Source: Candidatus Iainarchaeum sp. | GTDB lineage: Archaea; Iainarchaeota; Iainarchaeia; Iainarchaeales; JAZDFD01 | Length of the DNA stretch: 64,000 nucleotides | Assembly: GCA_043808155.1 (NCBI GenBank) | Contig: JAZDFD010000014.1 | Coordinates: forward strand, 1 to 64,000 | Reading direction: 5' to 3' | In this document: piece after piece, positions 1 through 64,000 of the stretch | Layout: every line of letters begins with the position of its first letter | How positions within the stretch are numbered: position 1 is the first letter of the stretch | Position numbers and translations under genes: made by a program | The notes under the pieces: generated by a model | Databases searched by the model: none | Seen by the model: only the letters and a program-made list of their open reading frames with translations | Told to the model about the DNA's origin: nothing

Positions 1-1205
1 GCTTTGATTATTTCTTTCATTTTTTTAAGTGCTTTCCCTGATTCTAAAATTTCAGTTGCAATTTTTTTACCCTGTCCTTTTTTCGCTTTTCCTGAAAGTT
101 CAAGTAGTAATCCTGCTAAGTCACAGCTTTTTTCAGCTAAATTGTCAAAAATATCGCCTTCTAAAATTTGTAAAACATATCTTGCTTCAAGTGCAGGACC
201 AAATGCTTTTCCGCTTGGTTCTGTTCCGTCAGTTATTGCAACTTCAACTTTTATACCGACATTTTTACCAACCTGTATGAATTTCCTTGCCATGTCTTGT
301 GCACGTTCTATTGTTGTTATTTTTACATCCGGACCCACGGGTAAATCAATTACCAAAAATTCTGCGCCAACTGATGCTTTCTTTGCCATAACTGATGCAA
401 TTATCTGGCCGTCAGGATCCAATCCTAAAGGATGCTCAATCTTAATTATTTTATCATCCACTGGTGCTAAATCCAAAGAACCGCCCCATGCAATTACCCC
501 GCCTACCTTTTCCACAATCTGTTTTATTTTTTTAGAATCTAATGAAACATTTGCAAGAACTTCCATTGCATCAGCAGTTCCTGCAGGTGAAGTAATGCTT
601 CTTGAGCTTGTTTTAGGAATATAAAGTCCGGCAGCAGCCACAATCGGAACAATAATCATTGTTGCTCTTCCATTAGTTCCGCCAATGCTGTGTTTGTCAC
701 CTATGGGTTTTTTTGAAATGTTAATAATGCCCCCGTCATTTTTAAGTGCTTTTGTCATTGCAATAGTTTCTGATAACGTATATCCGTGAATAAAAATTGC
801 AGAAGTGAAAGCCGCAGCTTCAATTTCACTTATTTTATTATCTCCCAAGTCTCTTACAATTTCGTTAATTTCATTATCACTCAAAACCTGTCCGCGCATT
901 TTCTTTTTTATGAATTCAACGCTTTCAGGCTGTGCAACTGCTTTAACATCCAATTTCTGCCCGCCTTTTGCAAGAAGATGTCTTTTCACGTCATTATAAA
1001 TGCCTATTTCGCCTTTTTTGACCATTGTGTTTGTAGTGTCAACAACAGTAACTGTGCATCTTTTGTTTTTAGGATTGATTATTTCAAGCCTATCAAGTGC
1101 AAAAATGCCTAATTCACGCGCATCTGCTTCATGAATAAGCGAAATTTGCTTTCCTGATGCAATATCAAAGAGCTTTACTTTCATTTCTTTTACATAATTA
1201 TTCAT
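1..1205 (-). CDS. AMP phosphorylase (thymidine phosphorylase family), 3' end runs off the window
   Basis: Not in the ORF track. Manual minus-strand translation from ATG 1205 (or 1184): MKVKLFDIASGKQISLIHEADARELG... with DKHSIGG and KTSSRSITSPAGTADAMEVLA motifs of archaeal AMP phosphorylases. Confidence 0.9.
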   Translation of the reverse strand, partial: MNNYVKEMKVKLFDIASGKQISLIHEADARELGIFALDRLEIINPKNKRCTVTVVDTTNTMVKKGEIGIYNDVKRHLLAKGGQKLDVKAVAQPESVEFIKKKMRGQVLSDNEINEIVRDLGDNKISEIEAAAFTSAIFIHGYTLSETIAMTKALKNDGGIINISKKPIGDKHSIGGTNGRATMIIVPIVAAAGLYIPKTSSRSITSPAGTADAMEVLANVSLDSKKIKQIVEKVGGVIAWGGSLDLAPVDDKIIKIEHPLGLDPDGQIIASVMAKKASVGAEFLVIDLPVGPDVKITTIERAQDMARKFIQVGKNVGIKVEVAITDGTEPSGKAFGPALEARYVLQILEGDIFDNLAEKSCDLAGLLLELSGKAKKGQGKKIATEILESGKALKKMKEIIK

Positions 1206-1323
1206 TTTATCCCAATAAAGAAACAAGCTTAAAGTATTTAAATTTGAGTTTTTAAACCCCTCTTTGCAGAGAACAGAAACAAATAATAAAAGTTCTAATT
1301 CTAGTATATGCGGGGTTTAGAGA

Positions 1324-1461
1324 ATGAAACAGTCACTGATTAAATTGGGGGTTCCTTTGGGACTTACACTTCCTGCATTGTATTTCTCATATGAATATGC
1401 TGTGCTTACAGGGCTAGTTTTTGTGGCTTTGTATATAGTTCTTTATTCTGAGGTGTTGTAA
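1324..1461 (+). CDS. small hydrophobic membrane protein, 45 aa
   Basis: Manual ORF MKQSLIKLGVPLGLTLPALYFSYEYAVLTGLVFVALYIVLYSEVL; GGGGT upstream; stop overlaps next ATG (TAATG). Confidence 0.55.
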   Translation: MKQSLIKLGVPLGLTLPALYFSYEYAVLTGLVFVALYIVLYSEVL

Positions 1462-1874
1462 TGTCTAGCATTTCATTAAAACTCAGGGACCTTTCTGGTA
1501 AATTAAAGAAATTAATTTCTGATGATAAAGAAAAAATTGTTGTTTCTGATTTAGGTTCAGAAACAGGCAATGTAAAAAAAGCCAGACCCCTTTCACGAAG
1601 TGTGATTTCTGAAATGAATATTTCTTCCGGAGGTTCAAACCTTAAACGAGACATGCGGACAATTGCAGAAACAGTTTCGCAGATTAAATCAATTGTTGAA
1701 ACTAATAACAAAAAAAAATTCCGCGTAGATGTAGTGCTTAAAAATAGCGGGCGTTCTGATTTAATGATTTTAGATGCGCGTTTCATTGATCACACTGACC
1801 GCGGTTTAGTAGAACAACTTTACCAGCGCGCAATGGATGAATGGAAACCTATTTACATTACTTTGAAATATTAG
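1461..1874 (+). CDS. hypothetical protein
   Basis: 137-aa ORF with GAGGTG RBS; no motif recognised. Confidence 0.6.
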   Translation: MSSISLKLRDLSGKLKKLISDDKEKIVVSDLGSETGNVKKARPLSRSVISEMNISSGGSNLKRDMRTIAETVSQIKSIVETNNKKKFRVDVVLKNSGRSDLMILDARFIDHTDRGLVEQLYQRAMDEWKPIYITLKY

Positions 1875-1876
1875 AA

Positions 1877-2401
1877 TCAATCTTTGCTAATTTTTCTTGT
1901 GAATACTTTATCAAGTTGCGTCCCTGATATATTAGTAAATCTTCTTTGCCCGCTTCGTGCATCTGCACTTTTCAAAATTAGCATAGCTATTACATTAATT
2001 GCATTTTGAACTTTCTTAATTTCTTCATTATTCTTTTTATACGGCCAGCATTCTGAAACAAATTTTCTCATATTTTCGGGATTTTGAACATGTGCTTTAA
2101 CTAATTCTTTTACAAATTTTTTTTCATCAAAACCTGATGTTCTTGCAAGAGTTTCAATTTCTGCACCAATTATCTTTATCAAATTAATTCTTTTACCTGT
2201 AATGCGGTCCATAAGAGTTGCACAAATAAGTCCGCGTTTTGTCAATTTTAATGCCAATTCTCTGCAGGCGAGTGTTTCATGAGAAAGACGTTTTTTACCA
2301 GCGCGTTTGGTTTCTCTAATTTCATCTTCCCCAAACAAACCAAGCTGAACTCGTTTTTGAGTTTTCCCTTTTTTACCAGGTCTCATAGAAATAGAACGCA
2401 T
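1877..2401 (-). CDS. hypothetical basic protein
   Basis: 174-aa ORF downstream of pyrF with Lys/Arg-rich N-terminus. Confidence 0.55.
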   Translation of the reverse strand: MRSISMRPGKKGKTQKRVQLGLFGEDEIRETKRAGKKRLSHETLACRELALKLTKRGLICATLMDRITGKRINLIKIIGAEIETLARTSGFDEKKFVKELVKAHVQNPENMRKFVSECWPYKKNNEEIKKVQNAINVIAMLILKSADARSGQRRFTNISGTQLDKVFTRKISKD

Positions 2402-2416
2402 TTAATCTATTTAATT

Positions 2417-3274
2417 TTATTTGAAGCCAATTTCTTTATTTAATTTCTCAAGTGCTTTTGCAGATGCCTTTGCGAAATTTACGTCATGGCTTTTCTCATG
2501 TGCATAATTAATGTCTGAAGAAGAATTAATCCTCACAATACCTAGGTCATATTTCACTTTTCTTAGACTGTCAGTAACTTCTTTTGCGCTTCCGCCCTGA
2601 GCGCCAACACCAGGAATCAAAAGTGGAACAGGATTTTTTTGAGATGAATAAAATCTCACAATCGTTTCTAATTCATTTAATGAAGTAGCGCCAACAACTG
2701 CACCCACATTTCCATGTGCGTTATTTCCCCACTCAACAATTTTTTCCGCAACTTTCATATACAATTCTTTTCCATCAACTTTCAGATTCTGGATTTCTGC
2801 TGCCCCCTTGTTTGAAGTTCTATTTAGAATGTAAATCCCCTTCCCGCGCGTTTCACATTCTTTTATGAAAGGCCCAACAGAATCCGCACCCATGTAAGGT
2901 GCAACTGTTAGTGAATCTGCTTCCCAGAAATCAAATGCTTCTTTTGCATATGCAGATGATGTTTTGCCAATGTCTCCGCGTTTGCCGTCAAAAATTACAG
3001 GGATGCTTAATTTCCTTGATTTTTTAATTATTTTTTCAAGTGCTTTCAGTCCGTCAAACCCATATTGTGCATAAAAAGCATAATTTGGTTTTACCGCTCC
3101 TGGCAACGAACCTTCCCTCACAAACTCATCTAACATTTCAATGTAAAAATCAGAAATCATTTCTTTGATATCATGATGTTCATGAGGGATTCTTTCAATA
3201 ATTGGGTCTAAACCGACACAAACAATACTCTCATTTCTTTCTGCAATATCTCTTAATAAATCAACATAATCCAT
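2417..3274 (-). CDS. pyrF: orotidine-5'-phosphate decarboxylase
   Basis: CVGLDP, KPNYAFY, DGKRGDIG and LIPGVGAQGG motifs. Confidence 0.95.
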   Translation of the reverse strand: MDYVDLLRDIAERNESIVCVGLDPIIERIPHEHHDIKEMISDFYIEMLDEFVREGSLPGAVKPNYAFYAQYGFDGLKALEKIIKKSRKLSIPVIFDGKRGDIGKTSSAYAKEAFDFWEADSLTVAPYMGADSVGPFIKECETRGKGIYILNRTSNKGAAEIQNLKVDGKELYMKVAEKIVEWGNNAHGNVGAVVGATSLNELETIVRFYSSQKNPVPLLIPGVGAQGGSAKEVTDSLRKVKYDLGIVRINSSSDINYAHEKSHDVNFAKASAKALEKLNKEIGFK

Positions 3275-3355
3275 TTTCTAACCTTACCGTTCCATGTCCA
3301 GTTTCTAACTTTACTATTCTATGCCAAGTTTCTAACTTTACATTTCTATTCCGAC
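3275..3355. repeat. three imperfect 27-bp tandem copies of the pyrE 3' end and spacer
   Basis: tttctaaccttaccgttccatgtccag (3275), tttctaactttactattctatgccaag (3302), tttctaactttacatttctattccgac (3329). Confidence 0.85.
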
Positions 3356-3997
3356 TTTTGACGCCCAGTTTTCAGGATCTTTTGAAAATTCAAGAATTTT
3401 TTTCTTTTCATCTTCATTTATTTTATCCTTTTCAAATGCGACCTGAACAAGAGTTGCAAAATCTGTTAGTGTGTAAAGTGTAACATCCGCATCCTCAAAT
3501 CTGTATTTTGCTTTTGGAAGCTGGTATGTGAAAATCGCAACACAGTTTTTCACTTTTCCACCTGCGTCTCTGACTGCATTTACCACATTAATTAAGCTTC
3601 CACCAGTGCTTATTAAATCTTCAACAATAAGAACTCTCTTCCCAGGATCTAATTTGCCTTCAATTCTGTTTTCTAAACCATGGTCTTTTGCATCTACTCT
3701 TACATAAATAAGAGGTTTTTCCATTCGTTCTGCAAGCCATGCTGCAGGGGGGATTCCTGAAGTTGCAACTCCTGCAACAACATCAACTCTTTCAGAACCA
3801 ATTTTATCATTAACTAATTTTTGCATATATGCCATAACTTTCCTTCTTTCTTCTGTATGGCTCATCAAAAGTCTGTTATCCGTATAAATAGGTGATAAAA
3901 TTCCCGAAACCCATTTGTATGGTTTCTTAAAATTCAGTTTCACAGCATTTATGTCCAGAAGAATTGCTGCAATTTCTTTTTTGTGTCTGTCAAGCAT
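3338..3997 (-). CDS. pyrE: orotate phosphoribosyltransferase
   Basis: SGILSPIYTDNR, KDHG and IVEDLISTGGS PRPP-binding loop; start moved to ATG 3997 behind a GGGGG RBS. Confidence 0.95.
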   Translation of the reverse strand: MLDRHKKEIAAILLDINAVKLNFKKPYKWVSGILSPIYTDNRLLMSHTEERRKVMAYMQKLVNDKIGSERVDVVAGVATSGIPPAAWLAERMEKPLIYVRVDAKDHGLENRIEGKLDPGKRVLIVEDLISTGGSLINVVNAVRDAGGKVKNCVAIFTYQLPKAKYRFEDADVTLYTLTDFATLVQVAFEKDKINEDEKKKILEFSKDPENWASKVGIEM

Positions 3998-4013
3998 TTC
4001 AAAACCCCCATTT

Positions 4014-4859
4014 CTATCTGCATATTCCCTTACTATAATCATCCACGGAAACCTTTTTACCTGTTTTCGCTCTGCAGAATTTTCCAAACTCACTGAGCTT
4101 TGATAATTTTGCTGAATTGAAAACCGTTCCATCCATGCAAACTAATTTATCGTCAATTGCGCATTGACCGCAGACGCCAAATCCGCATTTCATATATCTT
4201 TCTAAACTCAGTTCGCAGTTTGTTTTGTTTCTTTTTGTGATTTCATAAATTTTCTTCAGCATAATTTCAGGTCCGCAGCCATAAACTAAATCAAATTTTT
4301 CTTTTTTCATCAATTCGTCAAGGACGTCTGTTGCATAACCTTTCACGCCTTTACTTCCATCGTCAGTGCTTATGTATAAGTTCTTACCTAAGTTCGTCTC
4401 AAGCTCTTTCAGATAAATGAATTTTCCTTTATCTGCTGCGCCGTAAATTAATTTTACTTTTACTTTTTTTTCTAAAAGTTTATTCAGAAGCATTTTCAAA
4501 GTTGCAATTCCCACACCGCCAGCAATAATGCAGACTTTTTTCATTTTATCAGTTGTGAATGCATTTCCATAGGGACCCCGCACTCCTAAAAAATCACCTT
4601 GCTTAAGTTTGAGAACTTGGCGTGTGAATTCACCGCGCTTCTGCACACTAACGGTTAAAGGATGTGAATTAACAATTGCAAAAGGTTTCTCATCAACTTC
4701 CGGAAGCCACAGCATCAGAAATTGTCCGGGGTGTGAACATATGCAAGTATCCATTTCAAAAGTTTTAACGTCCTGATTTTCAGAAATTACTTTTTTGATT
4801 TTGTAAGTTATTGGTTTGTCAGTACTTCGGCAGGTACATTTATGCTCCGTCATGTGCAA
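4014..4859 (-). CDS. pyrK: dihydroorotate dehydrogenase electron transfer subunit
   Basis: PGQF, RGPYG, AGGVG, CGP and MKCGFGVCGQC 2Fe-2S motif. Confidence 0.95.
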   Translation of the reverse strand: MHMTEHKCTCRSTDKPITYKIKKVISENQDVKTFEMDTCICSHPGQFLMLWLPEVDEKPFAIVNSHPLTVSVQKRGEFTRQVLKLKQGDFLGVRGPYGNAFTTDKMKKVCIIAGGVGIATLKMLLNKLLEKKVKVKLIYGAADKGKFIYLKELETNLGKNLYISTDDGSKGVKGYATDVLDELMKKEKFDLVYGCGPEIMLKKIYEITKRNKTNCELSLERYMKCGFGVCGQCAIDDKLVCMDGTVFNSAKLSKLSEFGKFCRAKTGKKVSVDDYSKGICR

Positions 4860-5763
4860 TCCCTCTTATGTCTTCAAGTGTTTTCACTTTATTGTCTTTC
4901 ATCCATGTTTCCATTTCTCTGCAAATTAATTTGAAAGTATTGGCTCCGCGATAATAAACTGCGCTTCCAACCCCAACCGCAGTTGCACCTGCCTGTATCA
5001 TTTCAATTGCATCTTCGCCAGTTGTAATTCCTCCTGTTCCAAGAATTGGAATCTTTACTGATTTGTAAATATCATAAACACATCTTACTGCAATTGGTTT
5101 TAGTGCAGGTCCTGAAACCCCGCCCCATTTGAAAGCCATAATTGGTTTTCCAGTGTTAATGTCAATCATCATTCCAGGCCCCATTGAGTTGACTGCAGTA
5201 ATTGCATCTGCACCATTCTTCTCTGCAGCTTTTGCAACATCTCCCAATGCCTGAACATTTGGTGAAAGTTTTACAATCAAAGGTTTTTTTGTGACTTTTC
5301 TGCAGGCCTTAGTAATTTCTGCAGTTTTCTCTGGTGTTGAATGTCCTGCAAGAGTTCCATAACCAGGTGTATGCGGACATGAAAGAGGAATTTCAACTGC
5401 ATCAAAATCCATTTTATCAAAAACTTTTACAACTTGTGCAAACTCTTCTGCTGTTTTTCCTATCGCACTCCCTATCACAGGAACACCAACACTTTTCAAA
5501 TCACTGAATTCTTCTTTTGCATTCTCTAAACCTGCGTTGCTGTACCCCACTGCGTTCATCAACCCAGCTTCAAATGCAATAACACTTGGGTTTTTGTGTC
5601 CTGTTCTTGGCTCAATTGAAATACTTTTTATTGTAACTGCACCTGCACCGCCCTGTGCTGCAATTTTCAGAGTGCCTTTGCTAACGCCCAGAATTCCAGA
5701 CGCCAAAATAGTGGGATTTTCTAATTTTATTCCGCAGAATTTTGTTTCAAGTAATTTACTCAT
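4840..5763 (-). CDS. pyrD: dihydroorotate dehydrogenase family 1B catalytic subunit
   Basis: LASG, SCPH, VKLSPN and GGVSGPALKP motifs. Confidence 0.95.
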   Translation of the reverse strand: MSKLLETKFCGIKLENPTILASGILGVSKGTLKIAAQGGAGAVTIKSISIEPRTGHKNPSVIAFEAGLMNAVGYSNAGLENAKEEFSDLKSVGVPVIGSAIGKTAEEFAQVVKVFDKMDFDAVEIPLSCPHTPGYGTLAGHSTPEKTAEITKACRKVTKKPLIVKLSPNVQALGDVAKAAEKNGADAITAVNSMGPGMMIDINTGKPIMAFKWGGVSGPALKPIAVRCVYDIYKSVKIPILGTGGITTGEDAIEMIQAGATAVGVGSAVYYRGANTFKLICREMETWMKDNKVKTLEDIRGIAHDGA

Positions 5764-7079
5764 TGAAAAACAACCTCTTTCCCATTAATTTTATTAACAA
5801 TTTTCCCGTTCTCAAAAATTACATTTCCGTTTACTAATGTTTTCTCAATAACTCCTTTTAATTTCATACCATTATAAGGAGACCATTTGCATTTAGTGAA
5901 TAGATTTTTGTTTTTAATTTCAGTTTCTTTTTCTAAATCAATCACTATCAAATCAGCATCAAATCCCTCTTTTATGAATCCTTTATTTTTTATTCCAAAG
6001 ATTTCCGCGGGCTTTTCACTGCACATTGCTACTACTCTGTTCAAACTTAAATCCCCTTCCAATGCTGCATTTAACATTAAACTCCCGAAAGTATCCAATT
6101 CGGGAATTCCCGGAAGTGCGTGGAAATAATCGCATTCTTTATCTTCTTTCAGATGGGGTGCGTGATCAGTTGCAATAATATCAATAATTTCATTATTCAC
6201 TGAGTTCCATAGAACTCCTCTGTCATAATTCTCTCTGAGAGGAGGGTTTACTTTCCCATAATTTCCCAATTTTTTCAGTGAATCAACTCCCAAAAACAGA
6301 TGGTGCGGTGCAACTTCGCAGGTTAATAAAAGCCCTTCTTTTTTTGCATGATCAATAATTTCAGTTTCTTTTGCTGTTGACACGTGACAAATATGTGTTT
6401 TTGTTTCATTTTCTCTGCAAAATTTAATGACTTTCTCAGTTGCAATTTTTGCTGCTTCATTGTTTCGTATTAAATGATGTTTCTCAACTGAGTTCCAGTC
6501 GTCTTCTTTTGCTTTTGAAAAGTTTTTTGCAAGAAGTGTGTTATCTTCTGCATGTACAACAGCGGGTTTACTGATTTTTCTGCAAAGTTTAAATACTTCT
6601 TTTATTTTGTCGTCATTTTCAAGAATTAAATCGCCTGTTGTGTGACCCATGTAAATTTTAACACCCGCAATGTTTTCTGCCTTAACAATTTCCTCCTGAT
6701 TTCCTGACGTTGCTCCCAAAAAGAAACCAAAATTCACTAATGAATCATCACATGCAACTTCTCTCTTCTTTTCAAGGGTTTCAACATTAGTTGTTGCAGG
6801 TTTTGTATTTGGCATATCAAAAAGTGTTGTCACTCCGCCCTGCAATGCAGCCCTGCTCCCTGTTTTCCAATCTTCCTTGTTTTCAAAACCCGGCACGCGT
6901 AAATGAACATGTGCATCTATAAAACCAGGGAGAATAAATTTTCCCGAACAGTCAATTATTTCATCAGCTTTTAACTCGTCTTTTAAAATTTTTACGATTT
7001 TTCCTTTTTCTAAAAACAGATTTGTTTCTTCAAACTTACCATTTATGTAAACTTTCCCGTTCTTCAAGCATTTCTCCAT
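5760..7079 (-). CDS. pyrC: dihydroorotase
   Basis: PGFIDAHVHLR, DMPNT, HAED, KVNPPLR and TDHAPH motifs. Confidence 0.95.
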   Translation of the reverse strand: MEKCLKNGKVYINGKFEETNLFLEKGKIVKILKDELKADEIIDCSGKFILPGFIDAHVHLRVPGFENKEDWKTGSRAALQGGVTTLFDMPNTKPATTNVETLEKKREVACDDSLVNFGFFLGATSGNQEEIVKAENIAGVKIYMGHTTGDLILENDDKIKEVFKLCRKISKPAVVHAEDNTLLAKNFSKAKEDDWNSVEKHHLIRNNEAAKIATEKVIKFCRENETKTHICHVSTAKETEIIDHAKKEGLLLTCEVAPHHLFLGVDSLKKLGNYGKVNPPLRENYDRGVLWNSVNNEIIDIIATDHAPHLKEDKECDYFHALPGIPELDTFGSLMLNAALEGDLSLNRVVAMCSEKPAEIFGIKNKGFIKEGFDADLIVIDLEKETEIKNKNLFTKCKWSPYNGMKLKGVIEKTLVNGNVIFENGKIVNKINGKEVVFQ

Positions 7080-7086
7080 GTACTCA

Positions 7087-8013
7087 CTAAATCTTTTTTC
7101 CAAGTAATTCGCAAATTAACGCCTGCCTTACAGGGATTCCGTTTTTTGCCTGCTCAAAATATACTGCGTGTTTTGTTTCGTCAACGTCTTTTTTAATTTC
7201 ATCAATTCTCGGAAGCGGATGCATGATTTTTAATTTTGGTTTTGTCTTCTTCAGCAAGTCTTTTGTGATGACATATTGGCCTTCATAATGTTTGTAACCT
7301 TCAACATCTGAAAATCTTTCCTTGGCAAGTCTTGTGACGTACAAAATATCCAGCTGGGACAAAACTTTTTCCAAATCTTCAGTTTCAGTAAATTTCACTT
7401 TTGATTTTCTTAAATCATCTGTGAATTCTTTTCTCATTTTTGTATTTTCATGTGAAATTAAATATATTTCATTTTTGAAATTTGATAATCCGCGCACTAA
7501 TGAATTTGCTGCTCTGTAATATTTTAAAGCACCAACAATCCCAATTTTCAAGCCGTCTAATTTTTTGCATTCTTTTTTGATTGTGTAAAGATCCAGTAAT
7601 GTTTGTGTTGGATGTTCGTTTGTTCCGTCTCCGCCGTTGACTAAGGGTACGGAACTGACTTTTGCTGCTTTATTTGCTGAAAATTCTTCAGGATGTCTCA
7701 TAACAATAATATCTGAATATCCTGAAACAACTTTGATTGTGTCTTCAAGACTTTCTCCTTTTGAAACAGAACTTCCTTCAGTTCCTGAAAAGCCAAGCGT
7801 TGACATTCCCAAACCAGATGCCGCAGCTTCAAATGAAAATCTTGTTCTTGTTGAAGGTTCAAAAAACAGATATGTCAGAATATGACCATGGAGAAGCTTT
7901 GCTTTTTTAGCACGTGACATCTTCTCAAGCTTTGCAGCTGTTTTGAGAATATGCATAATTTCCTTTTTGCTCAGGTCATTAATGCTTGTGAGATTTTTCC
8001 CTTTTAGCGCCAA
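7087..8013 (-). CDS. pyrB: aspartate carbamoyltransferase catalytic subunit
   Basis: FFEPSTRTR, HPTQTLLD and HPLPR motifs; probable TTG start at 8013 behind a GGGGG RBS. Confidence 0.95.
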   Translation of the reverse strand: MALKGKNLTSINDLSKKEIMHILKTAAKLEKMSRAKKAKLLHGHILTYLFFEPSTRTRFSFEAAASGLGMSTLGFSGTEGSSVSKGESLEDTIKVVSGYSDIIVMRHPEEFSANKAAKVSSVPLVNGGDGTNEHPTQTLLDLYTIKKECKKLDGLKIGIVGALKYYRAANSLVRGLSNFKNEIYLISHENTKMRKEFTDDLRKSKVKFTETEDLEKVLSQLDILYVTRLAKERFSDVEGYKHYEGQYVITKDLLKKTKPKLKIMHPLPRIDEIKKDVDETKHAVYFEQAKNGIPVRQALICELLGKKI

Positions 8014-8143
8014 TCTAACCCCCAAATAATGTATGTATAATTCTATATAAATGTAATGTAAATAAATGTAACGAGTAAATATGATGTAACTGGCACAGGC
8101 AGCCTTTTATTTCTCATATTACATATTTTATTAGGAGTTAGCT

Positions 8144-9322
8144 ATGTTTTCAAAACCTGGGCGAAGTGCAAAAAGCAGAGGAAGGCAGAAGGCAGTTCAA
8201 GGAAGCCGAACAGAAAAGCCAGTTACAAGAAGAGACAAGCGTGGACTGCGTAGGTTAAGACGTACCAAAAATAAAAAAATTTATTTCAAAAATTTTATTG
8301 ACCGGTTTGCCAAGGAAGTTACCGATGCATTACATACTGAAATAGGACATGCGAATTCCATGTTTCCGAATTTTTCAGGATACTTTTTTTCTTTAGTCCC
8401 TATGCCTAAGAAGGGTCATTTTTCAGGAGTTCCTGGGGATATTGTGCATGTGCAGGAAGCTCAAGGCAGAAAAGATATTAATGTTGTAGATGTCGAAGGC
8501 CATGTGAATTTAAGGTCAAAACAAGATAAGCTTGGGCCAGACAATGAGGGAATAGTTGTAACTAGTTCTGCCTGTCGCCAACTGTTGGATGCTCATTATG
8601 AAAGACCATCGGAATCCCCAGAAACACATATTCTCAGACTTGCAACCCTTCTTGATGCAGGTGTTGAAAGAATCCACGAAGAAAAAGGTGGGCGGTCTTA
8701 TGCTGTTGCTCAACTAACAAGCGTTGTTCGCGATAACAAAAGAAAAGGAACTCATTTATATTGCTTTTTGGCTGGTTCAAAACTCTTTATAATTCAAAAT
8801 GGAAAGGTTCACACAATAAGCAGTGGAGATTTCGTGAATTTAGATGCGGAAGTAGATGCAAGAATATTCAAATTCAAAATCGAGAAAGGAATTAGAGTGC
8901 CAACAGGTTATGATACACAACTTTTGAAGAAACTTGGTGAAAAAAAATCCGTAAAAATTCCTGAAGGTTTGCCATTAGGTTTTGGCGGGCTCGGAAACCA
9001 ATACAATGTAGTCCATTTCTTTTTTCCAGATCGTTCAAAAACCGATTTGGCAATACTTACAGATGGAATTGAAGAACAAATGGGCAAAGACGGACAAAGA
9101 TTTTACGATAAACTAATTCCTGAACTTGAAAGAATTTCTAAAATGAAAAACCTGCAAGGAAGCGGAGACTTAAGTTCTTTCAGAAAAAGTATTGAACTTA
9201 TTAAATCACTTGCACGACACATGGGTTATAATCCTGAAAAAATGACTGCTGAACAACTTTTGTCTTTACCCCTTTCAGATGATGCAACTTCAGCTCATGT
9301 AAAACTTACTCCCGGAAAGTAA
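8144..9322 (+). CDS. divergent PPM/PP2C (SpoIIE/RsbU-like) phosphatase-domain protein with basic N-terminus
   Basis: PGD, DVEGH, LTDGIEE and SDDAT appear in the order of the metal-binding motifs of SpoIIE-type phosphatases. Confidence 0.6.
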   Translation: MFSKPGRSAKSRGRQKAVQGSRTEKPVTRRDKRGLRRLRRTKNKKIYFKNFIDRFAKEVTDALHTEIGHANSMFPNFSGYFFSLVPMPKKGHFSGVPGDIVHVQEAQGRKDINVVDVEGHVNLRSKQDKLGPDNEGIVVTSSACRQLLDAHYERPSESPETHILRLATLLDAGVERIHEEKGGRSYAVAQLTSVVRDNKRKGTHLYCFLAGSKLFIIQNGKVHTISSGDFVNLDAEVDARIFKFKIEKGIRVPTGYDTQLLKKLGEKKSVKIPEGLPLGFGGLGNQYNVVHFFFPDRSKTDLAILTDGIEEQMGKDGQRFYDKLIPELERISKMKNLQGSGDLSSFRKSIELIKSLARHMGYNPEKMTAEQLLSLPLSDDATSAHVKLTPGK

Positions 9323-10261
9323 TTTCTCCAGAGACACAAATTCTTTTTTATTTCCTTTAAGTTTCAGATGCTTAACCATGTAAGATGTGAATGCTTTCGG
9401 AGTGAAAATTCCCTTTTCAGTAATAATTCCCTTTACATTTTTTGCTTCAGTAACATCAAATGCAGGATTTTTTATTGTGACATTCTTTATTTTCTGTTCC
9501 CAAATCTCATTCACATCTCTCTGTTCAATTACTTCTTCCTTCCCAAAATAAGTTGCAGGGTCAAACGCGTGTGAAGATGTGCATGCATAGTAAGGAATGT
9601 TTTTCTTTTTTGCAAACTCTGCAATTAGTGATGTTCCGATTTTATTTACAACATCTCCGTTTGCAATTACTGCGTCTGCACCGCTAAGAAAAATATCTGC
9701 TTCTGAAATGAAACTTGCACTTGCACTGTCAACAATGTGCGTAACAGGAATTCCAATTTTTGAAAGATTCAGTGTTGTGATTCTTCCCTGAAACCTTGGT
9801 CTTGTTTCAGTTGCAATAATGTGTTCAATTTTATTTTTCTTCCACGCAAGTTTAATAATTTCTTCAACAGTATGAGAATGACAGTGTGTAAAGACAACTT
9901 TTTTATTTTTGAAAAGTTTCAGACTATTTTCTGCAATTTTCTGCATTGCTTTTGTTTTGTTTTTTTCATAATCTGCAATTTCTTTCAGAACATATTTTTT
10001 AACTTCTTCAGCATTACCTTCTTTTGCTGCTGCTTTCAGAATAATTCTCACTGCAGTCCTTGTTTCAGGTTCAGTTGGCCTCACCATCAAAATTTTCGCT
10101 GCAGTTTTAATCTCTTCCCGTAACGCATTAGAACTTTTTGCATTTGATTCAGAAACAGTAACTTTAATGCCCTCAACAACTGCCTTCCTAACTTTTGAAG
10201 CACCCTGAATTTTCAGGCTTTTGATATCTTTTGCAATTTTTTTCGCAGTTGTAAAACTCAA
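9290..10261 (-). CDS. ribose-1,5-bisphosphate isomerase (eIF-2B family)
   Basis: IQGA, RPTEP, THCHS, ETRP, NKIGT and NPAFDVT motifs; lacks the MtnA N-terminal DQ/MxVRGAP segment; AMP phosphorylase nearby. Confidence 0.8.
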   Translation of the reverse strand: MSFTTAKKIAKDIKSLKIQGASKVRKAVVEGIKVTVSESNAKSSNALREEIKTAAKILMVRPTEPETRTAVRIILKAAAKEGNAEEVKKYVLKEIADYEKNKTKAMQKIAENSLKLFKNKKVVFTHCHSHTVEEIIKLAWKKNKIEHIIATETRPRFQGRITTLNLSKIGIPVTHIVDSASASFISEADIFLSGADAVIANGDVVNKIGTSLIAEFAKKKNIPYYACTSSHAFDPATYFGKEEVIEQRDVNEIWEQKIKNVTIKNPAFDVTEAKNVKGIITEKGIFTPKAFTSYMVKHLKLKGNKKEFVSLEKLLSGSKFYMS

Positions 10262-10378
10262 CTTAACACCTTTTTATGTATAACCGACTGAACAATGGTT
10301 TTAAAGCATTTTCATGAGGGAAGTCAGTATATTGTATTAATTTGTAATATTTAAACGTATTTGAGATGGGGGATATGC

Positions 10379-11497
10379 ATGGAGAGTTTTATTAAAAAAG
10401 CAGTTAAAAGAGCTAAAACTGAAGAAACCAGATCCAAACTTCCTAATTTGAGAGGAAAAGACGATGAAGAACTAATGAAGCTTCTGGAAATTTCACAGGC
10501 AAAAATCCGAGTTATTGGTGTCGGAGGCGGAGGAGGCAACACAATCCAGAGAATGACTGAAGTTGGAATTGTTGGTGCTGAAACAATTGCTATTAATACT
10601 GATGCTCAAGATCTTTTAGAAACACAGGCAGACAGAAAATTACTTATTGGAAGAGAATTAACAAGAGGTTTAGGTTCAGGCTCAGACCCTTCAATGGGCG
10701 AAGCTGCAGCACGTGAAAGTGTTGATGAATTAATGGAATACCTCTCAGACTCAGACCTTGTGTTTATCACCTGTGGAATGGGTGGCGGAACAGGAACTGG
10801 TGCTGCTCCAATAGTTTCAGAAATTGCAAAAGAATGCAAAGCACTTACAATTGGTGTTGTCACTTTGCCATTCACTGTTGAAGGAAAAAGAAGAATGGAA
10901 AACGCATTAAGCGGTTTAGCAAACTTACGAAAGCACTGCGACACTGTAATTGTAATTCCAAATGATAAGATTTTGGAAATTGCACCTGACTTACCCGTTA
11001 ACGCGGCATTCAAAGTAGCAGATGAAGTTCTTACAAACTCAGTAAAAGGAATTACTGAAATGGTTACAAAACCTGGATTAATTAACCTTGACTTTGCTGA
11101 CCTTAAAACAATCCTCAAACGTGGGGGGGCTGCAATGATTGGTCTGGGTGAATCTCAGAGCAACGAAATTTCAGACACTAGAGCTTTGGAAGCAGTTGAG
11201 AATGCTTTAACTTCTCCTTTGCTTGATGTTGACATTTCAGATGCTAACAGAGCACTAATAAATGTCATTGGCGGAAGTGATATGACTCTTAGAGAGGCTG
11301 AGATGATTGTGGAAACAGTTTCATCAAAAATCTCTCCAAATGCACATATTATTTGGGGTGCAATGATTGATGATGAAATTCCAAGAAACCAAATCCAGGC
11401 AATGGTTGTTGTCGCTGGGGGAAAATTCCCATACTTAGATTTTGCAGAAAAAGCCCAAAGTGATGAGCCTCTTGATTTAGGAATTGAGTTTACTTAA
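10379..11497 (+). CDS. ftsZ: cell division protein FtsZ
   Basis: GVGGGGGN, GMGGGTGTG tubulin signature and NLDFAD; ftsZ-secE-spt5 synteny. Confidence 0.97.
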   Translation: MESFIKKAVKRAKTEETRSKLPNLRGKDDEELMKLLEISQAKIRVIGVGGGGGNTIQRMTEVGIVGAETIAINTDAQDLLETQADRKLLIGRELTRGLGSGSDPSMGEAAARESVDELMEYLSDSDLVFITCGMGGGTGTGAAPIVSEIAKECKALTIGVVTLPFTVEGKRRMENALSGLANLRKHCDTVIVIPNDKILEIAPDLPVNAAFKVADEVLTNSVKGITEMVTKPGLINLDFADLKTILKRGGAAMIGLGESQSNEISDTRALEAVENALTSPLLDVDISDANRALINVIGGSDMTLREAEMIVETVSSKISPNAHIIWGAMIDDEIPRNQIQAMVVVAGGKFPYLDFAEKAQSDEPLDLGIEFT

Positions 11498-11503
11498 TTG
11501 GCA

Positions 11504-11568
11504 ATGGCACTTCAGTGCCATCTGCATTCGCCGGGCGTGACGGCGATTGAGTTCACGTAAGTGAATTC
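11504..11568. repeat. palindromic dispersed repeat, copy A
   Basis: Hairpin atggcac-ttca-gtgccat followed by gccgggcgtgacggc; reverse complement matches 26150-26189. Confidence 0.75.
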
Positions 11569-11643
11569 TAATTTTCTTTTTTTCCTTTTCTTTGCAAGCT
11601 AAAGCTTTATAAACTATCCTCAGTCCTAATTATTAGTGATTTT

Positions 11644-11820
11644 ATGGTTTTAAACTACATTACAAAATTCCGTGATGATACAAAAAGAATCTTCACAATT
11701 TCAAAGAAGCCCACATGGGAAGAATTTAAGGTAATGGCAAAAGTCACAGGAATAGGCATACTTATAATCGGCATTATTGGCTTTTTTGTAAGCTTAATAT
11801 TTGCTTTCATTAAGGTTTAA
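11644..11820 (+). CDS. secE: protein translocase subunit SecE (Sec61 gamma)
   Basis: Manual 58-aa ORF: RIFTISKKPTWEEFKVMAKVTGIGILIIGIIGF; located between ftsZ and spt5. Confidence 0.92.
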   Translation: MVLNYITKFRDDTKRIFTISKKPTWEEFKVMAKVTGIGILIIGIIGFFVSLIFAFIKV

Positions 11821-11890
11821 GGAGTAAGCTTTTTAATGGTTTTAGAGCGTGATTTTTTTTAACACTCATTTATATTTAAAGTGATTTTAT

Positions 11891-12331
11891 ATGATTTTTC
11901 CAGTAAGAACAACAGTAGGACAAGAGCAGTTAGTTGTAGATATACTTAGCAATAAGATTACAAATGAAGAACTGAACATTTACTCAATTGCAGTAATCCC
12001 TGGTTTAAAGGGTTATATACTGATTGAAGCAGATAATGAAGTTACTGTAAGACGAGGAATTACAGGAACTCCGCATATTAAAGGCTCAGGAATTGTAAAA
12101 GGCGCAGTTAATATTAATGAACTTTCAACTTTGCTTGATGCAAAACCTTTAATGAAATCAATTAAACCCGGAATGACAATTGAATTAATTTCCGGACCAT
12201 TCAAAGGTGAAAAAGCAAGAGTTTTAAGAGTTAATGATACTAAGGAAGAAGTAACAATTGAGCTTTTGGAAGCTGCAGTCAAAATTCCAGTAACAACAAA
12301 AGCAGAAACAATAAAAATTATAAAGGACTGA
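11891..12331 (+). CDS. spt5: transcription elongation factor Spt5/NusG
   Basis: RTTVGQE, KGYILIEA and KOW motif GPFKGEKARV. Confidence 0.95.
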   Translation: MIFPVRTTVGQEQLVVDILSNKITNEELNIYSIAVIPGLKGYILIEADNEVTVRRGITGTPHIKGSGIVKGAVNINELSTLLDAKPLMKSIKPGMTIELISGPFKGEKARVLRVNDTKEEVTIELLEAAVKIPVTTKAETIKIIKD

Positions 12332-12336
12332 TTGAA

Positions 12337-12810
12337 ATGCCAGAAGTAAGTGTATTAATTGACGGTGGAAAAGCAACTGCAGCAGCACCATTAGGGCCTG
12401 CATTAGGGCCAATGGGTGTAGACATTGGAGCAGTTGTTGCTAAAATCAATGAAAAAACAAAAGATTTTTCAGGAATGAAAGTTCCGGTAAAAGTAATAAT
12501 TGATTCAACTAATAAAAGTTTTGAAATTAAGGTTGGTTCTCCTCCTGTTTCAGCACTGATTAAAAAAGAACTCAATATTAAAAAAGCAGGAACTGATCAC
12601 AAAGTAGATCACGCAGGAAACTTAACTATTGAACAGGCATTAAAAATTGCAAAAATGAAAATTGACAATTTAATTTCATACACTATGAAATCCGCAATGA
12701 AAGAAATCGCAGGAACCTGCAGATCAATGTCGGTCACAATTGACGGCAAAAGTCCAGCAGAATTCAGCGCAGATGTAAATGCTGGGAAATACGATTCTGT
12801 TTTGCAGTAA
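12337..12810 (+). CDS. rpl11: 50S ribosomal protein L11
   Basis: GGKATAAAPLGPALGP and GMKVPVKV. Confidence 0.95.
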   Translation: MPEVSVLIDGGKATAAAPLGPALGPMGVDIGAVVAKINEKTKDFSGMKVPVKVIIDSTNKSFEIKVGSPPVSALIKKELNIKKAGTDHKVDHAGNLTIEQALKIAKMKIDNLISYTMKSAMKEIAGTCRSMSVTIDGKSPAEFSADVNAGKYDSVLQ

Positions 12811-12829
12811 GTTTGGTTCTCGCCCACAA

Positions 12830-12938
12830 CCTATTTAAACCTTTCTAGATGACAATTACTAATTAATAGCGCTAATTTTAGCGCCGTTTGTACTACCTGT
12901 CTCCTTTTGAGGAGAGCCCCTGGTAGGAGGTAATTAAA
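12830..12938 (+). promoter_or_regulatory. putative internal promoter and structured leader of rpl1-rplP0-rpl12
   Basis: TATTTAAA box near 12832; hairpin gcgctaa/ttagcgc; ctacc..tctcct-tttg-aggaga..ggtag stem abutting the GGAGGT RBS. Confidence 0.4.
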
Positions 12939-13592
12939 GTGGACATGAAAAATGCACTAGAATCTCTGAAGAAGGTAAATGAAACCTCAAAAGAGAGAAA
13001 ATTCGCTCAGAGCATTGAACTGATAATCAATTTCAGAGGTTTGAATTTCAAGAAACCAGAGAACCAAATAGACGTAAGAGTAGAATTACCTCATGCAACA
13101 GGAAAAATCTCAGGAAAATCACTTCTTTTTGCAAAGGACACAACCTTTGTCGCATCTGTAAAAAACAAAGTTGACCGCATTATAATGGAAGAAGAAATTT
13201 CCAAACTAAGCAAAAAAGATGTAGGTTTGATTATTTCACAATTTGATATTTTAATGGCTGAAGGCCCCGTAATGCTGACAGTTGGTAAACATTTAGGTCA
13301 GATTTTAGCACCTAAAGGAAAAATGCCAAGTCCTGTTCAGCCAACTGACTCTTCAGTAAGACAAACATTAACTAAATTAAGCACAGCAACAAGAGTCACA
13401 AACAAAAAAGGAAAATTTATGCCTTTAGTTCAGGTTGTTGTTGGAAAAGAAGGAATGCCGGAAAATGACATTGCTGAAAATATGGTTGCTGTTTATAATT
13501 CTGTTTTAAATTCATTGCCTGGTAAAAAACAAAACATCAAAAACATCTATGTAAAGAAAACAATGAGTCCCGCAGTAAAGGTGGTGGAATAA
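12939..13592 (+). CDS. rpl1: 50S ribosomal protein L1
   Basis: RKFAQSIELIINF, LGQILAPKGKMP and KTMSP. Confidence 0.95.
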   Translation: MDMKNALESLKKVNETSKERKFAQSIELIINFRGLNFKKPENQIDVRVELPHATGKISGKSLLFAKDTTFVASVKNKVDRIIMEEEISKLSKKDVGLIISQFDILMAEGPVMLTVGKHLGQILAPKGKMPSPVQPTDSSVRQTLTKLSTATRVTNKKGKFMPLVQVVVGKEGMPENDIAENMVAVYNSVLNSLPGKKQNIKNIYVKKTMSPAVKVVE

Positions 13593-14704
13593 TGACAAGA
13601 CACATTTTTGTATGGAAAGAAAAAGAAGTTACTGAAATCAAAGAACTTCTCTCAAAGTATCCTGTTGTTGCAGTTGCAAACTTAGAAAACTTCCCTGCAT
13701 CACTATTTCAGGAAACAAGAAAAAAATTAGCTGGAAAAGCAGTAATTAAAGTTTCAAAAACAAGAGTAATTCAGAAAGCACTTGCAGGAGGCAAATCTGA
13801 AAAACTCTCAGAAAATGTATCAAAATCAGTTGCATTAATTTTTACTGAAATGAATCCTTTCGAACTTTACGGCTTCTTAAAAAAGAACAAAGGTTCAACT
13901 TCTGCAAAATCAGGAATGGTAGCACCTGCAGATATTGTTGTTCCTGCAGGTGACACAGGATTGCCACCAGGACCTGCACTTTCAGATTTAAAAGCAGCAG
14001 GATTAAAAACAAAAATTGAGGGTTCAACAATTGCAGTTGCAGAAGATAAAGTTGTAACAAAAAAAGGAGACATAATTTCAAAAGCAGTTGCAAACTGCCT
14101 TATAAAATTAGATATCAAACCAATTAAAGTCGGGCTTAACATTGTCGCAGTACTTGAAAACGGAGAGATTTACAGAAGCGAAGTTCTTAACATTGATGCA
14201 GATGAAGTATTTGCAAACTTTTCAAGAGCTTATACTGCAGCTTTCAATCTTGCATACAATGCAAACTACCTGACTAAAGATACAATTGTTTTCGTCATCC
14301 AAAAATCATTCAGAGAAGCAAAAGCAGTTGCTCTGGAAGCAAATATTTTCACACAGGAAACAGTTGAGGAATTGTTTGGTAAAGCTTCACTACAGGCTGA
14401 CTCTTTACAATCTTCATTACCTGAAGTAATGGTTGAGGACAAAGCAGAAGCACCTGCAAAAGAAGAGAAAGCAGAAAAGAAGAAAGAGAAAGCAAAACCT
14501 GCAGAAGAAAAATCAGAAGAAAAAAAAGAAACATCTGCAGAAAAGAAAGCAGAACAAGCACCTGCAGAAGATAAAAAAGCAAAACCTGCAGAAGAGAAAA
14601 AAGAAAAAACTAACGAAAAAGAAAAAAAGAAAACAAATACTGCAAAAGAAAAAAATGCAGCAAAAAAGGATACTGATAAATCAAAAAATAAAAAATCAGA
14701 ATAA
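13592..14704 (+). CDS. rplP0: 50S ribosomal protein L10/P0 with long Lys/Glu-rich tail
   Basis: WKEKEV, NPFELY and PAGDTGLPPGP; position between rpl1 and rpl12. Confidence 0.93.
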   Translation: MTRHIFVWKEKEVTEIKELLSKYPVVAVANLENFPASLFQETRKKLAGKAVIKVSKTRVIQKALAGGKSEKLSENVSKSVALIFTEMNPFELYGFLKKNKGSTSAKSGMVAPADIVVPAGDTGLPPGPALSDLKAAGLKTKIEGSTIAVAEDKVVTKKGDIISKAVANCLIKLDIKPIKVGLNIVAVLENGEIYRSEVLNIDADEVFANFSRAYTAAFNLAYNANYLTKDTIVFVIQKSFREAKAVALEANIFTQETVEELFGKASLQADSLQSSLPEVMVEDKAEAPAKEEKAEKKKEKAKPAEEKSEEKKETSAEKKAEQAPAEDKKAKPAEEKKEKTNEKEKKKTNTAKEKNAAKKDTDKSKNKKSE

Positions 14705-14728
14705 TTATGAATGAATGGAGGGAATAGA

Positions 14729-15034
14729 ATGGAGTACGTATATAGTGCTATGTTGTTGCACTCTGCTGGCAAAGAAATTACTGAAAAAGCAGTCACAGAT
14801 ATTGTGAAAGCAGCAGGCGTCGATGTTGACAGCTCAAGAGTTAAAGCATTGATTTCAGCTCTTAAAGATATTAACATTGAAGAAGCAATAAAGAAAGCAG
14901 CAGTTGTTCAGGCAGCAGCCCCCACAGCAGCTCCCGCAGCCGGCGGTGCAGATTCAGCAAAAGCAGAAAAGAAAGAAGAAGAAAAAAAGACAGAGGAAGA
15001 AGCTGCACAGGGCCTAAGTAGTCTTTTCGGCTAA
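14729..15034 (+). CDS. rpl12: 50S ribosomal protein L12/P1
   Basis: [11 protein letters not shown] start and GLSSLFG C-terminus. Confidence 0.95.
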
Positions 15035-15066
15035 AACCCTCTTTCTTTACTTTTTTTTCTTTTTTG
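15035..15066 (+). terminator. oligo-T archaeal terminator
   Basis: T-rich tract cttttttttcttttt directly after rpl12. Confidence 0.5.
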
Positions 15067-15102
15067 GAAAACTTATTTAAATAGATTTAACTTATTTTAT
15101 AG

Positions 15103-17394
15103 ATGAAATCATTCACTGCTAAATGCATTTTTTTGATATTTTTACTTGTTCTTACAGTAAATGCATCTGCAATAATCACTGAATCATCTTTGGATTTATT
15201 TGCAGTTACTGATGCCGGAGATGCAATGACTGCAAACCTGACACTCACGATTAAAAATGGCAATGGAAAAGTATGGAGTTCTGTTACTCCCTTGGTCGGA
15301 ACAACAACTCAAAATACTGAACGAATTGCAGTAGAACTCGCAAAAAACTATTTCACTGGTGTTGAAAAGTATGATTATCACTTTCAGATTCAAAGTTCTG
15401 CATCACTTGTAGAAGGCCCGTCTGCAGGTGCTGCAATGGCACTGCTTGTAATTTCAATGCTTCAGGACAAAACAATTCCTGATGATGTTGGTTTAACTGG
15501 AACAATAACTCTTGAAGGGGGCGTGGGTTCTGTTGGTGGTGTTTTTGAAAAAAGTAAAAAAGCATCTGAAATCGGAAAAAAACTATTTATGATTCCCCGA
15601 GGGGAAGCGAGACAGATTGTGAAATTGGAAGATGGAGTTCAGTCAATAAATCTTGTTGAATATGCAGAAGAAAACTGGGGCCTGAAAGTTGTTGAAGTTG
15701 ATGATATTGATGATGTTATTTCATATGCGTTTTCAGATATTGAACAAATTGATGTAAACAAAGAGTTCACTGCCATTCCTGAATTCATACCCGCATCCGT
15801 GCAAAGAGATGCTCATTTGGATGTAATGAACGAACTCACAAAACTTTACATCAACAAAGCAGATTCAAAAATAAATGAAGCAAAGAATGCGCTTTCAGGT
15901 TCTTTAATCCAAGATCACGGAGCTATTGGCACATTATATGAAATACTAAATTCTGGCGAAAAAGCAATTTCCGAAGCACGCCTGCTAATTGATCAAAATT
16001 ATCTTTACTCTGCAGCAAACTATTCTTTTCTTGCGTATGTAAATGCTGCGCTTGTGCATGATATTGCAATTAATCCTTCACTGCTTAATTTGGATTCGGA
16101 AATATTCATTACAAAAGTAGATGAACTTGAATCAGACATACAGTCACTGCAATCGGATTTGTCAAACAATGTGCCACTTGATTATCTTGAATGGCATATT
16201 TCTGCACAACAGCGTTTAACTTATGCTGATAACCAGCTAACAGAACTGAAAAATACAGAAATTGTTATAATTGGAGGCGGAGATGATACGTTCGCAGCAC
16301 TTGAAAGAATAACTGAGTATGAGTATGCAAAAGCATGGTATGAGGTTGCAAGTGATTTTTATGGGATTTCTAAATCCACTCTTAGAAAAGCGAGGCCAGA
16401 CAATAGTTTTGAGGAACTTGCATCTGAAAAACTCACAAAAGCAGAAGATGCTTTGCAAATTCTGAATGAAGAAGCGAATGCAGATATTTTCAGACGAGCG
16501 GATTCTGCAAAAACCCAGTTCAACAGAAAATGGTATCTTGGTTCTTTATTTGATTCTGCAGCTGCAGTTTCATTAGCCGAGTCTGAACTCGCAATTAAAG
16601 ATAAAACCGCAGATGAATTAATTGAATTACTTGATAAAAAAATAACTGAAACAGAACAAACAATGGCTCAGAGCAAAATGTCATTTATCTGGTCACGCCT
16701 TTATTTAGATCATGCAAAATATTACTACAATGCAGCCGTATTCTACAAAGAAAACAATTTGGGAATGCGCTCTCTTGATGCTGCAAAAAATGGAATAGGT
16801 CTTGCATATTTAGCAGAAGGAATTGTGGAACCTTCAATCGAAATTTATAATTATTATGCAACCATGTCACCTGAAGATTATATTCAGGAAAATAAAACAG
16901 TTGTTAGCGTGAAAGAAGACTCACCTTACTTGATGCTGCTTTTAGTTCTCATTTTAGCACTTACAATTCTGTTAGTTGTTCTCACAATTGTAAAAATAAT
17001 GTATACCAAGAAGCATCCAAAACAATCTATTGAACATCAGATTGGAAGCATGAAGAAAATCCAGCATGATTTAGATACCTCACTTGCGAGCAAAAAAATA
17101 AGTGCAAACAAATATCACGAACTTAGTAATGAATACCAGAAACAAATCGATTTATTGCTTTCTGAACGTGTGAAAAGAAGCCATAAAATAGTTGAAATAG
17201 ATAATCTCAATGCACGTTTGCATTCATACCGGCAGGCATTGCGTGATTTAGAAAAACATTATGCACAGGAACTCATTCTTGAAGAAGATTATAAACGAAA
17301 TGTACACTTTTATAAAGAATCAATTGACTATTTGGAAAAACTAATTGAAAATGAACAAAAAGATGTGAAAAAAATACCCAAACCACTGAAATAA
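15103..17394 (+). CDS. membrane-anchored Lon-like (S16) serine protease without ATPase domain
   Basis: Signal peptide, EGPSAG catalytic Ser, TGTI..G.VG.VGGVFEK catalytic Lys, late TM helix. Confidence 0.85.
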   Translation: MKSFTAKCIFLIFLLVLTVNASAIITESSLDLFAVTDAGDAMTANLTLTIKNGNGKVWSSVTPLVGTTTQNTERIAVELAKNYFTGVEKYDYHFQIQSSASLVEGPSAGAAMALLVISMLQDKTIPDDVGLTGTITLEGGVGSVGGVFEKSKKASEIGKKLFMIPRGEARQIVKLEDGVQSINLVEYAEENWGLKVVEVDDIDDVISYAFSDIEQIDVNKEFTAIPEFIPASVQRDAHLDVMNELTKLYINKADSKINEAKNALSGSLIQDHGAIGTLYEILNSGEKAISEARLLIDQNYLYSAANYSFLAYVNAALVHDIAINPSLLNLDSEIFITKVDELESDIQSLQSDLSNNVPLDYLEWHISAQQRLTYADNQLTELKNTEIVIIGGGDDTFAALERITEYEYAKAWYEVASDFYGISKSTLRKARPDNSFEELASEKLTKAEDALQILNEEANADIFRRADSAKTQFNRKWYLGSLFDSAAAVSLAESELAIKDKTADELIELLDKKITETEQTMAQSKMSFIWSRLYLDHAKYYYNAAVFYKENNLGMRSLDAAKNGIGLAYLAEGIVEPSIEIYNYYATMSPEDYIQENKTVVSVKEDSPYLMLLLVLILALTILLVVLTIVKIMYTKKHPKQSIEHQIGSMKKIQHDLDTSLASKKISANKYHELSNEYQKQIDLLLSERVKRSHKIVEIDNLNARLHSYRQALRDLEKHYAQELILEEDYKRNVHFYKESIDYLEKLIENEQKDVKKIPKPLK

Positions 17395-17428
17395 GAAACC
17401 TTATAAATAACTAATTCATTATATTTCC

Positions 17429-17845
17429 ATGATTGCAGAATCTGAACTTATTTTGAAACTTGTTATTTCTGTTTTATTAGGTTCCACTGTTGGAATTGAA
17501 AGAGAAATGCATCAGAGTTCTGCAGGAATGAGAACCCATGCGCTTGTTGCATTAGGTGCCACGATTTTCACAATAATGTCATTAACCTTTCTTGATGATT
17601 CCACAAGAATTGCTGCGGGAATTGTCACAGGAATTGGATTTATAGGTGCTGGTGCAATTTTCAGATCTGAAAATAAAGTAACAGGACTTACAACTGCAGC
17701 TAATCTTTGGGTTGTTGCTGCAATAGGTCTGGCAGTAGGTATTGGTTATTACTATGTGGCAGTTGCTGCTGCAATAATAATTATTGTAATTTTAATAGTC
17801 GGCAGAATATTTGAAAAAAAAGCATTAAACAGACGAGAGCATTAA
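17429..17845 (+). CDS. MgtC/SapB family membrane protein
   Basis: GIERE..AGMRTH, RIAAGIVTGIGFIGAG and GLTTAA. Confidence 0.9.
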   Translation: MIAESELILKLVISVLLGSTVGIEREMHQSSAGMRTHALVALGATIFTIMSLTFLDDSTRIAAGIVTGIGFIGAGAIFRSENKVTGLTTAANLWVVAAIGLAVGIGYYYVAVAAAIIIIVILIVGRIFEKKALNRREH

Positions 17846-17856
17846 ATAAATTTTAA

Positions 17857-20832
17857 TTACTCTGAAAATTTGTTGTTTTGAAGTTCTTCCTTTAACTTCA
17901 ATCCAATAACTGAACTTTTTTGTTCGTTTAATGCAACTCCGATTATCTGGTCTGCTTCTTTTATCAAAGGATCATTGTGAGTTATTGCAATAAACTGACT
18001 GCTTTTACTTATTTCCTTAATCATGTTCCCCAGCTTAACTGAATTTTCTGCATCGAGTGCTGCGTCTGCTTCATCAAAAATATAGAATGGTGCTGGCTCA
18101 TAAAGCTGAATTGCAAAAAGGAATGCTAATGCAGTTAATGTTTTCTCACCGCCTGACATTGAATCAATATTCTGAAGTGTTGTTTTGTGCTTTGCTTCGA
18201 TAAGTAAACCTGATTCAAGAGGCATTTCAGAATTTGTGAGTTTCAATTTTCCCTCTCCGCTGAAAAGTGAGAAAAACATTCTTCCAAAGTTTCCGTTTAT
18301 TTCATTAAAACAATCCAAAAACACATTTGTTCTTTTAACTTCAATTTTTTCAATCATTCCCAAAACACTGAATTTTTCCTCATCGAGTTTTTTTGATTTT
18401 GCTTTAATATCATCAACTTCTTTTTTCAGTTCTTCAAATGATTCAAGTGCTTTCATGTTTATTGCACCTAATCCTATAATTATCTTTTCAATTTCCTTAA
18501 TTCTGCTCTTTAGCCTATCTGCATCAAATGTTTCAAATCTTTTTACCCCTCTGAATTCAGCAAACTCTTCTTCTAAATCCAGAAGCCTTACTTCGTTTCT
18601 GCTGTTATCGATTTTTGATTCATTCATCTGGTGTTCATTTTTTCTGATGTCCTGATCGACTTTTATTATTTTTTCAACTATTGAATCATTTTTTTGTTCA
18701 AGCATATTTTTATCATCAATCAGTTTCTTATTTGCTTTCTGAGCATCCTTTAGTTCGTCATCCATTTTTTCGCTTTTCTCAATAAGCACTTTGTGTTTTT
18801 CATTTTCGTCAGTGATTTCATTTTTCAGTTTTTCATTTTCTTTTCCAAGTTCTTCGATTTCTTTTGAATGTGATTTTAAATCATCACTGATTCTTTCAAT
18901 TGTTTTTGAAATAATGTTGTCTTTTCTCTCATTAAGCATGGCAATTTCATTTTCAAGCATATCTTTTTCTTTTTCCATTCCTGCCCGTTTGTTAATTCTG
19001 CCTGATTTCATTTCTGAAAGTTTATCATTCTTTTCATTAAATTCGTTTTCCAGAACAACAACTTTTGATTTGAGCTTTTCGTATTCTTCTTTTTCTTTTT
19101 CAAGAAGCTGTTCCTCAAGTGAGCTTTTGAGCTTTTCTATTTTTTCATCTTTTGATTTTTTTTCATGTGAAATGGATTTGAGCATTTCGACTTCGGGATC
19201 GAGCTCCCGTATTTTTTCAAGTGCCTCATTTAGTTCCTTTCTTTTTGCTTCAACTTCTGCCTTCTTCTTTTTTGCCTTTTCCAGTGAATTGTCTGAAATC
19301 TTCAGTAGTTTCTCTTTTTTATCAAGAATTTGCTTCTTTACATCTTTCTCAAGATTTCTTTCACAAGTAGGGCATTTTGAAATATCTTTTTTCAGTTCTT
19401 TGATTGCATCTCTGTGCATGTTACTTTCTGCTTCATGCTGTTTGATTTCTGTGAATGTTTTTTCATATGTATTTTCTATTTTCTTAATTTCTTCATTAAT
19501 GGAAGGATGTTTCATCTGAACTACATTCAGAAGCTGTTTTTTATTTTCAAGTTCATTAATTTTTCTTTCAAAAACAGACTTTTCTTTCATAAGCTCTGAA
19601 ATCATTTCTTTCTTTTCTCTGTTTGATTCTTCAATTCTTGGAATTACTGAGCCTTTTTCATAGTAAGTTTGTTTTTTTTCATCGAGTGATTCTTCCAGTT
19701 CCATAACTTCTTTTTCAAGTTTTTTTATTTCATTTGAAATGTCTTCAGTATCAAAAATATCAAGATTTGTTTTTGCATCAATAAGTCTCTCTCTTAACTC
19801 GGAAAGTGTTTTTTGAGTCTCATTCATTTTATTTTTCTGAGCCTCAAGTTCATTGTTTTCCTTTTCTGTCTTTTCTTTTAATTCCGCCTGTCTCAAATCA
19901 TTCCTCTCAAGATAACTTTTCTTTGTTTTAATTCTTTCATCAGTAACACGTATTGCAGATTTTGTTTCTTCAAGCTCTTTTGCTATTTCTGTGTATGCGC
20001 GTTCATTAGATCTCAGTATTTTTTCATTTAATTCATAAATACGGGTTTTGTTTTTGCTTTCCTGTTCTTTTAGGTTTTTCTTTTCATCTTCTTTTCCCTC
20101 AATTGTCTGTTTAAAAGCAGTTAAATGTCTTTCATTAGTTTCCATTTTTTCTCTTATTTTTTCAATTTCTTTATAAATTAAAGTTGCTTTTGACATTTTC
20201 TTTTCGTTTTCAAGATTTTCATATTCTAATGTTGCATTTTTGTCTTTTTCTAAACCTGCCAGATAATTTTCACGTTCGTGCAAAACAATTCCAACTTCTT
20301 TTATTTTTTCATCAACTTTTTCTAATTCTTTAAGTGCTTCTGCTTTTTTTTCATCAAACTCACGCAAACCAGCCATGTCATCAATTATTTCACGTCTTTC
20401 AATCGGTGACATTTCAATAATTCTTGTTATGTCGCCCTGTGCAACAATGTTATGGCCTGTGGCTTTAATGCCGAGCTCCCTTAACAATGATGTAATTTCA
20501 CTAAGTGTAACTTTGTTATCGTCTAATTTGTAAACACTTCTTCCCTGTTTATCAATGATTCTTGCAAGTTCATAGTTTCGTCCATCGCCTTTAATAGTCA
20601 GTTCTACTTTTGCATAATTTTCAGAAGAAGATTTGTTTACTAAATCAATTATCTTTGAAGCACGCAATGCTTTCATTGAAGTGATTCCCAAAACAAACAT
20701 TATAGAATCAAGAATATTGCTTTTTCCAGTTCCGTTTGCACCTACAATAACTGTGAACCCGTCACTTATTGGTATTTTTGCATCTTTGAAAGATTTGAAA
20801 TTTTTCAATCTTAGCTTTTTTAGCTTTATCAT
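17857..20832 (-). CDS. smc: SMC-family ATPase with central CPTC zinc-hook-like motif and no recognisable hinge
   Basis: NFKSF, GANGTGKSN Walker A, VAQGDI Q-loop, GAINMKA, MSGGEK signature, PFYIFDEADAALD Walker B; CPTC at residues 487-490 of 991. Confidence 0.9.
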   Translation of the reverse strand: MIKLKKLRLKNFKSFKDAKIPISDGFTVIVGANGTGKSNILDSIMFVLGITSMKALRASKIIDLVNKSSSENYAKVELTIKGDGRNYELARIIDKQGRSVYKLDDNKVTLSEITSLLRELGIKATGHNIVAQGDITRIIEMSPIERREIIDDMAGLREFDEKKAEALKELEKVDEKIKEVGIVLHERENYLAGLEKDKNATLEYENLENEKKMSKATLIYKEIEKIREKMETNERHLTAFKQTIEGKEDEKKNLKEQESKNKTRIYELNEKILRSNERAYTEIAKELEETKSAIRVTDERIKTKKSYLERNDLRQAELKEKTEKENNELEAQKNKMNETQKTLSELRERLIDAKTNLDIFDTEDISNEIKKLEKEVMELEESLDEKKQTYYEKGSVIPRIEESNREKKEMISELMKEKSVFERKINELENKKQLLNVVQMKHPSINEEIKKIENTYEKTFTEIKQHEAESNMHRDAIKELKKDISKCPTCERNLEKDVKKQILDKKEKLLKISDNSLEKAKKKKAEVEAKRKELNEALEKIRELDPEVEMLKSISHEKKSKDEKIEKLKSSLEEQLLEKEKEEYEKLKSKVVVLENEFNEKNDKLSEMKSGRINKRAGMEKEKDMLENEIAMLNERKDNIISKTIERISDDLKSHSKEIEELGKENEKLKNEITDENEKHKVLIEKSEKMDDELKDAQKANKKLIDDKNMLEQKNDSIVEKIIKVDQDIRKNEHQMNESKIDNSRNEVRLLDLEEEFAEFRGVKRFETFDADRLKSRIKEIEKIIIGLGAINMKALESFEELKKEVDDIKAKSKKLDEEKFSVLGMIEKIEVKRTNVFLDCFNEINGNFGRMFFSLFSGEGKLKLTNSEMPLESGLLIEAKHKTTLQNIDSMSGGEKTLTALAFLFAIQLYEPAPFYIFDEADAALDAENSVKLGNMIKEISKSSQFIAITHNDPLIKEADQIIGVALNEQKSSVIGLKLKEELQNNKFSE

Positions 20833-20893
20833 TATGTCCCCTCGCTATAACTAGCATAAATAAAGAAATCCTTTAAAACTTCTGGCTCCCCCA

Positions 20894-21700
20894 TCATGGT
20901 TCCATATTGTGTTCTTTCTTGAGATAATACATGGGGAATGCAGCATAAGTATATGCTGAAGCAAGACCTGAAAAGATTGCAAATATTAATGCATCAACAT
21001 ACTCATTTACATAAATTAAATTGAACATTGAAAGTCCAATATTATTAATCAAAGCAGTAACAATCATAATAAAGACAAACAAAGTTAAAACACCTAACAA
21101 ATTTTTACCTGTGAACGCCCAGCTTTTTTTAAGCGCTTCTCTTATGGAAATATTTTCCATTGCCATTACTGGAATCACAAATGAAAGCTTAATCCACAAA
21201 TATGCCAGAAGCAACATATAAATCAGCATAATAATTCCAACAAGTGCATATGGACCTAATGAAATAATCATCATAATCCACAGAATAAAGAGCAGAACAC
21301 CCCACGCAAATGTAAAAAACAAAAGTAAACCAATAATTTTCACTATGTTTCCGAGCATATAACCAAATGCCATGCCTTTAGATGCTTTTTTTTCAGCAGT
21401 ATCCCGGATGTATTTTGAGAAGAAAAATGAAAGTAACGTAGATATGATGAAAAGGGAGGCTATCATTGCAAAAACCGCCCCAAACCCAAAAGGATACATC
21501 TCAATAAAATGAATTGGAAATGCCAATGCACCAGTCTCAGGCAAAATCCCAAAAAATAAAATGTCTGCAATCATTTCACCAATTGGCTGGCCAAGAAGCA
21601 TGAGCAGGCCCATACTTAATGCTCCGCCCAAAATCGCCAATATTGGCATTGCAGGTTTCTTGAGCAAAATCTTAAAAGAATTCAATAATGTGTCAATCAT
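20894..21700 (-). CDS. multi-pass membrane protein
   Basis: About 6 hydrophobic segments; ENISIREALKKSW motif typical of glycerophosphodiesterase membrane-domain-like proteins. Confidence 0.7.
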   Translation of the reverse strand: MIDTLLNSFKILLKKPAMPILAILGGALSMGLLMLLGQPIGEMIADILFFGILPETGALAFPIHFIEMYPFGFGAVFAMIASLFIISTLLSFFFSKYIRDTAEKKASKGMAFGYMLGNIVKIIGLLLFFTFAWGVLLFILWIMMIISLGPYALVGIIMLIYMLLLAYLWIKLSFVIPVMAMENISIREALKKSWAFTGKNLLGVLTLFVFIMIVTALINNIGLSMFNLIYVNEYVDALIFAIFSGLASAYTYAAFPMYYLKKEHNMEP

Positions 21701-21869
21701 CTTCTCACCAAAACTCGCATATATATAGAATATAGTTATTTTTAAGGCTTGCCTTAAATAAGTTTAAGCTAGTTCTTTTTAGTACCCTGCCCTTGGGCCA
21801 CCAGAGTTTCAAACAATCTTTTTAAAGCTTTCCATACCCAATTCTCCAGTAACTAATTGTGGTGAAAAT

Positions 21870-22154
21870 ATGGATATTCCAAAAACATCAATGGATTACT
21901 GTAAAAAGTGCAATAAACATATAGAGCATAAGCGAAAGCTCTTCAAGCCAGGCAAGGCAAGAGCTGACAGTGAAGGTACTCGTAAGAACGTGCGAAAAAA
22001 GAAAGGTTATGGCGGGAAATATCAGTTCACTGCAGTAGTGAAAAAGCAGAACAAAAAACCCGTCTTTATTATGGAATGTACTGCCTGCAAATCAAAGCAC
22101 TACAATGTAATTCCTAAAAGAATGAAGAAAATTGAAATTAAAGCTGCTGCCTAA
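21870..22154 (+). CDS. rpl44e: 50S ribosomal protein L44e
   Basis: YCKKCNKH, GYGG and ECTAC zinc ribbon. Confidence 0.9.
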   Translation: MDIPKTSMDYCKKCNKHIEHKRKLFKPGKARADSEGTRKNVRKKKGYGGKYQFTAVVKKQNKKPVFIMECTACKSKHYNVIPKRMKKIEIKAAA

Positions 22155-22206
22155 TTGGCATTAGCTTAATCACTTACCTTTAAATATTAGTTTCTCTAAG
22201 TGTATT

Positions 22207-22746
22207 ATGACGAAATTAATTTTTGCATTAATTCTAATTCTATTTTTTTCAGGATGTGTTATTTTTGAAAATACTCCCGTGGATACTCCTCCTGATAAGA
22301 TTTCATTAGAACTAGGTTGTGCAAATGAAGGAGAACAAATGAGAGAATATGATAAATATTTGCCCAATTTTTGTTGTGAAGGATTAGATCCGATGTTAGG
22401 CGGTTATAATCCTAATGATTGTAATCAGTTTTTCATTGGAGATATTTCCACTTGTAGTGACTGCGGAAACGGAATTTGTGAATCTGAAAATCAAGAGAAT
22501 AATTGCACATGCCCCGAAGATTGTACAGGGGAGGAAAAACCTTGTATTCAGGATTTTCAGCCCATCAACGTAGACGAAGGTGAAGTATGTTGCCACGGGC
22601 TTGTGCCGAGAAAGGCAGGTTATTTCGACGAAAACTGTGGCTGGGAAGAGACTGCAACATCTAAAGTCCGCTGCCTTGCCTGCGGAAACAACTACTGTGA
22701 TAATTACACCGAAAACAAATGCAACTGTCCTGAGGACTGCGGATAG
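22207..22746 (+). CDS. cysteine-rich lipoprotein
   Basis: Lipobox FFSGC; two CC.GL...CGN..C...EN.C.CPEDC repeats. Confidence 0.75.
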   Translation: MTKLIFALILILFFSGCVIFENTPVDTPPDKISLELGCANEGEQMREYDKYLPNFCCEGLDPMLGGYNPNDCNQFFIGDISTCSDCGNGICESENQENNCTCPEDCTGEEKPCIQDFQPINVDEGEVCCHGLVPRKAGYFDENCGWEETATSKVRCLACGNNYCDNYTENKCNCPEDCG

Positions 22747-22776
22747 CTTTAAAATCCCTTTTTTCTCAATATTAAC

Positions 22777-23613
22777 ATGACAACAAAAAATTCCATTTTG
22801 TTAATTATCAAACAAAATCAGGGAATTGAGTATAATTCACTTCTGAACAAACTTTCTTCTTCCTACAATTCCGTAAACTCTGCAAGAGCTGCACTTTCCC
22901 GTGCTTTGAAAGACCTCAATGCTTTGGGAATGATTCAGAGAAAAGGCAACAACATATACATGACCAATAAAGGCACGGCATTTCTCAATACTGAAATGAA
23001 AAATAAACTTCTTATAAAACTCAGCAATACAGTCAAAACAAGAAATCCAATTTCAGAAATTGATACACTTGTTCAGCAACTTCACACTCTGATTGAGCGT
23101 TCAAAAGAAGATTCTGATTTATTAAAAGCTGCAAAGGGCAGTGCAGATTTCTATATTTCAGATTTAACAACAATAAATATGAACTTAGAAAAAAGAACAA
23201 AGCATCTTCATTATCTCCAAAAAGTACTTGGTCAGCAAATAGAACTTCTTGAAAAAATGAATTTCAATGATTCAAAGACCTTCAAATGGAATAAAAAAAC
23301 TTATAATGCATTAAAAGCACTTCCTAAAATAACAGACGCAGATTCATTTATAATGGAATGTTTTAATGACACTTTTTTTCTTCATGCACGCACATTGGAA
23401 GGTGCAAAAACTCAGACTAATAATATTTTCTTTGATTCAAAAAGTCTCCCCCATGTTCTTGACCTCATTTCAAAAAATACTTCTTTTGAATCAAATCGCG
23501 TGAATTTATATTTTCCTTTGTTGAAGGTTTCAATTAGTTATCCTGATATTTCTTTCATTGGTCCGCATGCTAAAATAAAAGAAATAACAAAAAATTTAAG
23601 TGATCAAAAATGA
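22777..23613 (+). CDS. hypothetical protein with N-terminal winged helix
   Basis: ARAALSRALKDLNALGMIQRKGNNIYMTNKG wHTH-like segment; ATGA overlap with mtnA. Confidence 0.6.
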   Translation: MTTKNSILLIIKQNQGIEYNSLLNKLSSSYNSVNSARAALSRALKDLNALGMIQRKGNNIYMTNKGTAFLNTEMKNKLLIKLSNTVKTRNPISEIDTLVQQLHTLIERSKEDSDLLKAAKGSADFYISDLTTINMNLEKRTKHLHYLQKVLGQQIELLEKMNFNDSKTFKWNKKTYNALKALPKITDADSFIMECFNDTFFLHARTLEGAKTQTNNIFFDSKSLPHVLDLISKNTSFESNRVNLYFPLLKVSISYPDISFIGPHAKIKEITKNLSDQK

Positions 23614-24677
23614 TGGTTCAGGGAAAACATTACAGAACTGTCTGGATTGAAAATGAAACAGTGAAAATGATTAACCAGAAAATACTCCCGTATAAATTTG
23701 AAATTTCCTCTTTGAAAAATCACAAAGAAACTGCTTCTGCAATAAAAGACATGACTGTCAGAGGCGCGCCTGCAATTGGTGCAGCTGCTGCTTACGCAAT
23801 GCTTCAGGCATGTTATGAAGCGCCTGAAAATGATTTCATGAAGTACATCATAAAAGCATCTGAAACAATAAAAGCCACGCGCCCTACTGCGTATGATTTA
23901 TTTTTCGCAGTTGATAAAATTTTAAGTACAATTTCAGACTCTTCCTCAAAAAAGGGAGCAGTTTCCTCTGCACTTAAAATTGCAAATGAAATTTCAGATT
24001 CATCAGTTGAGCAATGTAAAAAGATAGGTGAATTTGGAAATACACTTCTGACTGAAAATCCCCGTATTTCCACACACTGTAATGCTGGCTGGCTTGCCTG
24101 CGTTGATTGGGGTACGGCGCTTTCTCCAATATATGCTGCAAAGCGTTCAGGAAAAAAGCCATTTGTTTTTGTTGATGAAACAAGACCTCGTTTGCAGGGT
24201 GCAAAACTAACTGCATGGGAACTTTTGAATGAAGGAATTTCTCACGCAGTAATTGTTGATAACGCAATAGGTCACTTTATGCAGCGCGGAGAAATTGATA
24301 TTGTAATTGTTGGTACTGACCGCGTGGCTTCCAATGGTGATTTCGCAAACAAAATTGGAACATATTCTTCAGCAGTTTGTGCAAAAGAAAACGGCATTCC
24401 CTTTTATGTTGCTGCTCCCTTAAGTACATTTGATTTAAATTGCGAATCAGGAAAAGAAATTCCAATTGAAGAAAGAAACGAAAATGAAATTAAATATGTT
24501 TCAGGATTAAACAAAAATAATGAAATTGAAGAAGTTTTAATTTGCCCTGAAAAAAGCTCTGTACGCAATCCCTCTTTTGATGTAACTCCAAACAAATTTG
24601 TAACAGGTTTCATAACTCCAAAGGGGATTATAAAACCAAACACACGAGAAATAAAATCACTTTTTAAGCAGCTATAG
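23610..24677 (+). CDS. mtnA: methylthioribose-1-phosphate isomerase
   Basis: MTVRGAPAIG, RPTA, THCNAGWLA, ETRPRLQGAKLT and ANKIGT. Confidence 0.92.
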   Translation: MMVQGKHYRTVWIENETVKMINQKILPYKFEISSLKNHKETASAIKDMTVRGAPAIGAAAAYAMLQACYEAPENDFMKYIIKASETIKATRPTAYDLFFAVDKILSTISDSSSKKGAVSSALKIANEISDSSVEQCKKIGEFGNTLLTENPRISTHCNAGWLACVDWGTALSPIYAAKRSGKKPFVFVDETRPRLQGAKLTAWELLNEGISHAVIVDNAIGHFMQRGEIDIVIVGTDRVASNGDFANKIGTYSSAVCAKENGIPFYVAAPLSTFDLNCESGKEIPIEERNENEIKYVSGLNKNNEIEEVLICPEKSSVRNPSFDVTPNKFVTGFITPKGIIKPNTREIKSLFKQL

Positions 24678-24739
24678 TCTAGTGGTTAGGATTCGACCTT
24701 CCCAAGGTTGCGACTCGGGTTCGAATCCCGGTAGCTGCA
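24668..24739 (+). tRNA. tRNA-Gly(CCC)
   Basis: GCAGCTA/TAGCTGC acceptor stem, cgacc-tt-CCC-aa-ggttg anticodon arm, GGTTCGAATCCC T arm; no encoded CCA. Confidence 0.93.
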
Positions 24740-24953
24740 ATTCCAATAAATTCATCACTGGCATATTTATTATGTATAAATGACCTGTCTTTTCAATCAT
24801 TTTATCCAAAAACCAACATTCATACTTTTTCACACAATGCAAAGCAATAAAAATCACTCAGCAAAAAACTTATGAAATTTTCCGAAAAAGTCTAAATTTC
24901 TTTCTGAAAAAGATCAGCAAGTTAAACTGTTTTAACATTTTTTTATTGGCTCA

Positions 24954-25470
24954 TTGGGGGGGGGTTGTATAAGGTGGATAGGCAAACATATTTCTAACTT
25001 AATTAAATATGGCTCAGTAATATTTTTATTTGTTTCACTTTTTGCTTTTGCATCAGCAGATCCATTTTTAACATGGCCTGTGGGCGGCATTACTGTTAAT
25101 TCAGGCATTGTTCAATTTACATGGGTGATATTAAAGCATAAATTCGATCCAGATACAAACGTTTTTGAAATTGTAATTGATGATAAGAATACATTTGCTA
25201 CCCCCATAGTAAGCAGGTTGGTTACAACATCAAGGGCAGATGTTTGACTGGAGTGATGTTGAAAATGCTGATTCCTACTTTGCAAAGGTAAAAATGCCTT
25301 CAGGCAATGTTATTGAGTTTCCTGTGCCGTCAGGCAAAAGCCAGTATGTAATTCCTGCAAATGTCTGGGCTTCTCTTCCTTTGGGAAATTATACATGGCA
25401 GGTGAAATCGAAGAGAGGAACTGCGGAAAGCAAATATTCCGGGGCTTGGAGTTTTACGAAGGTTGGATAA
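24954..25470 (+). pseudogene. fragmented secreted Ig/FN3-like repeat protein (two overlapping ORF pieces)
   Basis: Signal-like FLFVSLFAFASA then LTWP..VQFTW..FEIVIDD; second frame FDWSDVENADSY..YTWQVKS..YSGAWSF resembles the C-terminal domain of 47212-48945. Confidence 0.5.
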
Positions 25471-25504
25471 GCTTCTGACCTGGGTTCGAATCCCGGCAGG
25501 CGCA
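25469..25504 (+). repeat. tRNA 3'-half copy (att-like) 1
   Basis: aagcttctgacctgggttcgaatcccggcaggcgca: T arm plus an acceptor 3' strand different from the resident tRNA-Gly. Confidence 0.8.
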
Positions 25505-25530
25505 TATTTAAATTACTAATAGAAAGCCTT

Positions 25531-25550
25531 ATATATAATGCATTATATAT
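25531..25550. promoter_or_regulatory. perfect 20-bp palindrome over the TATA box of the TA operon (probable operator)
   Basis: atatataatgcattatatat, preceded by BRE-like gaaagc. Confidence 0.6.
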
Positions 25551-25569
25551 TGATTATAGGTGATATATA

Positions 25570-25797
25570 ATGACCGAAGTAACAACTATCCAATTAGATA
25601 AATCAATAGTAAACTCATTAAAGAAAGTTAAAGAACATCCAAGACAAACATACAATGAATTAATTGCCCATATGATTAATGTTTTTAAAAATGTAAAAAT
25701 GAATAATCAGTATGATGAGTTCCTTCATAAAGTACAGCAGGATAAAATGAAGGAATTGTGGGACAACAAAGATGATGAGGTTTGGGAAAATGCTTAA
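25570..25797 (+). CDS. antitoxin (RHH-like N-terminus)
   Basis: TTIQL..LK..K..QTYNELI N-terminus; acidic LWDNKDDEVW tail; overlaps toxin start. Confidence 0.75.
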   Translation: MTEVTTIQLDKSIVNSLKKVKEHPRQTYNELIAHMINVFKNVKMNNQYDEFLHKVQQDKMKELWDNKDDEVWENA

Positions 25798-26104
25798 GTC
25801 AGGTGATGTGATATTGGCGAGAGTGCAATTTACTGACACTTTTGAAGTAAAAACAAGACCTGTAGTTGTATTGTTTGAAGAATTTGGCAATGTAATAGTT
25901 GCAGGCATAACAAGTAATTTGAAAATGAAAGGAATCCCGCTTACCAGGGAGGAAGGTGCTGTAAAAAACAGCGTAATAAAAATGAATTACATATTCACAA
26001 TTTCCAAAGAAATGGTTTCAAAAGTTCTTTTTCACTTAACTGCTAAAAAGAAGCGCATATTGTATAAAGAATTTACAACCCGCTTAAATGCATTAAATCC
26101 ATAA
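25790..26104 (+). CDS. PemK/MazF family toxin
   Basis: GDVILARVQFTD..KTRPVVVL, ITS and G..KNSVI pattern. Confidence 0.85.
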   Translation: MLKSGDVILARVQFTDTFEVKTRPVVVLFEEFGNVIVAGITSNLKMKGIPLTREEGAVKNSVIKMNYIFTISKEMVSKVLFHLTAKKKRILYKEFTTRLNALNP

Positions 26105-26146
26105 CTTCCCAAGCTTCTGACCCGGGTTCGAATCCCGGTAGCTGCA
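26105..26146 (+). repeat. tRNA-Gly 3'-half copy (att-like) 2
   Basis: cttcccaagcttctgacccgggttcgaatcccggtagctgca versus tRNA cttcccaaggttgcgactcgggttcgaatcccggtagctgca; begins at the anticodon loop. Confidence 0.88.
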
Positions 26147-26147
26147 T

Positions 26148-26252
26148 TAGCCGTCACGTCCGGCTAGTACGAGTGGCACTGAAGTGCCACATGCTCACTG
26201 CGTTTGCATTATTTCCACGTCCGGCTGGTGTTGGTGAGCCTTCGGCAGCACT
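26148..26252. repeat. palindromic dispersed repeat, copy B
   Basis: tagccg-tcacgtc-cggcta, gtggcac-tgaa-gtgccac, second ccacgtccggctggt, and gtgagccttcggcagcact. Confidence 0.75.
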
Positions 26253-26365
26253 ATTTTTGACATCTGGTGGTGATTCGGAGCCCCCATAATTGAACCAAAA
26301 GCCTTTTAATTCTGCTCTGATAGATATTAATTAGATTTAATTAAAATTTATCGAGGGGTTATTTT

Positions 26366-26599
26366 ATGAATGCAGATACTAATGTGACGACTGTTTCAAT
26401 TCCAAAACCACTTGCAAACAGGATAAAAAAACAGATTGAGGGTACTGGCTTTCATTCAGTTTCCAGCTATGTTACTTTTGTTTTAAGACAATTATTGATG
26501 GTTTCTGAAGGAAATGAGATTTCCAAACATGATGCTTTTGATAAAAAGCTGGAATCTCAAGTAAGAGAGAATCTTAAAAAACTTGGGTATTTGGATTGA
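26366..26599 (+). CDS. CopG/ribbon-helix-helix protein with C-terminal LKKLGYL tail
   Basis: TTVSIPKPLANRIKKQIEGTGFHSVSSYVTFVLR RHH pattern; ends VRENLKKLGYLD. Confidence 0.85.
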   Translation: MNADTNVTTVSIPKPLANRIKKQIEGTGFHSVSSYVTFVLRQLLMVSEGNEISKHDAFDKKLESQVRENLKKLGYLD

Positions 26600-26618
26600 A
26601 AAAGGAGTTGCGATTGGA

Positions 26619-28037
26619 ATGAATAAAGTATTTGTTTTAGGCATAGATGGAGCTCCTTTTCAGCTTATTTTTAATGAATGGTTAGATGAATTGCCGAATA
26701 TAAAACAATTAATGTTAACTGGTGTTTATGCAAAATCAAATTCAACAATTCCCCCATCTACAATACTTGCGTGGACTGCATTTGCATCTGGTTATGACCC
26801 TGGGCAGATGGGTGTGTATAGTTACACTGTCAGAGAAAATAAGTTGTCTGATGAGACAAATTTAGTGAATTCAACTTGCAAAAAGAAAAAAATGATTTGG
26901 GATTTGCTTTCAGCTAATAACAAAAAATCGATTGTACTTAACGTTCCCTTAACATATCCTGTAAACGAGATAAATGGTACGATCATAAGTGGATTTCTAA
27001 CACCTGGGCTTAAAAGCAAATGCTGTTATCCCGAAGAGTTTAAAGAAGAACTTTCTGAACTTTTTGATGACGAATATATGTTTGATGTTTCTGGTTTTGT
27101 AGGTTATAAAAATCTGGCACCAAAAGAACTCATTAAGCGAATTTACAAATTAACGGAAATGAATTTCACTCTTATAGACTATTTTCTGAAAAATAAAGAG
27201 TGGGATTTTTTCATGTCAGTTCTTATTGGCAGTGATAGACTGCAGCATAACTTATGGAGATTCATTGATGAAAAACACATAAAATACGAATACGATTCTG
27301 AATTAAAAGATTCAATAAAAAATTATTACAAATATATTGACAAAAAACTAGGGGAAATTATTTCTTTACTTCCGCCAAAGACTACTGTAATTGTGGCTTC
27401 TGATCATGGATTTGACAGAATGGACGGGCGTATAAATCTGAATCAGTGGCTTATTGATAATTCATATCTTGTATTAAAGCCAGAAATACAGGAAAAAATA
27501 AAAAAAGAAAAACTCACACTAAAACTTTCTTACATTGATTGGACTAAAACAAAAGCATATTCTGTTGGCGCGTATCAGGGGCGAATTTATCTTAACACAA
27601 AAAAAAGAACTCCCTCCGGAATCGTAGCTTCTGATGAAGTTGATTTGCTAAAGAATGAACTTAAGCAAAAACTTATTAAAATAAAAAAAGACACTGGTGA
27701 AAAATTAAATAACAAAGTTTTCTTTCCTGAAGAAATTTATGTTCCAGGTTTTACTGATGAAAGTCCGGATTTAATTGTTTATTTTGATAATCTTAAATGG
27801 GGTGTGAACAATGATATTGGTCACGATTCCCTATATTCTTGGAGCACAATTGTAGGATCCGACGATGCAGGTCATGCACCACAGGGACTTTTTATAATGT
27901 CCGGAAATAAAATTGCTAAAAAAGGTAATTTGGGCGAAATAAGCATTCTAGATGTAACACCATCAATTCTAGAACTTTTGAATCTTGAAATTCCAAAAGA
28001 CATGAAAGGTAAATCAGTTAACTTTAAGGGGCGATAA
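26619..28037 (+). CDS. alkaline phosphatase superfamily protein (nucleotide pyrophosphatase/phosphodiesterase type)
   Basis: VLGIDGA, STIPPSTILAW, DRLQH, SDHGF and DDAGH motifs. Confidence 0.88.
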   Translation: MNKVFVLGIDGAPFQLIFNEWLDELPNIKQLMLTGVYAKSNSTIPPSTILAWTAFASGYDPGQMGVYSYTVRENKLSDETNLVNSTCKKKKMIWDLLSANNKKSIVLNVPLTYPVNEINGTIISGFLTPGLKSKCCYPEEFKEELSELFDDEYMFDVSGFVGYKNLAPKELIKRIYKLTEMNFTLIDYFLKNKEWDFFMSVLIGSDRLQHNLWRFIDEKHIKYEYDSELKDSIKNYYKYIDKKLGEIISLLPPKTTVIVASDHGFDRMDGRINLNQWLIDNSYLVLKPEIQEKIKKEKLTLKLSYIDWTKTKAYSVGAYQGRIYLNTKKRTPSGIVASDEVDLLKNELKQKLIKIKKDTGEKLNNKVFFPEEIYVPGFTDESPDLIVYFDNLKWGVNNDIGHDSLYSWSTIVGSDDAGHAPQGLFIMSGNKIAKKGNLGEISILDVTPSILELLNLEIPKDMKGKSVNFKGR

Positions 28038-28039
28038 AA

Positions 28040-29116
28040 ATGAGTAAAATAAAAACTAAAATCGTGTGTACTATTGGACCTTCTTCTGATTCTATTGAAA
28101 TATTACAGAACTTAAAAGAACATGGAATGACGTTTGCGAGAATAAATATGTCTCATGCAGATTTAAATTATTTAGAGGAAAAATTGAAAATTCTTTCAGA
28201 TTTAAATATTAATGTAATTTTGGATTTACAGGGAGCAGAAATAAGAACAGGCATCACTAAAGACGCTACTTTTTTAGAAAAAGATAAACTTGTGCAGTTA
28301 GTTGACAATTCATGTATAGGTTCTTCTTCCAGTGTTTCTTTTAGAACATCATGGGTTCTTAATCAGCTGAAAAAAGATCAAATTTTAAATATTGATGATG
28401 GCTCAATTCAACTTAGAGTAACAAAACCATTTTCCTTACAAAATCAGTTTGCTGAAGGTATTGTTATAGTTCCCGGTAAGCTTGGAAATTTTAAAACAGT
28501 CAGTATTAATGCTGACTTAAATGCACCCGTTCTTTCGGAATTAGATCTGAAAGCAGTAAGACTTGCAATGCGTTTTGGTGTGCGGTATGTTGCATTATCA
28601 TTTGTAAAAAACCATAAAGATATTCAACAGCTCAGAAATATATGCGGTGGAAAAATGAACATAATTTCAAAAATTGAACACAGAGAATCACTTAATGATC
28701 TTGAAAATATCATAAAAGAATCAGATTCAATTTTAATTGATCGCGGTGATTTAGGTGCGGAAATACCTCTAGAAAAAATACCATTAACTCAGAAAATAAT
28801 AATAAAAAAATGCAGGGCGTTGGGCAAGGAAGTGTTTGTTGCAACCCATTTTTTGGATTCAATGGTTTGGAAACCTACGCCTACAAGAGCTGAATTAAAT
28901 GATGTAATAAATACAGTTATAGATGGCGCTACTGGTTTGGTTCTTGCTAAGGAAACTGCTGCAGGGATGTACCCCGTAGATGCGCTAAAAATGATGGTAA
29001 ATTTATGCAGAAATGCAGAACTTGTTTCAGAATCTTTTAATGAAAGTTCTCAAAAACAACTTTCAGCAAATGAGCAAATAATAAATGTTCTGGATAAATT
29101 AAATTATTTGGAGTAA
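28040..29116 (+). CDS. pyk: pyruvate kinase-like protein lacking the C-terminal domain
   Basis: TKIVCTIGP, RINMSH, KIE, DRGDLG and PTRAE; only 358 aa. Confidence 0.85.
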   Translation: MSKIKTKIVCTIGPSSDSIEILQNLKEHGMTFARINMSHADLNYLEEKLKILSDLNINVILDLQGAEIRTGITKDATFLEKDKLVQLVDNSCIGSSSSVSFRTSWVLNQLKKDQILNIDDGSIQLRVTKPFSLQNQFAEGIVIVPGKLGNFKTVSINADLNAPVLSELDLKAVRLAMRFGVRYVALSFVKNHKDIQQLRNICGGKMNIISKIEHRESLNDLENIIKESDSILIDRGDLGAEIPLEKIPLTQKIIIKKCRALGKEVFVATHFLDSMVWKPTPTRAELNDVINTVIDGATGLVLAKETAAGMYPVDALKMMVNLCRNAELVSESFNESSQKQLSANEQIINVLDKLNYLE

Positions 29117-29120
29117 TAAT

Positions 29121-30282
29121 ATGGCATTAATAAAACCACACAGCGGAAAGCTTGTTAATCGATTTAAAAAATCAAAAAATCCCTCTCAGTTCAAAAATCT
29201 TAAAAAACTTGTTTTAAACGATATGAAAGTTATGGATGTCGAGCAGATTGCTTTGGGCGGGTTCAGTCCTGTTGAAGGATTTTTTTGTAGTGATGACTTA
29301 CAATGTGTCATGGATAATATGAGATTAGTCTCAGGAGATGTGTGGACACTCCCCCTGTCTCTTGATGTAAATCAGAAAACTGCAGATACTTTTTCAGAAG
29401 GAGATGAAATTTCGCTTTTTGATAAAAAAGGCAATTTATTTGCATTATTTAATTTGGAAGAAAAATATAAATATGACAAAAAAGAACTTGTACACAAAAT
29501 ATACGGTACTGATTCTTTGAAGCACGCAGGTGTAAAACAGACTTTTGAACAAGGCAATATTTTACTTGGCGGAAAAATAACTTTACTTGAAAGACCTTTT
29601 TCTGAATTTAGAGCGTATGAATTGACACCTGCTGAAACCAGATCTTTGTTTATGGAAAAAAAATGGAATAAAGTTTTGGGGTTTCACACAAGAAATGTAA
29701 TTCACAGGTCTCATGAGTTTATACAATTGCAAGGGCTTGAAAAAAAGCGGTTGTGATGGTTTATTAGTACACCCTGTAATCGGCAAGAAGAAAAAAGGTG
29801 ATTTTACAACACCTGTAATCATTGAAAGCTATAAACTGATGTCAGATAATTTTTATCCTAAAAATAAGGTTGTTTTTAGTGCGCTTTCAACTTTTTCCAG
29901 GTATGGCGGACCGAGAGAAGCAATATTTACTGCACTTGTAAGACAAAATTATGGGTGTTCACATTTCATTGTTGGACGAGACCACACAGGGGTCTCCGAT
30001 TTTTATGATCTGCATGCATCACATAAAATTTTTGATGAATTACAGGATATTAAAATTAAGCCTGTGAAATTTGATGAAATTTTTTATTGCAGTGAATGTA
30101 AAGGCCCGTCTTCACATAATACGTGTTCCCATTCTCCTAAAAGTCATTTTTATGTTAGCGGTACTAAAATTAGAGCGATGATTCTTGCAGGCAAGCATCC
30201 TCCTGTGGAAGCTATGAGATCTGAAATTGCATCAATGATTATTGAGAAACACAAAAAAGGAGAAAAAATATTTGTTGATTAA
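29121..30282 (+). pseudogene. sat: sulfate adenylyltransferase split by a frameshift in an A7 run
   Basis: Frame 1: GGFSPVEGF, WTLP, GFHTRNVIHRSHE. Frame +1: LLVHP, YGGPREAIF, NYGCSHFIVGRDH, SGTKIR. Removing one A at 29740-29746 fuses them. Confidence 0.88.
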
Positions 30283-30301
30283 TTTTAGTTAGTGGTGTTT
30301 T

Positions 30302-30841
30302 ATGGAAAACAATAATCAGATTTATTTTACACTTTGGTTTACAGGTTTACCTTGTTCTGGTAAAAGTACAATTGCAGAAGAAATTAAAAAAGAACTTTTG
30401 AAAAGAAATCTCGATGTTGATTTACTTGACGGGGATATAATACGGGAAAATATATCCAAAGATTTAGGTTTCACTAAAAAAGACATTATTGAAAATAATC
30501 GTCGCGTTATGAATATATGCAAAACCCTGAATAATCAAAATAAAATAGCCATTGTTGCAATAGTTTCTCCTTTTGAAGAAACCAGAAAACTTGCAAAGAA
30601 AACTATTCCAAACTATGCTGAAATTTTTGTTGATTGCCCAGTTAAGGAATGTATAAAAAGAGATACAAAAGGTCTTTATCGTAAGGCACTGAATAATGAA
30701 ATTGAAAATTTTATTGGAATTCATGTGAAATATGAGCCACCTCAAAATCCCGATCTCAAAATCACTACAATTGATACAAAATTAGATAACAATGTAAAAA
30801 AAATTTTAGAAAAATTAGTTGAGAAAAAATATTTAATTTAA
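30302..30841 (+). CDS. cysC: adenylyl-sulfate kinase
   Basis: WFTGLPCSGKST, LDGD, DLGF, RDTKGLY and YEPP. Confidence 0.95.
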   Translation: MENNNQIYFTLWFTGLPCSGKSTIAEEIKKELLKRNLDVDLLDGDIIRENISKDLGFTKKDIIENNRRVMNICKTLNNQNKIAIVAIVSPFEETRKLAKKTIPNYAEIFVDCPVKECIKRDTKGLYRKALNNEIENFIGIHVKYEPPQNPDLKITTIDTKLDNNVKKILEKLVEKKYLI

Positions 30842-30984
30842 TGACAAAAGCAGATGTTTTGCTTTTTGTACCATAATACATTTAAACAATTCAGAGATTT
30901 TGACATTATGATTATATTCTCATTTAGGGCGTTAATAGATATTGATTTTTATAGTTTTTTAGATTTTTATTTAATAATTAAGGT

Positions 30985-32793
30985 GTGATTATGATTCCCA
31001 GAAACAAAAGAGTGGCAATTATTGGTATTGACGGTGGTAAACCTGCTATTGTTGATAATTTGTTTAAAAAAGGACTTCTGCCTAATCTTGCAGAATTAAA
31101 AGACAAAGGAACATATTCTGATCTTGAATCAATCCCAACTTCCCAGTCCCCTGTTGCGTGGTCCACTATAATTACTGGTTTGGCTCCAAGCAAACATGGT
31201 GTTTTTGATTATCTCATAAGAAATCCAAAAACAATGCAGCTTAAATTTGGGATGAATGATGAACGATTTACTTCAAGTGGAGTAGAATATGTTAATTTAC
31301 GAAAGGGAAAAGCAATTTGGGAAATGTTGGGTGAAAAAGGTAATGTTGGTATAAGTCTTTTTGTTCCAATGACTTTTCCTGCAGATGATTTTAATGGCTT
31401 TCTTTTTTCTGGAATGGGGTTGCCCGATGTCAGAGGCACGCAGGGTGTACCTACACTGTATTCAAATGAGCCAGAAATTGAAACTAAATCCGATATTCAA
31501 AAACTAATTTTCAACAACAACCAAGCAGAAACAGAACTTGTTGGTGTATCTGATATTAAAAAAAAGTTTATTTTGCATATTCAAAAAGACTCCCTCATTA
31601 TAAAACTCAATGATAGTGATGACAAAATATTTCTTAAAGAAGGACAATGGAGTAATTGGATTACACTCACATTTGATGATAATGGAAAAATGATTGATAC
31701 ACTATTCCGATTTAAATTACTTAAGTTCAGAAAAGGGATAGTAAGATTATATCTCTCACCGATAATGTATTCCCCAAGTCAGAATTTTATTCCATTTTCT
31801 TCTCCTGTGGATTACGGTGCAGAACTTTTTGAAAACACAGGAAATTTTAAAGCCCTGAGTTTCGAATCTGATGTTTACGGATTAAAAGAAAAATTAATTG
31901 ATGAAGAAACTTGGTTAGAGGATATGAAATACACTTTTGATAAGCGAATTGCTGCAGCAAAATATTCATTAACTTCAAAACCATGGAAATTTTTTGTAGC
32001 TGATTTTTTCTCAGTTGACAGGGCACAACATCTTTTCTGGAGATCAATTGATAAAAAAAATGAATTATATGATGAAAGTAAAGACTATGACTATGTTATT
32101 GATGATGCTTATGTATATACAGATGAAAAAATAGGTGAGTTATTAAAATGCTTTAATGAAGACGACTTAGTTTTTGTTGTGTCAGATCATGGTTTCTGCA
32201 GTTATCGAAAAAATGTTGAATTAAATAAAATTCTCATGGATAAAGGTTTTTTGAAGTTGAAAGACGATAAAAAATCTGAAAACTTAAATGATATTGATTG
32301 GAGCAAAACAAAAGCATACGCTCTTGGTTTTGGTGCAATTTATATAAATCTTGAAGGCAGAGAACTGAAAGGGATTGTAAAGACAGAAGATTATGAAACA
32401 CTAAGACGTGAAATTTCAGAAGAAATTAGTGGTTTTTCTTTCAATAATGAAAAAGTCATTAATGACGTTTTGTCAGGTGAAAAAATCCATTCTGAAGGTA
32501 ATTTAGATGAAATGCCAGACCTTGTGCCAATATATGCTGATGGTTTTAGATCAGGACGTGCATCTACTTTGGGCTTAGTATCGCTTAATACTGATACTGT
32601 GCACTCCAATCTGAGTAAATGGTCAGGTGACCATATAGGCCCTTTTGATTTATCAGATAATTTTGGATTTCTTTTTTCAAATCAAATTTTAAATTTTGCT
32701 TCGTCCTCTTTGTTTGATTTATCCGTAACATCATTAGATTACTTTGGTGTTGAAAAAAGCCCTAGCTTGAAAGGCAAATCATTATTGGAGTGA
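30985..32793 (+). CDS. alkaline phosphatase superfamily protein (phosphodiesterase type, with insert)
   Basis: IIGIDGG, QSPVAWSTIITG, DRAQHLFW, SDHGF and WSGDH. Confidence 0.88.
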   Translation: MIMIPRNKRVAIIGIDGGKPAIVDNLFKKGLLPNLAELKDKGTYSDLESIPTSQSPVAWSTIITGLAPSKHGVFDYLIRNPKTMQLKFGMNDERFTSSGVEYVNLRKGKAIWEMLGEKGNVGISLFVPMTFPADDFNGFLFSGMGLPDVRGTQGVPTLYSNEPEIETKSDIQKLIFNNNQAETELVGVSDIKKKFILHIQKDSLIIKLNDSDDKIFLKEGQWSNWITLTFDDNGKMIDTLFRFKLLKFRKGIVRLYLSPIMYSPSQNFIPFSSPVDYGAELFENTGNFKALSFESDVYGLKEKLIDEETWLEDMKYTFDKRIAAAKYSLTSKPWKFFVADFFSVDRAQHLFWRSIDKKNELYDESKDYDYVIDDAYVYTDEKIGELLKCFNEDDLVFVVSDHGFCSYRKNVELNKILMDKGFLKLKDDKKSENLNDIDWSKTKAYALGFGAIYINLEGRELKGIVKTEDYETLRREISEEISGFSFNNEKVINDVLSGEKIHSEGNLDEMPDLVPIYADGFRSGRASTLGLVSLNTDTVHSNLSKWSGDHIGPFDLSDNFGFLFSNQILNFASSSLFDLSVTSLDYFGVEKSPSLKGKSLLE

Positions 32794-32798
32794 TATTT

Positions 32799-32957
32799 AT
32801 GACTGAAAAGAAAAAACTGACTGAAGCAAAAGAACCTATACAAAAAAGTAAAACAAAAAAAGAAGATGACGAAAAAATAAAAAAAGAAGATGAAGACGCA
32901 ATAGAAAAAGAAAATGACTTGGTTAAACGACGTTTAAAAGCACTGGGTTATATTTAA
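32799..32957 (+). CDS. 52-aa charged peptide ending in RRLKALGYI
   Basis: Manual ORF MTEKKKLTEAKEPIQKSKTKKEDDEKIKKEDEDAIEKENDLVKRRLKALGYI; own RBS GGAGTGA overlapping the upstream stop; different frame from the upstream gene. Confidence 0.75.
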   Translation: MTEKKKLTEAKEPIQKSKTKKEDDEKIKKEDEDAIEKENDLVKRRLKALGYI

Positions 32958-32964
32958 TTTATTT

Positions 32965-34386
32965 TTATAAATAACCCATTCCTCTTAATCTTTCTTCAGT
33001 TTTTTTGCTTAGTACAACTTCGGGTGTTTCAGGTAATTTGTAATTTTTAGCATCATTGAAAAAGTCGTCTATTTCTTTTGAAAATTTATTAACTAAGTCT
33101 GGCATTTTTTCTGCTAAATTATTTTTCTCTTCAGGATCATTTTCTAGATTATAAAGTTCGATTCTTGTTGAGAATTTCTGCTTTCTTTTTTCTGTATTTA
33201 AAATTAAATTTATTGCACTCTTAACATATGTTTTGATATGCTTTTTTGGATTACTTTTGTTAAATATATTCGCGCTTTTCATGTCAAAGACTTTCTTTAT
33301 GAGTTTCCACTTTGAAGTTCTGACTGAGCGAATGATATGTGCCCCTTTATGATATTTAAATTCATTAAAAGCAACAAGATTTGGTTCTTGTTCTTCATCA
33401 TTAATGAAAGAAGTCAAATCAACTCCGTGGAAATTACAATTATGTTCAATTCCTGCAAGTGAAAGAACAGTTGGAACAAGATCCATTGTTCTGACCAATG
33501 ATTTAATCCTGACACCTGCAGGGATTTTAGGACCATGGAAAATAAATGGCACTTTAATTTGGTTATCGTATAAACTCAGCATTCCGTGTCCGATATGTCT
33601 ATATGGCAAATCGGGATTGTCATGTTCCATAAATGCTTCCCCATGATCTGCAAGTATAATTATGACTGTATTTTCCCAAACACCCTCTTTTTTCAGTCTA
33701 TCAAAAATAGTTTTTAATTTTTCGTCAGCTAATGCAATACCTGCATTGTAAAGTTCGCTAAGTCTTTGTATCTGTTCAGTGTTAATATCAATATCTTTGC
33801 CTCTTATGCCGTTAAAGTTATCGTTGCCTCCGATTTCTGTTGCTTTTTTACCCCCAATATAAATCTCTTTATCAGTTGAACAGAATATTTTTTTTAATCT
33901 TGATGGCGGATTATAAGATGCATGCACATCGATTATTCTAACAAATGCAAAAAAACTATTTTCTTTATTATTTGAAATCCATTTAAGCAAACCATCCTTT
34001 ACTGTGTCTAACTTATCCATGTTTGTTTCAAATAAATCGCAACCACGGGCAAAACCATGTTCTTTGGAAACGAAACCACCACTGCTGAAACACGCAGTTT
34101 TATAATTTGCCTGTTTAATAATTTCAGGAAGCATGGGGCTCTTTGGGTTTATCATTACGTTCCGATCAATAAATCCGTGTGCATAAGGATACATTCCTGT
34201 AAACAAAGAACCGTGCGCTGTTGGTGACCAATTACCCTGACTTATTGCCTGTAAAAATATTGTGCCTTCTTCTGCAAGTTTGTCAATATTAGGTGATGTT
34301 TTCCCCCCGTAACCATAACACGAAAGCCTGTCTGCACGTAGTGCATCAATATCAAAAATTATAAAATTGGGTCTTTCAGAAACCAT
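32965..34386 (-). CDS. sulfatase-like hydrolase/transferase
   Basis: PNFII.DIDALRAD, SPNID, WSPTAHGSLFTG, ADHGE, ELYNLENDPEE; ends RLRGMGYL. Confidence 0.88.
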   Translation of the reverse strand: MVSERPNFIIFDIDALRADRLSCYGYGGKTSPNIDKLAEEGTIFLQAISQGNWSPTAHGSLFTGMYPYAHGFIDRNVMINPKSPMLPEIIKQANYKTACFSSGGFVSKEHGFARGCDLFETNMDKLDTVKDGLLKWISNNKENSFFAFVRIIDVHASYNPPSRLKKIFCSTDKEIYIGGKKATEIGGNDNFNGIRGKDIDINTEQIQRLSELYNAGIALADEKLKTIFDRLKKEGVWENTVIIILADHGEAFMEHDNPDLPYRHIGHGMLSLYDNQIKVPFIFHGPKIPAGVRIKSLVRTMDLVPTVLSLAGIEHNCNFHGVDLTSFINDEEQEPNLVAFNEFKYHKGAHIIRSVRTSKWKLIKKVFDMKSANIFNKSNPKKHIKTYVKSAINLILNTEKRKQKFSTRIELYNLENDPEEKNNLAEKMPDLVNKFSKEIDDFFNDAKNYKLPETPEVVLSKKTEERLRGMGYL

Positions 34387-34680
34387 ATCACTCAGCTTAA
34401 TAGTTTATCCTTACTTATTTTAAGCATCGGTTTTTTTAAATCCAATAGCATAAATTCTTCTGATTTGCCAAATAGTTTAACCGCAAATCGATAATCCTCG
34501 GGCATAGTATCATTTCAATTGCAATGTTTTTAAATCCTTTCTCAGGTATGTGCTGTATGTGGGTTTTCAGATAACATCAAGATTTCTTGTTTTAATATGC
34601 GTTTGGAATCATTTTAATTTAATCAGTCTTCTATTTATGTACCACATTTGATTATAAGCTTTTAAACCCAAATTAATAAA

Positions 34681-35979
34681 ATGGCACAGATAAAAAGTTT
34701 TGCTAAAAATGTCATATTTGAACAAAATAAAAAATTGATAATGGCAATTACAGGTATTATTTACACTTATATTATTGCTAATTATTTGGGACCTGCAGAT
34801 TACGGCTTAGTGATTTATTTTACCGCTTTTATGGTGTTGCTTAATTTTTTTGGTGTATCTGTAATTCAATCATTAATACGCGTGTTTATACCAAAATGTA
34901 AATCAAAGGATTTATTTTTTAAAATTTTAAAATGGCAATACATAATTGTTTTACCTGTTGTTGCAGCGGTTTTCTTTTTTGCGCCAGTGATAACTGAATT
35001 CATTGGAAAAGATTTCCCATTTCTTTTACGCTGGTCTGCGATTCTAGCACTTTTTACCCCGCTGTATACTTCTCTGATTTATCTTTTTCGCGGATTTAAA
35101 CTTTTTGGAAAAGCAGTTAAGATTGAATCTGTGATGCAGATTGTTGTTTTACTTGCATCAATTCTATTTGTAATCGTTATGGGTTTTGGAATGGTTGGCG
35201 TCATATATGCACAATTGTTTGCAACCATTGTGTGTATTATTTTGGGAATTTATTATTTCAGAAAAATACCTTTTTCAAATTTAACATTAGAGTCTTCTGA
35301 AATTAAAAAATTTGTTAAATTTCGTTATCCTACTGCGTTTATAGAAAGTGGTTACCAGCAGTTTATTATTTTAATGATGGGTATTTTTATCACACCTGCA
35401 GTTTTGGGATATTTTTATCTTGCAGAAAAAATCTATGGTTTGTTTATCGGAAAGACAGCGACTACCTTGGGAGATGTACTCCACCCCTATTTAATGGAAA
35501 AATACAAGGAAAAAGACGTACTTGGGAGATTTGTGTCATTAGGCATAAAAGCAAATTTTATTGTGAATTCATTTTTCATGATTGTGATGGTTATTACAAC
35601 CCAATTCCTTCTGACAATTTTTATGCCTGATTTTGTTCCCGCAGGTATTATTGTTTTGGGTTTTGGACTAATTGCACTTATGCATCCTGTTGAAATGATG
35701 AATCACATTTTTGTAAGTATTAATCGGATGGATCTTGCGTTTAAAGAAAGAGTGATTACAACAATTATGAAAATTGTCGGTGTTCTATTGCTTATGCCTT
35801 GGTTCACTGTTACAGCTCTTATTTGGGCACCTGCATTTAATCTTTGGTCAGAATTTGTGATATTCCGTAAATATTCAAATTTTTTAAATATAAAAGTCCA
35901 GATAATTCCGAGGCGAAAAGACATATCTTTCTTTTGGTCGATTATTAAAAGAGGCTTTAAAAAATATGTGGTAAGGTGA
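34681..35979 (+). CDS. oligosaccharide flippase (Wzx/MOP family)
   Basis: About 12 TM segments; YLGPADYG and LGYFYLA motifs. Confidence 0.85.
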   Translation: MAQIKSFAKNVIFEQNKKLIMAITGIIYTYIIANYLGPADYGLVIYFTAFMVLLNFFGVSVIQSLIRVFIPKCKSKDLFFKILKWQYIIVLPVVAAVFFFAPVITEFIGKDFPFLLRWSAILALFTPLYTSLIYLFRGFKLFGKAVKIESVMQIVVLLASILFVIVMGFGMVGVIYAQLFATIVCIILGIYYFRKIPFSNLTLESSEIKKFVKFRYPTAFIESGYQQFIILMMGIFITPAVLGYFYLAEKIYGLFIGKTATTLGDVLHPYLMEKYKEKDVLGRFVSLGIKANFIVNSFFMIVMVITTQFLLTIFMPDFVPAGIIVLGFGLIALMHPVEMMNHIFVSINRMDLAFKERVITTIMKIVGVLLLMPWFTVTALIWAPAFNLWSEFVIFRKYSNFLNIKVQIIPRRKDISFFWSIIKRGFKKYVVR

Positions 35980-36123
35980 TTGTTTGAAAGCAAGCTTAGC
36001 AACATTTGCTGATAAAAAATGGGTTCATTTTTAAATAAATCGGACTGCTTTTTATTGACGGAGAGTACATTTATGACAGTGTAAATGTTTAAGGGTTTTT
36101 AAAAAGAAAAAATAAGTGTTTTT

Positions 36124-36696
36124 ATGATATCACTGATTTATTGGCATCCTGTCGTTTACAGAACAACAATGAATGTCTTATTTGCACTTTCAAACTACAA
36201 TTTAAAAGAGGAATATAAAAAAATTGCAGAAGAAGTTGGCTCACTAAGCGTTTTAGATTTATGCTGTGGTGATTGTTATTTTAAAAAATTTATTCCAAAT
36301 AATACTTATACTGGAATTGATTTCAATAAAACTTTTATAAAATGGGCAAGTAAAAAAGGGATAAATGCAGAGAACCGTGATGTTTTGAAGGAAAATTTGC
36401 CTTCTGCAGACTGCGTTGTAATGCTCGCAAGTCTGTATCACTTCCTCCCTACAAGCCAAGAGGCAATATTGCAAAAAATGATTGATTCTGCAAAGAAAAA
36501 AGTAATAATTTCAGAACCTGTCGAAAACATTTCTTCTGGACAAGCAGGTTTATTTGGAAAATTCCTTTCCAATCCCGGGGGGGAGTATACTGGGCAGAGA
36601 TTTTCCAGGGAGCAGCTGATTTCATTGTATAAAAAATTTAACGCTTCAAAGATTATGGATATGGGACGAACAATGATAGGGGTATTTGAAAAATAG
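36124..36696 (+). CDS. class I SAM-dependent methyltransferase
   Basis: VLDLCCGD, YTGID and SLYHF. Confidence 0.8.
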   Translation: MISLIYWHPVVYRTTMNVLFALSNYNLKEEYKKIAEEVGSLSVLDLCCGDCYFKKFIPNNTYTGIDFNKTFIKWASKKGINAENRDVLKENLPSADCVVMLASLYHFLPTSQEAILQKMIDSAKKKVIISEPVENISSGQAGLFGKFLSNPGGEYTGQRFSREQLISLYKKFNASKIMDMGRTMIGVFEK

Positions 36697-36711
36697 TTTT
36701 CAGGTGTTTTT

Positions 36712-37902
36712 ATGAAACCAGCAATTGAAGGCGGAAAACCAGTAAGAGGGCAGTATCTCGTATTTGGTAACCCAGAGATTCAGCAGGAAGAAATAGACGA
36801 AGTTATAGACTCAATGAAAAGCGGCTGGCTTGGAACAGGCCCAAAAGTGAGAAAATTCGAGGAGAATTTCCAAAACTACATTGGTTGTAAACATGCAAAA
36901 GCGTTAAACTCCTGTACTGCGGGTTTACATCTCTCACAGCTTGTTTCAGGAATAAAACCAGGGGATGAAGTAATCACAACTCCATTAACTTTTGCCTCAA
37001 CTGCAAATACAATTATTCATGCTGGTGCAACTCCAATTTTCGCAGATATTGAAAAAGAAACAATGAACATCTCCCCTGATGAAATTGAAAAGAAAATAAC
37101 TAAAAAAACAAAAGCAATAATTCCTGTGCACATGTGTGGCAGACCCTGTAATATGGATGCCATTAATGAAATTGCAATTAAGCACAATTTAATTGTTATC
37201 GAAGATGCGGCACACGCTGTAGAAGCAAAATACAGAGGAAAAAAGATTGGTAACATCTCCCCCTTAACTTGTTTTAGTTTTTATGTTACAAAAAATGTTG
37301 TTACTGGCGAAGGCGGAATGGTTACGACAAATAATTCTGAATGGGCTCAAGAAATTGAAAAATATGCTTTACATGGTTTGAGTAAGGGCGCATGGGAACG
37401 CTACTCTGATAAAGGCTTCAAACATTATCAAGTGTTACTCCCTGGTTATAAATACAATATGATGGATTTGCAGGCCGCAATTGGTTTGCATCAACTTGAG
37501 CGTGTGGAGAACAACCTTAAAAAACGCGAAAAAATTTGGAAAAAATATGATGATGCATTTGCAAATCTCCCATTGCAAACACCGGCACATGTGGAGAAAA
37601 ACACAACTCATGCGCGGCACCTTTACACAATCCTCTTAGATATTAAAAAGCTCAATAAAGACAGAGATTTCATCCAAGACGCACTGCATCGTGAAAATAT
37701 AGGGACAGGAATTCATTTTATTTCATTGCATCTGCACAAATTTTACAGGGAAAAATTCAACTTCTCACAAAAAGATTTCCCAAATGCAAATTATATTTCT
37801 GAAAGAACTATTTCACTGCCACTTTCACCAAAACTAAATGATAAAGATGTTGAAAATGTGATTGAATCAGTGAGAAAAGTTTTAAATTATTACGAAAGAT
37901 AG
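36712..37902 (+). CDS. DegT/DnrJ/EryC1/StrS family sugar aminotransferase
   Basis: NSCTAGLH, IEDAAHA and FSFYVTKNVVTGEGG (PLP lysine). Confidence 0.93.
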   Translation: MKPAIEGGKPVRGQYLVFGNPEIQQEEIDEVIDSMKSGWLGTGPKVRKFEENFQNYIGCKHAKALNSCTAGLHLSQLVSGIKPGDEVITTPLTFASTANTIIHAGATPIFADIEKETMNISPDEIEKKITKKTKAIIPVHMCGRPCNMDAINEIAIKHNLIVIEDAAHAVEAKYRGKKIGNISPLTCFSFYVTKNVVTGEGGMVTTNNSEWAQEIEKYALHGLSKGAWERYSDKGFKHYQVLLPGYKYNMMDLQAAIGLHQLERVENNLKKREKIWKKYDDAFANLPLQTPAHVEKNTTHARHLYTILLDIKKLNKDRDFIQDALHRENIGTGIHFISLHLHKFYREKFNFSQKDFPNANYISERTISLPLSPKLNDKDVENVIESVRKVLNYYER

Positions 37903-37910
37903 GTTTTTAC

Positions 37911-38621
37911 ATGGTTTTTGGAGTAAGTTTAGTTGTACCATGCTACAACGAAGAAACAATCATTGAAAAATCAGTTTTAAAAATCCAAAAAGTGTTTGAA
38001 AAAAAAGGCTACAACTATGAAATACTTCTGATCGATGATAAAAGTAAAGATTTCACAAAACAAATAATTCAAAGACTTTCTAAAACCAACCCGAGAATAA
38101 AATCTATGTTTCATTCACAAAACCAGGGCCGAGGCCAAACAGTAAAAGATGGGATAAATGTATCAAAGCATAATATTGTTGGATTTATAGACATTGACCT
38201 TGAAATAGCAGCAGAATATCTTCCAAAGGCAATAGAACAAATTCAGAAGGGTTTTGATGTTTGTATAGGCGTTAGACATTACCAACGCGGATTGAGAACA
38301 TTGCACAGAGCTATTTTAAGCAAAGGCTACAGTTTTATGAGCAGAGCTATTTTAAATCTTCCATTAAAAGATACTGAATCTGGTTTAAAATTCTTCAATA
38401 AGAAAACAACAATGAAAATTCTCAAAGAAACTCAGAACAAACATTGGTTTTGGGATACTGAAATAATGGCACTTGCATATTATTCCGGACTTAAAATAAG
38501 TGAAATAGATGTTATTTTTGAAAAGAATTATGAGAGTCCTTCAACAGTTAATATATTTTCAGATAGTTTTGATTATTTTAATGAACTTATTAAGTTTCGA
38601 AAAAGAATAAAAAAGAAGTGA
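37911..38621 (+). CDS. GT2 glycosyltransferase (polyprenol-phosphate glycosyltransferase type)
   Basis: VVPCYNEE, IDDKSKD, NQGRG, DID, DTESGLK and WFWDTE. Confidence 0.88.
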   Translation: MVFGVSLVVPCYNEETIIEKSVLKIQKVFEKKGYNYEILLIDDKSKDFTKQIIQRLSKTNPRIKSMFHSQNQGRGQTVKDGINVSKHNIVGFIDIDLEIAAEYLPKAIEQIQKGFDVCIGVRHYQRGLRTLHRAILSKGYSFMSRAILNLPLKDTESGLKFFNKKTTMKILKETQNKHWFWDTEIMALAYYSGLKISEIDVIFEKNYESPSTVNIFSDSFDYFNELIKFRKRIKKK

Positions 38622-38645
38622 AATAGACCTTGAGGGGTTTGTAAA

Positions 38646-39392
38646 ATGAGAAATGGAAATAACTCTTTGTTTGAACGATTTGAAAAAACTAGTAGAACAA
38701 ATTGGTGGTATATTGCAAGATTAGAACTTATAACACAAATTTTTAAGGATTTTTACAAAGGAAAGAAAATTTTAGATCTCTGTGGAGGAGTTGCATCTGT
38801 CCCTGAAATTTCCTTAGAAAAAGGTTTTGTTCTTTTAGATTCTTCAAATGAAGCAGTGGGCTACTGTAAATCAAAAAACATTAATGCACTTGAAGGAGAT
38901 GCTACAAAAATTCCATTTGGAGAACGCAGTTTTGATGTTGTTTTAGCATTAGATGCTCTTGAGCATATTCCAGATGATGCAAAAGCACTTTCTGAAATAT
39001 ACCGGATTATCAAAAAAGATGGTAGAGTATTAATAAGTGTTCCTGCTTTCCAAAGTCTTTGGAGACAATCAGATTTAGATGCAGGTCATTTAAGAAGATA
39101 CTCAAAAAAAGAAATCATTAACAAAATTGAAAAAGCAGGATTTAAAGCTGAGAAAATTTTTTACTGGAATTTTTTCCTGTTTTTTCCACTTTGGATAAAA
39201 ACTAAACTAGAGGTGAAACCAAAGAAAAGAAAGGTATCTCAACACGAAGTGATTTTTGGGGACGAACTAGAGGTAAACAAAGTGTCAAATAAAATTTTAC
39301 TTTCGCTTCTGAGAGTTGAAAATTTTCTTATAAGAAATAAATTGAATTTTCCTTTTGGAGTCTCCTTATTTCTATATTTAAAAAAAATCTAA
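38646..39392 (+). CDS. class I SAM-dependent methyltransferase
   Basis: ILDLCGG, DALEHIPDD, VPAF..LW...D..AGHLRRY. Confidence 0.85.
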   Translation: MRNGNNSLFERFEKTSRTNWWYIARLELITQIFKDFYKGKKILDLCGGVASVPEISLEKGFVLLDSSNEAVGYCKSKNINALEGDATKIPFGERSFDVVLALDALEHIPDDAKALSEIYRIIKKDGRVLISVPAFQSLWRQSDLDAGHLRRYSKKEIINKIEKAGFKAEKIFYWNFFLFFPLWIKTKLEVKPKKRKVSQHEVIFGDELEVNKVSNKILLSLLRVENFLIRNKLNFPFGVSLFLYLKKI

Positions 39393-40346
39393 AGAAAAGT
39401 GCTTTTTTGTTGTACTGAATACTATCGCTCCGATTAATGCCATGAACCAATAACTAACCGTAACATATAGAAGTGAATATGCGACTATTGTTTCAGCAGA
39501 TATTGGGTAAAAAGAAAACACAAAGAGCATTGCAGCCTCTCTCGTACCTAAGCCGGAAATAGTTATTGGAACAAGCTCAATAAGTGTAACTATCGGGACA
39601 ACAATTGCCATAAAATAAAAAGGCACATTATCGACTCCAAGTGATAACAACAAAAAATAGGCCATACAAATTACTAAAAACCAACTTAAAAGTGAAATAA
39701 AAATAGAAAAAACTACAAGCCCCCTGTGTTTATTTGTTATGCTTAAAGAATCGTAAAATGAATTATAGCTAACTGCTAGTTTTGGTTTATGTTTTTCTGG
39801 AACGAGTACATTAACTAGTGGTTTTAGCAATTTTTTTAAATAATGCTGACGCATAACGACAATAACTGCAATCATAAAAATAAAAATCCCCAAAAATAAA
39901 ACTTCCAACGGAAGTACCACCACTCCAAATAAAAAAGAAAAAACAAGTATTGATACAACTCCCAAACAAATTAAAATTCCTATATCAATTATTCTATCCA
40001 ACACAACAGAAGAAAAAGCAGTTGATTTTGATTTAATTTCCTCTCCTGCATAAAATACTCTTAATAAATCCCCTGCTCTTGCGGGTGTAAACACACTTGC
40101 AAAAAAACCTATTAAAAAAAAGTTAATGCATTTTTTAAGTGACATTTGCGAACCATGAGCTTTTATCAACTGTTGCCACTTAAAAGCCTTTAGAATAATC
40201 GCAGTTATTACTAACACTAAGACTACAAATAAGTAAAACAAATTAATCTGGGAAAAAATCTCAATAAGTCGTGGTATGTTAATGTTTAGGAGTATGAAAA
40301 TGAAAAGCGCAATCCCAATCAGTGCAAAATATTTTTTCAAAGCCAT
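39378..40346 (-). CDS. lysylphosphatidylglycerol synthase TM-domain / flippase-like membrane protein
   Basis: KW..L, TPARAGD..R, DRIID and PITISGLGTRE motifs. Confidence 0.85.
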   Translation of the reverse strand: MALKKYFALIGIALFIFILLNINIPRLIEIFSQINLFYLFVVLVLVITAIILKAFKWQQLIKAHGSQMSLKKCINFFLIGFFASVFTPARAGDLLRVFYAGEEIKSKSTAFSSVVLDRIIDIGILICLGVVSILVFSFLFGVVVLPLEVLFLGIFIFMIAVIVVMRQHYLKKLLKPLVNVLVPEKHKPKLAVSYNSFYDSLSITNKHRGLVVFSIFISLLSWFLVICMAYFLLLSLGVDNVPFYFMAIVVPIVTLIELVPITISGLGTREAAMLFVFSFYPISAETIVAYSLLYVTVSYWFMALIGAIVFSTTKKHFSLDFF

Positions 40347-40353
40347 TTTAACA

Positions 40354-41652
40354 CTACAAATCAAGTATTATAAATAAATAAAAACCATACGCCCAGGCTG
40401 TAATTAAAACCAAATAAGTAAAAGCCATTGCCGCAAACTTTCGGTCTAATTTAATTTTTCCCAGTATTTCCTTCCAGTTCACTACTGTAAACGCAGAAAA
40501 TAGCATCACAATTGGCATTATTTGAATATGATATCTCTGTTCAGCATGCACTACTATATACAGCAAGATAAAATAAATCATAAATAAAAATAACATAAGC
40601 CTGTTTTTGGGTTCAGAATAAAATAATGCCGGGATTGCAAGCAGCATTACAGCAACAAAGAAAAGTATTGTGTAATATCCAAAAGAAACATAAATAGGGT
40701 CATTTGAAAGCCCATCATAATACTTATCGCTAGTGTCCGCTCCTAAGCTATAGGTTTCTACCCAGAAAAATAATACAAGCCGTATCCAACTATCGGAAAT
40801 AAACTTCACAGGGTTTGAAATAATGTAAGATGCACCCAGAATATACCCATTTTCATTGCTTCTGCCATCACTTATTGCGTCTATTCTTTCTATAGTCTCA
40901 GGAGACAATTTATTATTGTATATTTGATCGGCTTCAGGATTGTTAAACATGTAAAAAGCCCATTCGCTTGTAGCATCTAAGAAAATAAACTTGTTAAATT
41001 GCGAATAAAGATACGCAATATAAGGCATTGTTAAAACTAATCCGATTATTACAATTACTGCTACTTTACGCAAATCAATTTTTTTTCTAAGATAAAGTAC
41101 TATTGGAATAATTAAAAAAAATCCTTTTGCAGCGCTTCTTATTAAAACATTCAAACCTAATAAAAGTCCTGCAATTGCTGATTTTTTGTAATTTATTTCT
41201 CCCGAACTAAATATTAAAAGTAAAGTAAAAAAGAAAAGGAATAAAGTTTCTGTAAGAATTAAATCAGCAAATAAAACAGAATAACCATAAATTGCCCACA
41301 ACACGCCTGCTACAACACCAACTTTCTCGTTAAAAATTTTACTTCCCAAAACAAAAACAAGTACTGCAGTCATTGCCCCAATTAAATGTTGGATAAATTT
41401 CATTGCAAGAATATTTTTTCCAAAAAAAATAGTTATCAACCACAAAAATGCAGGATATCCTGGGGTCCAGGAAAGTAAGACTGACGGGTCTACGTATCCT
41501 CCCTGGAAAAGTGCCCCTGCAATCTGAAAATACCTTTGCCCATCGCCAAAAAGATTTTCATTTGAAAAGAGAAAGAAATAAACAAGTCTTACAACTAACG
41601 CTAATAAGAAAATCCCAAGCATTAATTTAACTCTCTTATCACAAAACTTCAT
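40354..41652 (-). CDS. ArnT/PMT-like GT-C membrane glycosyltransferase
   Basis: ALVVRL, GDGQRY, PGYPAFL, ILTETLF and EQRY; many TM segments. Confidence 0.8.
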   Translation of the reverse strand: MKFCDKRVKLMLGIFLLALVVRLVYFFLFSNENLFGDGQRYFQIAGALFQGGYVDPSVLLSWTPGYPAFLWLITIFFGKNILAMKFIQHLIGAMTAVLVFVLGSKIFNEKVGVVAGVLWAIYGYSVLFADLILTETLFLFFFTLLLIFSSGEINYKKSAIAGLLLGLNVLIRSAAKGFFLIIPIVLYLRKKIDLRKVAVIVIIGLVLTMPYIAYLYSQFNKFIFLDATSEWAFYMFNNPEADQIYNNKLSPETIERIDAISDGRSNENGYILGASYIISNPVKFISDSWIRLVLFFWVETYSLGADTSDKYYDGLSNDPIYVSFGYYTILFFVAVMLLAIPALFYSEPKNRLMLFLFMIYFILLYIVVHAEQRYHIQIMPIVMLFSAFTVVNWKEILGKIKLDRKFAAMAFTYLVLITAWAYGFYLFIILDL

Positions 41653-42602
41653 TCTTTCACCTCAACATCATCAATAATTCCATCACCATCCAAATCTAAT
41701 CCTTCAACTACTTTTGCAGTTTTTGTGCCATCAAAAAGATTTGGTTTAATGATGTCATCCAGATGTTTGAATAATGCAACAATTGCTGCTTTTGTCCCTG
41801 CGTTTCGTTTTCCCGCAATAACAAGAATACTTTTATCTTTAAAATAAGGATGGTGTATTTTTTCAATAATTCCTGTTGAATCTTCAACATATTCTTTTCC
41901 TGAAATTTCTGATTTTATTACCCAGTGCCCCCCGCTTGGTTCAAATCTTAAATCAAGATGCTGATTTAATTCATCTGTAAGTTTATTTGTAACTGGACCG
42001 CCGACAATTATCAGATTAGAATCAAAAGTTTCCAAACTCGGAACATTTGTATCAAGTGTGATTATTGGATATTTGAAACTTTTAGAAAATACTCCAAAAA
42101 ATGCGGCTAACTCAACTGCTAAATGCCCGTCACGTGCACGTGCTTTGTATTGGCCGTGTGGGTCTGGAGAACCAATTGCAATCTGTGCTGAGAATTCTTT
42201 GTTATGTATAAATGGATGTAAAAAATCTGCAACATCCTGGCTTGTTTCTTTTTCTGAATCAGAAAAGTCAAATACATCTTTTCCTTTATCAATATTCGCA
42301 ATGAGTGAAAACGCATCGTATTTGGCAGAATAGAATTTCGCTAATCCGCCCTGAACTTCCTCAGTTTTATTTACTTCCACAAGTCCTGCTTTCTTCATTT
42401 GACCAATATAATAGTACACTTTTTGCTCACCAAGGTTAACTTTTTTGGCTATCTGGGCAGGATATGATGGGTTTTCAGCTATGGTTCTGTAAATTTTCCA
42501 TGCCTGTTCATTGAGCAGAGGCTTTATCTCGCCAACAGAGCGCACAATATGACTATTAACCTTGAATTTTTTACCTTTTTCCTCTGTTACAACATAGCTC
42601 AT
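41649..42602 (-). CDS. winged-HTH regulator with C-terminal alpha/beta domain
   Basis: YPAQIAKKV..GEQKVYYYI..MKKAGLV HTH; GSPDPHG, IVGGPVTN, VIAG...GT; DLDGDG C-terminus. Confidence 0.75.
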   Translation of the reverse strand: MSYVVTEEKGKKFKVNSHIVRSVGEIKPLLNEQAWKIYRTIAENPSYPAQIAKKVNLGEQKVYYYIGQMKKAGLVEVNKTEEVQGGLAKFYSAKYDAFSLIANIDKGKDVFDFSDSEKETSQDVADFLHPFIHNKEFSAQIAIGSPDPHGQYKARARDGHLAVELAAFFGVFSKSFKYPIITLDTNVPSLETFDSNLIIVGGPVTNKLTDELNQHLDLRFEPSGGHWVIKSEISGKEYVEDSTGIIEKIHHPYFKDKSILVIAGKRNAGTKAAIVALFKHLDDIIKPNLFDGTKTAKVVEGLDLDGDGIIDDVEVKE

Positions 42603-42736
42603 AATTATACCCTTTTTAATTGTTTAAAACCACTATTAATATTTTCATATATATATTAAGAAATATTTAAAAACATACCCGTCTACACTCTTTACTAATA
42701 TATAGAGTATAATAGTGATTCTAATAGTGACTTTTT

Positions 42737-44542
42737 ATGTGCGGAATTGTAGGATATAGGGGTTTTAGAAATGCCTCTGAAATAGTTGTTTCTGGATTGA
42801 AATCTCTTGAATATAGGGGTTATGATTCATGGGGCATCGCAATCCGTGAAAATGGGAAAACAATTATCCGAAAGAATATTGGTGAAATTTCAAAAGCGGA
42901 TTTTTCAGAACTCCCTGAAAGTAAAATTGCAATTGGACACACACGCTGGGCAACCCATGGTGGCGTAACTGATTTTAACGCACATCCGCATTCTGATTCC
43001 AAAAATGAAATCACTGTTGTCCACAACGGAATCATTGAAAATTATTCTGAATTAAGAAATGAACTGAAATTAAAAAATCACGTTTTCAAATCAGACACCG
43101 ATACAGAAGTAATCCCTCATTTGATTGAAGAAATTATGCAGACAGACAAAATTTCACTTGAAGATGCAGTAAAAAAATCACTAAAACTTTTGGAAGGAAG
43201 TTTCGCATTACTTGTAATGTACAAAAATGATTTAATTGCAGCAAGAAAAGAATCCCCTTTGGTTTTGGGAATTGGAAAAAATGAATTTTTTATCGCATCA
43301 GATGTTACTGCATTTTTACCATACACAAAAGAAGCAATTTTTATAGAAGACATGGAATTAGTAACTATAAAAGAAAATTCAGAACCTGAATTTTTCAATT
43401 TTGAAGAAAACAAATCAGTTTCAAAAAAGTCTCAAATAATTTCATGGAACTCAGAAGAAGCACAGAAAGCAGGTTTCCCGCATTTCATGCTTAAGGAAAT
43501 TTTTGAACAGCCTTCTGCATTAAAAAATTCATTCGCTGAACGCATTAAAAACTCCGAAGTGAATTTTCCAGAACTTTCAGCTTCAGATTTTTCCGGAATT
43601 AAAAGAATTGTAATAATCGCATGCGGAACATCATACCATGCAGGACTCACAGCAGAGTATTTCTTTGAATCACTTTCAAAAATTCCGACAGAAGTTGAAT
43701 TTGCTTCAGAATTCAGATACAGACATCCGTTGATTTCTGATTCAGACCTTGTTATTGCAATCTCCCAAAGCGGAGAAACCGCAGATACATTAGCAGCACT
43801 GCGTGAAGCAAAAAAATTAGGTGCAAAAACATTGGGAATCGTAAATGCAGTTGGAACAACAATTGCACGTGAATGTGACAATGTGCTTTACACTTATGCT
43901 GGTCCTGAAATTGGTGTTGCATCAACAAAAGCTTTCACTACTCAGCTTTCAGTTCTTTTCATGCTTTCACTTTATTTTGCAGAAAAAAGAAATTCAATTT
44001 CAGAAACAGAAGTTTCAAAATTAATTTCTGAATTCCAAATACTCCCCGAAAAAATTAAACAAACTCTTTCAGAAAAAGATTCCGTAATTAAAGTTGCTTC
44101 AGAATATTACAGAAAACACAGCGCACTTTATTTAGGGCGTGGATTGAATTATCCCATTGCATTAGAAGGTGCTTTGAAATTGAAGGAAATCTCATATTTA
44201 CATTCAGAAGGCACTTCTGCAGCAGAGATGAAACACGGGCCAATTGCATTAATTGATGAGGAAATGCCCACTGTGTTCATTATTCCGGAAGATTCATACT
44301 TCAAAAAGAATCTTTCAAATATACAGGAAATTAAAGCAAGAAAAGGACAAATAATTGCAGTTTCCTCAGCTGAGAAAATTGAACTTGCAGATTCCCTTCT
44401 AAAAATTCCAAAAACAAATGATTATTTATATCCCTTTTTAACAGTAATTCCCTTACAATTACTTTCATATTACATTGCAGACATGAGAGGTTGCAGTATT
44501 GACAAACCAAGGAATTTAGCAAAATCAGTAACCGTTGAGTGA
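42737..44542 (+). CDS. glmS: glutamine-fructose-6-phosphate transaminase
   Basis: MCGIVG, HTRWATHG, SQSGETADT and PRNLAKSVTVE. Confidence 0.97.
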   Translation: MCGIVGYRGFRNASEIVVSGLKSLEYRGYDSWGIAIRENGKTIIRKNIGEISKADFSELPESKIAIGHTRWATHGGVTDFNAHPHSDSKNEITVVHNGIIENYSELRNELKLKNHVFKSDTDTEVIPHLIEEIMQTDKISLEDAVKKSLKLLEGSFALLVMYKNDLIAARKESPLVLGIGKNEFFIASDVTAFLPYTKEAIFIEDMELVTIKENSEPEFFNFEENKSVSKKSQIISWNSEEAQKAGFPHFMLKEIFEQPSALKNSFAERIKNSEVNFPELSASDFSGIKRIVIIACGTSYHAGLTAEYFFESLSKIPTEVEFASEFRYRHPLISDSDLVIAISQSGETADTLAALREAKKLGAKTLGIVNAVGTTIARECDNVLYTYAGPEIGVASTKAFTTQLSVLFMLSLYFAEKRNSISETEVSKLISEFQILPEKIKQTLSEKDSVIKVASEYYRKHSALYLGRGLNYPIALEGALKLKEISYLHSEGTSAAEMKHGPIALIDEEMPTVFIIPEDSYFKKNLSNIQEIKARKGQIIAVSSAEKIELADSLLKIPKTNDYLYPFLTVIPLQLLSYYIADMRGCSIDKPRNLAKSVTVE

Positions 44543-45183
44543 GTTTTATGAAGAGCGTAGTTTTTGATATGGATGGTGTGATAATAAAATCTGAGACATT
44601 TCACAGAGTAGCAACAACAGAAGCACTTAGACTTTACGGAATTGAACGTGAAAAAAAACCTGAAATAAAACTGCGTGGACGGCCTTTGATTGATTCAATG
44701 TCTGCAATTGTTGATTATTACAAAGTTGAAGATGATGCGCAGACTTTCCTGCGCAAAAGAAATGAAATCTTCTATAAATCACTTTCAGAAAATGATATTG
44801 CAATGCCCGGCGTTCTTGATTTAATAAAAAAACTTAAAGCAAAAAAAGTGAAAATTGCATTAGGCACAAGTGCAACTCGTGATTTAGCAGATTTTGCAAT
44901 TAAAAAACTAAATTTAGAAACTTCGTTTTCTGCGATTGCGACATTTGATGATGTTTTGGAAGGAAAACCCTCGCCAGATATTTATCTGAAAGCAGCTGAA
45001 TTACTGAATGAAGAACCTTCAAACTGCATTGCAATAGAAGATGCTGACCTTGGAATTCAGGCAGCAAAATCCGCAGGAATGACTGCTGTTGGTTTCAAAA
45101 GTCCTGAATCTTTTGGAGAAACTCTTGAACAGGCAGATTATATAATAAATTCTTTTGATGAATTTGATTTTGGATGGTTGTAA
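44539..45183 (+). CDS. HAD-family phosphatase (beta-PGM-like)
   Basis: FDMDGV, GKPSPDIY and IED..GIQAAKSAGM. Confidence 0.9.
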   Translation: MSFMKSVVFDMDGVIIKSETFHRVATTEALRLYGIEREKKPEIKLRGRPLIDSMSAIVDYYKVEDDAQTFLRKRNEIFYKSLSENDIAMPGVLDLIKKLKAKKVKIALGTSATRDLADFAIKKLNLETSFSAIATFDDVLEGKPSPDIYLKAAELLNEEPSNCIAIEDADLGIQAAKSAGMTAVGFKSPESFGETLEQADYIINSFDEFDFGWL

Positions 45184-45197
45184 TTTTGGGTAACTGA

Positions 45198-46562
45198 GTG
45201 ATTAAAATGAAACAACAAAAACTCTTCGGAACTGACGGGATAAGAGGAAAAGCAAATGTTTATCCCATGACTTCGGAAACAATAATGAAAATCGGAAAAG
45301 CAACTGCGGTTTATGCAAAAAGCAAGAACTCAAAACAAAAACACAGTATTGTTATTGGGAAAGATACGCGCTTGTCAGGTTATATGTTTGAAAATGCTTT
45401 AACTTCCGGAATTGTTTCAATGGGCGTTGATGTAATTTTAGTTGGACCTGTTCCAACACCTGCAATTGCTTTACTTACAAAATCTCTGAATTGCGATGCA
45501 GGTATAATGCTCAGTGCATCACATAACCCTGCAGAAGATAATGGTTTGAAAATATTTGCAGAAGATGGTTTTAAATTGAATGATGATGCTGAAGCAAAAA
45601 TTGAAGAAATGGTTCTTTCAGATTCTGAATTAGAAGGCGCAAAACCTTCGGAGATTGGAAAAGCGTCAAGGATAGATGATGCAAAAGGACGTTATATTGA
45701 ATATGTTAAATCAACAATAAAGAATGAATCTCTTCAGGGGCTCAAAATTGTTTTAGACTGCGCAAATGGAGCTGCTTACTCAATTGCACCAAATGTATTT
45801 TCTGAATTAGGTGCAGAAGTATTTGTTCTTCACAATAAACCAAATGGAATAAACATAAATAAAGAATGTGGTGCGTTACATCCTGAATCAATGCAGAAAA
45901 TGGTTTCAAAAATTGATGCAAATATTGGGATTGCATTAGACGGCGACTCAGACAGAGTTGTATTTGCAGATGAAAAAGGAACTCTTGTGGATGGAAATAA
46001 AATAATTGCATTATGTGCGAGATATTTAAAAGAAAAAAACAAACTTCGTGAAAACACAGTTGTTGCAACAAAAATGGCAAACATTGGTTTTGATATTGCA
46101 ATGAAAAAGTTAGGAATTGCAGTAATAAAAACCGATGTTGGTGACCGCTATGTCTTAGCTGAAGTTCGTGACAGAAATCTCTCACTTGGCGGGGAACCAA
46201 ATGGACACATTCTTTTCTATGATTACTCAAATACTGACGATGGCATTTTAGTTGCTCTTCAGATTCTGAATATCATGAAAAAAACAAATCAGGCACTTTC
46301 CGAACTTACAAATTTCATAAAAATTTATCCTGAAATTTTAGTGAACATAAACGTTTCCGAGAAAAAACCATTTGAGCACATGGTATCTGTGATGAAAAAA
46401 ATAAATGACTGGGAAACAAAAATCCCCAATGGCAGAATATTTGTCCGTTACTCCGGAACAGAAAACCTTGCACGCGTGTTAGTAGAAGCACAAACTCAAG
46501 AACTTGCAGAACAAATTGCAAACTCAATTGCAGATGAAATAAAAAAAGAGGTTGGTTTATGA
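45198..46562 (+). CDS. glmM: phosphoglucosamine mutase
   Basis: FGTDGIRG, GKDTRLSG, SASHNP, DGDSDR and RYSGTE. Confidence 0.95.
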   Translation: MIKMKQQKLFGTDGIRGKANVYPMTSETIMKIGKATAVYAKSKNSKQKHSIVIGKDTRLSGYMFENALTSGIVSMGVDVILVGPVPTPAIALLTKSLNCDAGIMLSASHNPAEDNGLKIFAEDGFKLNDDAEAKIEEMVLSDSELEGAKPSEIGKASRIDDAKGRYIEYVKSTIKNESLQGLKIVLDCANGAAYSIAPNVFSELGAEVFVLHNKPNGININKECGALHPESMQKMVSKIDANIGIALDGDSDRVVFADEKGTLVDGNKIIALCARYLKEKNKLRENTVVATKMANIGFDIAMKKLGIAVIKTDVGDRYVLAEVRDRNLSLGGEPNGHILFYDYSNTDDGILVALQILNIMKKTNQALSELTNFIKIYPEILVNINVSEKKPFEHMVSVMKKINDWETKIPNGRIFVRYSGTENLARVLVEAQTQELAEQIANSIADEIKKEVGL

Positions 46563-47191
46563 TGAGCGGGTTACTGAATCTGATTGCAGAACTTAAAAAA
46601 GAAATGCTTGAAAATGATGAATTTGAATTCTGGAGATATCTGGAACAAAGCGAAGAATTGATTAAAGAAATTTTCCCGCAAACAAAAGGAACTATTGAAG
46701 AAACTGTTTCAGTTAAAGGAACTCTTTTCTTAGGAAATGGAAGCGTAATAAAATCAGGGACACGTGTTGAAGGTTTTGTCACAATTGGTGACAATTGTAT
46801 TATCGGTCCAAATGCTTTCCTGCGCAATGGAACAGTTATTGAATCAAATTCACACATTGGAAACTGCGAAATAAAAAACTCAATCATTCTTAATCGTGCA
46901 AATATCCCTCACTTTTCCTATATTGGCGACAGCATAATCGGTGAAAACGTAAATTTCGGTGCTGGTTCAAAAGTTGCAAACCTCCGTTTTGATAACTCAA
47001 ATGTACAAGTCACAATTGATGGAATTAAAAAAGATTCAGGAAGAAGAAAACTTGGAACATTAGTAAACTCAGGAACAAAAATCGGATGCAACGCTGTTCT
47101 CAACGCAGGCATAATGATTGGAAAGAACTGCAAAATTTATCCCAACACGTTCCTGAACAGAAATTTAAAAAGCGGGGAAGCTTTCAAGTAA
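46559..47191 (+). CDS. stand-alone left-handed beta-helix acetyltransferase domain of archaeal GlmU
   Basis: IGPNAFLR, EIKNS, PHFSYIGDSIIG, ANLRFD and GRRKLG; no nucleotidyltransferase domain. Confidence 0.8.
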   Translation: MMSGLLNLIAELKKEMLENDEFEFWRYLEQSEELIKEIFPQTKGTIEETVSVKGTLFLGNGSVIKSGTRVEGFVTIGDNCIIGPNAFLRNGTVIESNSHIGNCEIKNSIILNRANIPHFSYIGDSIIGENVNFGAGSKVANLRFDNSNVQVTIDGIKKDSGRRKLGTLVNSGTKIGCNAVLNAGIMIGKNCKIYPNTFLNRNLKSGEAFK

Positions 47192-47211
47192 AAATAAAGT
47201 AATATGAAAAA

Positions 47212-47237
47212 TCATTTGTAAAACACCTCTGGTTCTG
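47212..47237. repeat. 26-bp direct repeat, copy at gene stop
   Basis: tcatttgtaaaacacctctggttctg, identical to 48942-48967. Confidence 0.95.
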
Positions 47238-48945
47238 AGTAGTCCAACTTGGACATATATTTAACATCCGGAAGAGTATTGCATGTCGCTGACACGCTCC
47301 AGGTGAATTCAGTCCCCTTCAAGGCTTTGTATTCTACCGGCGTCAAGATATGGCTGTTGGAACTCATCAGAGAGAAATACAAGGGATTGTCTACTGTCCA
47401 TTCCTTTGGCCCAATTAGACCAGTCATCTTGATGACATATCTTTTTGCATTTTCTATGGCAGACCATTTGAATGCATAGCCAGTCGTAACTGTTTGTTCT
47501 ATGGGTTGTTCCAGCTCCGGCGTGGTGTCTTTGGTGATAAATCTATGCTCGGTACATTGATAGTTATTCTTGCCGTTGCAGACCCAGTATTCCCAGATGC
47601 CGTCATCTGCTTCTGTCTCAACCCATTTATAATCTAAAGGAAGTTGTGTGCCTTTTATCTCGAAATCTGTTACTGCCTGCTCGCCATCAAGCTTTGCGCT
47701 GATGTAATACGTGCCTGTGCTTTCAGGACCTGGTAACCATCTGAAAAGCAGGTTGTCGCAGAGCTTGTAGTCATAAAGCAGTCCTGGCGTGGGTTTGATG
47801 AAGACCGGTCCACCTGGAACATTTTCTGTGTATTTAACCACAAAAGCATTTATCTGCAGTGGCTTAACGTTCTCATATCCTATTTCCCCAGCAACAATAA
47901 CATTATCCTCAGAATCTGTTGCAATTGCGTGTGATTCTTTGTTTATTATTCCACCTGAGACAGCCGCCCATTTGTATGTCCAATCAGGATTAAGTGCCAA
48001 TGTAAAAATATCAAATATATTATCACCAGAAGTAAAGTATTGCAGATAGTGAGTAATGATAACATTGTCTGCAGAATCAATAATCAAATCCTTGGCATAA
48101 AGACCATGCCAGTTGGATAGGTAATTCATGCTTCCTTTCCCTTTTCCAGCAGGGCTGTACCTGAACAATGAACGGCCGGTAGCAATTAATATATTATCCC
48201 CAGAGTCCACAGCCACGCCCATATATGAGCAACTACCTGATCCCAAATAAGGACCATCGATCTTCCATGCTTCAGCCCCCCCGCTGTCATATTTGATTAC
48301 CGTCAACACTTTATAGTCCATTATCTTTTTACGACATGTTGTAATCACGATATTATCTTGGGAATCCACGGCTACCTTGGATGCTTCTTCCTTACCAGTC
48401 TTCTCCCAAATAATACCTCCTCCGCTGTCATACTTGGAAAGACGATAAGCACTAGATCCATAAAGTATGATTATATTGTCTTGTGAATCTACACCAACCG
48501 ATTTTAAATATGCAGTACCGTACGATTTGCTCCAGATTATACCCCCTTCCCCATCAAACTCTGTAATCTGAGTTCCAGCACCGCCAAATCCTACCACTAA
48601 CGTTCGCCCAAAGATAATATTATCTTTAGAATCTAAAGTTACGCCGACGTATGGATTCCAGCATTCTTGATCATCCGTATATTGCCAAAGTTTCTCGCCT
48701 TGCGGGCTATACTTCACGATAAATCCCTTATAATGCGAAGTTGAATTGATTGGATAACCTATAGTGCCAGCAATAATCACGTTGCCTTCAGAATCAGTCG
48801 CGACATCATATGCCTTCTCTCTGAATTCCGTGCCAGTATTGTATGTGGCAGTCCAGGACTCAATAGGGCTGGTTATTGGTGCTGCGTGTGTTAGTGGAAC
48901 AAAAAATATCAAAACAATTAATGCAATGAATAATATTTTCTTCAT
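47212..48945 (-). CDS. secreted beta-propeller repeat protein with C-terminal Ig-like domains
   Basis: Signal peptide; repeated VAxDSxDNII..G / KYDSGG..W units; F.W.....Y....TWSV domains. Confidence 0.8.
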   Translation of the reverse strand: MKKILFIALIVLIFFVPLTHAAPITSPIESWTATYNTGTEFREKAYDVATDSEGNVIIAGTIGYPINSTSHYKGFIVKYSPQGEKLWQYTDDQECWNPYVGVTLDSKDNIIFGRTLVVGFGGAGTQITEFDGEGGIIWSKSYGTAYLKSVGVDSQDNIIILYGSSAYRLSKYDSGGGIIWEKTGKEEASKVAVDSQDNIVITTCRKKIMDYKVLTVIKYDSGGAEAWKIDGPYLGSGSCSYMGVAVDSGDNILIATGRSLFRYSPAGKGKGSMNYLSNWHGLYAKDLIIDSADNVIITHYLQYFTSGDNIFDIFTLALNPDWTYKWAAVSGGIINKESHAIATDSEDNVIVAGEIGYENVKPLQINAFVVKYTENVPGGPVFIKPTPGLLYDYKLCDNLLFRWLPGPESTGTYYISAKLDGEQAVTDFEIKGTQLPLDYKWVETEADDGIWEYWVCNGKNNYQCTEHRFITKDTTPELEQPIEQTVTTGYAFKWSAIENAKRYVIKMTGLIGPKEWTVDNPLYFSLMSSNSHILTPVEYKALKGTEFTWSVSATCNTLPDVKYMSKLDYSEPEVFYK

Positions 48946-48967
48946 TTGTAAAACACCTCTGGTTCTG
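48942..48967. repeat. 26-bp direct repeat, copy at gene RBS/start
   Basis: tcatttgtaaaacacctctggttctg, identical to 47212-47237. Confidence 0.95.
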
Positions 48968-49048
48968 CATCAAGTGTGAGCCTCTTATGTATATTAACTC
49001 CACAAAATTTTTAAATACACGAGGGTGCTTTAAAAACCGATGTAAAAA

Positions 49049-52000
49049 TCAGCGAACTTCCATTCCTTTTAGTGCTTCAATTAAAACTACTCTGCCTCTG
49101 CCGTCTTTGAATTTGAAAGTGCCTTCGTAAACTGGCAGGTAAACTCTTTTCACATCTTTAATTACAATGCGTTTCCATAATTTCTGCAGAAGTTCTGGCA
49201 GTTTATCTTTTCCAAATCTTTCTGGTTCTAATGAAATTGAGTTTGCATCATGCAGTGGCACATTTCCAAGTGAAGTAAGCAATGGATGTAATGGATTTGA
49301 AGGCAAATCCAATTCTTTCTTGCTCCAGAATTGAGATTTTTCGTTTTCTGTCACTGTTCCCGCAAAGCCCTGTGCAACTAAATTCTCCAGAATCCTTTTG
49401 CTTTTTGCTTCATCAAATTCAGATCTTTTGGTAAGTTCTGCAAATGATTTTTTAGATTTTGAAAGCAAAAGTAGCATTTTAATTTCGCTTTCATTCAGAT
49501 TAGAAATGTCCTGTAAACCTTTACTCTCAAAAAGTTTATTTTTGAAATGCAAAAATTCCCCTGTGTATGAATTAATGTAAGCCTGACCAATTGAGTAAAT
49601 ATTTTTTGAATCAAAATAATTATAGCGAACTTTGTAAACAGGAATATATTTCAGTGCAACACTCTCAAGTTTTTCTTCATCCCCGAGCAAGCCTAAAAAT
49701 TTCTTTTTCCGCATTTTTCCAAATGTCCTTAATGCATCTGGTTTGTCAATAAGTCTTTTGAAAACCTTAATTTCAGTTGCTTCTTTTTCAATTATTTCAG
49801 AATCGTCATCAACTTTATCATCTAAGTCAGCTTCCACATCATCTTTGTCATCTTCCCCATCTTCTTCATCATCTTCCTCTTCGTCATCGTATTCTCCGTC
49901 TTCTTCGAGGTCATCAATGTCATCTTTTAATACCTCTTTCTCTTCTCCGGGATAAATTGTATCGGGGAGACGCATTATTCCTGTTTTGGGGTCAATAATG
50001 ACTCCTCTTTCTTCCAGACCATCAAGTACTTCACTTAATGAAATATCTGCATCGTGTTTTGCATTTAATGACCTTACAACCTGATCAATTTTACTGGTTT
50101 TGAATGCTCTTTCACTTAATTTTGAATATGCCATCTCAATTGCCATATCAATTACTCTTTGATCATCCATCTTCACTACTGATTGGAATGTTTCCGCATC
50201 CCTGCCTTCGTGCTGTGACATTCTTGGACGGATTTTCATTACAAATGCTCTGCTGGTTTCTTCTCTTCTGTCACCAGTTAATGCAGTACCCACTGGGAGT
50301 GTTTTTATGAAATTTCCGCGTTTGTATCTTGCAGGTATTATTGTTGGTGTTCTTTTGTAAACTGCTTTAACATCATCATCGAAAACTAATTTGTGAGTCA
50401 TTATCACATCAAGCTGACTCAGAACTTTTGTATCAATTGCACTTGGCTGCTGTGTTGCGAATACCAATGAACAGCCTGGACGCCTTCCCTGTTTTACATA
50501 CTCCACAAGTGCAGTTGTTGCTGCGGTTTTAACATTTCCGCTTGGGATTAAAGTGTGTGCTTCATCAATGAATAACCATGTAGGAGGTATGTCTAACTCC
50601 AATAATGAATCCATGTCTGACTGGAATCTTTCTGCAGCTTCCTGTCTTGTGTTTATTTTTCTTGCTGCAAGCAATCTTCTTGCAACAATTCCAATAACAA
50701 GTGCACCAACAGATTCATCCAAAAAACTTGTATCAATAATTGCAAGCTGACCTGCTCTTGAAATTTCTGAAAGCGGAGTTCCGTGTTTTGAGAAAATCCC
50801 CCAGTTTTGTGCAGCGTCAAATCTTGAAACCAATGCCCTGATTGAATCTGCTTTATATCCTCTTTCTCTTGAATTAATTTCCACATCTGTTTCAAAACAA
50901 TTAATCAAATCTTCAAGTGAATAATCTCTGTTTGCTTTCATATATTTTCCTGAAGTTGTTTTGTAACCTGATTTTAATTTTGTAAGTGCTTTTTCCATTA
51001 ATAAACCCGAAGTTGAAAATCTGTCAATTCCAAAAGTTAAACACCAGTCATCAGTTGTAAGTAATCCTGGCTGTAATGAAAAAGTTGCATCATAAGTTGA
51101 TTTGGGGACACTATTTTTCATTCCCTCCGGAATAAAAACTTTCAAACAATCTAAACCTTGTGGTTCCAAATTCCATTCTTTAAGAAGTTTAATTTCTTTT
51201 GCTTCTTTATTGGGATGTTTCATTGACCAGAAAACACCAATCGGGTCAACAACAACAATTCCGACATCCTGATTCTGCAGTGCAAGTTCCTCTGCAATAA
51301 CACCAAGCACATATGATTTACCAGAACCACGCGCACCACAAACAAAAACAACGTGCGGATTCAAACTGTCAAGATAAACTTCAGTATCTTTCATTGAATC
51401 TTCAGTAATTTTTCCGACAAAAAGTGCTGCCTGATCCCCGTACTGCTGGAAGATTGATTTTTTTCTTCCGATAAATGCAATGCCTTCTTTTTCATCTGTT
51501 AATAATTTTAATTCTGGTTTTAATGTTTCATCAATTGAAAGTAAAGTATTTAATTTTTCAATGTCTTGTTCCTTTTCTTTAATTCCTGCGGATTTTTTTG
51601 CTTTTGCAAGAATTGTGTTCTTAATTTCGTCTTTTGATTCCGGAAGGTCTTCTATTTCCTCTTCGTCATCTTCCTCGTCTTCTTCATCCCCAATTTCAAT
51701 TTCTTTTCGTTTACCGTTTTTCCCAATGCGCAATCTGATTTTTTGTTTTTTTGGGGTTTTGATTTCTTTTTTAGGTTTTTCTTCTATTTTTTCTTCATCA
51801 TCGTCCTCGTCATCATCTTCGTCATCATCCTTCTCATCTTCGTCCTTTTCTTTGGAGTTATAACTTTTTTTGGAGCGATTATTCCTTTTCCCCTTTTTAT
51901 TATTCACTTCTAAATCATCATCTTTCCCGTCACTTTTTTCATCATCTTCGTCCCCGTCTTCTTCTTTGTCATCTTCTTTTTCAGGCTCTTCCTCTTCTTC

Positions 52001-52216
52001 TGCTTCTTCTACATCTGTTTTCTTTTTGGATTTGACCTTTGCTTTCTGTTCCGCAATTTGGGCTTTCCTCTTCTTCCGTGCTTTTTCCTTTTCTTCATCC
52101 TTTCCAAAAGCATCATCAAAAAGGTCTTTATCATCCTCTTCCAGAGTTATCTCTATTCTGCTTTTGTCTAGAGAGTGTGGTTCCTCCATTTCTTCAATGT
52201 TCTCAGGTTCTTTCAT
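49049..52216 (-). CDS. HerA/FtsK-like (DUF87) ATPase with acidic disordered N-terminus
   Basis: GARGSGKS Walker A, VVDPIG, LFIDEAH Walker B, GRRPG and ATQQPS. Confidence 0.85.
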   Translation of the reverse strand: MKEPENIEEMEEPHSLDKSRIEITLEEDDKDLFDDAFGKDEEKEKARKKRKAQIAEQKAKVKSKKKTDVEEAEEEEEPEKEDDKEEDGDEDDEKSDGKDDDLEVNNKKGKRNNRSKKSYNSKEKDEDEKDDDEDDDEDDDEEKIEEKPKKEIKTPKKQKIRLRIGKNGKRKEIEIGDEEDEEDDEEEIEDLPESKDEIKNTILAKAKKSAGIKEKEQDIEKLNTLLSIDETLKPELKLLTDEKEGIAFIGRKKSIFQQYGDQAALFVGKITEDSMKDTEVYLDSLNPHVVFVCGARGSGKSYVLGVIAEELALQNQDVGIVVVDPIGVFWSMKHPNKEAKEIKLLKEWNLEPQGLDCLKVFIPEGMKNSVPKSTYDATFSLQPGLLTTDDWCLTFGIDRFSTSGLLMEKALTKLKSGYKTTSGKYMKANRDYSLEDLINCFETDVEINSRERGYKADSIRALVSRFDAAQNWGIFSKHGTPLSEISRAGQLAIIDTSFLDESVGALVIGIVARRLLAARKINTRQEAAERFQSDMDSLLELDIPPTWLFIDEAHTLIPSGNVKTAATTALVEYVKQGRRPGCSLVFATQQPSAIDTKVLSQLDVIMTHKLVFDDDVKAVYKRTPTIIPARYKRGNFIKTLPVGTALTGDRREETSRAFVMKIRPRMSQHEGRDAETFQSVVKMDDQRVIDMAIEMAYSKLSERAFKTSKIDQVVRSLNAKHDADISLSEVLDGLEERGVIIDPKTGIMRLPDTIYPGEEKEVLKDDIDDLEEDGEYDDEEEDDEEDGEDDKDDVEADLDDKVDDDSEIIEKEATEIKVFKRLIDKPDALRTFGKMRKKKFLGLLGDEEKLESVALKYIPVYKVRYNYFDSKNIYSIGQAYINSYTGEFLHFKNKLFESKGLQDISNLNESEIKMLLLLSKSKKSFAELTKRSEFDEAKSKRILENLVAQGFAGTVTENEKSQFWSKKELDLPSNPLHPLLTSLGNVPLHDANSISLEPERFGKDKLPELLQKLWKRIVIKDVKRVYLPVYEGTFKFKDGRGRVVLIEALKGMEVR

Positions 52217-52346
52217 CTAATCACTTGTCGTATGATATAGAGAGTTTTAATATATTAATTTATTGCCAGTTAAGAAGCTGAACTTTCTACGTGGGAGAGA
52301 TCTAAAACTGAATAACTCTCCACAAGCCATTACGCAGGACTTTTTT

Positions 52347-53042
52347 TTATTTTTTTGCAGAATAAATAGCTAAATTTTTGCAGTTCCATAATAGTTTTGG
52401 TTCTTTAAAACCAGCTTCTTTTAACCATCCAAATTGATTATCTAATGTTGCAGGTATATCCTGTTCAAATGCATGTTCTAGCCAAACCTGTAATTCGTGA
52501 CCATATAAATTTTCCTCAAGAAACATTCGGTATAATTGATTTTGTCTTTTTTGTTCTATTTCGTCTGCGTATTTTATGAAATCTCCATTTATAAAACTTC
52601 CATGCATATTCAATGAATTATAAATTTTTTTGAATAGCGTTTTCTTATTGTCATCTGTATTGTTGTGAATTGCAATTGAAGATACAACTGCATCAAAACC
52701 AGTTCCAAATTCAATTTCGTTAAAATCAGCTTCTTTTGCTTCAAATCTGTCTCCAAAATAACTTAGTTTTGCTTTGGCTTTCGAAATCATTTTTTTTGAA
52801 AAGTCAATCCCTGTTATTTGGGATTTTTCGAATTTTGAAAGAACTTTCAAAGCTAATTTTCCTGTACCACTTCCCAAATCCATAATCTTTAATTCGTTTT
52901 TAGGGTGATAGGGTAGTGCTTCTAAAATTTTCTGATGTACTTCCTCGTTTCTCGGAACTACGAAATTATCGCAGGTGTCATAATCCGTAATAGTTTTTTC
53001 AAAATGATTCCAGACTTTTTGCTTGTGGTTAGATGATGTCAT
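52347..53042 (-). CDS. class I SAM-dependent methyltransferase (CmoA-like)
   Basis: MDLGSGTG, GIDFS..M, SSIAIH and GSFINGD. Confidence 0.85.
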   Translation of the reverse strand: MTSSNHKQKVWNHFEKTITDYDTCDNFVVPRNEEVHQKILEALPYHPKNELKIMDLGSGTGKLALKVLSKFEKSQITGIDFSKKMISKAKAKLSYFGDRFEAKEADFNEIEFGTGFDAVVSSIAIHNNTDDNKKTLFKKIYNSLNMHGSFINGDFIKYADEIEQKRQNQLYRMFLEENLYGHELQVWLEHAFEQDIPATLDNQFGWLKEAGFKEPKLLWNCKNLAIYSAKK

Positions 53043-53148
53043 AGGATATAATATAAAAGAAAACACTCTTAAATCATTTGCAACGCAATCCTATGCAGAC
53101 AGTGCTACCGAAGGTGCACAGATCGTAAATGGATCTTTCCGTTTCGCC

Positions 53149-53221
53149 GGGCTCTTAGCTCAGTTGGTAGAGCGCTGCCTTCGCATGGCAGAGGCCGGGG
53201 GTTCGACTCCCCCAGAGTCCA
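53149..53221 (+). tRNA. tRNA-Ala(CGC)
   Basis: GGGCTCT/AGAGTCC acceptor stem with G3:U70; ctgcc-tt-CGC-at-ggcag anticodon arm; GTTCGAC T loop. Confidence 0.95.
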
Positions 53222-53222
53222 A

Positions 53223-53401
53223 ACCCGGTTTCGACCGGGTGTGCCGAAATATGTGTGAGACACGATTTCAACCAAAGTTGAAATGTGCACATTTCAGCAA
53301 AGCTGAAATAGTGTTGCTTCGCAATCCCACGATAATATGTTTCAGAAACCGTGCCACAGCACAAAGCATGTGGCACCCGTACCAGCCGGACGTGGCGGCT
53401 A
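53223..53401. repeat. hairpin cluster including palindromic dispersed repeat copy C
   Basis: acccggt-ttcg-accgggt, tttcaac-caaa-gttgaaa, atttcagc-aaa-gctgaaat, gtgccaca..tgtggcac; 53371-53401 reverse complement matches 26148-26178. Confidence 0.75.
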
Positions 53402-53591
53402 GATGAATAGAGTTGCAAAAATTAATGCAACAATACTCATTAGTTTTATGAGAATATTCAAGTTGTTTAATCTGGAACAATGCTGAAATTATATAAAAAA
53501 ACAAGCAGATTTAGATAGGCCAATATATAAATAATAGCACAAACAAATGTCAAAATCAGTAGTATTTTACAAATTATTCTTGAATAAAGTT

Positions 53592-54275
53592 TCATATGTA
53601 TTTCTCCAGTTTTATGATGCACTGTTCCACTGCAGTTTTTTTGAATTCTTTTAAAAAATTAGTTAAGCTTGATTTTCTGCCAAGAAAAGTTCTTACTAAC
53701 ACTTCATCTAATTTGTTTGGCATAAAATTGAAAATATTAATTGTATCAATCCCGGGTTCCCTCAAATAAAGTGATGCCAAATATTTGTATGTTTGGATAT
53801 CTTCTTTATTAAATCCTAATTTTTCTAAAATCATTGTGTCATTCGATCTTAAAATATTACCTGCACAAATCAGGGGAAAAAACCAATCTGCTTCTGTTTG
53901 GAAATAGTCATCAACAAGAGCATACAATGTAAATTTTTGAATTGGAACATTAGGATTAATTTGATAATAGTCATAAATGCTTTTATCAAGCCAGTTTTTA
54001 TCATTAGACCATGCCATATCCGTAATTAAATGTGTTTCATAGCCTGCTATAAATGATATCGAAGTCCTATTCATTTTTAATGCTTCAAATATGGATTCTT
54101 CTTTTTTAGGTTCGTGTGTAATTGCTCTAGCAGCATTAGAAATATAGCGAATATCCGGTGCTATTGATCCGAAGAAATAATCATCAATATTCTCAAAACT
54201 AGAAATAAATTGCTTCTTCTTTAATTTCTTTAAAACCAGATTTGCAATCCAACAATGTGTAAAAATAAATGCCAT
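53592..54275 (-). CDS. zinc-dependent phospholipase C/nuclease-like helical metalloprotein
   Basis: N-terminal THCW, GSIAPD and GYETHLITD motifs. Confidence 0.65.
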   Translation of the reverse strand: MAFIFTHCWIANLVLKKLKKKQFISSFENIDDYFFGSIAPDIRYISNAARAITHEPKKEESIFEALKMNRTSISFIAGYETHLITDMAWSNDKNWLDKSIYDYYQINPNVPIQKFTLYALVDDYFQTEADWFFPLICAGNILRSNDTMILEKLGFNKEDIQTYKYLASLYLREPGIDTINIFNFMPNKLDEVLVRTFLGRKSSLTNFLKEFKKTAVEQCIIKLEKYI

Positions 54276-54334
54276 ATATTATATAATTCATAAATTATTT
54301 ATATTCATTCTGGTACAAAATGCAGTTATCTCTG

Positions 54335-55384
54335 TCATGAATTGCTTTTCAAAATTTCTTCTTTTATTTGAGCTCTCAATTTATTCCATTTGCCTTCTGT
54401 TTTAGCCCACTTCTTATTTTTATGATCTAATATAAATTGCATTTTTCTTGTTTTTTCACTATGCTTGCTAAGAGGAAGAAGATTTTCTATCAATTTTAAG
54501 ATGTCCTTTTTTTGGTTTATACTCAAATCGTATAGGTCTCGCGTATATGTGCCATATGGTGTTTTTAAACCTTTTTTCTTTTCTCGATATAACTTTGGAT
54601 GATATTTCATGACTTCCAACACTTCTTTCACTTGCTTTAAAATCTTCAAGTCCCCAGTCCTTATCTTGAAAATAAAACGAGTATGTTTTTCATGACTTTT
54701 ATGTACTTTCCAAGACCCCTCACAATCCATGTATGCGGCTAAAAATTGGTAGAAATAATTTTTGTTTTTAAGTGCCCACTCGGGAATTTTATCTGGCTTT
54801 TTTACAAGAAACGAAAATGAAGAATGTAAATCCGTATAGACAAACCATTCGTCATTTCTTTTATTATTTTTTGATAGATATTGACGAATTTCACCATAGT
54901 TTTGGAAAGAATTGTCTAATAGTTTTATTTGTGCTTTATGTGTTGTAGTGGTCTGCACTCTTATTGATTTTCTGACCCATTTTGCGTAAAAATCTCCTGC
55001 ACGCAATCCTAAAAAATATGCTTTTTCTAGTTTGTTTTCAGTAAAAGGCGCTTTGAGTTTTTTTGTTAACGCCTCCGATACTGATTTTCTAGGAATTTCA
55101 AATTTTTCAAGTTTTTTTCTTACTGTTCTACCAGTAATTCCAAACTTTTTTGCAATTTCTGTTGAAGAAATATTTTTGTTCCAATAAAGATCTTCTAAAA
55201 CCTTTTTAGAAATTGTAACTTTTTTATAATATGCAGGTCTTCTTTTAATATTGTATTTTTTTAACCAATATAAAATATTTGTATCTGTACATTCAAATTT
55301 TTTGCCAATTTCACCTAATGATAATTTCTGTTTAATATAAAGTTTTTCTAATTGTTTTTTAGTAAATTTTAATTGTTGATTCAT
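54335..55384 (-). CDS. free-standing LAGLIDADG-family protein with two N-terminal HTH repeats
   Basis: LEKLY..QKLSLGEIGKKF and LEDLY..KNISSTEIAKKF repeats; AYFLGLRAGDF and FLAAYMDCEG motifs. Confidence 0.8.
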   Translation of the reverse strand: MNQQLKFTKKQLEKLYIKQKLSLGEIGKKFECTDTNILYWLKKYNIKRRPAYYKKVTISKKVLEDLYWNKNISSTEIAKKFGITGRTVRKKLEKFEIPRKSVSEALTKKLKAPFTENKLEKAYFLGLRAGDFYAKWVRKSIRVQTTTTHKAQIKLLDNSFQNYGEIRQYLSKNNKRNDEWFVYTDLHSSFSFLVKKPDKIPEWALKNKNYFYQFLAAYMDCEGSWKVHKSHEKHTRFIFKIRTGDLKILKQVKEVLEVMKYHPKLYREKKKGLKTPYGTYTRDLYDLSINQKKDILKLIENLLPLSKHSEKTRKMQFILDHKNKKWAKTEGKWNKLRAQIKEEILKSNS

Positions 55385-55467
55385 GTTATCTATAAAAATA
55401 AGATGCAAAGTCCTTATAAGACTTATTTTGAAAGACTCATTCGGACCTTAATCAAATTATTTTTATA

Positions 55468-57423
55468 TTACATGAACAATACGGCAAATATTACTGCGAC
55501 AATTGACATTAATTTGAGCAATATGTTGATTGACGGACCTGCAGTATCTTTCATGGGGTCACCTACTGTGTCACCAACAACTGCGGCTTTATGTGCCGGA
55601 CTTCCCTTTCCGCCAAATGCACCTTTTTCAATATACTTCTTTGCATTGTCCCATGCTCCGCCTGAGTTTGCCATCATTATTGCAAGTACAACACCTGAAA
55701 CAAGTGCACCTGCTAATAAACCGCCAACTGCTGCCGGACCCAGAAGCAAACCAAATGCAATCGGGACTAAAATAGCCATCAATCCCGGAACAATCATTTG
55801 TTTTATTGCTGCGTTTGTTGCAATTTCGATACATTTTTTATAATCTGCTTTTGCTTTGCCTTCCATCAAACCCTTAATTTCTTTAAACTGGCGTCTTACT
55901 TCTGTAATCATTTCTTCAGCTGTTTTCCCAACTGCGTCCATTGCAAAGCTTGCAAATAAGAATGGTAACATTGCACCAACAAGCAAACCAATCATTACTG
56001 TTGAATCCATAATATTAATTACCTGGAGATTTGTTGTCACTGCATATGTGCTAAATAATGCTAATGCTGTTAACGCAGCGGAACCAATTGCAAATCCTTT
56101 TCCCATTGCAGCAGTAGTGTTTCCTGCAGCATCTAATGCATCTGTTCTGTCTCGTACTGCTTTTCCCAATTTTGCCATTTCTGCAATCCCGCCTGCGTTG
56201 TCTGCAACCGGACCATAAGCATCAACTGCTAATGTAATTCCTAATGTTGAAAGCATTCCAACTCCTGCAAGTGCGATTCCATAAACACCTGCAAAGTGAT
56301 ATGCCCCAAACATAGCGACTGCAATAAACAATACTGGCAAAGTAGTGCTTTTCATTCCCAAACTCAAACCTTCAATTATATTAATTGCTGCACCTGATTG
56401 TGCACTTGCAGAAACTTTTCTTGTGGGACCAAAATGATCTGAGGTATAATACTCTGTTAAGAATCCGATTCCTAAACCTGCTGCAAGCCCGAGTATAATT
56501 GGCCAAAAAACATTTAATTCAAGGAAAAAAACTTTTGTGATTACTAAATATGCACCTATAATCACTAAAAGTGCAGAAATAATTGTTCCGTTTCTTAAGG
56601 AACCAGATACATTACCTGATGCAGTCATAAAAGTATAAATAATACCCAGTAATGATGCCACGATTCCAATTGCTGCAATTGCCAAAGGCAACATTAAACC
56701 ATTTACACCCAAAACCAAAACTCCAAGTGCCATTGCTGCAATTAATGAACCCACATAACTCTCAAATAAATCTGCACCCATTCCTGCAACATCACCGACA
56801 TTATCGCCAACATTATCTGCAATAACTGCGGGGTTTCTCGGGTCGTCTTCAGGAATTCCAGCTTCTACTTTCCCAACTAAATCCGCACCAACATCTGCTG
56901 CTTTTGTGTAAATTCCACCGCCAACTCTTGCAAATAATGCAACACTGCTTGCACCAAAACCAAATCCGAAAATTATTGCAGGATCCCCGACAAACATATA
57001 CAAAATACTTATTCCTAAAAGTCCGATACTAACTGCAAACATACTTAGTACTGCACCTGATGAAAATGCAATTTTAAGTGCATTAGGCAAACTATTTTTT
57101 GCCGCAGCTGCTGTTCTTACATTTGCCAGAGTTGCAGTATTCATTCCAATGAAACCTGCTAATGCTGAGCAAAAAGCCCCAAAAACAAATGAAATCGCAG
57201 TTAAAGTTCCGATAAACATTGCCAGAACTAAAGTGACAATAATGACAAAAATCAGCAAAACTGAATATTGGCGTTTAAGATATGCGAAAGCACCCTCTCG
57301 TATGTGTGATGAAATTTCCTGCATTTCAGGGGTTCCTGCATTTTCTGATTTAACCTTAAACATCAGGACTGCAGCTATAATCAAACCTAAAATCCCTGCC
57401 CCAAATACGTATAAAAGCACCAT
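55468..57423 (-). CDS. hppA: membrane pyrophosphatase, K+-dependent and probably Na+-translocating
   Basis: GGGIYTKAADVGADLVGKVE, EDDPRN, DNVGDNVGD; GNTTAA (Ala marks K+-dependence); DLFESY. Confidence 0.95.
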   Translation of the reverse strand: MVLLYVFGAGILGLIIAAVLMFKVKSENAGTPEMQEISSHIREGAFAYLKRQYSVLLIFVIIVTLVLAMFIGTLTAISFVFGAFCSALAGFIGMNTATLANVRTAAAAKNSLPNALKIAFSSGAVLSMFAVSIGLLGISILYMFVGDPAIIFGFGFGASSVALFARVGGGIYTKAADVGADLVGKVEAGIPEDDPRNPAVIADNVGDNVGDVAGMGADLFESYVGSLIAAMALGVLVLGVNGLMLPLAIAAIGIVASLLGIIYTFMTASGNVSGSLRNGTIISALLVIIGAYLVITKVFFLELNVFWPIILGLAAGLGIGFLTEYYTSDHFGPTRKVSASAQSGAAINIIEGLSLGMKSTTLPVLFIAVAMFGAYHFAGVYGIALAGVGMLSTLGITLAVDAYGPVADNAGGIAEMAKLGKAVRDRTDALDAAGNTTAAMGKGFAIGSAALTALALFSTYAVTTNLQVINIMDSTVMIGLLVGAMLPFLFASFAMDAVGKTAEEMITEVRRQFKEIKGLMEGKAKADYKKCIEIATNAAIKQMIVPGLMAILVPIAFGLLLGPAAVGGLLAGALVSGVVLAIMMANSGGAWDNAKKYIEKGAFGGKGSPAHKAAVVGDTVGDPMKDTAGPSINILLKLMSIVAVIFAVLFM

Positions 57424-57534
57424 TCTATCACTCCTTTCCCCTAAATTTCTATGTCTACACATAAGGATTCTAACTATTTAAATATTTTCCCTCTGCGGAT
57501 GCTTTATATATTTGATTCCTTTACTTATTATTCT

Positions 57535-58914
57535 ATGAATACTTCTTTGAAGATGAGAATTCTAGATTCAAATCTCAAATATTTCGGGGTTAATATTTCG
57601 GAAATAATGGAAAACGCAGGTAAAGGCATTGCAAAGGAAATTGAAACTGAGTTTGGAAAGAAGAAAAAAATTGCGGTTTTCAGTGGGTTAGGAAACAATG
57701 GCGGAGATGGTTTTGTAGCTGCCAGATATTTGGCGTCTGGGAATAATGTTTCAGTTTATCTTATCGGAAGTAGAGCTAACATAAAAACACTTGAATCTAA
57801 AATGAATTTTGCATTACTTTCAAAAGTCGATGATTTGAAATTTTATGAAATAAAAACAAAGGATGATATTTCAAAAATTAATACTGACAAATTTGATATT
57901 GTTGTAGATGCTCTTTTTGGAATTGGTGTGTCAGGAAAACTTGCAGAACCCTATGCAAGTGTTGTTGATTTACTGAATAAATCAAAAGCAAAAAGAGTTG
58001 CAGTTGATATACCGACACCGGGTTTTGAATCAGATTTCACAATTTCACTGCATATTGCAAAAGCAAAAGCCTCAAAAGTAATTGACATTGGTATTCCAAA
58101 AGATTTCACATATCAGGCAGGTCCCGGGCATGTGAAGTTTCTGAAAAGAAGAGAAGAGAAATCTCACAAAGGAGAAAATGGAATTGTTCTGATAATTGCA
58201 GGTTCAAAACAATATCATGGTGCAGCAATCTTTGCAGGTTTAGTTGCATCAAAGCTTGTAGATTTAGTTTATTTTGCAACACCGAAAGAAAACATTCCCT
58301 ATATTAAAAAAGCATCTCCTGAATTCATTGTTAATGATATTAAAGATGCTAAAAAAATGATTGGTGAAGTGAATTCCATTTTAATTGGCCCGGGCTTAGA
58401 AAAATCAGATGTAATAAAAAAACTTGTAGATTCATTCATTAAAGAATCATCTCCTGAAAACAAAAATAAAAAATTAGTTTTAGATGCAACTGCACTTCGT
58501 GTTCTTGATAAAAAACTTCTTCATGAAAACTGCGTTCTTACTCCGCATGCAGATGAATTCAGCTCCCTTTTCAAAGAACCTCCGACAATGGCAAGCACTA
58601 AAAAAATGGCTTCCAAATATAATTGCATAATTATTCTCAAAGGTGCAGTTGATTTCATTTCTGATGGAAAAGAAATTTACAAAAATTTTTCCGGAAATCC
58701 AGGCATGACAACAGGCGGAACAGGTGACATTCTTGCAGGCTTAGTTGTTGCATTTGCATCAAGAAATAGCAACATGCATTCTGCTATTGCTGGCGCTTTT
58801 CTTAATGGATACACAGCAGATATCCTGAAAAAAGAAAAAGGCATGATGTACAACGCAGAGGACATTCTAAAAAAACTCCCGGAAGCAAAATTAATCTGCG
58901 ATCAGAATTTTTAA
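57535..58914 (+). CDS. nnr: bifunctional NAD(P)HX epimerase/dehydratase
   Basis: MENAG, GNNGGDG, DALFGIG, SHKGENG, LTPHADEF and GGTGDILAG. Confidence 0.93.
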   Translation: MNTSLKMRILDSNLKYFGVNISEIMENAGKGIAKEIETEFGKKKKIAVFSGLGNNGGDGFVAARYLASGNNVSVYLIGSRANIKTLESKMNFALLSKVDDLKFYEIKTKDDISKINTDKFDIVVDALFGIGVSGKLAEPYASVVDLLNKSKAKRVAVDIPTPGFESDFTISLHIAKAKASKVIDIGIPKDFTYQAGPGHVKFLKRREEKSHKGENGIVLIIAGSKQYHGAAIFAGLVASKLVDLVYFATPKENIPYIKKASPEFIVNDIKDAKKMIGEVNSILIGPGLEKSDVIKKLVDSFIKESSPENKNKKLVLDATALRVLDKKLLHENCVLTPHADEFSSLFKEPPTMASTKKMASKYNCIIILKGAVDFISDGKEIYKNFSGNPGMTTGGTGDILAGLVVAFASRNSNMHSAIAGAFLNGYTADILKKEKGMMYNAEDILKKLPEAKLICDQNF

Positions 58915-58944
58915 TCAAAATTAATCTGCGATCAGACTTTTAAT
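58886..58944. repeat. tandem duplication (about 30 bp) of the nnr 3' end
   Basis: caaaattaatctgcgatcagaatttttaat followed by caaaattaatctgcgatcagacttttaat. Confidence 0.9.
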
Positions 58945-59046
58945 CTCCGTCTTTGATATCTAATTGGATATCTGACAATAATCTGTTTCCTGCTCACCGA
59001 TAATTATTTAACACATCTCTAATTAATTCATTCAGGGGGTTACATT

Positions 59047-59850
59047 ATGGAAATATACTCGCTTTTGGAAAAAGTAAGAACTGAGAAACCAGTTGTGCAT
59101 CATCTCACTAACTGGGTCACAATTTATGATTGCGCAAATATTGTGAAAGTATTTGGTGCTTCTCCTGTGATGGCGCATGCAAAAGAAGAATCTGCAGATA
59201 TGGCGAAAATTGCCTCAGCATTAGTGCTCAATATTGGAACGCTCACACCTGAATTTGTTGAATCAATGAAAATTGCAGCAAAATCTGCTAATGAGAAAGG
59301 AATCTCTGTAATTTTAGATGTTTGTGGCGCAGGTGCAACAAAGCTGAGGGATGATACCTGTTTTGATTTGCTTAATGAAGTGAAAATTGACATTATAAAA
59401 GGAAACTCTTCAGAAGTTGCGAGAATTGCTGGTGAAGATGTGCAAACAAAAGGCGTAGATGCAACTGAGGTGAAAAAAGACCTTATCGCAATTGCAAAAC
59501 ATCTTGCATCTCAAAGAGAGTGCACGGTTGTAATCACTGGAAAAGAAGACATTATTTGCAATTCAAAAAAATGCTACATTGTGAAAAATGGAACTGAAAT
59601 AATGTCGCATATTGTTGGAACAGGTTGCATGACAACATCTGTTATTGGAACATTTGCGGCAGTTGAATCTGATTTAGCAAAAGCATCAGTAGCGGGATTA
59701 GTATGTTTTGAAATTGCAGCAGAACTTGCAGAAAAAGAAAGCAAAGGTGCGGGGACTTTTAAAGCGAATTTATTTGATGCTGTTTACAATCTTAAAAAAG
59801 AAGAAATTGAAAAAATGCAAAAAGTAGAAGAACAAAAGTTTGTTGAATGA
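59047..59850 (+). CDS. thiM: hydroxyethylthiazole kinase
   Basis: HHLTNWV, GASPVMA, LNIGTL, IKGNSSE and VGTGC. Confidence 0.95.
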   Translation: MEIYSLLEKVRTEKPVVHHLTNWVTIYDCANIVKVFGASPVMAHAKEESADMAKIASALVLNIGTLTPEFVESMKIAAKSANEKGISVILDVCGAGATKLRDDTCFDLLNEVKIDIIKGNSSEVARIAGEDVQTKGVDATEVKKDLIAIAKHLASQRECTVVITGKEDIICNSKKCYIVKNGTEIMSHIVGTGCMTTSVIGTFAAVESDLAKASVAGLVCFEIAAELAEKESKGAGTFKANLFDAVYNLKKEEIEKMQKVEEQKFVE

Positions 59851-59885
59851 AGATTATTGAATGAAGGTTATTGTATGAAGGGTTA
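59843..59885. repeat. three 14-bp tandem copies at the thiM/thiE junction
   Basis: ttgaatgaagatta, ttgaatgaaggtta, ttgtatgaagggtta. Confidence 0.85.
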
Positions 59886-60480
59886 TTATTTCATAACAGA
59901 CGCGTCACTGAGCAAAGCGGGAAACATTTCGGATGTGCAGAATGCAATAGCTGCACGCGTATCTGTTATCCAATACAGAAACAAAAACGCGTCAATAAAA
60001 CAAATGTGTTTTGAGGCATCCCAACTCAAAGATTTGTGTTCAGAAAAAACAAAACTGATTATTAATGACAGAGCAGATGTAGCACTCGCAGTAGATGCAG
60101 ATGGCGTACACTTAGGACAAGACGATCTTGATTATAAAAATGCAAGAACTCTTCTTGGCACTGATAAAATAATCGGTGTAACGGTCCATACTTTAGAAGA
60201 AGCAATTTCTGCTGAGAAGAAAGGTGCAGATTATCTCGGGATTAGCCCAATTTTTGAAACCTCTACAAAAAAAGACGCTGGAAATGCAGTAGGTCTAGAC
60301 CTAATAAAAGAAATTAAAAGTGAATGCACACTCCCTATTATTGCAATCGGAGGAATCACTTTAGAAAATGCAAAATCAGTTGTTGATGCAGGTGCAGATG
60401 GTTTGTGTGCGATTTCATCTGTTGTTACAAAAGAAAACGTGAAAATAGAAATTTTAAAATTTCAGGAGCTATTTAAATGA
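59875..60480 (+). CDS. thiE: thiamine-phosphate synthase
   Basis: QYRNK, INDRAD, GVHLGQDD, TSTK and AIGGI. Confidence 0.95.
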   Translation: MKGYYFITDASLSKAGNISDVQNAIAARVSVIQYRNKNASIKQMCFEASQLKDLCSEKTKLIINDRADVALAVDADGVHLGQDDLDYKNARTLLGTDKIIGVTVHTLEEAISAEKKGADYLGISPIFETSTKKDAGNAVGLDLIKEIKSECTLPIIAIGGITLENAKSVVDAGADGLCAISSVVTKENVKIEILKFQELFK

Positions 60481-61742
60481 CACAATTGGAAAGCGCAAAA
60501 CGAAATGAAATTACTGAAGAAATGAAACAAGTTGCGAAGGATGAGCATATTGATGTGGAAACTTTACGCAAAGATGTCGCCGCGGGCCACACTATTATTG
60601 TAAAAAGCAAATTGCACAACTGCAAACCTCTTGGAATTGGAAAAAATCTTACTACAAAAATAAATTCAAATTTAGGCACTTCAAATCACAATTCAGATGT
60701 TGAAAAAGAAATTGAAAAACTAAGAGTTTCAATACAATATGGTGCACATACTGTAATGGATTTAAGCACTGGCGGAAACATAAAAGAAATCCGTCAAAGA
60801 ATTCTTTCGGAGTCATCAGTCCCCATCGGAACTGTTCCTATTTATGAAGCAATTGCAAAAGAATCAAATGTTGCAAATCTCACTGGTGATGATTTTATTA
60901 ATGCAGTAAAATCAAACATTGATGATGGTGTTGATTTTATTACAGTTCATTGCGGAGTGAGAAAAGAATACATTCCTTTGCTTAAGCCACGTATTATGGG
61001 TGTGGTTTCCCGCGGAGGAAGTTTCCTAGTGAAATGGATGATGCATCACAAGCAAGAAAATCCAATGTATGAAAGATTTGATGAAATTGTTGATTTAGCT
61101 TATGAACATGATGTTGCTTTGAGCTTGGGTGATGGTTTGCGTCCCGGAGCTTTAGCAGATGCAACTGATTCAGCTCAAATTGCAGAACTAAAAACACTCG
61201 GAAAACTAGCAAAACGCGCTTATGAGAAAAATGTGCAGGTTATGATTGAAGGTCCAGGGCATGTGCCTCTGAATCAGATTAAAGAAAATGTTGAACTCCA
61301 GCAAAAGTACTGTAACAATGCCCCATTCTATGTTCTTGGCCCGCTTGTTACTGACATTTCCCCTGGTTATGACCATTTAACAGGTGCAATTGGAGGCGCT
61401 TTAGCAGCATATTACGGAACTGCATTTCTCTGCTATCTCACTCCAATGGAGCATTTGGGGCTTCCCGACACTCAGCACGTAATTGATGGTGTTGTGGCTT
61501 CAAGAATTGCAGCCCATGCAGCAGATATTGCAAGAGGGATTCCCAAATCGCGTGATATTGATGATGAAATGTCCCGTGCACGCAGTAACTTAGACTGGGA
61601 AAAAATGTTTTCACTTTCAATGAATCCTGAAAAAGCGCGTGAGATGCATCAGGGAAGAAATAAAAACAAAACAAACGTCTGTTCAATGTGCGGAGACTTG
61701 TGTTCTGTAAAAATAAACAAAGAATGCAGAGATGATTACTAA
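60477..61742 (+). CDS. thiC: phosphomethylpyrimidine synthase
   Basis: KINSNLGTS, MDLSTGG, SRGGS, LGDGLRPG, EGPGH and CSMCGDLC. Confidence 0.95.
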   Translation: MTQLESAKRNEITEEMKQVAKDEHIDVETLRKDVAAGHTIIVKSKLHNCKPLGIGKNLTTKINSNLGTSNHNSDVEKEIEKLRVSIQYGAHTVMDLSTGGNIKEIRQRILSESSVPIGTVPIYEAIAKESNVANLTGDDFINAVKSNIDDGVDFITVHCGVRKEYIPLLKPRIMGVVSRGGSFLVKWMMHHKQENPMYERFDEIVDLAYEHDVALSLGDGLRPGALADATDSAQIAELKTLGKLAKRAYEKNVQVMIEGPGHVPLNQIKENVELQQKYCNNAPFYVLGPLVTDISPGYDHLTGAIGGALAAYYGTAFLCYLTPMEHLGLPDTQHVIDGVVASRIAAHAADIARGIPKSRDIDDEMSRARSNLDWEKMFSLSMNPEKAREMHQGRNKNKTNVCSMCGDLCSVKINKECRDDY

Positions 61743-61799
61743 TGAACATAAAAGATTTAGGGTGCAGAGAGGATTAATAATGAACATAAAAGATTTAGG
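61725..61799. repeat. tandem duplication (38-bp period) of the thiC/thiL junction
   Basis: tgcagagatgattactaatgaacataaaagatttagg and tgcagagaggattaataatgaacataaaagatttagg. Confidence 0.9.
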
Positions 61800-62739
61800 C
61801 GGGGAATTTGAATTAATAAAACGCCTTGCAGGAAAAGAACTGACTGATTCTTCAGTAATAAAAGGAATTGGTGATGATTGTGCAGTTCTTGAATTTTCTG
61901 AGTATTATCACCTGCTTGTTACAACTGATATGCTGGTTGAAAATGATCACTTTGCTTTGAAATGGCAAACTCCTTATCAGATAGGAATGAAACTAATGGA
62001 ATGCAATGTTTCTGATATTGCTGCAATGGGAGGCATTCCAAATTATGCATTTGTTTCTCTTTCTCTGAAAAAAGAAACCTCAGTTGAATTTTTAGATGAA
62101 CTTTACAAAGGACTGTATGAATCTGCAGAAAAACACAATGTAAAAATAATCGGCGGAGACACTACACACGGAACGGAATATGTTTTCAATCTCTGTTTGC
62201 TTGGAAGTGTAAAAAAAGAACTTCTTAGATTGCGTTCTTCTGCGAAAATTAAAGATTTAATATGTGTAACAGGAAATTTAGGAGGAAGCAAAGCAGGGTT
62301 GGAATTATTACGTCAAAACAAAACTGGTTTTCTTGATGATTATTTAGAACCAAAATGCAGAACCTCTGAAGAAGCGAGAACAATTGCAAAGTATTGCAAT
62401 GCGATGATTGATGTAAGTGACGGCTTGGGAAGTGAAGTAAATCACATTTGTGCTGAAAGCAAATGCGGAGCTGAAATTTATTATGAAAAAGTTCCTGTTT
62501 CAGAAACCACAACTGAAAGCGCAAGAACTCTCAATGCAGATGCAGTTGAATTCGCTTTGTACGGAGGAGAAGATTTTGAATTAGTTTTCACAATTCCCGA
62601 AGAAAAAGTGAATTTACTCAGAAGAGAATTTTCTGATTTTACTATTGTGGGAAAAATCCTTTACAAAGAAGAAGGCGTTCAATTAATAAAAGACAAGAAA
62701 AAATCACTTCTGAAAAAAGGCTTTGATCATTTTGATTAA
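61780..62739 (+). CDS. thiL: thiamine-monophosphate kinase
   Basis: GEFELI, GIGDDCA, NVSDIAAMGG, IGGDT, IDVSDGL and GGEDFEL. Confidence 0.95.
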   Translation: MNIKDLGGEFELIKRLAGKELTDSSVIKGIGDDCAVLEFSEYYHLLVTTDMLVENDHFALKWQTPYQIGMKLMECNVSDIAAMGGIPNYAFVSLSLKKETSVEFLDELYKGLYESAEKHNVKIIGGDTTHGTEYVFNLCLLGSVKKELLRLRSSAKIKDLICVTGNLGGSKAGLELLRQNKTGFLDDYLEPKCRTSEEARTIAKYCNAMIDVSDGLGSEVNHICAESKCGAEIYYEKVPVSETTTESARTLNADAVEFALYGGEDFELVFTIPEEKVNLLRREFSDFTIVGKILYKEEGVQLIKDKKKSLLKKGFDHFD

Positions 62740-62771
62740 GCAAAAAGGTTTTTTTATATGGCAATCTTTCT

Positions 62772-63674
62772 TTATATAAAAACATCAACTATCTTTTTGT
62801 AAACTGCAAAATACGGGTCAAGCACTATTTGATACGCAATCATTACTGAAACAACTTCAAATGGAAAATATGTTGTTGCAATAATAAGGCCCAAAATAGC
62901 ATTTGCGTGGAATCCGCTTAAACCAATTGCGATTTTGTTTTCTTTTGACTCTTTTCTCGCAAGAGTAAGTGCAATTGCAGTCATTACCAGCATTATTGCA
63001 AAAACGTAAATCACAGGAATAATAAAATCTGACAAATCTCCAATGTTGTTTGCATTTTGCCCAATAACTACGATAATTATCGCCCAAATAAGAACAATAT
63101 TCGTTCCAGAAAGTGTATGCTTTATTTTCTCAACTTTTTCAGGAAATCTTCTGGAAATTAAATACGCAACTATCACAGGCAACACAACCATCAAAATCAA
63201 TGATGAAAACAAACCAAAGTAATCAAATGCAACTGTTTGTGAAACTGCAATAAAAACCAAAACAGGAATCAGTAATGGCGAAAGCATATGTGTAATAATT
63301 GTAAATAAAAGCGCTAATGCATTATTTCCTTTGAAAATATCTGAAAGTATTATATTTGAAATTCCGCTCGGGGTTGCAACAATCAAAAGACCCCCAAGTG
63401 CAAATTCTGGAACAATAAACAAACTTGCGAAAAAAACCAAAAGCGGTGCAATAAGCTTCAAAACAATGAATTTTTTCCCAATGTATTTCAAATCTTTAAG
63501 ATGCTCAAAAAATATATTAAAATCAACTTTCAGACTTGAAAGGAAAATCGCCACTGCCAGCATAAATGAAGACGCAAATGCAAAATTCCCGAACTGAGGA
63601 AACAAATAACCAATAATCAAGCCTGACAGTAGAATTGGAATGAAATTGTTTTCTATTAATTTAAAAAAACTCAT
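62772..63674 (-). CDS. bile acid:sodium symporter (BASS) family transporter
   Basis: About 9-10 TM segments; ATPSG.S...S..FKGNNALAL motif. Confidence 0.8.
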   Translation of the reverse strand: MSFFKLIENNFIPILLSGLIIGYLFPQFGNFAFASSFMLAVAIFLSSLKVDFNIFFEHLKDLKYIGKKFIVLKLIAPLLVFFASLFIVPEFALGGLLIVATPSGISNIILSDIFKGNNALALLFTIITHMLSPLLIPVLVFIAVSQTVAFDYFGLFSSLILMVVLPVIVAYLISRRFPEKVEKIKHTLSGTNIVLIWAIIIVVIGQNANNIGDLSDFIIPVIYVFAIMLVMTAIALTLARKESKENKIAIGLSGFHANAILGLIIATTYFPFEVVSVMIAYQIVLDPYFAVYKKIVDVFI

Positions 63675-63740
63675 TTTCTCACATTTATTGAATTATCAGT
63701 AGGTTTTATTAATTATTTCAATGATAAATAAAATGATTTT

Positions 63741-64000
63741 ATGGACAAAAGACTGATTATTCGTTTGCTTTTATTGCCTGTGTTCCTTTACATATTTTAT
63801 ACGCTGGGCTTTTCATTGGAGGCAATTGCAATCCTTGGGAGTTTCTTTGTGGTTATCATTTTATTACGCGGAAAAATCTGGGAAACTGCAGAACGTACAA
63901 TTGAGAAATATCTTCCTTTTACTAAAAGCTGGCCTGAGTGGGCTCAGAAAGTTCTGCTTGTGATTTTCTTTGTCTTGATTTATTACAGTTTCAAACAGAT
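63741..64000 (+). CDS. membrane protein, 3' end runs off the window
   Basis: Manual open frame MDKRLIIRLLLLPVFLYIFYTLGFSLEAIAILGSFFVV... continuing to the window end. Confidence 0.6.
   Translation, partial: MDKRLIIRLLLLPVFLYIFYTLGFSLEAIAILGSFFVVIILLRGKIWETAERTIEKYLPFTKSWPEWAQKVLLVIFFVLIYYSFKQ

Follow-up and report, generated by a model that had tools for sequence, protein, structure and literature searches.

Can an Smc ATPase work with the zinc hook of Rad50 in the place of its hinge? The hinge is regarded as a defining part of SMC proteins, and the available text of one source gives it a place in models of loading and loop extrusion as a gate, as a DNA binding site and through hinge-to-head movement (PMC10512200). 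The question is raised by an open reading frame at 17857-20832 in a 64,000-nucleotide stretch of a Candidatus Iainarchaeum genome (the window). The initial annotation proposed that it encodes a condensin-like protein that dimerizes through a hook, possibly as part of a distinct chromosome-organization machine. The frame lies on the minus strand and encodes 991 amino acids; the plus strand across the interval is riddled with stops.

The product (17857..20832) is an Smc-type ABC ATPase in which a zinc-hook-like apex replaces the hinge. Its size and the Smc-type motifs first quoted for both head halves could all be located, and the split head is of the Smc type with its motifs intact. The N-terminal head half (residues 1-160; 20353..20832, minus strand like all features below) contains the Walker A motif GANGTGKS (31-38), R57 and the Q-loop residue Q132, the last in a motif that begins HNIVAQGD (127-147). 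It is followed by the N-terminal neck and coiled-coil arm (residues 161-480; 19393..20352), with helices at 157-480 in the AlphaFold model. At the arm tip, a Rad50-like hook segment (residues about 469-510; 19303..19428), whose similarity to Rad50 exceeds that of shifted controls, surrounds the CPTC motif (C487, P488 and C490; residues 487-490, 19363..19374), which sits exactly where the initial annotation had placed it. The C-terminal arm (residues 496-800; 18433..19347) includes the Smc joint GAINMKA (789-795). The C-terminal neck strand and head half (residues 802-991; 17860..18429) carry the signature MSGGE (892-896) within a motif that begins MSGGEKT (892-908), the stretch PAPFYIFDEADAALD (913-927), the Walker B/D-loop FDEADAALD and the H-loop ITHND.

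Three families had to be considered for the heads: Smc, Rad50 and the ASRPs. According to the available text of two sources, the last are archaeal SMC-superfamily ATPases with a zinc-hook motif that include Halobacterium Sph and Sulfolobus ClsN, which organizes chromosomes (PMC9389158, PMC9764264). The N-terminal head half scores 196 bits with SMC_prok_A, 72 with the best Rad50 model and 30 with the ASRP model; the values for the C-terminal half are 205, 36 and 28.5 (NCBIfam). The whole protein reaches 551.8 bits with TIGR02169, under that model's cut-off of 729.4, compared with 124 for Rad50 and 111.5 for the ASRP model NF045487 (cut-off 300). The heads share 46-51% identity with hinged Smc from sister orders; with Rad50 the value falls to 20-25%, and with the ASRPs, a different hooked family of proteins of about 600-680 residues, to 18-20%. 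Column conservation is 0.70-0.79 in the neck and head versus 0.39-0.45 in the arms. In a Foldseek search with the full-length model, SMC complexes headed the list and Rad50 followed at ranks 7-8, an order that is little informative for long coiled coils.

Trees place the protein in an Smc clade with 99/99 support (92/95 under a mixture model), and the ASRPs, here only three sequences, form a clade apart from it. Our first AU test, on a grouping of hooked Smc, Rad50 and ASRP, probes the position of the root and not the identity of the heads. We therefore added a sharper head test and repeated the root test on a more careful tree. The sharper test rejects a grouping of the hooked Smc with the order's Rad50 (p-AU 0.014). 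Profile scores, trees and AU test agree with the initial annotation that the heads are those of Smc and not Rad50.

No hinge was found between the arms, again as first proposed. Pfam matched SMC_N but not SMC_hinge (PF06470) in the protein, and SMC_hinge had no match anywhere in the 88%-complete host genome. In the AlphaFold model the apex is a helix-loop-helix with no globular domain, in which loop 481-495 joins two long helices. Rad50_zn_hook matches residues 475-505 weakly, at 16 bits (E 0.011) against a cut-off of 24.3. Searched against the PDB, residues 420-560 retrieved only 6ZFF (E 5e-5) and 1L8D (E 8e-5), two structures of Rad50 hooks, the next match having an E of 0.3; the hook matched is the Pyrococcus one. 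A profile of the apex aligns to the order's Rad50 hooks with a probability of 99.0, versus 12 for the hinge. A CxxC zinc-hook motif is present at the coiled-coil apex, as judged from sequence and predicted fold, with the Pfam score below cut-off. Since a canonical Smc has a hinge and this protein does not, we file it as a hinge-replaced orthologue.

The apex recurs throughout the homologues. CPxC is found in 116 of 120, always 405-409 residues upstream of the ABC signature, and its C, P and C never vary among the 114 sequences of an alignment that excludes four hookless and two intein-bearing homologues. The entire protein has three cysteines, which together with this fixed-position recurrence argues that the motif is not there by chance. 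Flanking elements of the Rad50 pattern are retained as well (L at -7, L at +7, KK, LL and K). We also considered a chimera created during assembly, and rejected it because the same junction occurs in more than 100 independent sequences. Around the hook, GC and GC3 are the same as in the remainder of the gene and so give no sign of recent transfer. The three outcomes that the initial annotation had named as speaking against its reading (a hinge, heads that group with Rad50 and an unconserved CxxC) were not seen.

In length, the hooked protein follows Smc. Walker A and CPxC are 453-460 residues apart in 114 hooked proteins; in 94 hinged Smc, a median of 459 residues separates Walker A from the hinge. 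The two arms measure 457 and 402 residues, compared with 459 and 406 in hinged Smc; the model and the length comparison together describe an antiparallel arm of canonical length with a joint. None of the 150 top representatives combined a hinge with a central CxxC in one protein.

C487 and C490 are predicted to be zinc ligands. The CPxC might instead merely stabilize the hairpin turn of an Smc-ScpAB motor, with arm-arm packing and the kleisin holding the dimer together and an apex that can do without a dimerization module of its own. This we regard as unlikely. Two cysteines per chain are too few for a zinc site, and the zinc site of Rad50 is shared between two chains. The C, P and C are also kept almost throughout the homologues when arm columns are about 40% conserved, and the Rad50 pattern around them is conserved likewise. 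What does favor such a cap is that some families live without it. Families f2, f6, f17 and f22 have a shorter Smc that lacks both hinge and CxxC, with Walker A and signature about 65-125 residues closer together, and family f26 probably has one too. Three of them (f2, f17 and f22) are nested within the hooked clade (96/99), and genomes of hookless families retain ScpA and ScpB; the hook is therefore not indispensable. That f17 groups with a hooked protein (97/95) and separately from f2 suggests that the hook was lost more than once. These offshoots resemble an SMC of marine Actinobacteria with true heads that is described, in the available part of the report, as hinge-less and as lacking CXXC (PMC12153180), which sets it apart from the hooked protein. 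Conversely, f3, inside the order, probably keeps a shrunken hinge. The ten best Foldseek matches to its modeled apex are all SMC hinges, at a best E of 5e-3, which is weak, and no hinge was detected in it by Pfam, a custom HMM, hhalign (probability 20) or a PDB sequence search.

The wider genome bears on what the protein does. A check for other SMC genes, suggested by the initial annotation, found this gene as the only one of the Smc type, together with a separate Rad50 that has its own hook and a Mre11-like gene on a contig other than that of smc. As first noted, scpA, scpB and mre11 do not lie beside smc: the window's contig (C14) has no match to scpA, scpB or a metallophosphoesterase, and the matches are on C15 (scpA, 42-800), C11 (scpB, 20403-20951) and C24 and C7 (metallophosphoesterase). 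ParB_N had no match in the host genome, so we propose no loader. The Pfam hinge occurs in none of the order's 140 genomes, versus 10 of 11 from sister orders; ScpA is found in 145 and ScpB in 139 of 151 genomes, and both together in all 55 high-quality ones. Hooked loci share their smc neighbors with the hinged loci of sister orders. Many proteins of the hooked type are annotated merely as "AAA family ATPase."

The suggestion of an additional, distinct chromosome-organization machine did not hold up, given the shared locus and arm length and the ScpA and ScpB encoded elsewhere in the genome. In Iainarchaeota, one order of DPANN, the hooked protein is the ordinary, single Smc orthologue with a swapped apex, and the swap is common to most families of that order. 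The proposal of a hook-dimerizing, condensin-like protein is supported, with dimerization through the hook argued from homology. A complex prediction with two copies of residues 420-560 and zinc had a score of 0.13 (mark 0.42), and we count it neither for nor against the dimer.

Having a hook could, alternatively, have diverted the protein to DNA-break repair, or let it pair hook-to-hook with the resident Rad50 and so tie chromosome folding to Mre11-Rad50. The two proteins are encoded in one genome, and the Smc hook scores a median of 26 against the order's Rad50 hooks, which score a mean of 32 among themselves. We nevertheless find this quite improbable. Heads, neck and joint are of the Smc type and well conserved, a dedicated Rad50 and a Mre11-like gene are kept, and the arms differ strongly in length, with 862 residues from Walker A to signature in Smc and 561 in Rad50. 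In addition, as the gene is the only Smc-type gene found, ScpA and ScpB would be left without a partner. An NF003034 survey matched 41 of 41 genomes, but this profile also rings on Smc and gives no clean Rad50 count; the 30 Rad50 loci retrieved are separate, hook-bearing frames of the Rad50 type.

How did the hook get there? The best trees nest the hooked Smc among Iainarchaeota Smc (83/95; order clade 88/87 and 90/90). For an origin of the hook in one event, the AU test goes no further than not rejecting it (p-AU 0.25). We propose a single in-frame swap, early in the order's history, in which a DPANN rad50 would have supplied about 40 residues in place of a hinge of roughly 155, with several losses of the hook thereafter. 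Stripped of C, P and C, the 46-residue hook has a median score of 32 against 29 Micrarchaeota hooks and 26 against 30 Rad50 hooks of its own order; the Micrarchaeota hooks, which were chosen as top Pfam scorers and compared ungapped, lead only slightly, and both groups are candidate donors. With 22 Thermoplasmatota hooks the median falls to -11, and with three ASRPs to -17. An origin by convergence, or from an ASRP/ClsN-type gene, draws on the low complexity of coiled-coil sequence, on a profile probability of 96 against the three ASRPs and on residues 401-600, where the ASRP model equals Rad50 (33.0 versus 33.4 bits). The stripped hook's high scores with DPANN Rad50 and low one with ASRPs, and a similarity that is position-specific against shifted controls (about -18 to +23), make either origin very improbable.

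The hook could also be primitive, in an early-branching Smc lineage that never possessed a hinge. A root there, with the Rad50/ASRP outgroup joined to the hooked stem, is not rejected: p-AU is 0.73 on a quick tree, for which the constrained topology had the better score, and 0.24 on the careful one. The outgroup branches are very long and the root test is accordingly low in power. This history is extremely improbable in our judgment, because the best trees place the protein inside Iainarchaeota Smc, the locus encodes a hinged Smc in sister orders and the f3 apex is hinge-like by the weak Foldseek matches. Our look beyond Iainarchaeota covered the 150 representatives, 121 Micrarchaeota genomes by frame length and 60 hook loci. 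Most of the Micrarchaeota Smc frames listed span 1100-1250 residues and the three tested are all hinged, which also speaks against a primitive hook; none of the 60 hook loci screened had Smc motifs.

Compared with known systems, the protein is like Smc-ScpAB (TIGR02169; Pyrococcus Smc, PDB 5XEI, 5XNS and 4I99) in head halves, neck, joint, arm length, single copy, the presence of ScpA and ScpB in the genome and the neighbors shared with hinged orthologues. It departs from canonical Smc in its missing hinge, a lack of about 155-165 residues, its CPxC apex and its TIGR02169 score. With Rad50/SbcC it has in common the CPxC hook together with some 40 residues around it; its heads are distant, its arms longer and a true Rad50 is encoded separately. 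The closest parallel is a laboratory one, and the only form in which we found a hinge-to-zinc-hook Smc in print: B. subtilis Smc(Zh), in which the P. furiosus Rad50 zinc hook stands in for the hinge. The available text of that study reports that the chimera supported normal growth and kept the arm-length rule (Burmann et al. 2017, PMC5344682), and that of another that DNA binding by the hinge is dispensable in B. subtilis Smc (10.1101/495820). The architecture is the same, but Smc(Zh) is a bacterial construct, and the archaeal version occurs in nature, where it is fixed in most of an order.

Overall, we favor, at a probability of roughly three in four, a Rad50-like CPxC in the place of the hinge and a zinc-joined Smc dimer that acts with ScpA and ScpB in an ordinary chromosome role. 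Two Smc molecules would join at their apices through one zinc ion, a Zn2+ held by C487 and C490 of both subunits in the manner of Rad50. ScpA would bridge the Smc neck and cap. With ScpA and ScpB the dimer would then fold and segregate the chromosome like ordinary Smc-ScpAB, ATP-driven head engagement trapping and moving DNA loops in the absence of a hinge DNA site or hinge gate. Zinc binding, dimerization, kleisin binding and loop extrusion are predicted here from homology, and the ring with ScpA and DNA loading are putative. The hooked Smc is likely the host's chromosome-folding motor.

The SMC superfamily has two main branches, and with this swap a domain has probably passed from one to the other. 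Annotation that relies on the hinge or on CxxC misfiles such proteins. Previously known from engineered B. subtilis, the exchange of hinge for hook here has a natural, order-wide case and lasts under long-term selection. Iainarchaeota offer a natural series of hinge, shrunken hinge, hook and bare tip, on long and short arms, for testing what an SMC apex needs. It is possible, at slightly less than even odds, that the whole order folds its chromosomes with a hinge-free condensin, in a series of apices that comprises the full hinge of sister orders, the shrunken hinge of f3, the Rad50-derived hook of most families and the tips of several offshoots that have no recognizable dimerization module, all of these forms extruding loops with ScpAB. 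If so, the hinge, its DNA-binding site and its gate would be dispensable for the action of a natural SMC motor.

The gene at 17857-20832 on the minus strand encodes a 991-aa protein containing every motif quoted in the initial annotation, with the CPTC motif at residues 487-490 (window 19363-19374, minus strand), where that annotation had placed it. Pfam found SMC_N but no SMC_hinge; Rad50_zn_hook matched weakly at residues 475-505 (16 bits, below the 24.3 cut-off). The top NCBIfam model for the whole protein is archaeal Smc (551.8 bits, below its 729.4 cut-off), with Rad50 (124) and ASRP, the archaeal family that includes ClsN and Sph (111.5), both far below it. Scored separately, the head halves reach 196 and 205 bits with SMC_prok_A, at most 72 and 36 with Rad50 models, and 30 and 28.5 with ASRP. 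Residues 401-600 alone score 33.4 bits with Rad50, 33.0 with ASRP and 15 with Smc. PDB searches ranked Smc structures first for the whole protein (5XEI, 5XNS, 4I99); for residues 420-560 they returned only the Rad50 hook entries 6ZFF (E 5e-5) and 1L8D (8e-5), the next match having an E of 0.3. In the AlphaFold model (mean pLDDT 77.8, pTM 0.39), helices run to residue 480, a short loop spans 481-495 and helices resume at 496; the apex carries no globular domain.

The heads also group with Smc. They share 46-51% identity with the hinged Smc of sister orders of Iainarchaeota and 33-43% with other Smc, and 20-25% with Rad50 and 18-20% with ASRP. A concatenated-head tree (LG, 51 rows, five selected rows lost at motif parsing) places the protein in the Smc clade with 99/99 support, and a 30-row mixture-model tree recovers that clade at 92/95; the initial annotation's view of the heads as Smc-type rather than Rad50-type agrees with both. 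Joining the hooked Smc with the order's Rad50 was rejected (p-AU 0.014). An alignment of 114 homologues shows little or no variation at the Walker A, R57, Q-loop, signature, Walker B, D-loop and H-loop residues, and column conservation is 0.70-0.79 in neck and head versus 0.39-0.45 in the arms. From Walker A to the apex there are 457 residues in 114 hooked proteins versus a median of 459 in 94 hinged ones; from apex to signature, 402 versus a median of 406. Architecture and orthology are well supported: the window's protein is an orthologue of the Smc of Smc-ScpAB. It would work like that system, differing in its lack of a hinge, and belongs to neither Rad50 nor ASRP.

Conservation of the CxxC in orthologues, on which the hook reading had been staked, held up: of the 120 homologues listed, 116 have CPxC, invariably 405-409 residues ahead of the signature, and the other four are 924-939 aa long. 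Of 30 loci retrieved, the one in the window among them, 26 encode a CxxC; the exceptions comprise two proteins of reduced length, a fragment and a protein with an intein. The closest named loci show 51-60% identity and, where a name is given, belong mostly to Ca. Iainarchaeum or Diapherotrites, which places the lineage in Iainarchaeota (DPANN). Across the phylum the protein is matched in 144/151 genomes, ScpA in 145 and ScpB in 139, with both kleisin-complex proteins in all 55 high-quality genomes. Pfam SMC_hinge matched 0/140 genomes of the order versus 10/11 from other orders. An apex census of 79 genomes, in which the G126 entry is invalid and G028 is counted as partial though hooked in a locus check, gave 42 hooked, 21 with neither detectable hinge nor hook, 6 partial and 10 hinged. 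Hooked families make up 22 of the 29 with a readable state; the non-hooked are f2, f3, f6, f17, f22, f31 and probably f26. Among the best 150 50%-cluster representatives, with the hinge scored by a purpose-built HMM from 14 sequences, 100 had a hinge without CxxC, 36 had CxxC without a hinge and 13 lacked both; the remaining one combined a hinge with an off-centre CxxC. That HMM did not detect the apex of a 1104-aa Smc from Caldisericales (L089), and 781-aa Smc of Actinomycetota (L092-L094) have neither hinge nor CxxC. Most of the Micrarchaeota Smc frames listed span 1100-1250 aa. Inteins sit directly after the Walker A lysine in hooked and hinged proteins alike (P0109, P0112, P0122, P0148; loci L024, L032, L048), and one intein-bearing relative has a homing-endonuclease Pfam match.

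Placing the whole Rad50/ASRP outgroup on the hooked stem was not rejected on a quick tree (p-AU 0.73, the constrained tree scoring higher) or a careful one (p-AU 0.24), so the direction of change cannot be read from trees alone. It can be read from neighbours, arm lengths, hook similarity and family f3. The smc gene is located in a housekeeping region which, by composition, is not an island. Convergent with it is a gene whose 763-aa product has an S16/Lon-like protease domain (15103-17394, plus strand), with an MgtC/SapB-family gene between them (17429-17845, plus strand); upstream lies a 268-aa unnamed membrane protein (20894-21700, minus strand) common to at least 12 related loci. Farther out are what we take to be a cluster of ftsZ, spt5 and ribosomal L11, L1, P0 and P1 (10361-15034) and, presumably, L44e (21870-22154). 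The S16-protease gene lies beside smc in 36 of 69 loci, a count with redundant loci and unequal flanks, and at least four of the 36 are hinged; two more hinged loci have these ribosomal-protein genes as neighbours, likewise oriented.

Resemblance to Rad50 rises above shifted controls over a stretch that starts about 18 residues ahead of C487 and ends 23 beyond it. When C, P and C are excluded, the hook score is 32 for Micrarchaeota Rad50 hooks, 26 for the order's own Rad50 hooks, -11 for Thermoplasmatota and -17 for ASRP; the sets were picked by differing criteria, and 32 versus 26 does not fix the exact donor. A single hook origin was not rejected (p-AU 0.25), a test that falls short of proof. 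In f3, inside the order, the modelled apex of about 95 residues is alpha/beta, and SMC hinges account for all ten of its top Foldseek matches (lowest E 5e-3). It is probably a shrunken hinge, which suggests a hinged ancestor for the order. The f3 loci (L049 on contig C1 of G002, L050-L052, L180-L189) encode Smc about 1084 aa long that lack CxxC and whose apex Pfam misses.

The main difficulty for a hook-joined dimer comes from families f2, f17 and f22, whose Smc have neither hook nor hinge. They are nested in the hooked clade (96/99) and keep ScpA and ScpB: the hook has been lost, probably more than once, and so is not indispensable. The loci L055, L056, L037, L054 and L260 (f2, f22, f17, f6) encode Smc that lack both hinge and CxxC and are about 900-950 aa long. 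Family f31 has divergent Smc with a short hydrophobic apex segment and no CxxC (L053 in G030, L191 in G117); ScpB had no match in either genome and ScpA matched in one of the two.

The source genome (1.08 Mb, 88% complete) has the window's smc as its sole Smc-type match. Its second SMC_N protein, on contig C13, is a separate 687-aa Rad50 with its own CPLC; neither SMC_hinge nor ParB_N had a match in this 88% complete assembly. The absence of mre11, scpA and scpB beside smc, as first annotated, is borne out: ScpA lies on C15, ScpB on C11, and a metallophosphoesterase gene that appears Mre11-like from its motifs on C24. A presumed HerA-like ATPase gene outside the window (C13:1625-3157) is 2.6 kb from rad50, the Mre11-like gene being on another contig.

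In Rad50, two cysteines per chain share one Zn2+. By analogy, the hooked Smc would pair as a homodimer through the tips of its arms, the two cysteines of each chain on one Zn2+. As in Smc-ScpAB, ScpA would bridge neck and cap, ScpB would bind ScpA, and ATP-driven head engagement would capture and move DNA. This mechanism is plausible because B. subtilis Smc whose hinge was replaced by the Pyrococcus Rad50 hook supports normal growth (PMC5344682), and because hinge DNA binding is described as dispensable in B. subtilis (10.1101/495820). Short-armed hooked Smc (L039, L040, L057-L059; Walker A to signature 646-682 versus 862 aa) coexist with full-length forms in families f24, f5 and f30. They have about 180-215 fewer residues over that span, or roughly 90-108 per strand, which fits the steps of about 91-100 residues in which working arm lengths come, as given in PMC5344682.

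Related architectures appear in other reports: marine Actinobacteria SMC without hinge or CXXC (PMC12153180), ASRP/ClsN, which have hooks yet form a separate family (PMC9389158, PMC9764264), and the reverse swap made in Rad50 (PMC6969161). DPANN Smc are classed as canonical in PMC8665677, with zinc unmentioned in the passages on them; its supplementary trees may contain hooked sequences. Term searches of 10.1101/2024.01.07.573240 and PMC11840125 returned neither "hook" nor "DPANN". Full-text searches, covering main texts and mostly articles outside subscription journals, turned up no account of a naturally occurring Smc that carries a zinc hook. The engineered Smc of PMC5344682 carries a hook for a hinge as the window's protein does, and here the swap is natural. 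We put at roughly three in four the probability that hooked Smc dimerise through a zinc bridge and act as condensins; that a Rad50-type hook has naturally taken the place of the Smc hinge, lineage-wide, is real.

Follow-up and report, generated by a model that had tools for sequence, protein, structure and literature searches.

A C-terminal LGY tail shared by a regulator, a free peptide and a sulfatase-fold protein in an archaeal sulfate-activation locus, and its possible docking in trans on NPP-type enzymes

The RHH antitoxins of type II toxin-antitoxin systems carry a C-terminal partner-binding tail, with a tandem operator in front of their own gene, DltB/DltX/DltD form a Tyr-peptide acyl shuttle, and in NPP enzymes the metal-1 side binds the leaving group or the acceptor. 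The closest described gene cluster, PYCH_17520-17560 of Pyrococcus yayanosii, is a sulfate-activation cluster of the composition copG-sat-DHH pApase-NPP-cysC, for the NPP of which hydrolysis of PPi has been guessed (PMC8268124). Among glycan-modifying enzymes, Agl30 (VNG1056C) and Agl31 (VNG1057C) are sulfatase-fold N-glycan sulfotransferases of Halobacterium salinarum (PMC11980604). Here we analyse a window of 64,000 nucleotides of Candidatus Iainarchaeum sp., the relevant features of which are collected in Table 1.

Table 1. Features of the sulfate-activation locus and its surroundings (positions in the window)
Feature	Position	Strand	Evidence
BRE/TATA-like promoter element, inferred	26297..26309	+	AAAAGCCTTTTAA
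Predicted RHH operator: palindromic TAATTA repeat, 11-bp period, between TATA and start codon	26326..26346	.	operator matrix
CopG/RHH-type protein, 77 aa, LGY tail at about residues 57-77 (26534-26596)	26366..26599	+	C-terminus ...VRENLKKLGYLD
AlkP1, NPP-type bimetal enzyme lacking the tail, Thr at nucleophile position	26619..28037	+	PF01663 E 4.6e-36
Pyruvate kinase, barrel only, degenerate tail-like end LDKLNYLE	28040..29116	+	TIGR01064
Sulfate adenylyltransferase (sat), two frames	29121..30282	+	profile positions 3-212 and 214-385 matched by one half each
APS kinase (cysC), tail absent here	30302..30841	+	TIGR00455 above cut-off
AlkP2, 600 aa, NPP-type bimetal enzyme lacking the tail, Ser53 at nucleophile position; predicted to bind the tail	30991..32793	+	PF01663, complex model
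Free charged peptide, 52 aa, LGY-tail end VKRRLKALGYI	32799..32957	+	ORF; conserved counterpart
Sulfatase-fold protein with its own LGY tail TEERLRGMGYL; candidate Agl30/Agl31-like sulfotransferase	32965..34386	-	PF00884 E 5e-38
Surface-glycan genes: flippase, methyltransferases, DegT aminotransferase, GT2, LPG-synthase-type and PMT-type membrane proteins	34681..41652	.	Pfam scan

Three products of the locus, the RHH protein, the peptide and the sulfatase-fold protein, end with an acidic helix followed by LxxLGY, and both NPP-type enzymes stop without this tail after KGKS (KGKSVNFKGR in AlkP1, KGKSLLE in AlkP2). Each tail-less enzyme adjoins a small tail gene: the RHH gene lies directly upstream of AlkP1, and the peptide gene directly downstream of AlkP2, in a different frame and with its own ribosome-binding site (GGAGTGA, 5 nt before the ATG). 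The three ends, the missing tail of the two enzymes, the adjacency and the separate frame and ribosome-binding site of the peptide had been pointed out in an earlier, sequence-only reading of this DNA and are confirmed here. Genome-wide, a C-terminal [LM]xx[LM]GY at most 4 residues from the stop is present in 4 of the 3230 ATG-started ORFs of at least 40 aa, three of which belong to this 8-kb locus; the chance expectation, derived from the internal motif rate, is about 2.4e-4 per ORF end. In a comparison of a tail profile with 3839 ORF C-termini, the three ends of the locus came out on top (33.6, 26.5 and 24.9 bits; next, 9.8), a ranking that is not independent since these ends were among the rows of the profile. 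Sequence comparison places the tail in cis on some AlkP and sulfatase-fold enzymes and, adjoining tail-less enzymes, on RHH proteins, CysD, CysC, pyruvate kinase, DUF2061 and a bare peptide. The residue after LxxLG is Tyr, never Phe, in 89 of 89 distinct ends (RHH 42, CysD 14, AlkP3 22, sulfatase-like 11), a count in which many rows are kin and which excludes 16 rows without an LxxLG end and three matches, due to chance, from an RHH type that has no tail. The tail helix becomes confident again behind a loose linker in two monomer models (pLDDT 90 after 60 and 90 after 68, the latter values being those of the tail helix and linker blocks of the sulfatase-fold protein), which says nothing on where the helix sits. 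The tail was not found on any solved structure, nor did we find a paper that describes it or the operator discussed below, whereas the gene cluster itself is in print (PMC8268124).

Both AlkP1 and AlkP2 display the fold, the PF01663 domain, the bimetal ligands and the Thr/Ser of NPP-type AlkP enzymes. The metal-site and nucleophile set of AlkP2 consists of D14, S53, D343, H347, D399, H400 and H548, and AlkP1 keeps an equivalent set; the roles of these residues are presumably those of their Xac NPP counterparts, by analogy to which they were assigned. The model of a tail-fused AlkP1 homologue (L106, 488 aa), in which Arg takes the place of the nucleophile, has the fold of Xac NPP (Z 30.4, rmsd 3.4, 347 aligned). 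None of the 50 structure rows listed for this model aligns past residue 464, so that, among these, the tail has no counterpart in the Xanthomonas NPP and ENPP4-7 structures. The eight AlkP1-type enzymes that carry a fused tail group together in a single clade inside tail-less AlkP1 (FastTree, 132 of 177 rows), and 3 of 120 AlkP1 homologues are natural AlkP1-PK fusions with a full C-terminal LGY tail; none of the 120 best AlkP2 homologues has the tail.

A counterpart of the free peptide, 39 aa long, is encoded at the same place in G028 (L053:7475-7594), behind the AlkP2 orthologue of a second family, and both peptides are present in a protein collection. The last 16 codons of the pair show 5, 1 and 7 differences by codon position, with four synonymous codons, and this codon-level conservation of the bare peptide is confined to the tail. 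The complex model of AlkP2 with the last 34 peptide residues scores 0.80, against 0.02 for the best control. The mark for such scores is reached by 116 of 157 solved pairs and 2 of 215 mismatched pairs, counts that are only rough here, as our own alignments were fed in. The runs share at least 74% of contacts, partner pLDDT is at least 70, G32 of the peptide contacts H347 and Y33 contacts W544, and I549, beside H548, is in the interface. The prediction puts the peptide helix onto AlkP2 at the mouth of the active site, its Gly-Tyr next to a histidine that is a metal ligand.

The sequence-only reading had proposed a neighbourhood survey of tail-less enzymes and would have counted the common occurrence of such enzymes without LGY partners as a refutation; the outcome is mixed and goes partly against it. 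AlkP2 is present in 10 of the 215 genomes of the phylum, with the peptide next to it in two, a CysD-tail gene next to it in five and 1.5-1.8 kb upstream in two; the single genome without a nearby tail gene has a leader-bearing AlkP2. Conversely, no tail gene is found next door in 27 of the 49 informative AlkP2-type loci from bacterial metagenomes (31 further loci had too little flank and were left outside the 49), and 4 of 8 loci with AlkP1 orthologues in the phylum of the window lack a tail gene. Two of the AlkP1 genomes with tail-less loci (G103, G104) have tail genes at other places; G111 and G112 (78-79% complete) yielded none. Most partner-less AlkP2-type loci contain single leader-bearing forms, 17 of 19 of which are without a tail partner, a link that comes down to just three independent pairs (p 1).

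The RHH protein has no match in Pfam and NCBIfam, and NikR comes up at E 0.52. As a candidate member of the family, it has relatives named CopG or Arc/MetJ and reaches CopG clusters at 0.94 in the Atlas, where the nearest cluster with RHH_1 (28% of members) is at 0.89. Residues L70, L73, G74 and Y75 are invariant across 24 aligned rows. With a matrix built from 20 distinct sites of other genomes, the predicted operator, which is spanned by an inverted repeat (26319-26352), is the best site in the 1.08-Mb genome (22.2 bits; next other site, 17.0). Among RHH genes whose product has a TT[VI]SIP strand, 36 of 46 are preceded by operator-like repeats (for those not among the 30 Thermococcales-type loci, 9 of 17), as against 0 of 32 other RHH genes; 13 of 16 VT[LI]KIP-strand genes are preceded by an ACACTC repeat instead, so the conserved repeat varies with the recognition strand. 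In Thermococcales-type loci, elements that resemble the BRE/TATA-like element of the window, an A-run with TTTA[TA]A, precede the same repeat as at 26326-26346. Given the operator-like repeat before its own gene, the RHH protein looks like an autoregulator, as predicted from these sequences. A phylum of 133 genomes around a Thermococci record contains 66 genomes with AlkP1, of which 64 encode the RHH protein, 59 of them within 5 kb, and 59 genomes with neither; the genomes are kin and not independent. In G253 and G254, the RHH-tail gene heads a sat-DHH-cysC operon without an AlkP gene.

In this assembly the sat frame is interrupted at a run of seven A (29740-29746), either by an error or by a real break; its orthologue in L052 is a single 387-aa frame. 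This frame break was overlooked in the sequence-only reading, as were the operator-like repeat and the LDKLNYLE end of pyruvate kinase. Formylglycine sulfatases share a C/S-x-P-x-R motif. The sulfatase-fold protein was considered as such an enzyme and rejected, its sequence reading W-S-P-T-A-H-G-S-L-F-T-G, with SPTAH in place of the motif, and that of its relatives WTLPSH. With its fold, LGY end and location in a glycan cluster, it is likened on these three features to Agl30 and Agl31.

We consider it somewhat better than an even bet (probability about 0.55) that the LGY tail is a movable module of PAPS-making clusters that docks at the mouths of NPP-type AlkP enzymes and is lent in trans here. 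Within this reading, the free peptide is likely to serve AlkP2, as modelled, and the RHH tail is likely to serve AlkP1. The proposal of docking in trans, already part of the sequence-only reading, gains support from the AlkP2-peptide model, the conserved peptide, carrier swaps and natural fusions, and is weakened by the many tail-less enzymes that have no tail neighbour. The docked tail might be a lid that completes the active site for PAPS or APS turnover in surface-glycan sulfation, a tail on CysD or CysC might keep the supplier of activated sulfate attached to the AlkP enzyme, and the RHH tail might let free enzyme titrate the repressor off its operator or keep it there. The predicted operator would control an RHH-AlkP1-pyk-sat-cysC operon, and tail sharing would likely tie the control of activated-sulfate genes to tail-binding enzymes.

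Docking is also compatible with a Tyr-sulfate shuttle, which needs extra covalent chemistry and which we regard as possible but unlikely. The tail-less NPP-type enzyme would move sulfate from PAPS to the tail Tyr, the tail would charge Ser/Thr of Agl30/Agl31-type enzymes, which would sulfate the glycan, and the RHH protein would sense sulfate supply via its own tail. The peptide at the C-terminus of PatA, which delivers acetyl to PatB through its Tyr, is a precedent (PMC12148441). An invariant C-terminal Tyr on a mobile peptide is found here as well, Gly-Tyr is modelled on the metal-1 side of AlkP2, Agl30 and Agl31 have the tail, and PF13469 and PF00685 sulfotransferases were not found in this 88%-complete genome; however, loci of Gaiellales carry ordinary P-loop sulfotransferases. 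NPP sites, moreover, usually attack phosphorus, S53, D343 and H548 are absent from the named interface residues (the unnamed ones remain uncertain), and Tyr is preferred also in peptidoglycan-binding repeats (82 of 94, the repeats having been selected with the tail profile itself). Agl30 and Agl31 with StrepII-His directly behind the tail still gave sulfated glycan in Haloferax (PMC11980604). Equally tentative is a protein-borne sulfate currency, in which the NPP fold would load the tail Tyr from PAPS, the sulfatase fold would pass sulfate to surface glycans, and tailed RHH protein, ATP sulfurylase and APS kinase would make Tyr sulfation a signal for transcription and supply.

That the tail has no specific partner in trans seems improbable. 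It would then be a common helix C-cap, taken over from the C-terminal helix of CysC or from tails in cis and used for oligomerisation, stability or as a tag, adjacency reflecting operon membership alone. Indeed, unrelated peptidoglycan-binding repeats are the best matches of the tail profile, and P-loop sulfotransferases and Thermococcales CysC have similar C-terminal helices (the last CysC helix ends ...ELGYL, with a second copy in L002/L168 CysC), so LxxLGY can arise as a plain helix cap; the partner-less enzymes fit this as well. The tail-limited conservation of a bare peptide, complex-model controls of at most 0.02 and the swapping of carriers beside one enzyme clade argue otherwise. About equally improbable is an antitoxin-like plug, whereby AlkP1 and AlkP2 would do harm in the cytoplasm by hydrolysing PAPS, APS or nucleotide sugars, the tail would block them, and RHH protein and enzyme would co-repress the tandem operator. 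The modelled interface at the active-site mouth, the tandem 11-bp repeat and the RHH gene ahead of that for the enzyme, and the mostly partner-less leader-bearing forms agree with inhibition, but the leader link is confounded by descent, the tail is in cis on many enzymes, including the active Agl30 and Agl31, and its presence on CysD and CysC suits tethering better.

Under the preferred reading of a docking module, a shared tail of 15-20 residues would link regulator, activating enzymes and transferases. Its predicted docking site and a defined operator open to test both the donor and mechanism of archaeal sulfatase-fold glycan sulfotransferases and the role, so far a guess, of the NPP in the widespread copG-sat-NPP-cysC cluster; cultured Thermococcales and Halobacterium possess the components. 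Even without covalent chemistry, it would be unusual as a regulatory design if a repressor were connected to its enzyme through a piece detached from that enzyme's family. The sulfate currency, if true, would account for the sulfate supply of Agl30/Agl31-type enzymes across archaea and bacteria.

Like the P. yayanosii cluster, the locus is headed by an RHH/CopG gene, combines sat, cysC and a type I phosphodiesterase/NPP and lacks the reductive branch, but it includes pyruvate kinase, another NPP follows together with a free peptide, and one query gave no DHH match; the available text on that cluster names neither tail, operator nor RHH-enzyme contact (PMC8268124). With Agl30 and Agl31, the ends of which are HLEDLGYL and LEELGYT as deduced from primers, the sulfatase-fold protein shares the AlkP/sulfatase fold, the glycan gene cluster and the C-terminal LGY; their tails are in cis, and the accessible part of that report is silent on donor and tail (PMC11980604). 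PatA/PatB similarly places beside a transferase a short peptide, fused or separate, the C-terminal Tyr of which is invariant (PMC12148441). The proteins of PatA/PatB and DltB/DltX/DltD, however, have MBOAT and SGNH folds and carry acyl groups through the membrane, in contrast to the soluble bimetal AlkP folds found here; the scanned locus proteins (AlkP-fold, PK, Sat, CysC) include neither an MBOAT loader nor an SGNH acceptor. The Xanthomonas NPP and ENPP4-7 (7mw8, 4lr2, 5udy, 5ege) share the fold (Z about 30) and the full bimetal site with Thr/Ser at 12-16% identity. Finally, as judged from gene order and operator, the combination of RHH domain, C-terminal tail and tandem operator recalls type II RHH antitoxins and trigger enzymes, whereas the proposed partner would be a metabolic AlkP enzyme, and the tail occurs also in cis and on biosynthetic enzymes.

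The window's two NPP-type enzymes, AlkP1 and AlkP2 (these names and AlkP3 are labels coined in this analysis), lie in the gene order given in the table; their relatives carry the JGI name 'predicted AlkP superfamily phosphohydrolase/phosphomutase', which we take to correspond to COG3379. In agreement with the sequence-only reading, three products of this locus end in an acidic helix followed by LxxLGY (the tail), and both enzymes end without it. The motif terminates four of the 3230 ATG-started ORFs of the genome (1.08 Mb, 88% complete), three of them in this locus, the frequency expected from its internal rate being about 2.4e-4 per ORF end. The fourth ORF, on contig C1, scores only 5.0 bits with the tail profile and was treated as a chance match; it adjoins a gene for a RecA/KaiC-like ATPase. 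A relative of the same order (G014) has a protein (P0141) that its source assigns to a Candidatus Diapherotrites archaeon, so the window's host is probably a DPANN archaeon of that group. The sat gene changes frame at a stretch of seven A, and the orthologue in locus L052 is whole; among the listed pieces of two low-share DNA sequencing runs none crossed the break, which may be an assembly slip, phase variation or decay. Upstream of the operon, two 42-nt copies of the 3' end of tRNA-Gly(CCC) flank a DUF7557 and PemK/MazF-like pair, and might represent att-like scars of stacked insertions immediately before the sulfate operon.

Features of the sulfate locus and of compared loci (coordinates without prefix refer to the window)
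Feature	Position	Strand	Remark
tRNA-Gly(CCC)	24668-24739		
tRNA 3'-end copy	25463-25504		69%
tRNA 3'-end copy	26105-26146		90%
Inverted repeat	26319-26352		between TATA-like element and RHH start
Operator-matrix site	26326-26346		within the inverted repeat
RHH	26366-26599	+	CopG-like predicted regulator; tail
AlkP1	26619-28037	+	tail-less
Pyruvate kinase	28040-29116	+	
sat	29121-30282	+	break at 29740-29746
cysC	30302-30841	+	APS kinase
AlkP2	30991-32793	+	tail-less
Peptide	32799-32957	+	52 aa; tail
Sulfatase-fold gene	32965-34386	-	convergent; tail
Surface-glycan cluster			beyond the sulfatase-fold gene
Fourth motif-ended ORF	C1:70575-70787	-	70 aa; end LKTLGYYR
LGY-less RHH	L053:5478-5666		
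LGY-less RHH	L054:15487-15678		
LGY-less RHH	L057:7055-7270		
LGY-less RHH	L060:10028-10231		
Short AlkP-fold protein	L250:13842-14552		
Short AlkP-fold protein	L001:10251-11018		
MHFYES family	L053:7609-8679		
MHFYES family	L248:5314-7492		

The peptide is likely to be a real gene, judging from its sequence context. GGAGTGA lies 5 nt ahead of the ATG, and a genome of another family (G028) encodes a 39-aa peptide with the end DIVERRLKAFGYI directly after an AlkP2 orthologue (enzymes 63% identical). In their final 16 codons these peptides differ at 5, 1 and 7 first, second and third codon positions, with four synonymous codons, a pattern of codon-level conservation; their N-terminal portions have charge alone in common, and both are called as proteins in the protein collection. 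No RNA data set containing this sequence was among those listed. Readthrough from AlkP2 or an assembly split was rejected because the frames differ, G028 is split alike, and no tail is fused to any of the 120 top-ranked AlkP2 homologues, in line with the earlier view that the peptide is not a readthrough product.

The tail has several other carriers. AlkP2 is present in 10 of the 215 genomes of the window's phylum. It is followed directly by the peptide gene in two of these (G000, which holds the window, and G028), and in five (G027, G059, G095, G097, G100) by the gene for a CysD-type protein that bears the tail, has a PAPS_reduct domain and lies next to CysN. G012 and G017 have the CysD-tail gene 1.5-1.8 kb upstream of AlkP2, and G103 has a leader-bearing AlkP2 form without a tail gene. 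An extra tail is found on CysC in several loci, and in bacterial loci AlkP2-type genes can be followed by an RHH-like tail gene or by an AlkP1-type enzyme with the tail in cis. Tails are fused to 3 of 120 AlkP1 homologues, each an AlkP1-pyruvate kinase fusion, and the 8 cis-tail AlkP1 proteins form a single clade within the tail-less AlkP1 group in a FastTree tree (132 of 177 rows, with redundant Thermococcales-type and Gaiellales rows thinned and tail columns removed). Among the 133 genomes of a phylum centred on a Thermococci record (that of G215), AlkP1 occurs in 66, RHH in 72, both in 64 (59 within 5 kb on one contig) and neither in 59, a pattern rather than a statistic given that the genomes are kin; of the two AlkP1-only genomes, G307 stops at a contig edge and G325 has a broken-looking sat.

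Additional arrangements were observed in these families. Natural fusions (P0227, P0228, P0242, P0231) comprise AlkP1-pyruvate kinase with the tail at the end and NTP-transferase-AlkP1, and one RHH protein (P0269) has two tandem LGY tails. In bacteria, two leader-bearing AlkP2 genes in tandem, one with a signal, TM and basic stretch and the other Tat/lipoprotein-like, are followed by an RHH-like LGY gene (L082, L086, L087, L090, L111, L114, L116, L120, L121, L137); L087 additionally encodes a DUF2061 membrane protein carrying the tail. A short tail-less AlkP-fold protein (236-256 aa) that travels with RHH-tail and CysD-tail genes, in places with CysN (L250, L251, L255, L259, L260, L001), is a possible third docking partner. 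Proteins of 356-366 aa that start with MHFYES and have no Pfam match adjoin AlkP1 (L053, L248, L249, L257), and five AlkP1 homologues of 812-825 aa (P0187, P0194, P0207, P0209, P0218), whose long extension ends like this family, are probably fusions with it.

Both AlkP1 and AlkP2 retain the complete bimetal site, with Thr or Ser. The model of a natural AlkP1-tail fusion, a copy with Arg at the nucleophile position, has the Xac NPP-like fold (Z 30.4, rmsd 3.4, 347 aligned) and a tail helix with a pLDDT of 90, up from 60 in the preceding linker; in the model of the window's sulfatase-fold protein, which is missing the formylglycine motif, the helix reaches 90 after 68 (19-row alignment). In a complex model of the kind proposed earlier, built from AlkP2 and the C-terminal 34 residues of the peptide, the score was 0.80 and that of the best control 0.02, a pass by a mark that 116 of the 157 solved pairs and 2 of the 215 mismatched ones attain and that applies only roughly here because the alignments were supplied by the analyst. 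Contact agreement between runs was at least 74% and partner pLDDT at least 70, and the model supports binding of the peptide to AlkP2, with the helix placed on Y74, L75, L84-F86, T150-V153, V295, Y296, K299 and L527. Peptide G32 is set against AlkP2 H347 and W544, Y33 against W544, and I549 (beside H548) is in the interface; S53, D343 and H548 are not among the interface residues named. We presume H347 and H548 to be metal-1 ligands, by analogy with Xac NPP. Searches of solved structures returned nothing for AlkP1 and nothing for the tail at E <0.1, so the pass is unlikely to stem from a like complex.

We propose, with a probability of roughly 0.55, that the tail serves the NPP-type enzymes of PAPS clusters as a docking lid that can be detached and is lent in trans here. 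On CysD or CysC it would tether the activating enzymes to the NPP-type enzyme, and on RHH it would couple that enzyme to autorepression. The distribution, the swaps and the operator are sequence facts and the docking site is predicted; the substrate, an effect on activity and the coupling to transcription are what we infer.

The expectation that tail-less enzymes have small LGY genes as neighbours held only in part. Metagenomes yielded 80 AlkP2-type loci, 49 with sufficient flank, and a tail gene adjoins the enzyme in 22 of these and is lacking in 27. It was found next to 2 of 19 single leader-bearing, 7 of 9 single soluble, 10 of 10 tandem and 3 of 11 start-undefined enzymes, under an automatic leader assignment that misfiles a few Tat-like leaders; the leader was rejected as a rule for tail need, with only 3 independent pairs (p 1) despite the pattern. 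The tail gene is also absent from the locus in 4 of 8 AlkP1 orthologues of the window's phylum, and none turned up when G111 and G112 (78-79% complete) were searched for the tail. Conversely, the operon of G253 and G254 consists of RHH-tail, sat, DHH and cysC and lacks AlkP, AlkP-type genes being located elsewhere in the genome. A DHH pApase as substitute for AlkP1 was dropped because both occur in one P. yayanosii cluster.

Simple helix capping can generate this motif, as look-alike helices of peptidoglycan-binding repeats are the top five of the best 150 among 406 representatives matched by the tail profile; these multi-repeat matches were rejected as relatives, being unrelated domains, and the short matches among the 150 are mostly RHH-like or fragments, with a few tail-only peptides. 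Tyr is present in 82 of 94 such repeats and follows LxxLG in all 89 distinct ends on RHH, CysD, AlkP3 and sulfatase-like proteins (after exclusion of 16 rows lacking an end of this kind and of 3 chance matches), and is not among the ten commonest residues at 46 internal matches in the window's genome. As rival readings, a generic cap appears distinctly unlikely, and an inhibitory plug, with the tail acting against the enzyme, is very unlikely in our judgement.

The invariant Tyr would also suit a shuttle in which it receives sulfate, and the part of PMC12148441 available to us provides a precedent for a Tyr-peptide shuttle. Neither PF13469 nor PF00685 sulfotransferases were found in the window's genome (88% complete), and its two weak PF01507 matches lie outside the locus. 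According to the accessible part of PMC11980604, Agl30 and Agl31 sulfate the Halobacterium N-glycan (deletion and heterologous expression); their cloning primers there read HLEDLGYL and LEELGYT, and both were functional when tags followed the tail; the C-terminus thus need not be free. On balance we regard the shuttle as unlikely and the docking lid as the better reading.

The RHH protein likely regulates its own operon, as its upstream region suggests. Of 46 RHH genes with a TT[VI]SIP strand, 36 have a TAATTA repeat of 11-bp period upstream (27 of 29 Thermococcales-type loci and 9 of 17 others, among them the window, G014 and a Patescibacteria record), as against 0 of 32 genes whose strand differs. 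This pattern was defined after the sites were seen, and its Actinomycete controls are GC-rich. The firmer test uses a matrix built on 20 distinct sites taken from other genomes, with which the window's site is the genome-wide top (22.2 bits vs 17.0); among the sites listed, no strong one lies before AlkP2 or the sulfatase-like gene. An ACACTC repeat instead precedes 13 of 16 VT[LI]KIP genes, in the form ACACTC...AGTGT, in Actinomycetes and two genomes of the Thermococci-centred phylum (L005-L021, L259, L260). A second, LGY-less RHH type, whose conserved end I[IV]S[FI]PYL(A)G is a further Tyr motif, precedes AlkP2 orthologues (L053, L054, L057, L060, L252-L254), several with TTGCAATT-like repeats upstream. 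A sigma-70 promoter scan gave 40 sites vs 41 expected and was set aside, the model being ill-suited to an archaeon. In the portion of PMC6981617 consulted, sat and an adjacent-numbered CopG gene are both up with sulfur, which has no bearing on the tail.

A literature search confined to main texts, mostly of journals free of subscription, returned no publication that deals with the tail, the operator or NPP-to-Tyr sulfate transfer. A copG-sat-pApase-NPP-cysC cluster, with PPi hydrolysis guessed for NPP, is described in PMC8268124, the available part of which names neither tail nor operator. The tail is a real module, apparently undescribed, atop this known gene cluster, to which the window adds a bare peptide with a passing AlkP2 model, a swap of peptide and CysD inside a single clade of the enzyme, and the operator.
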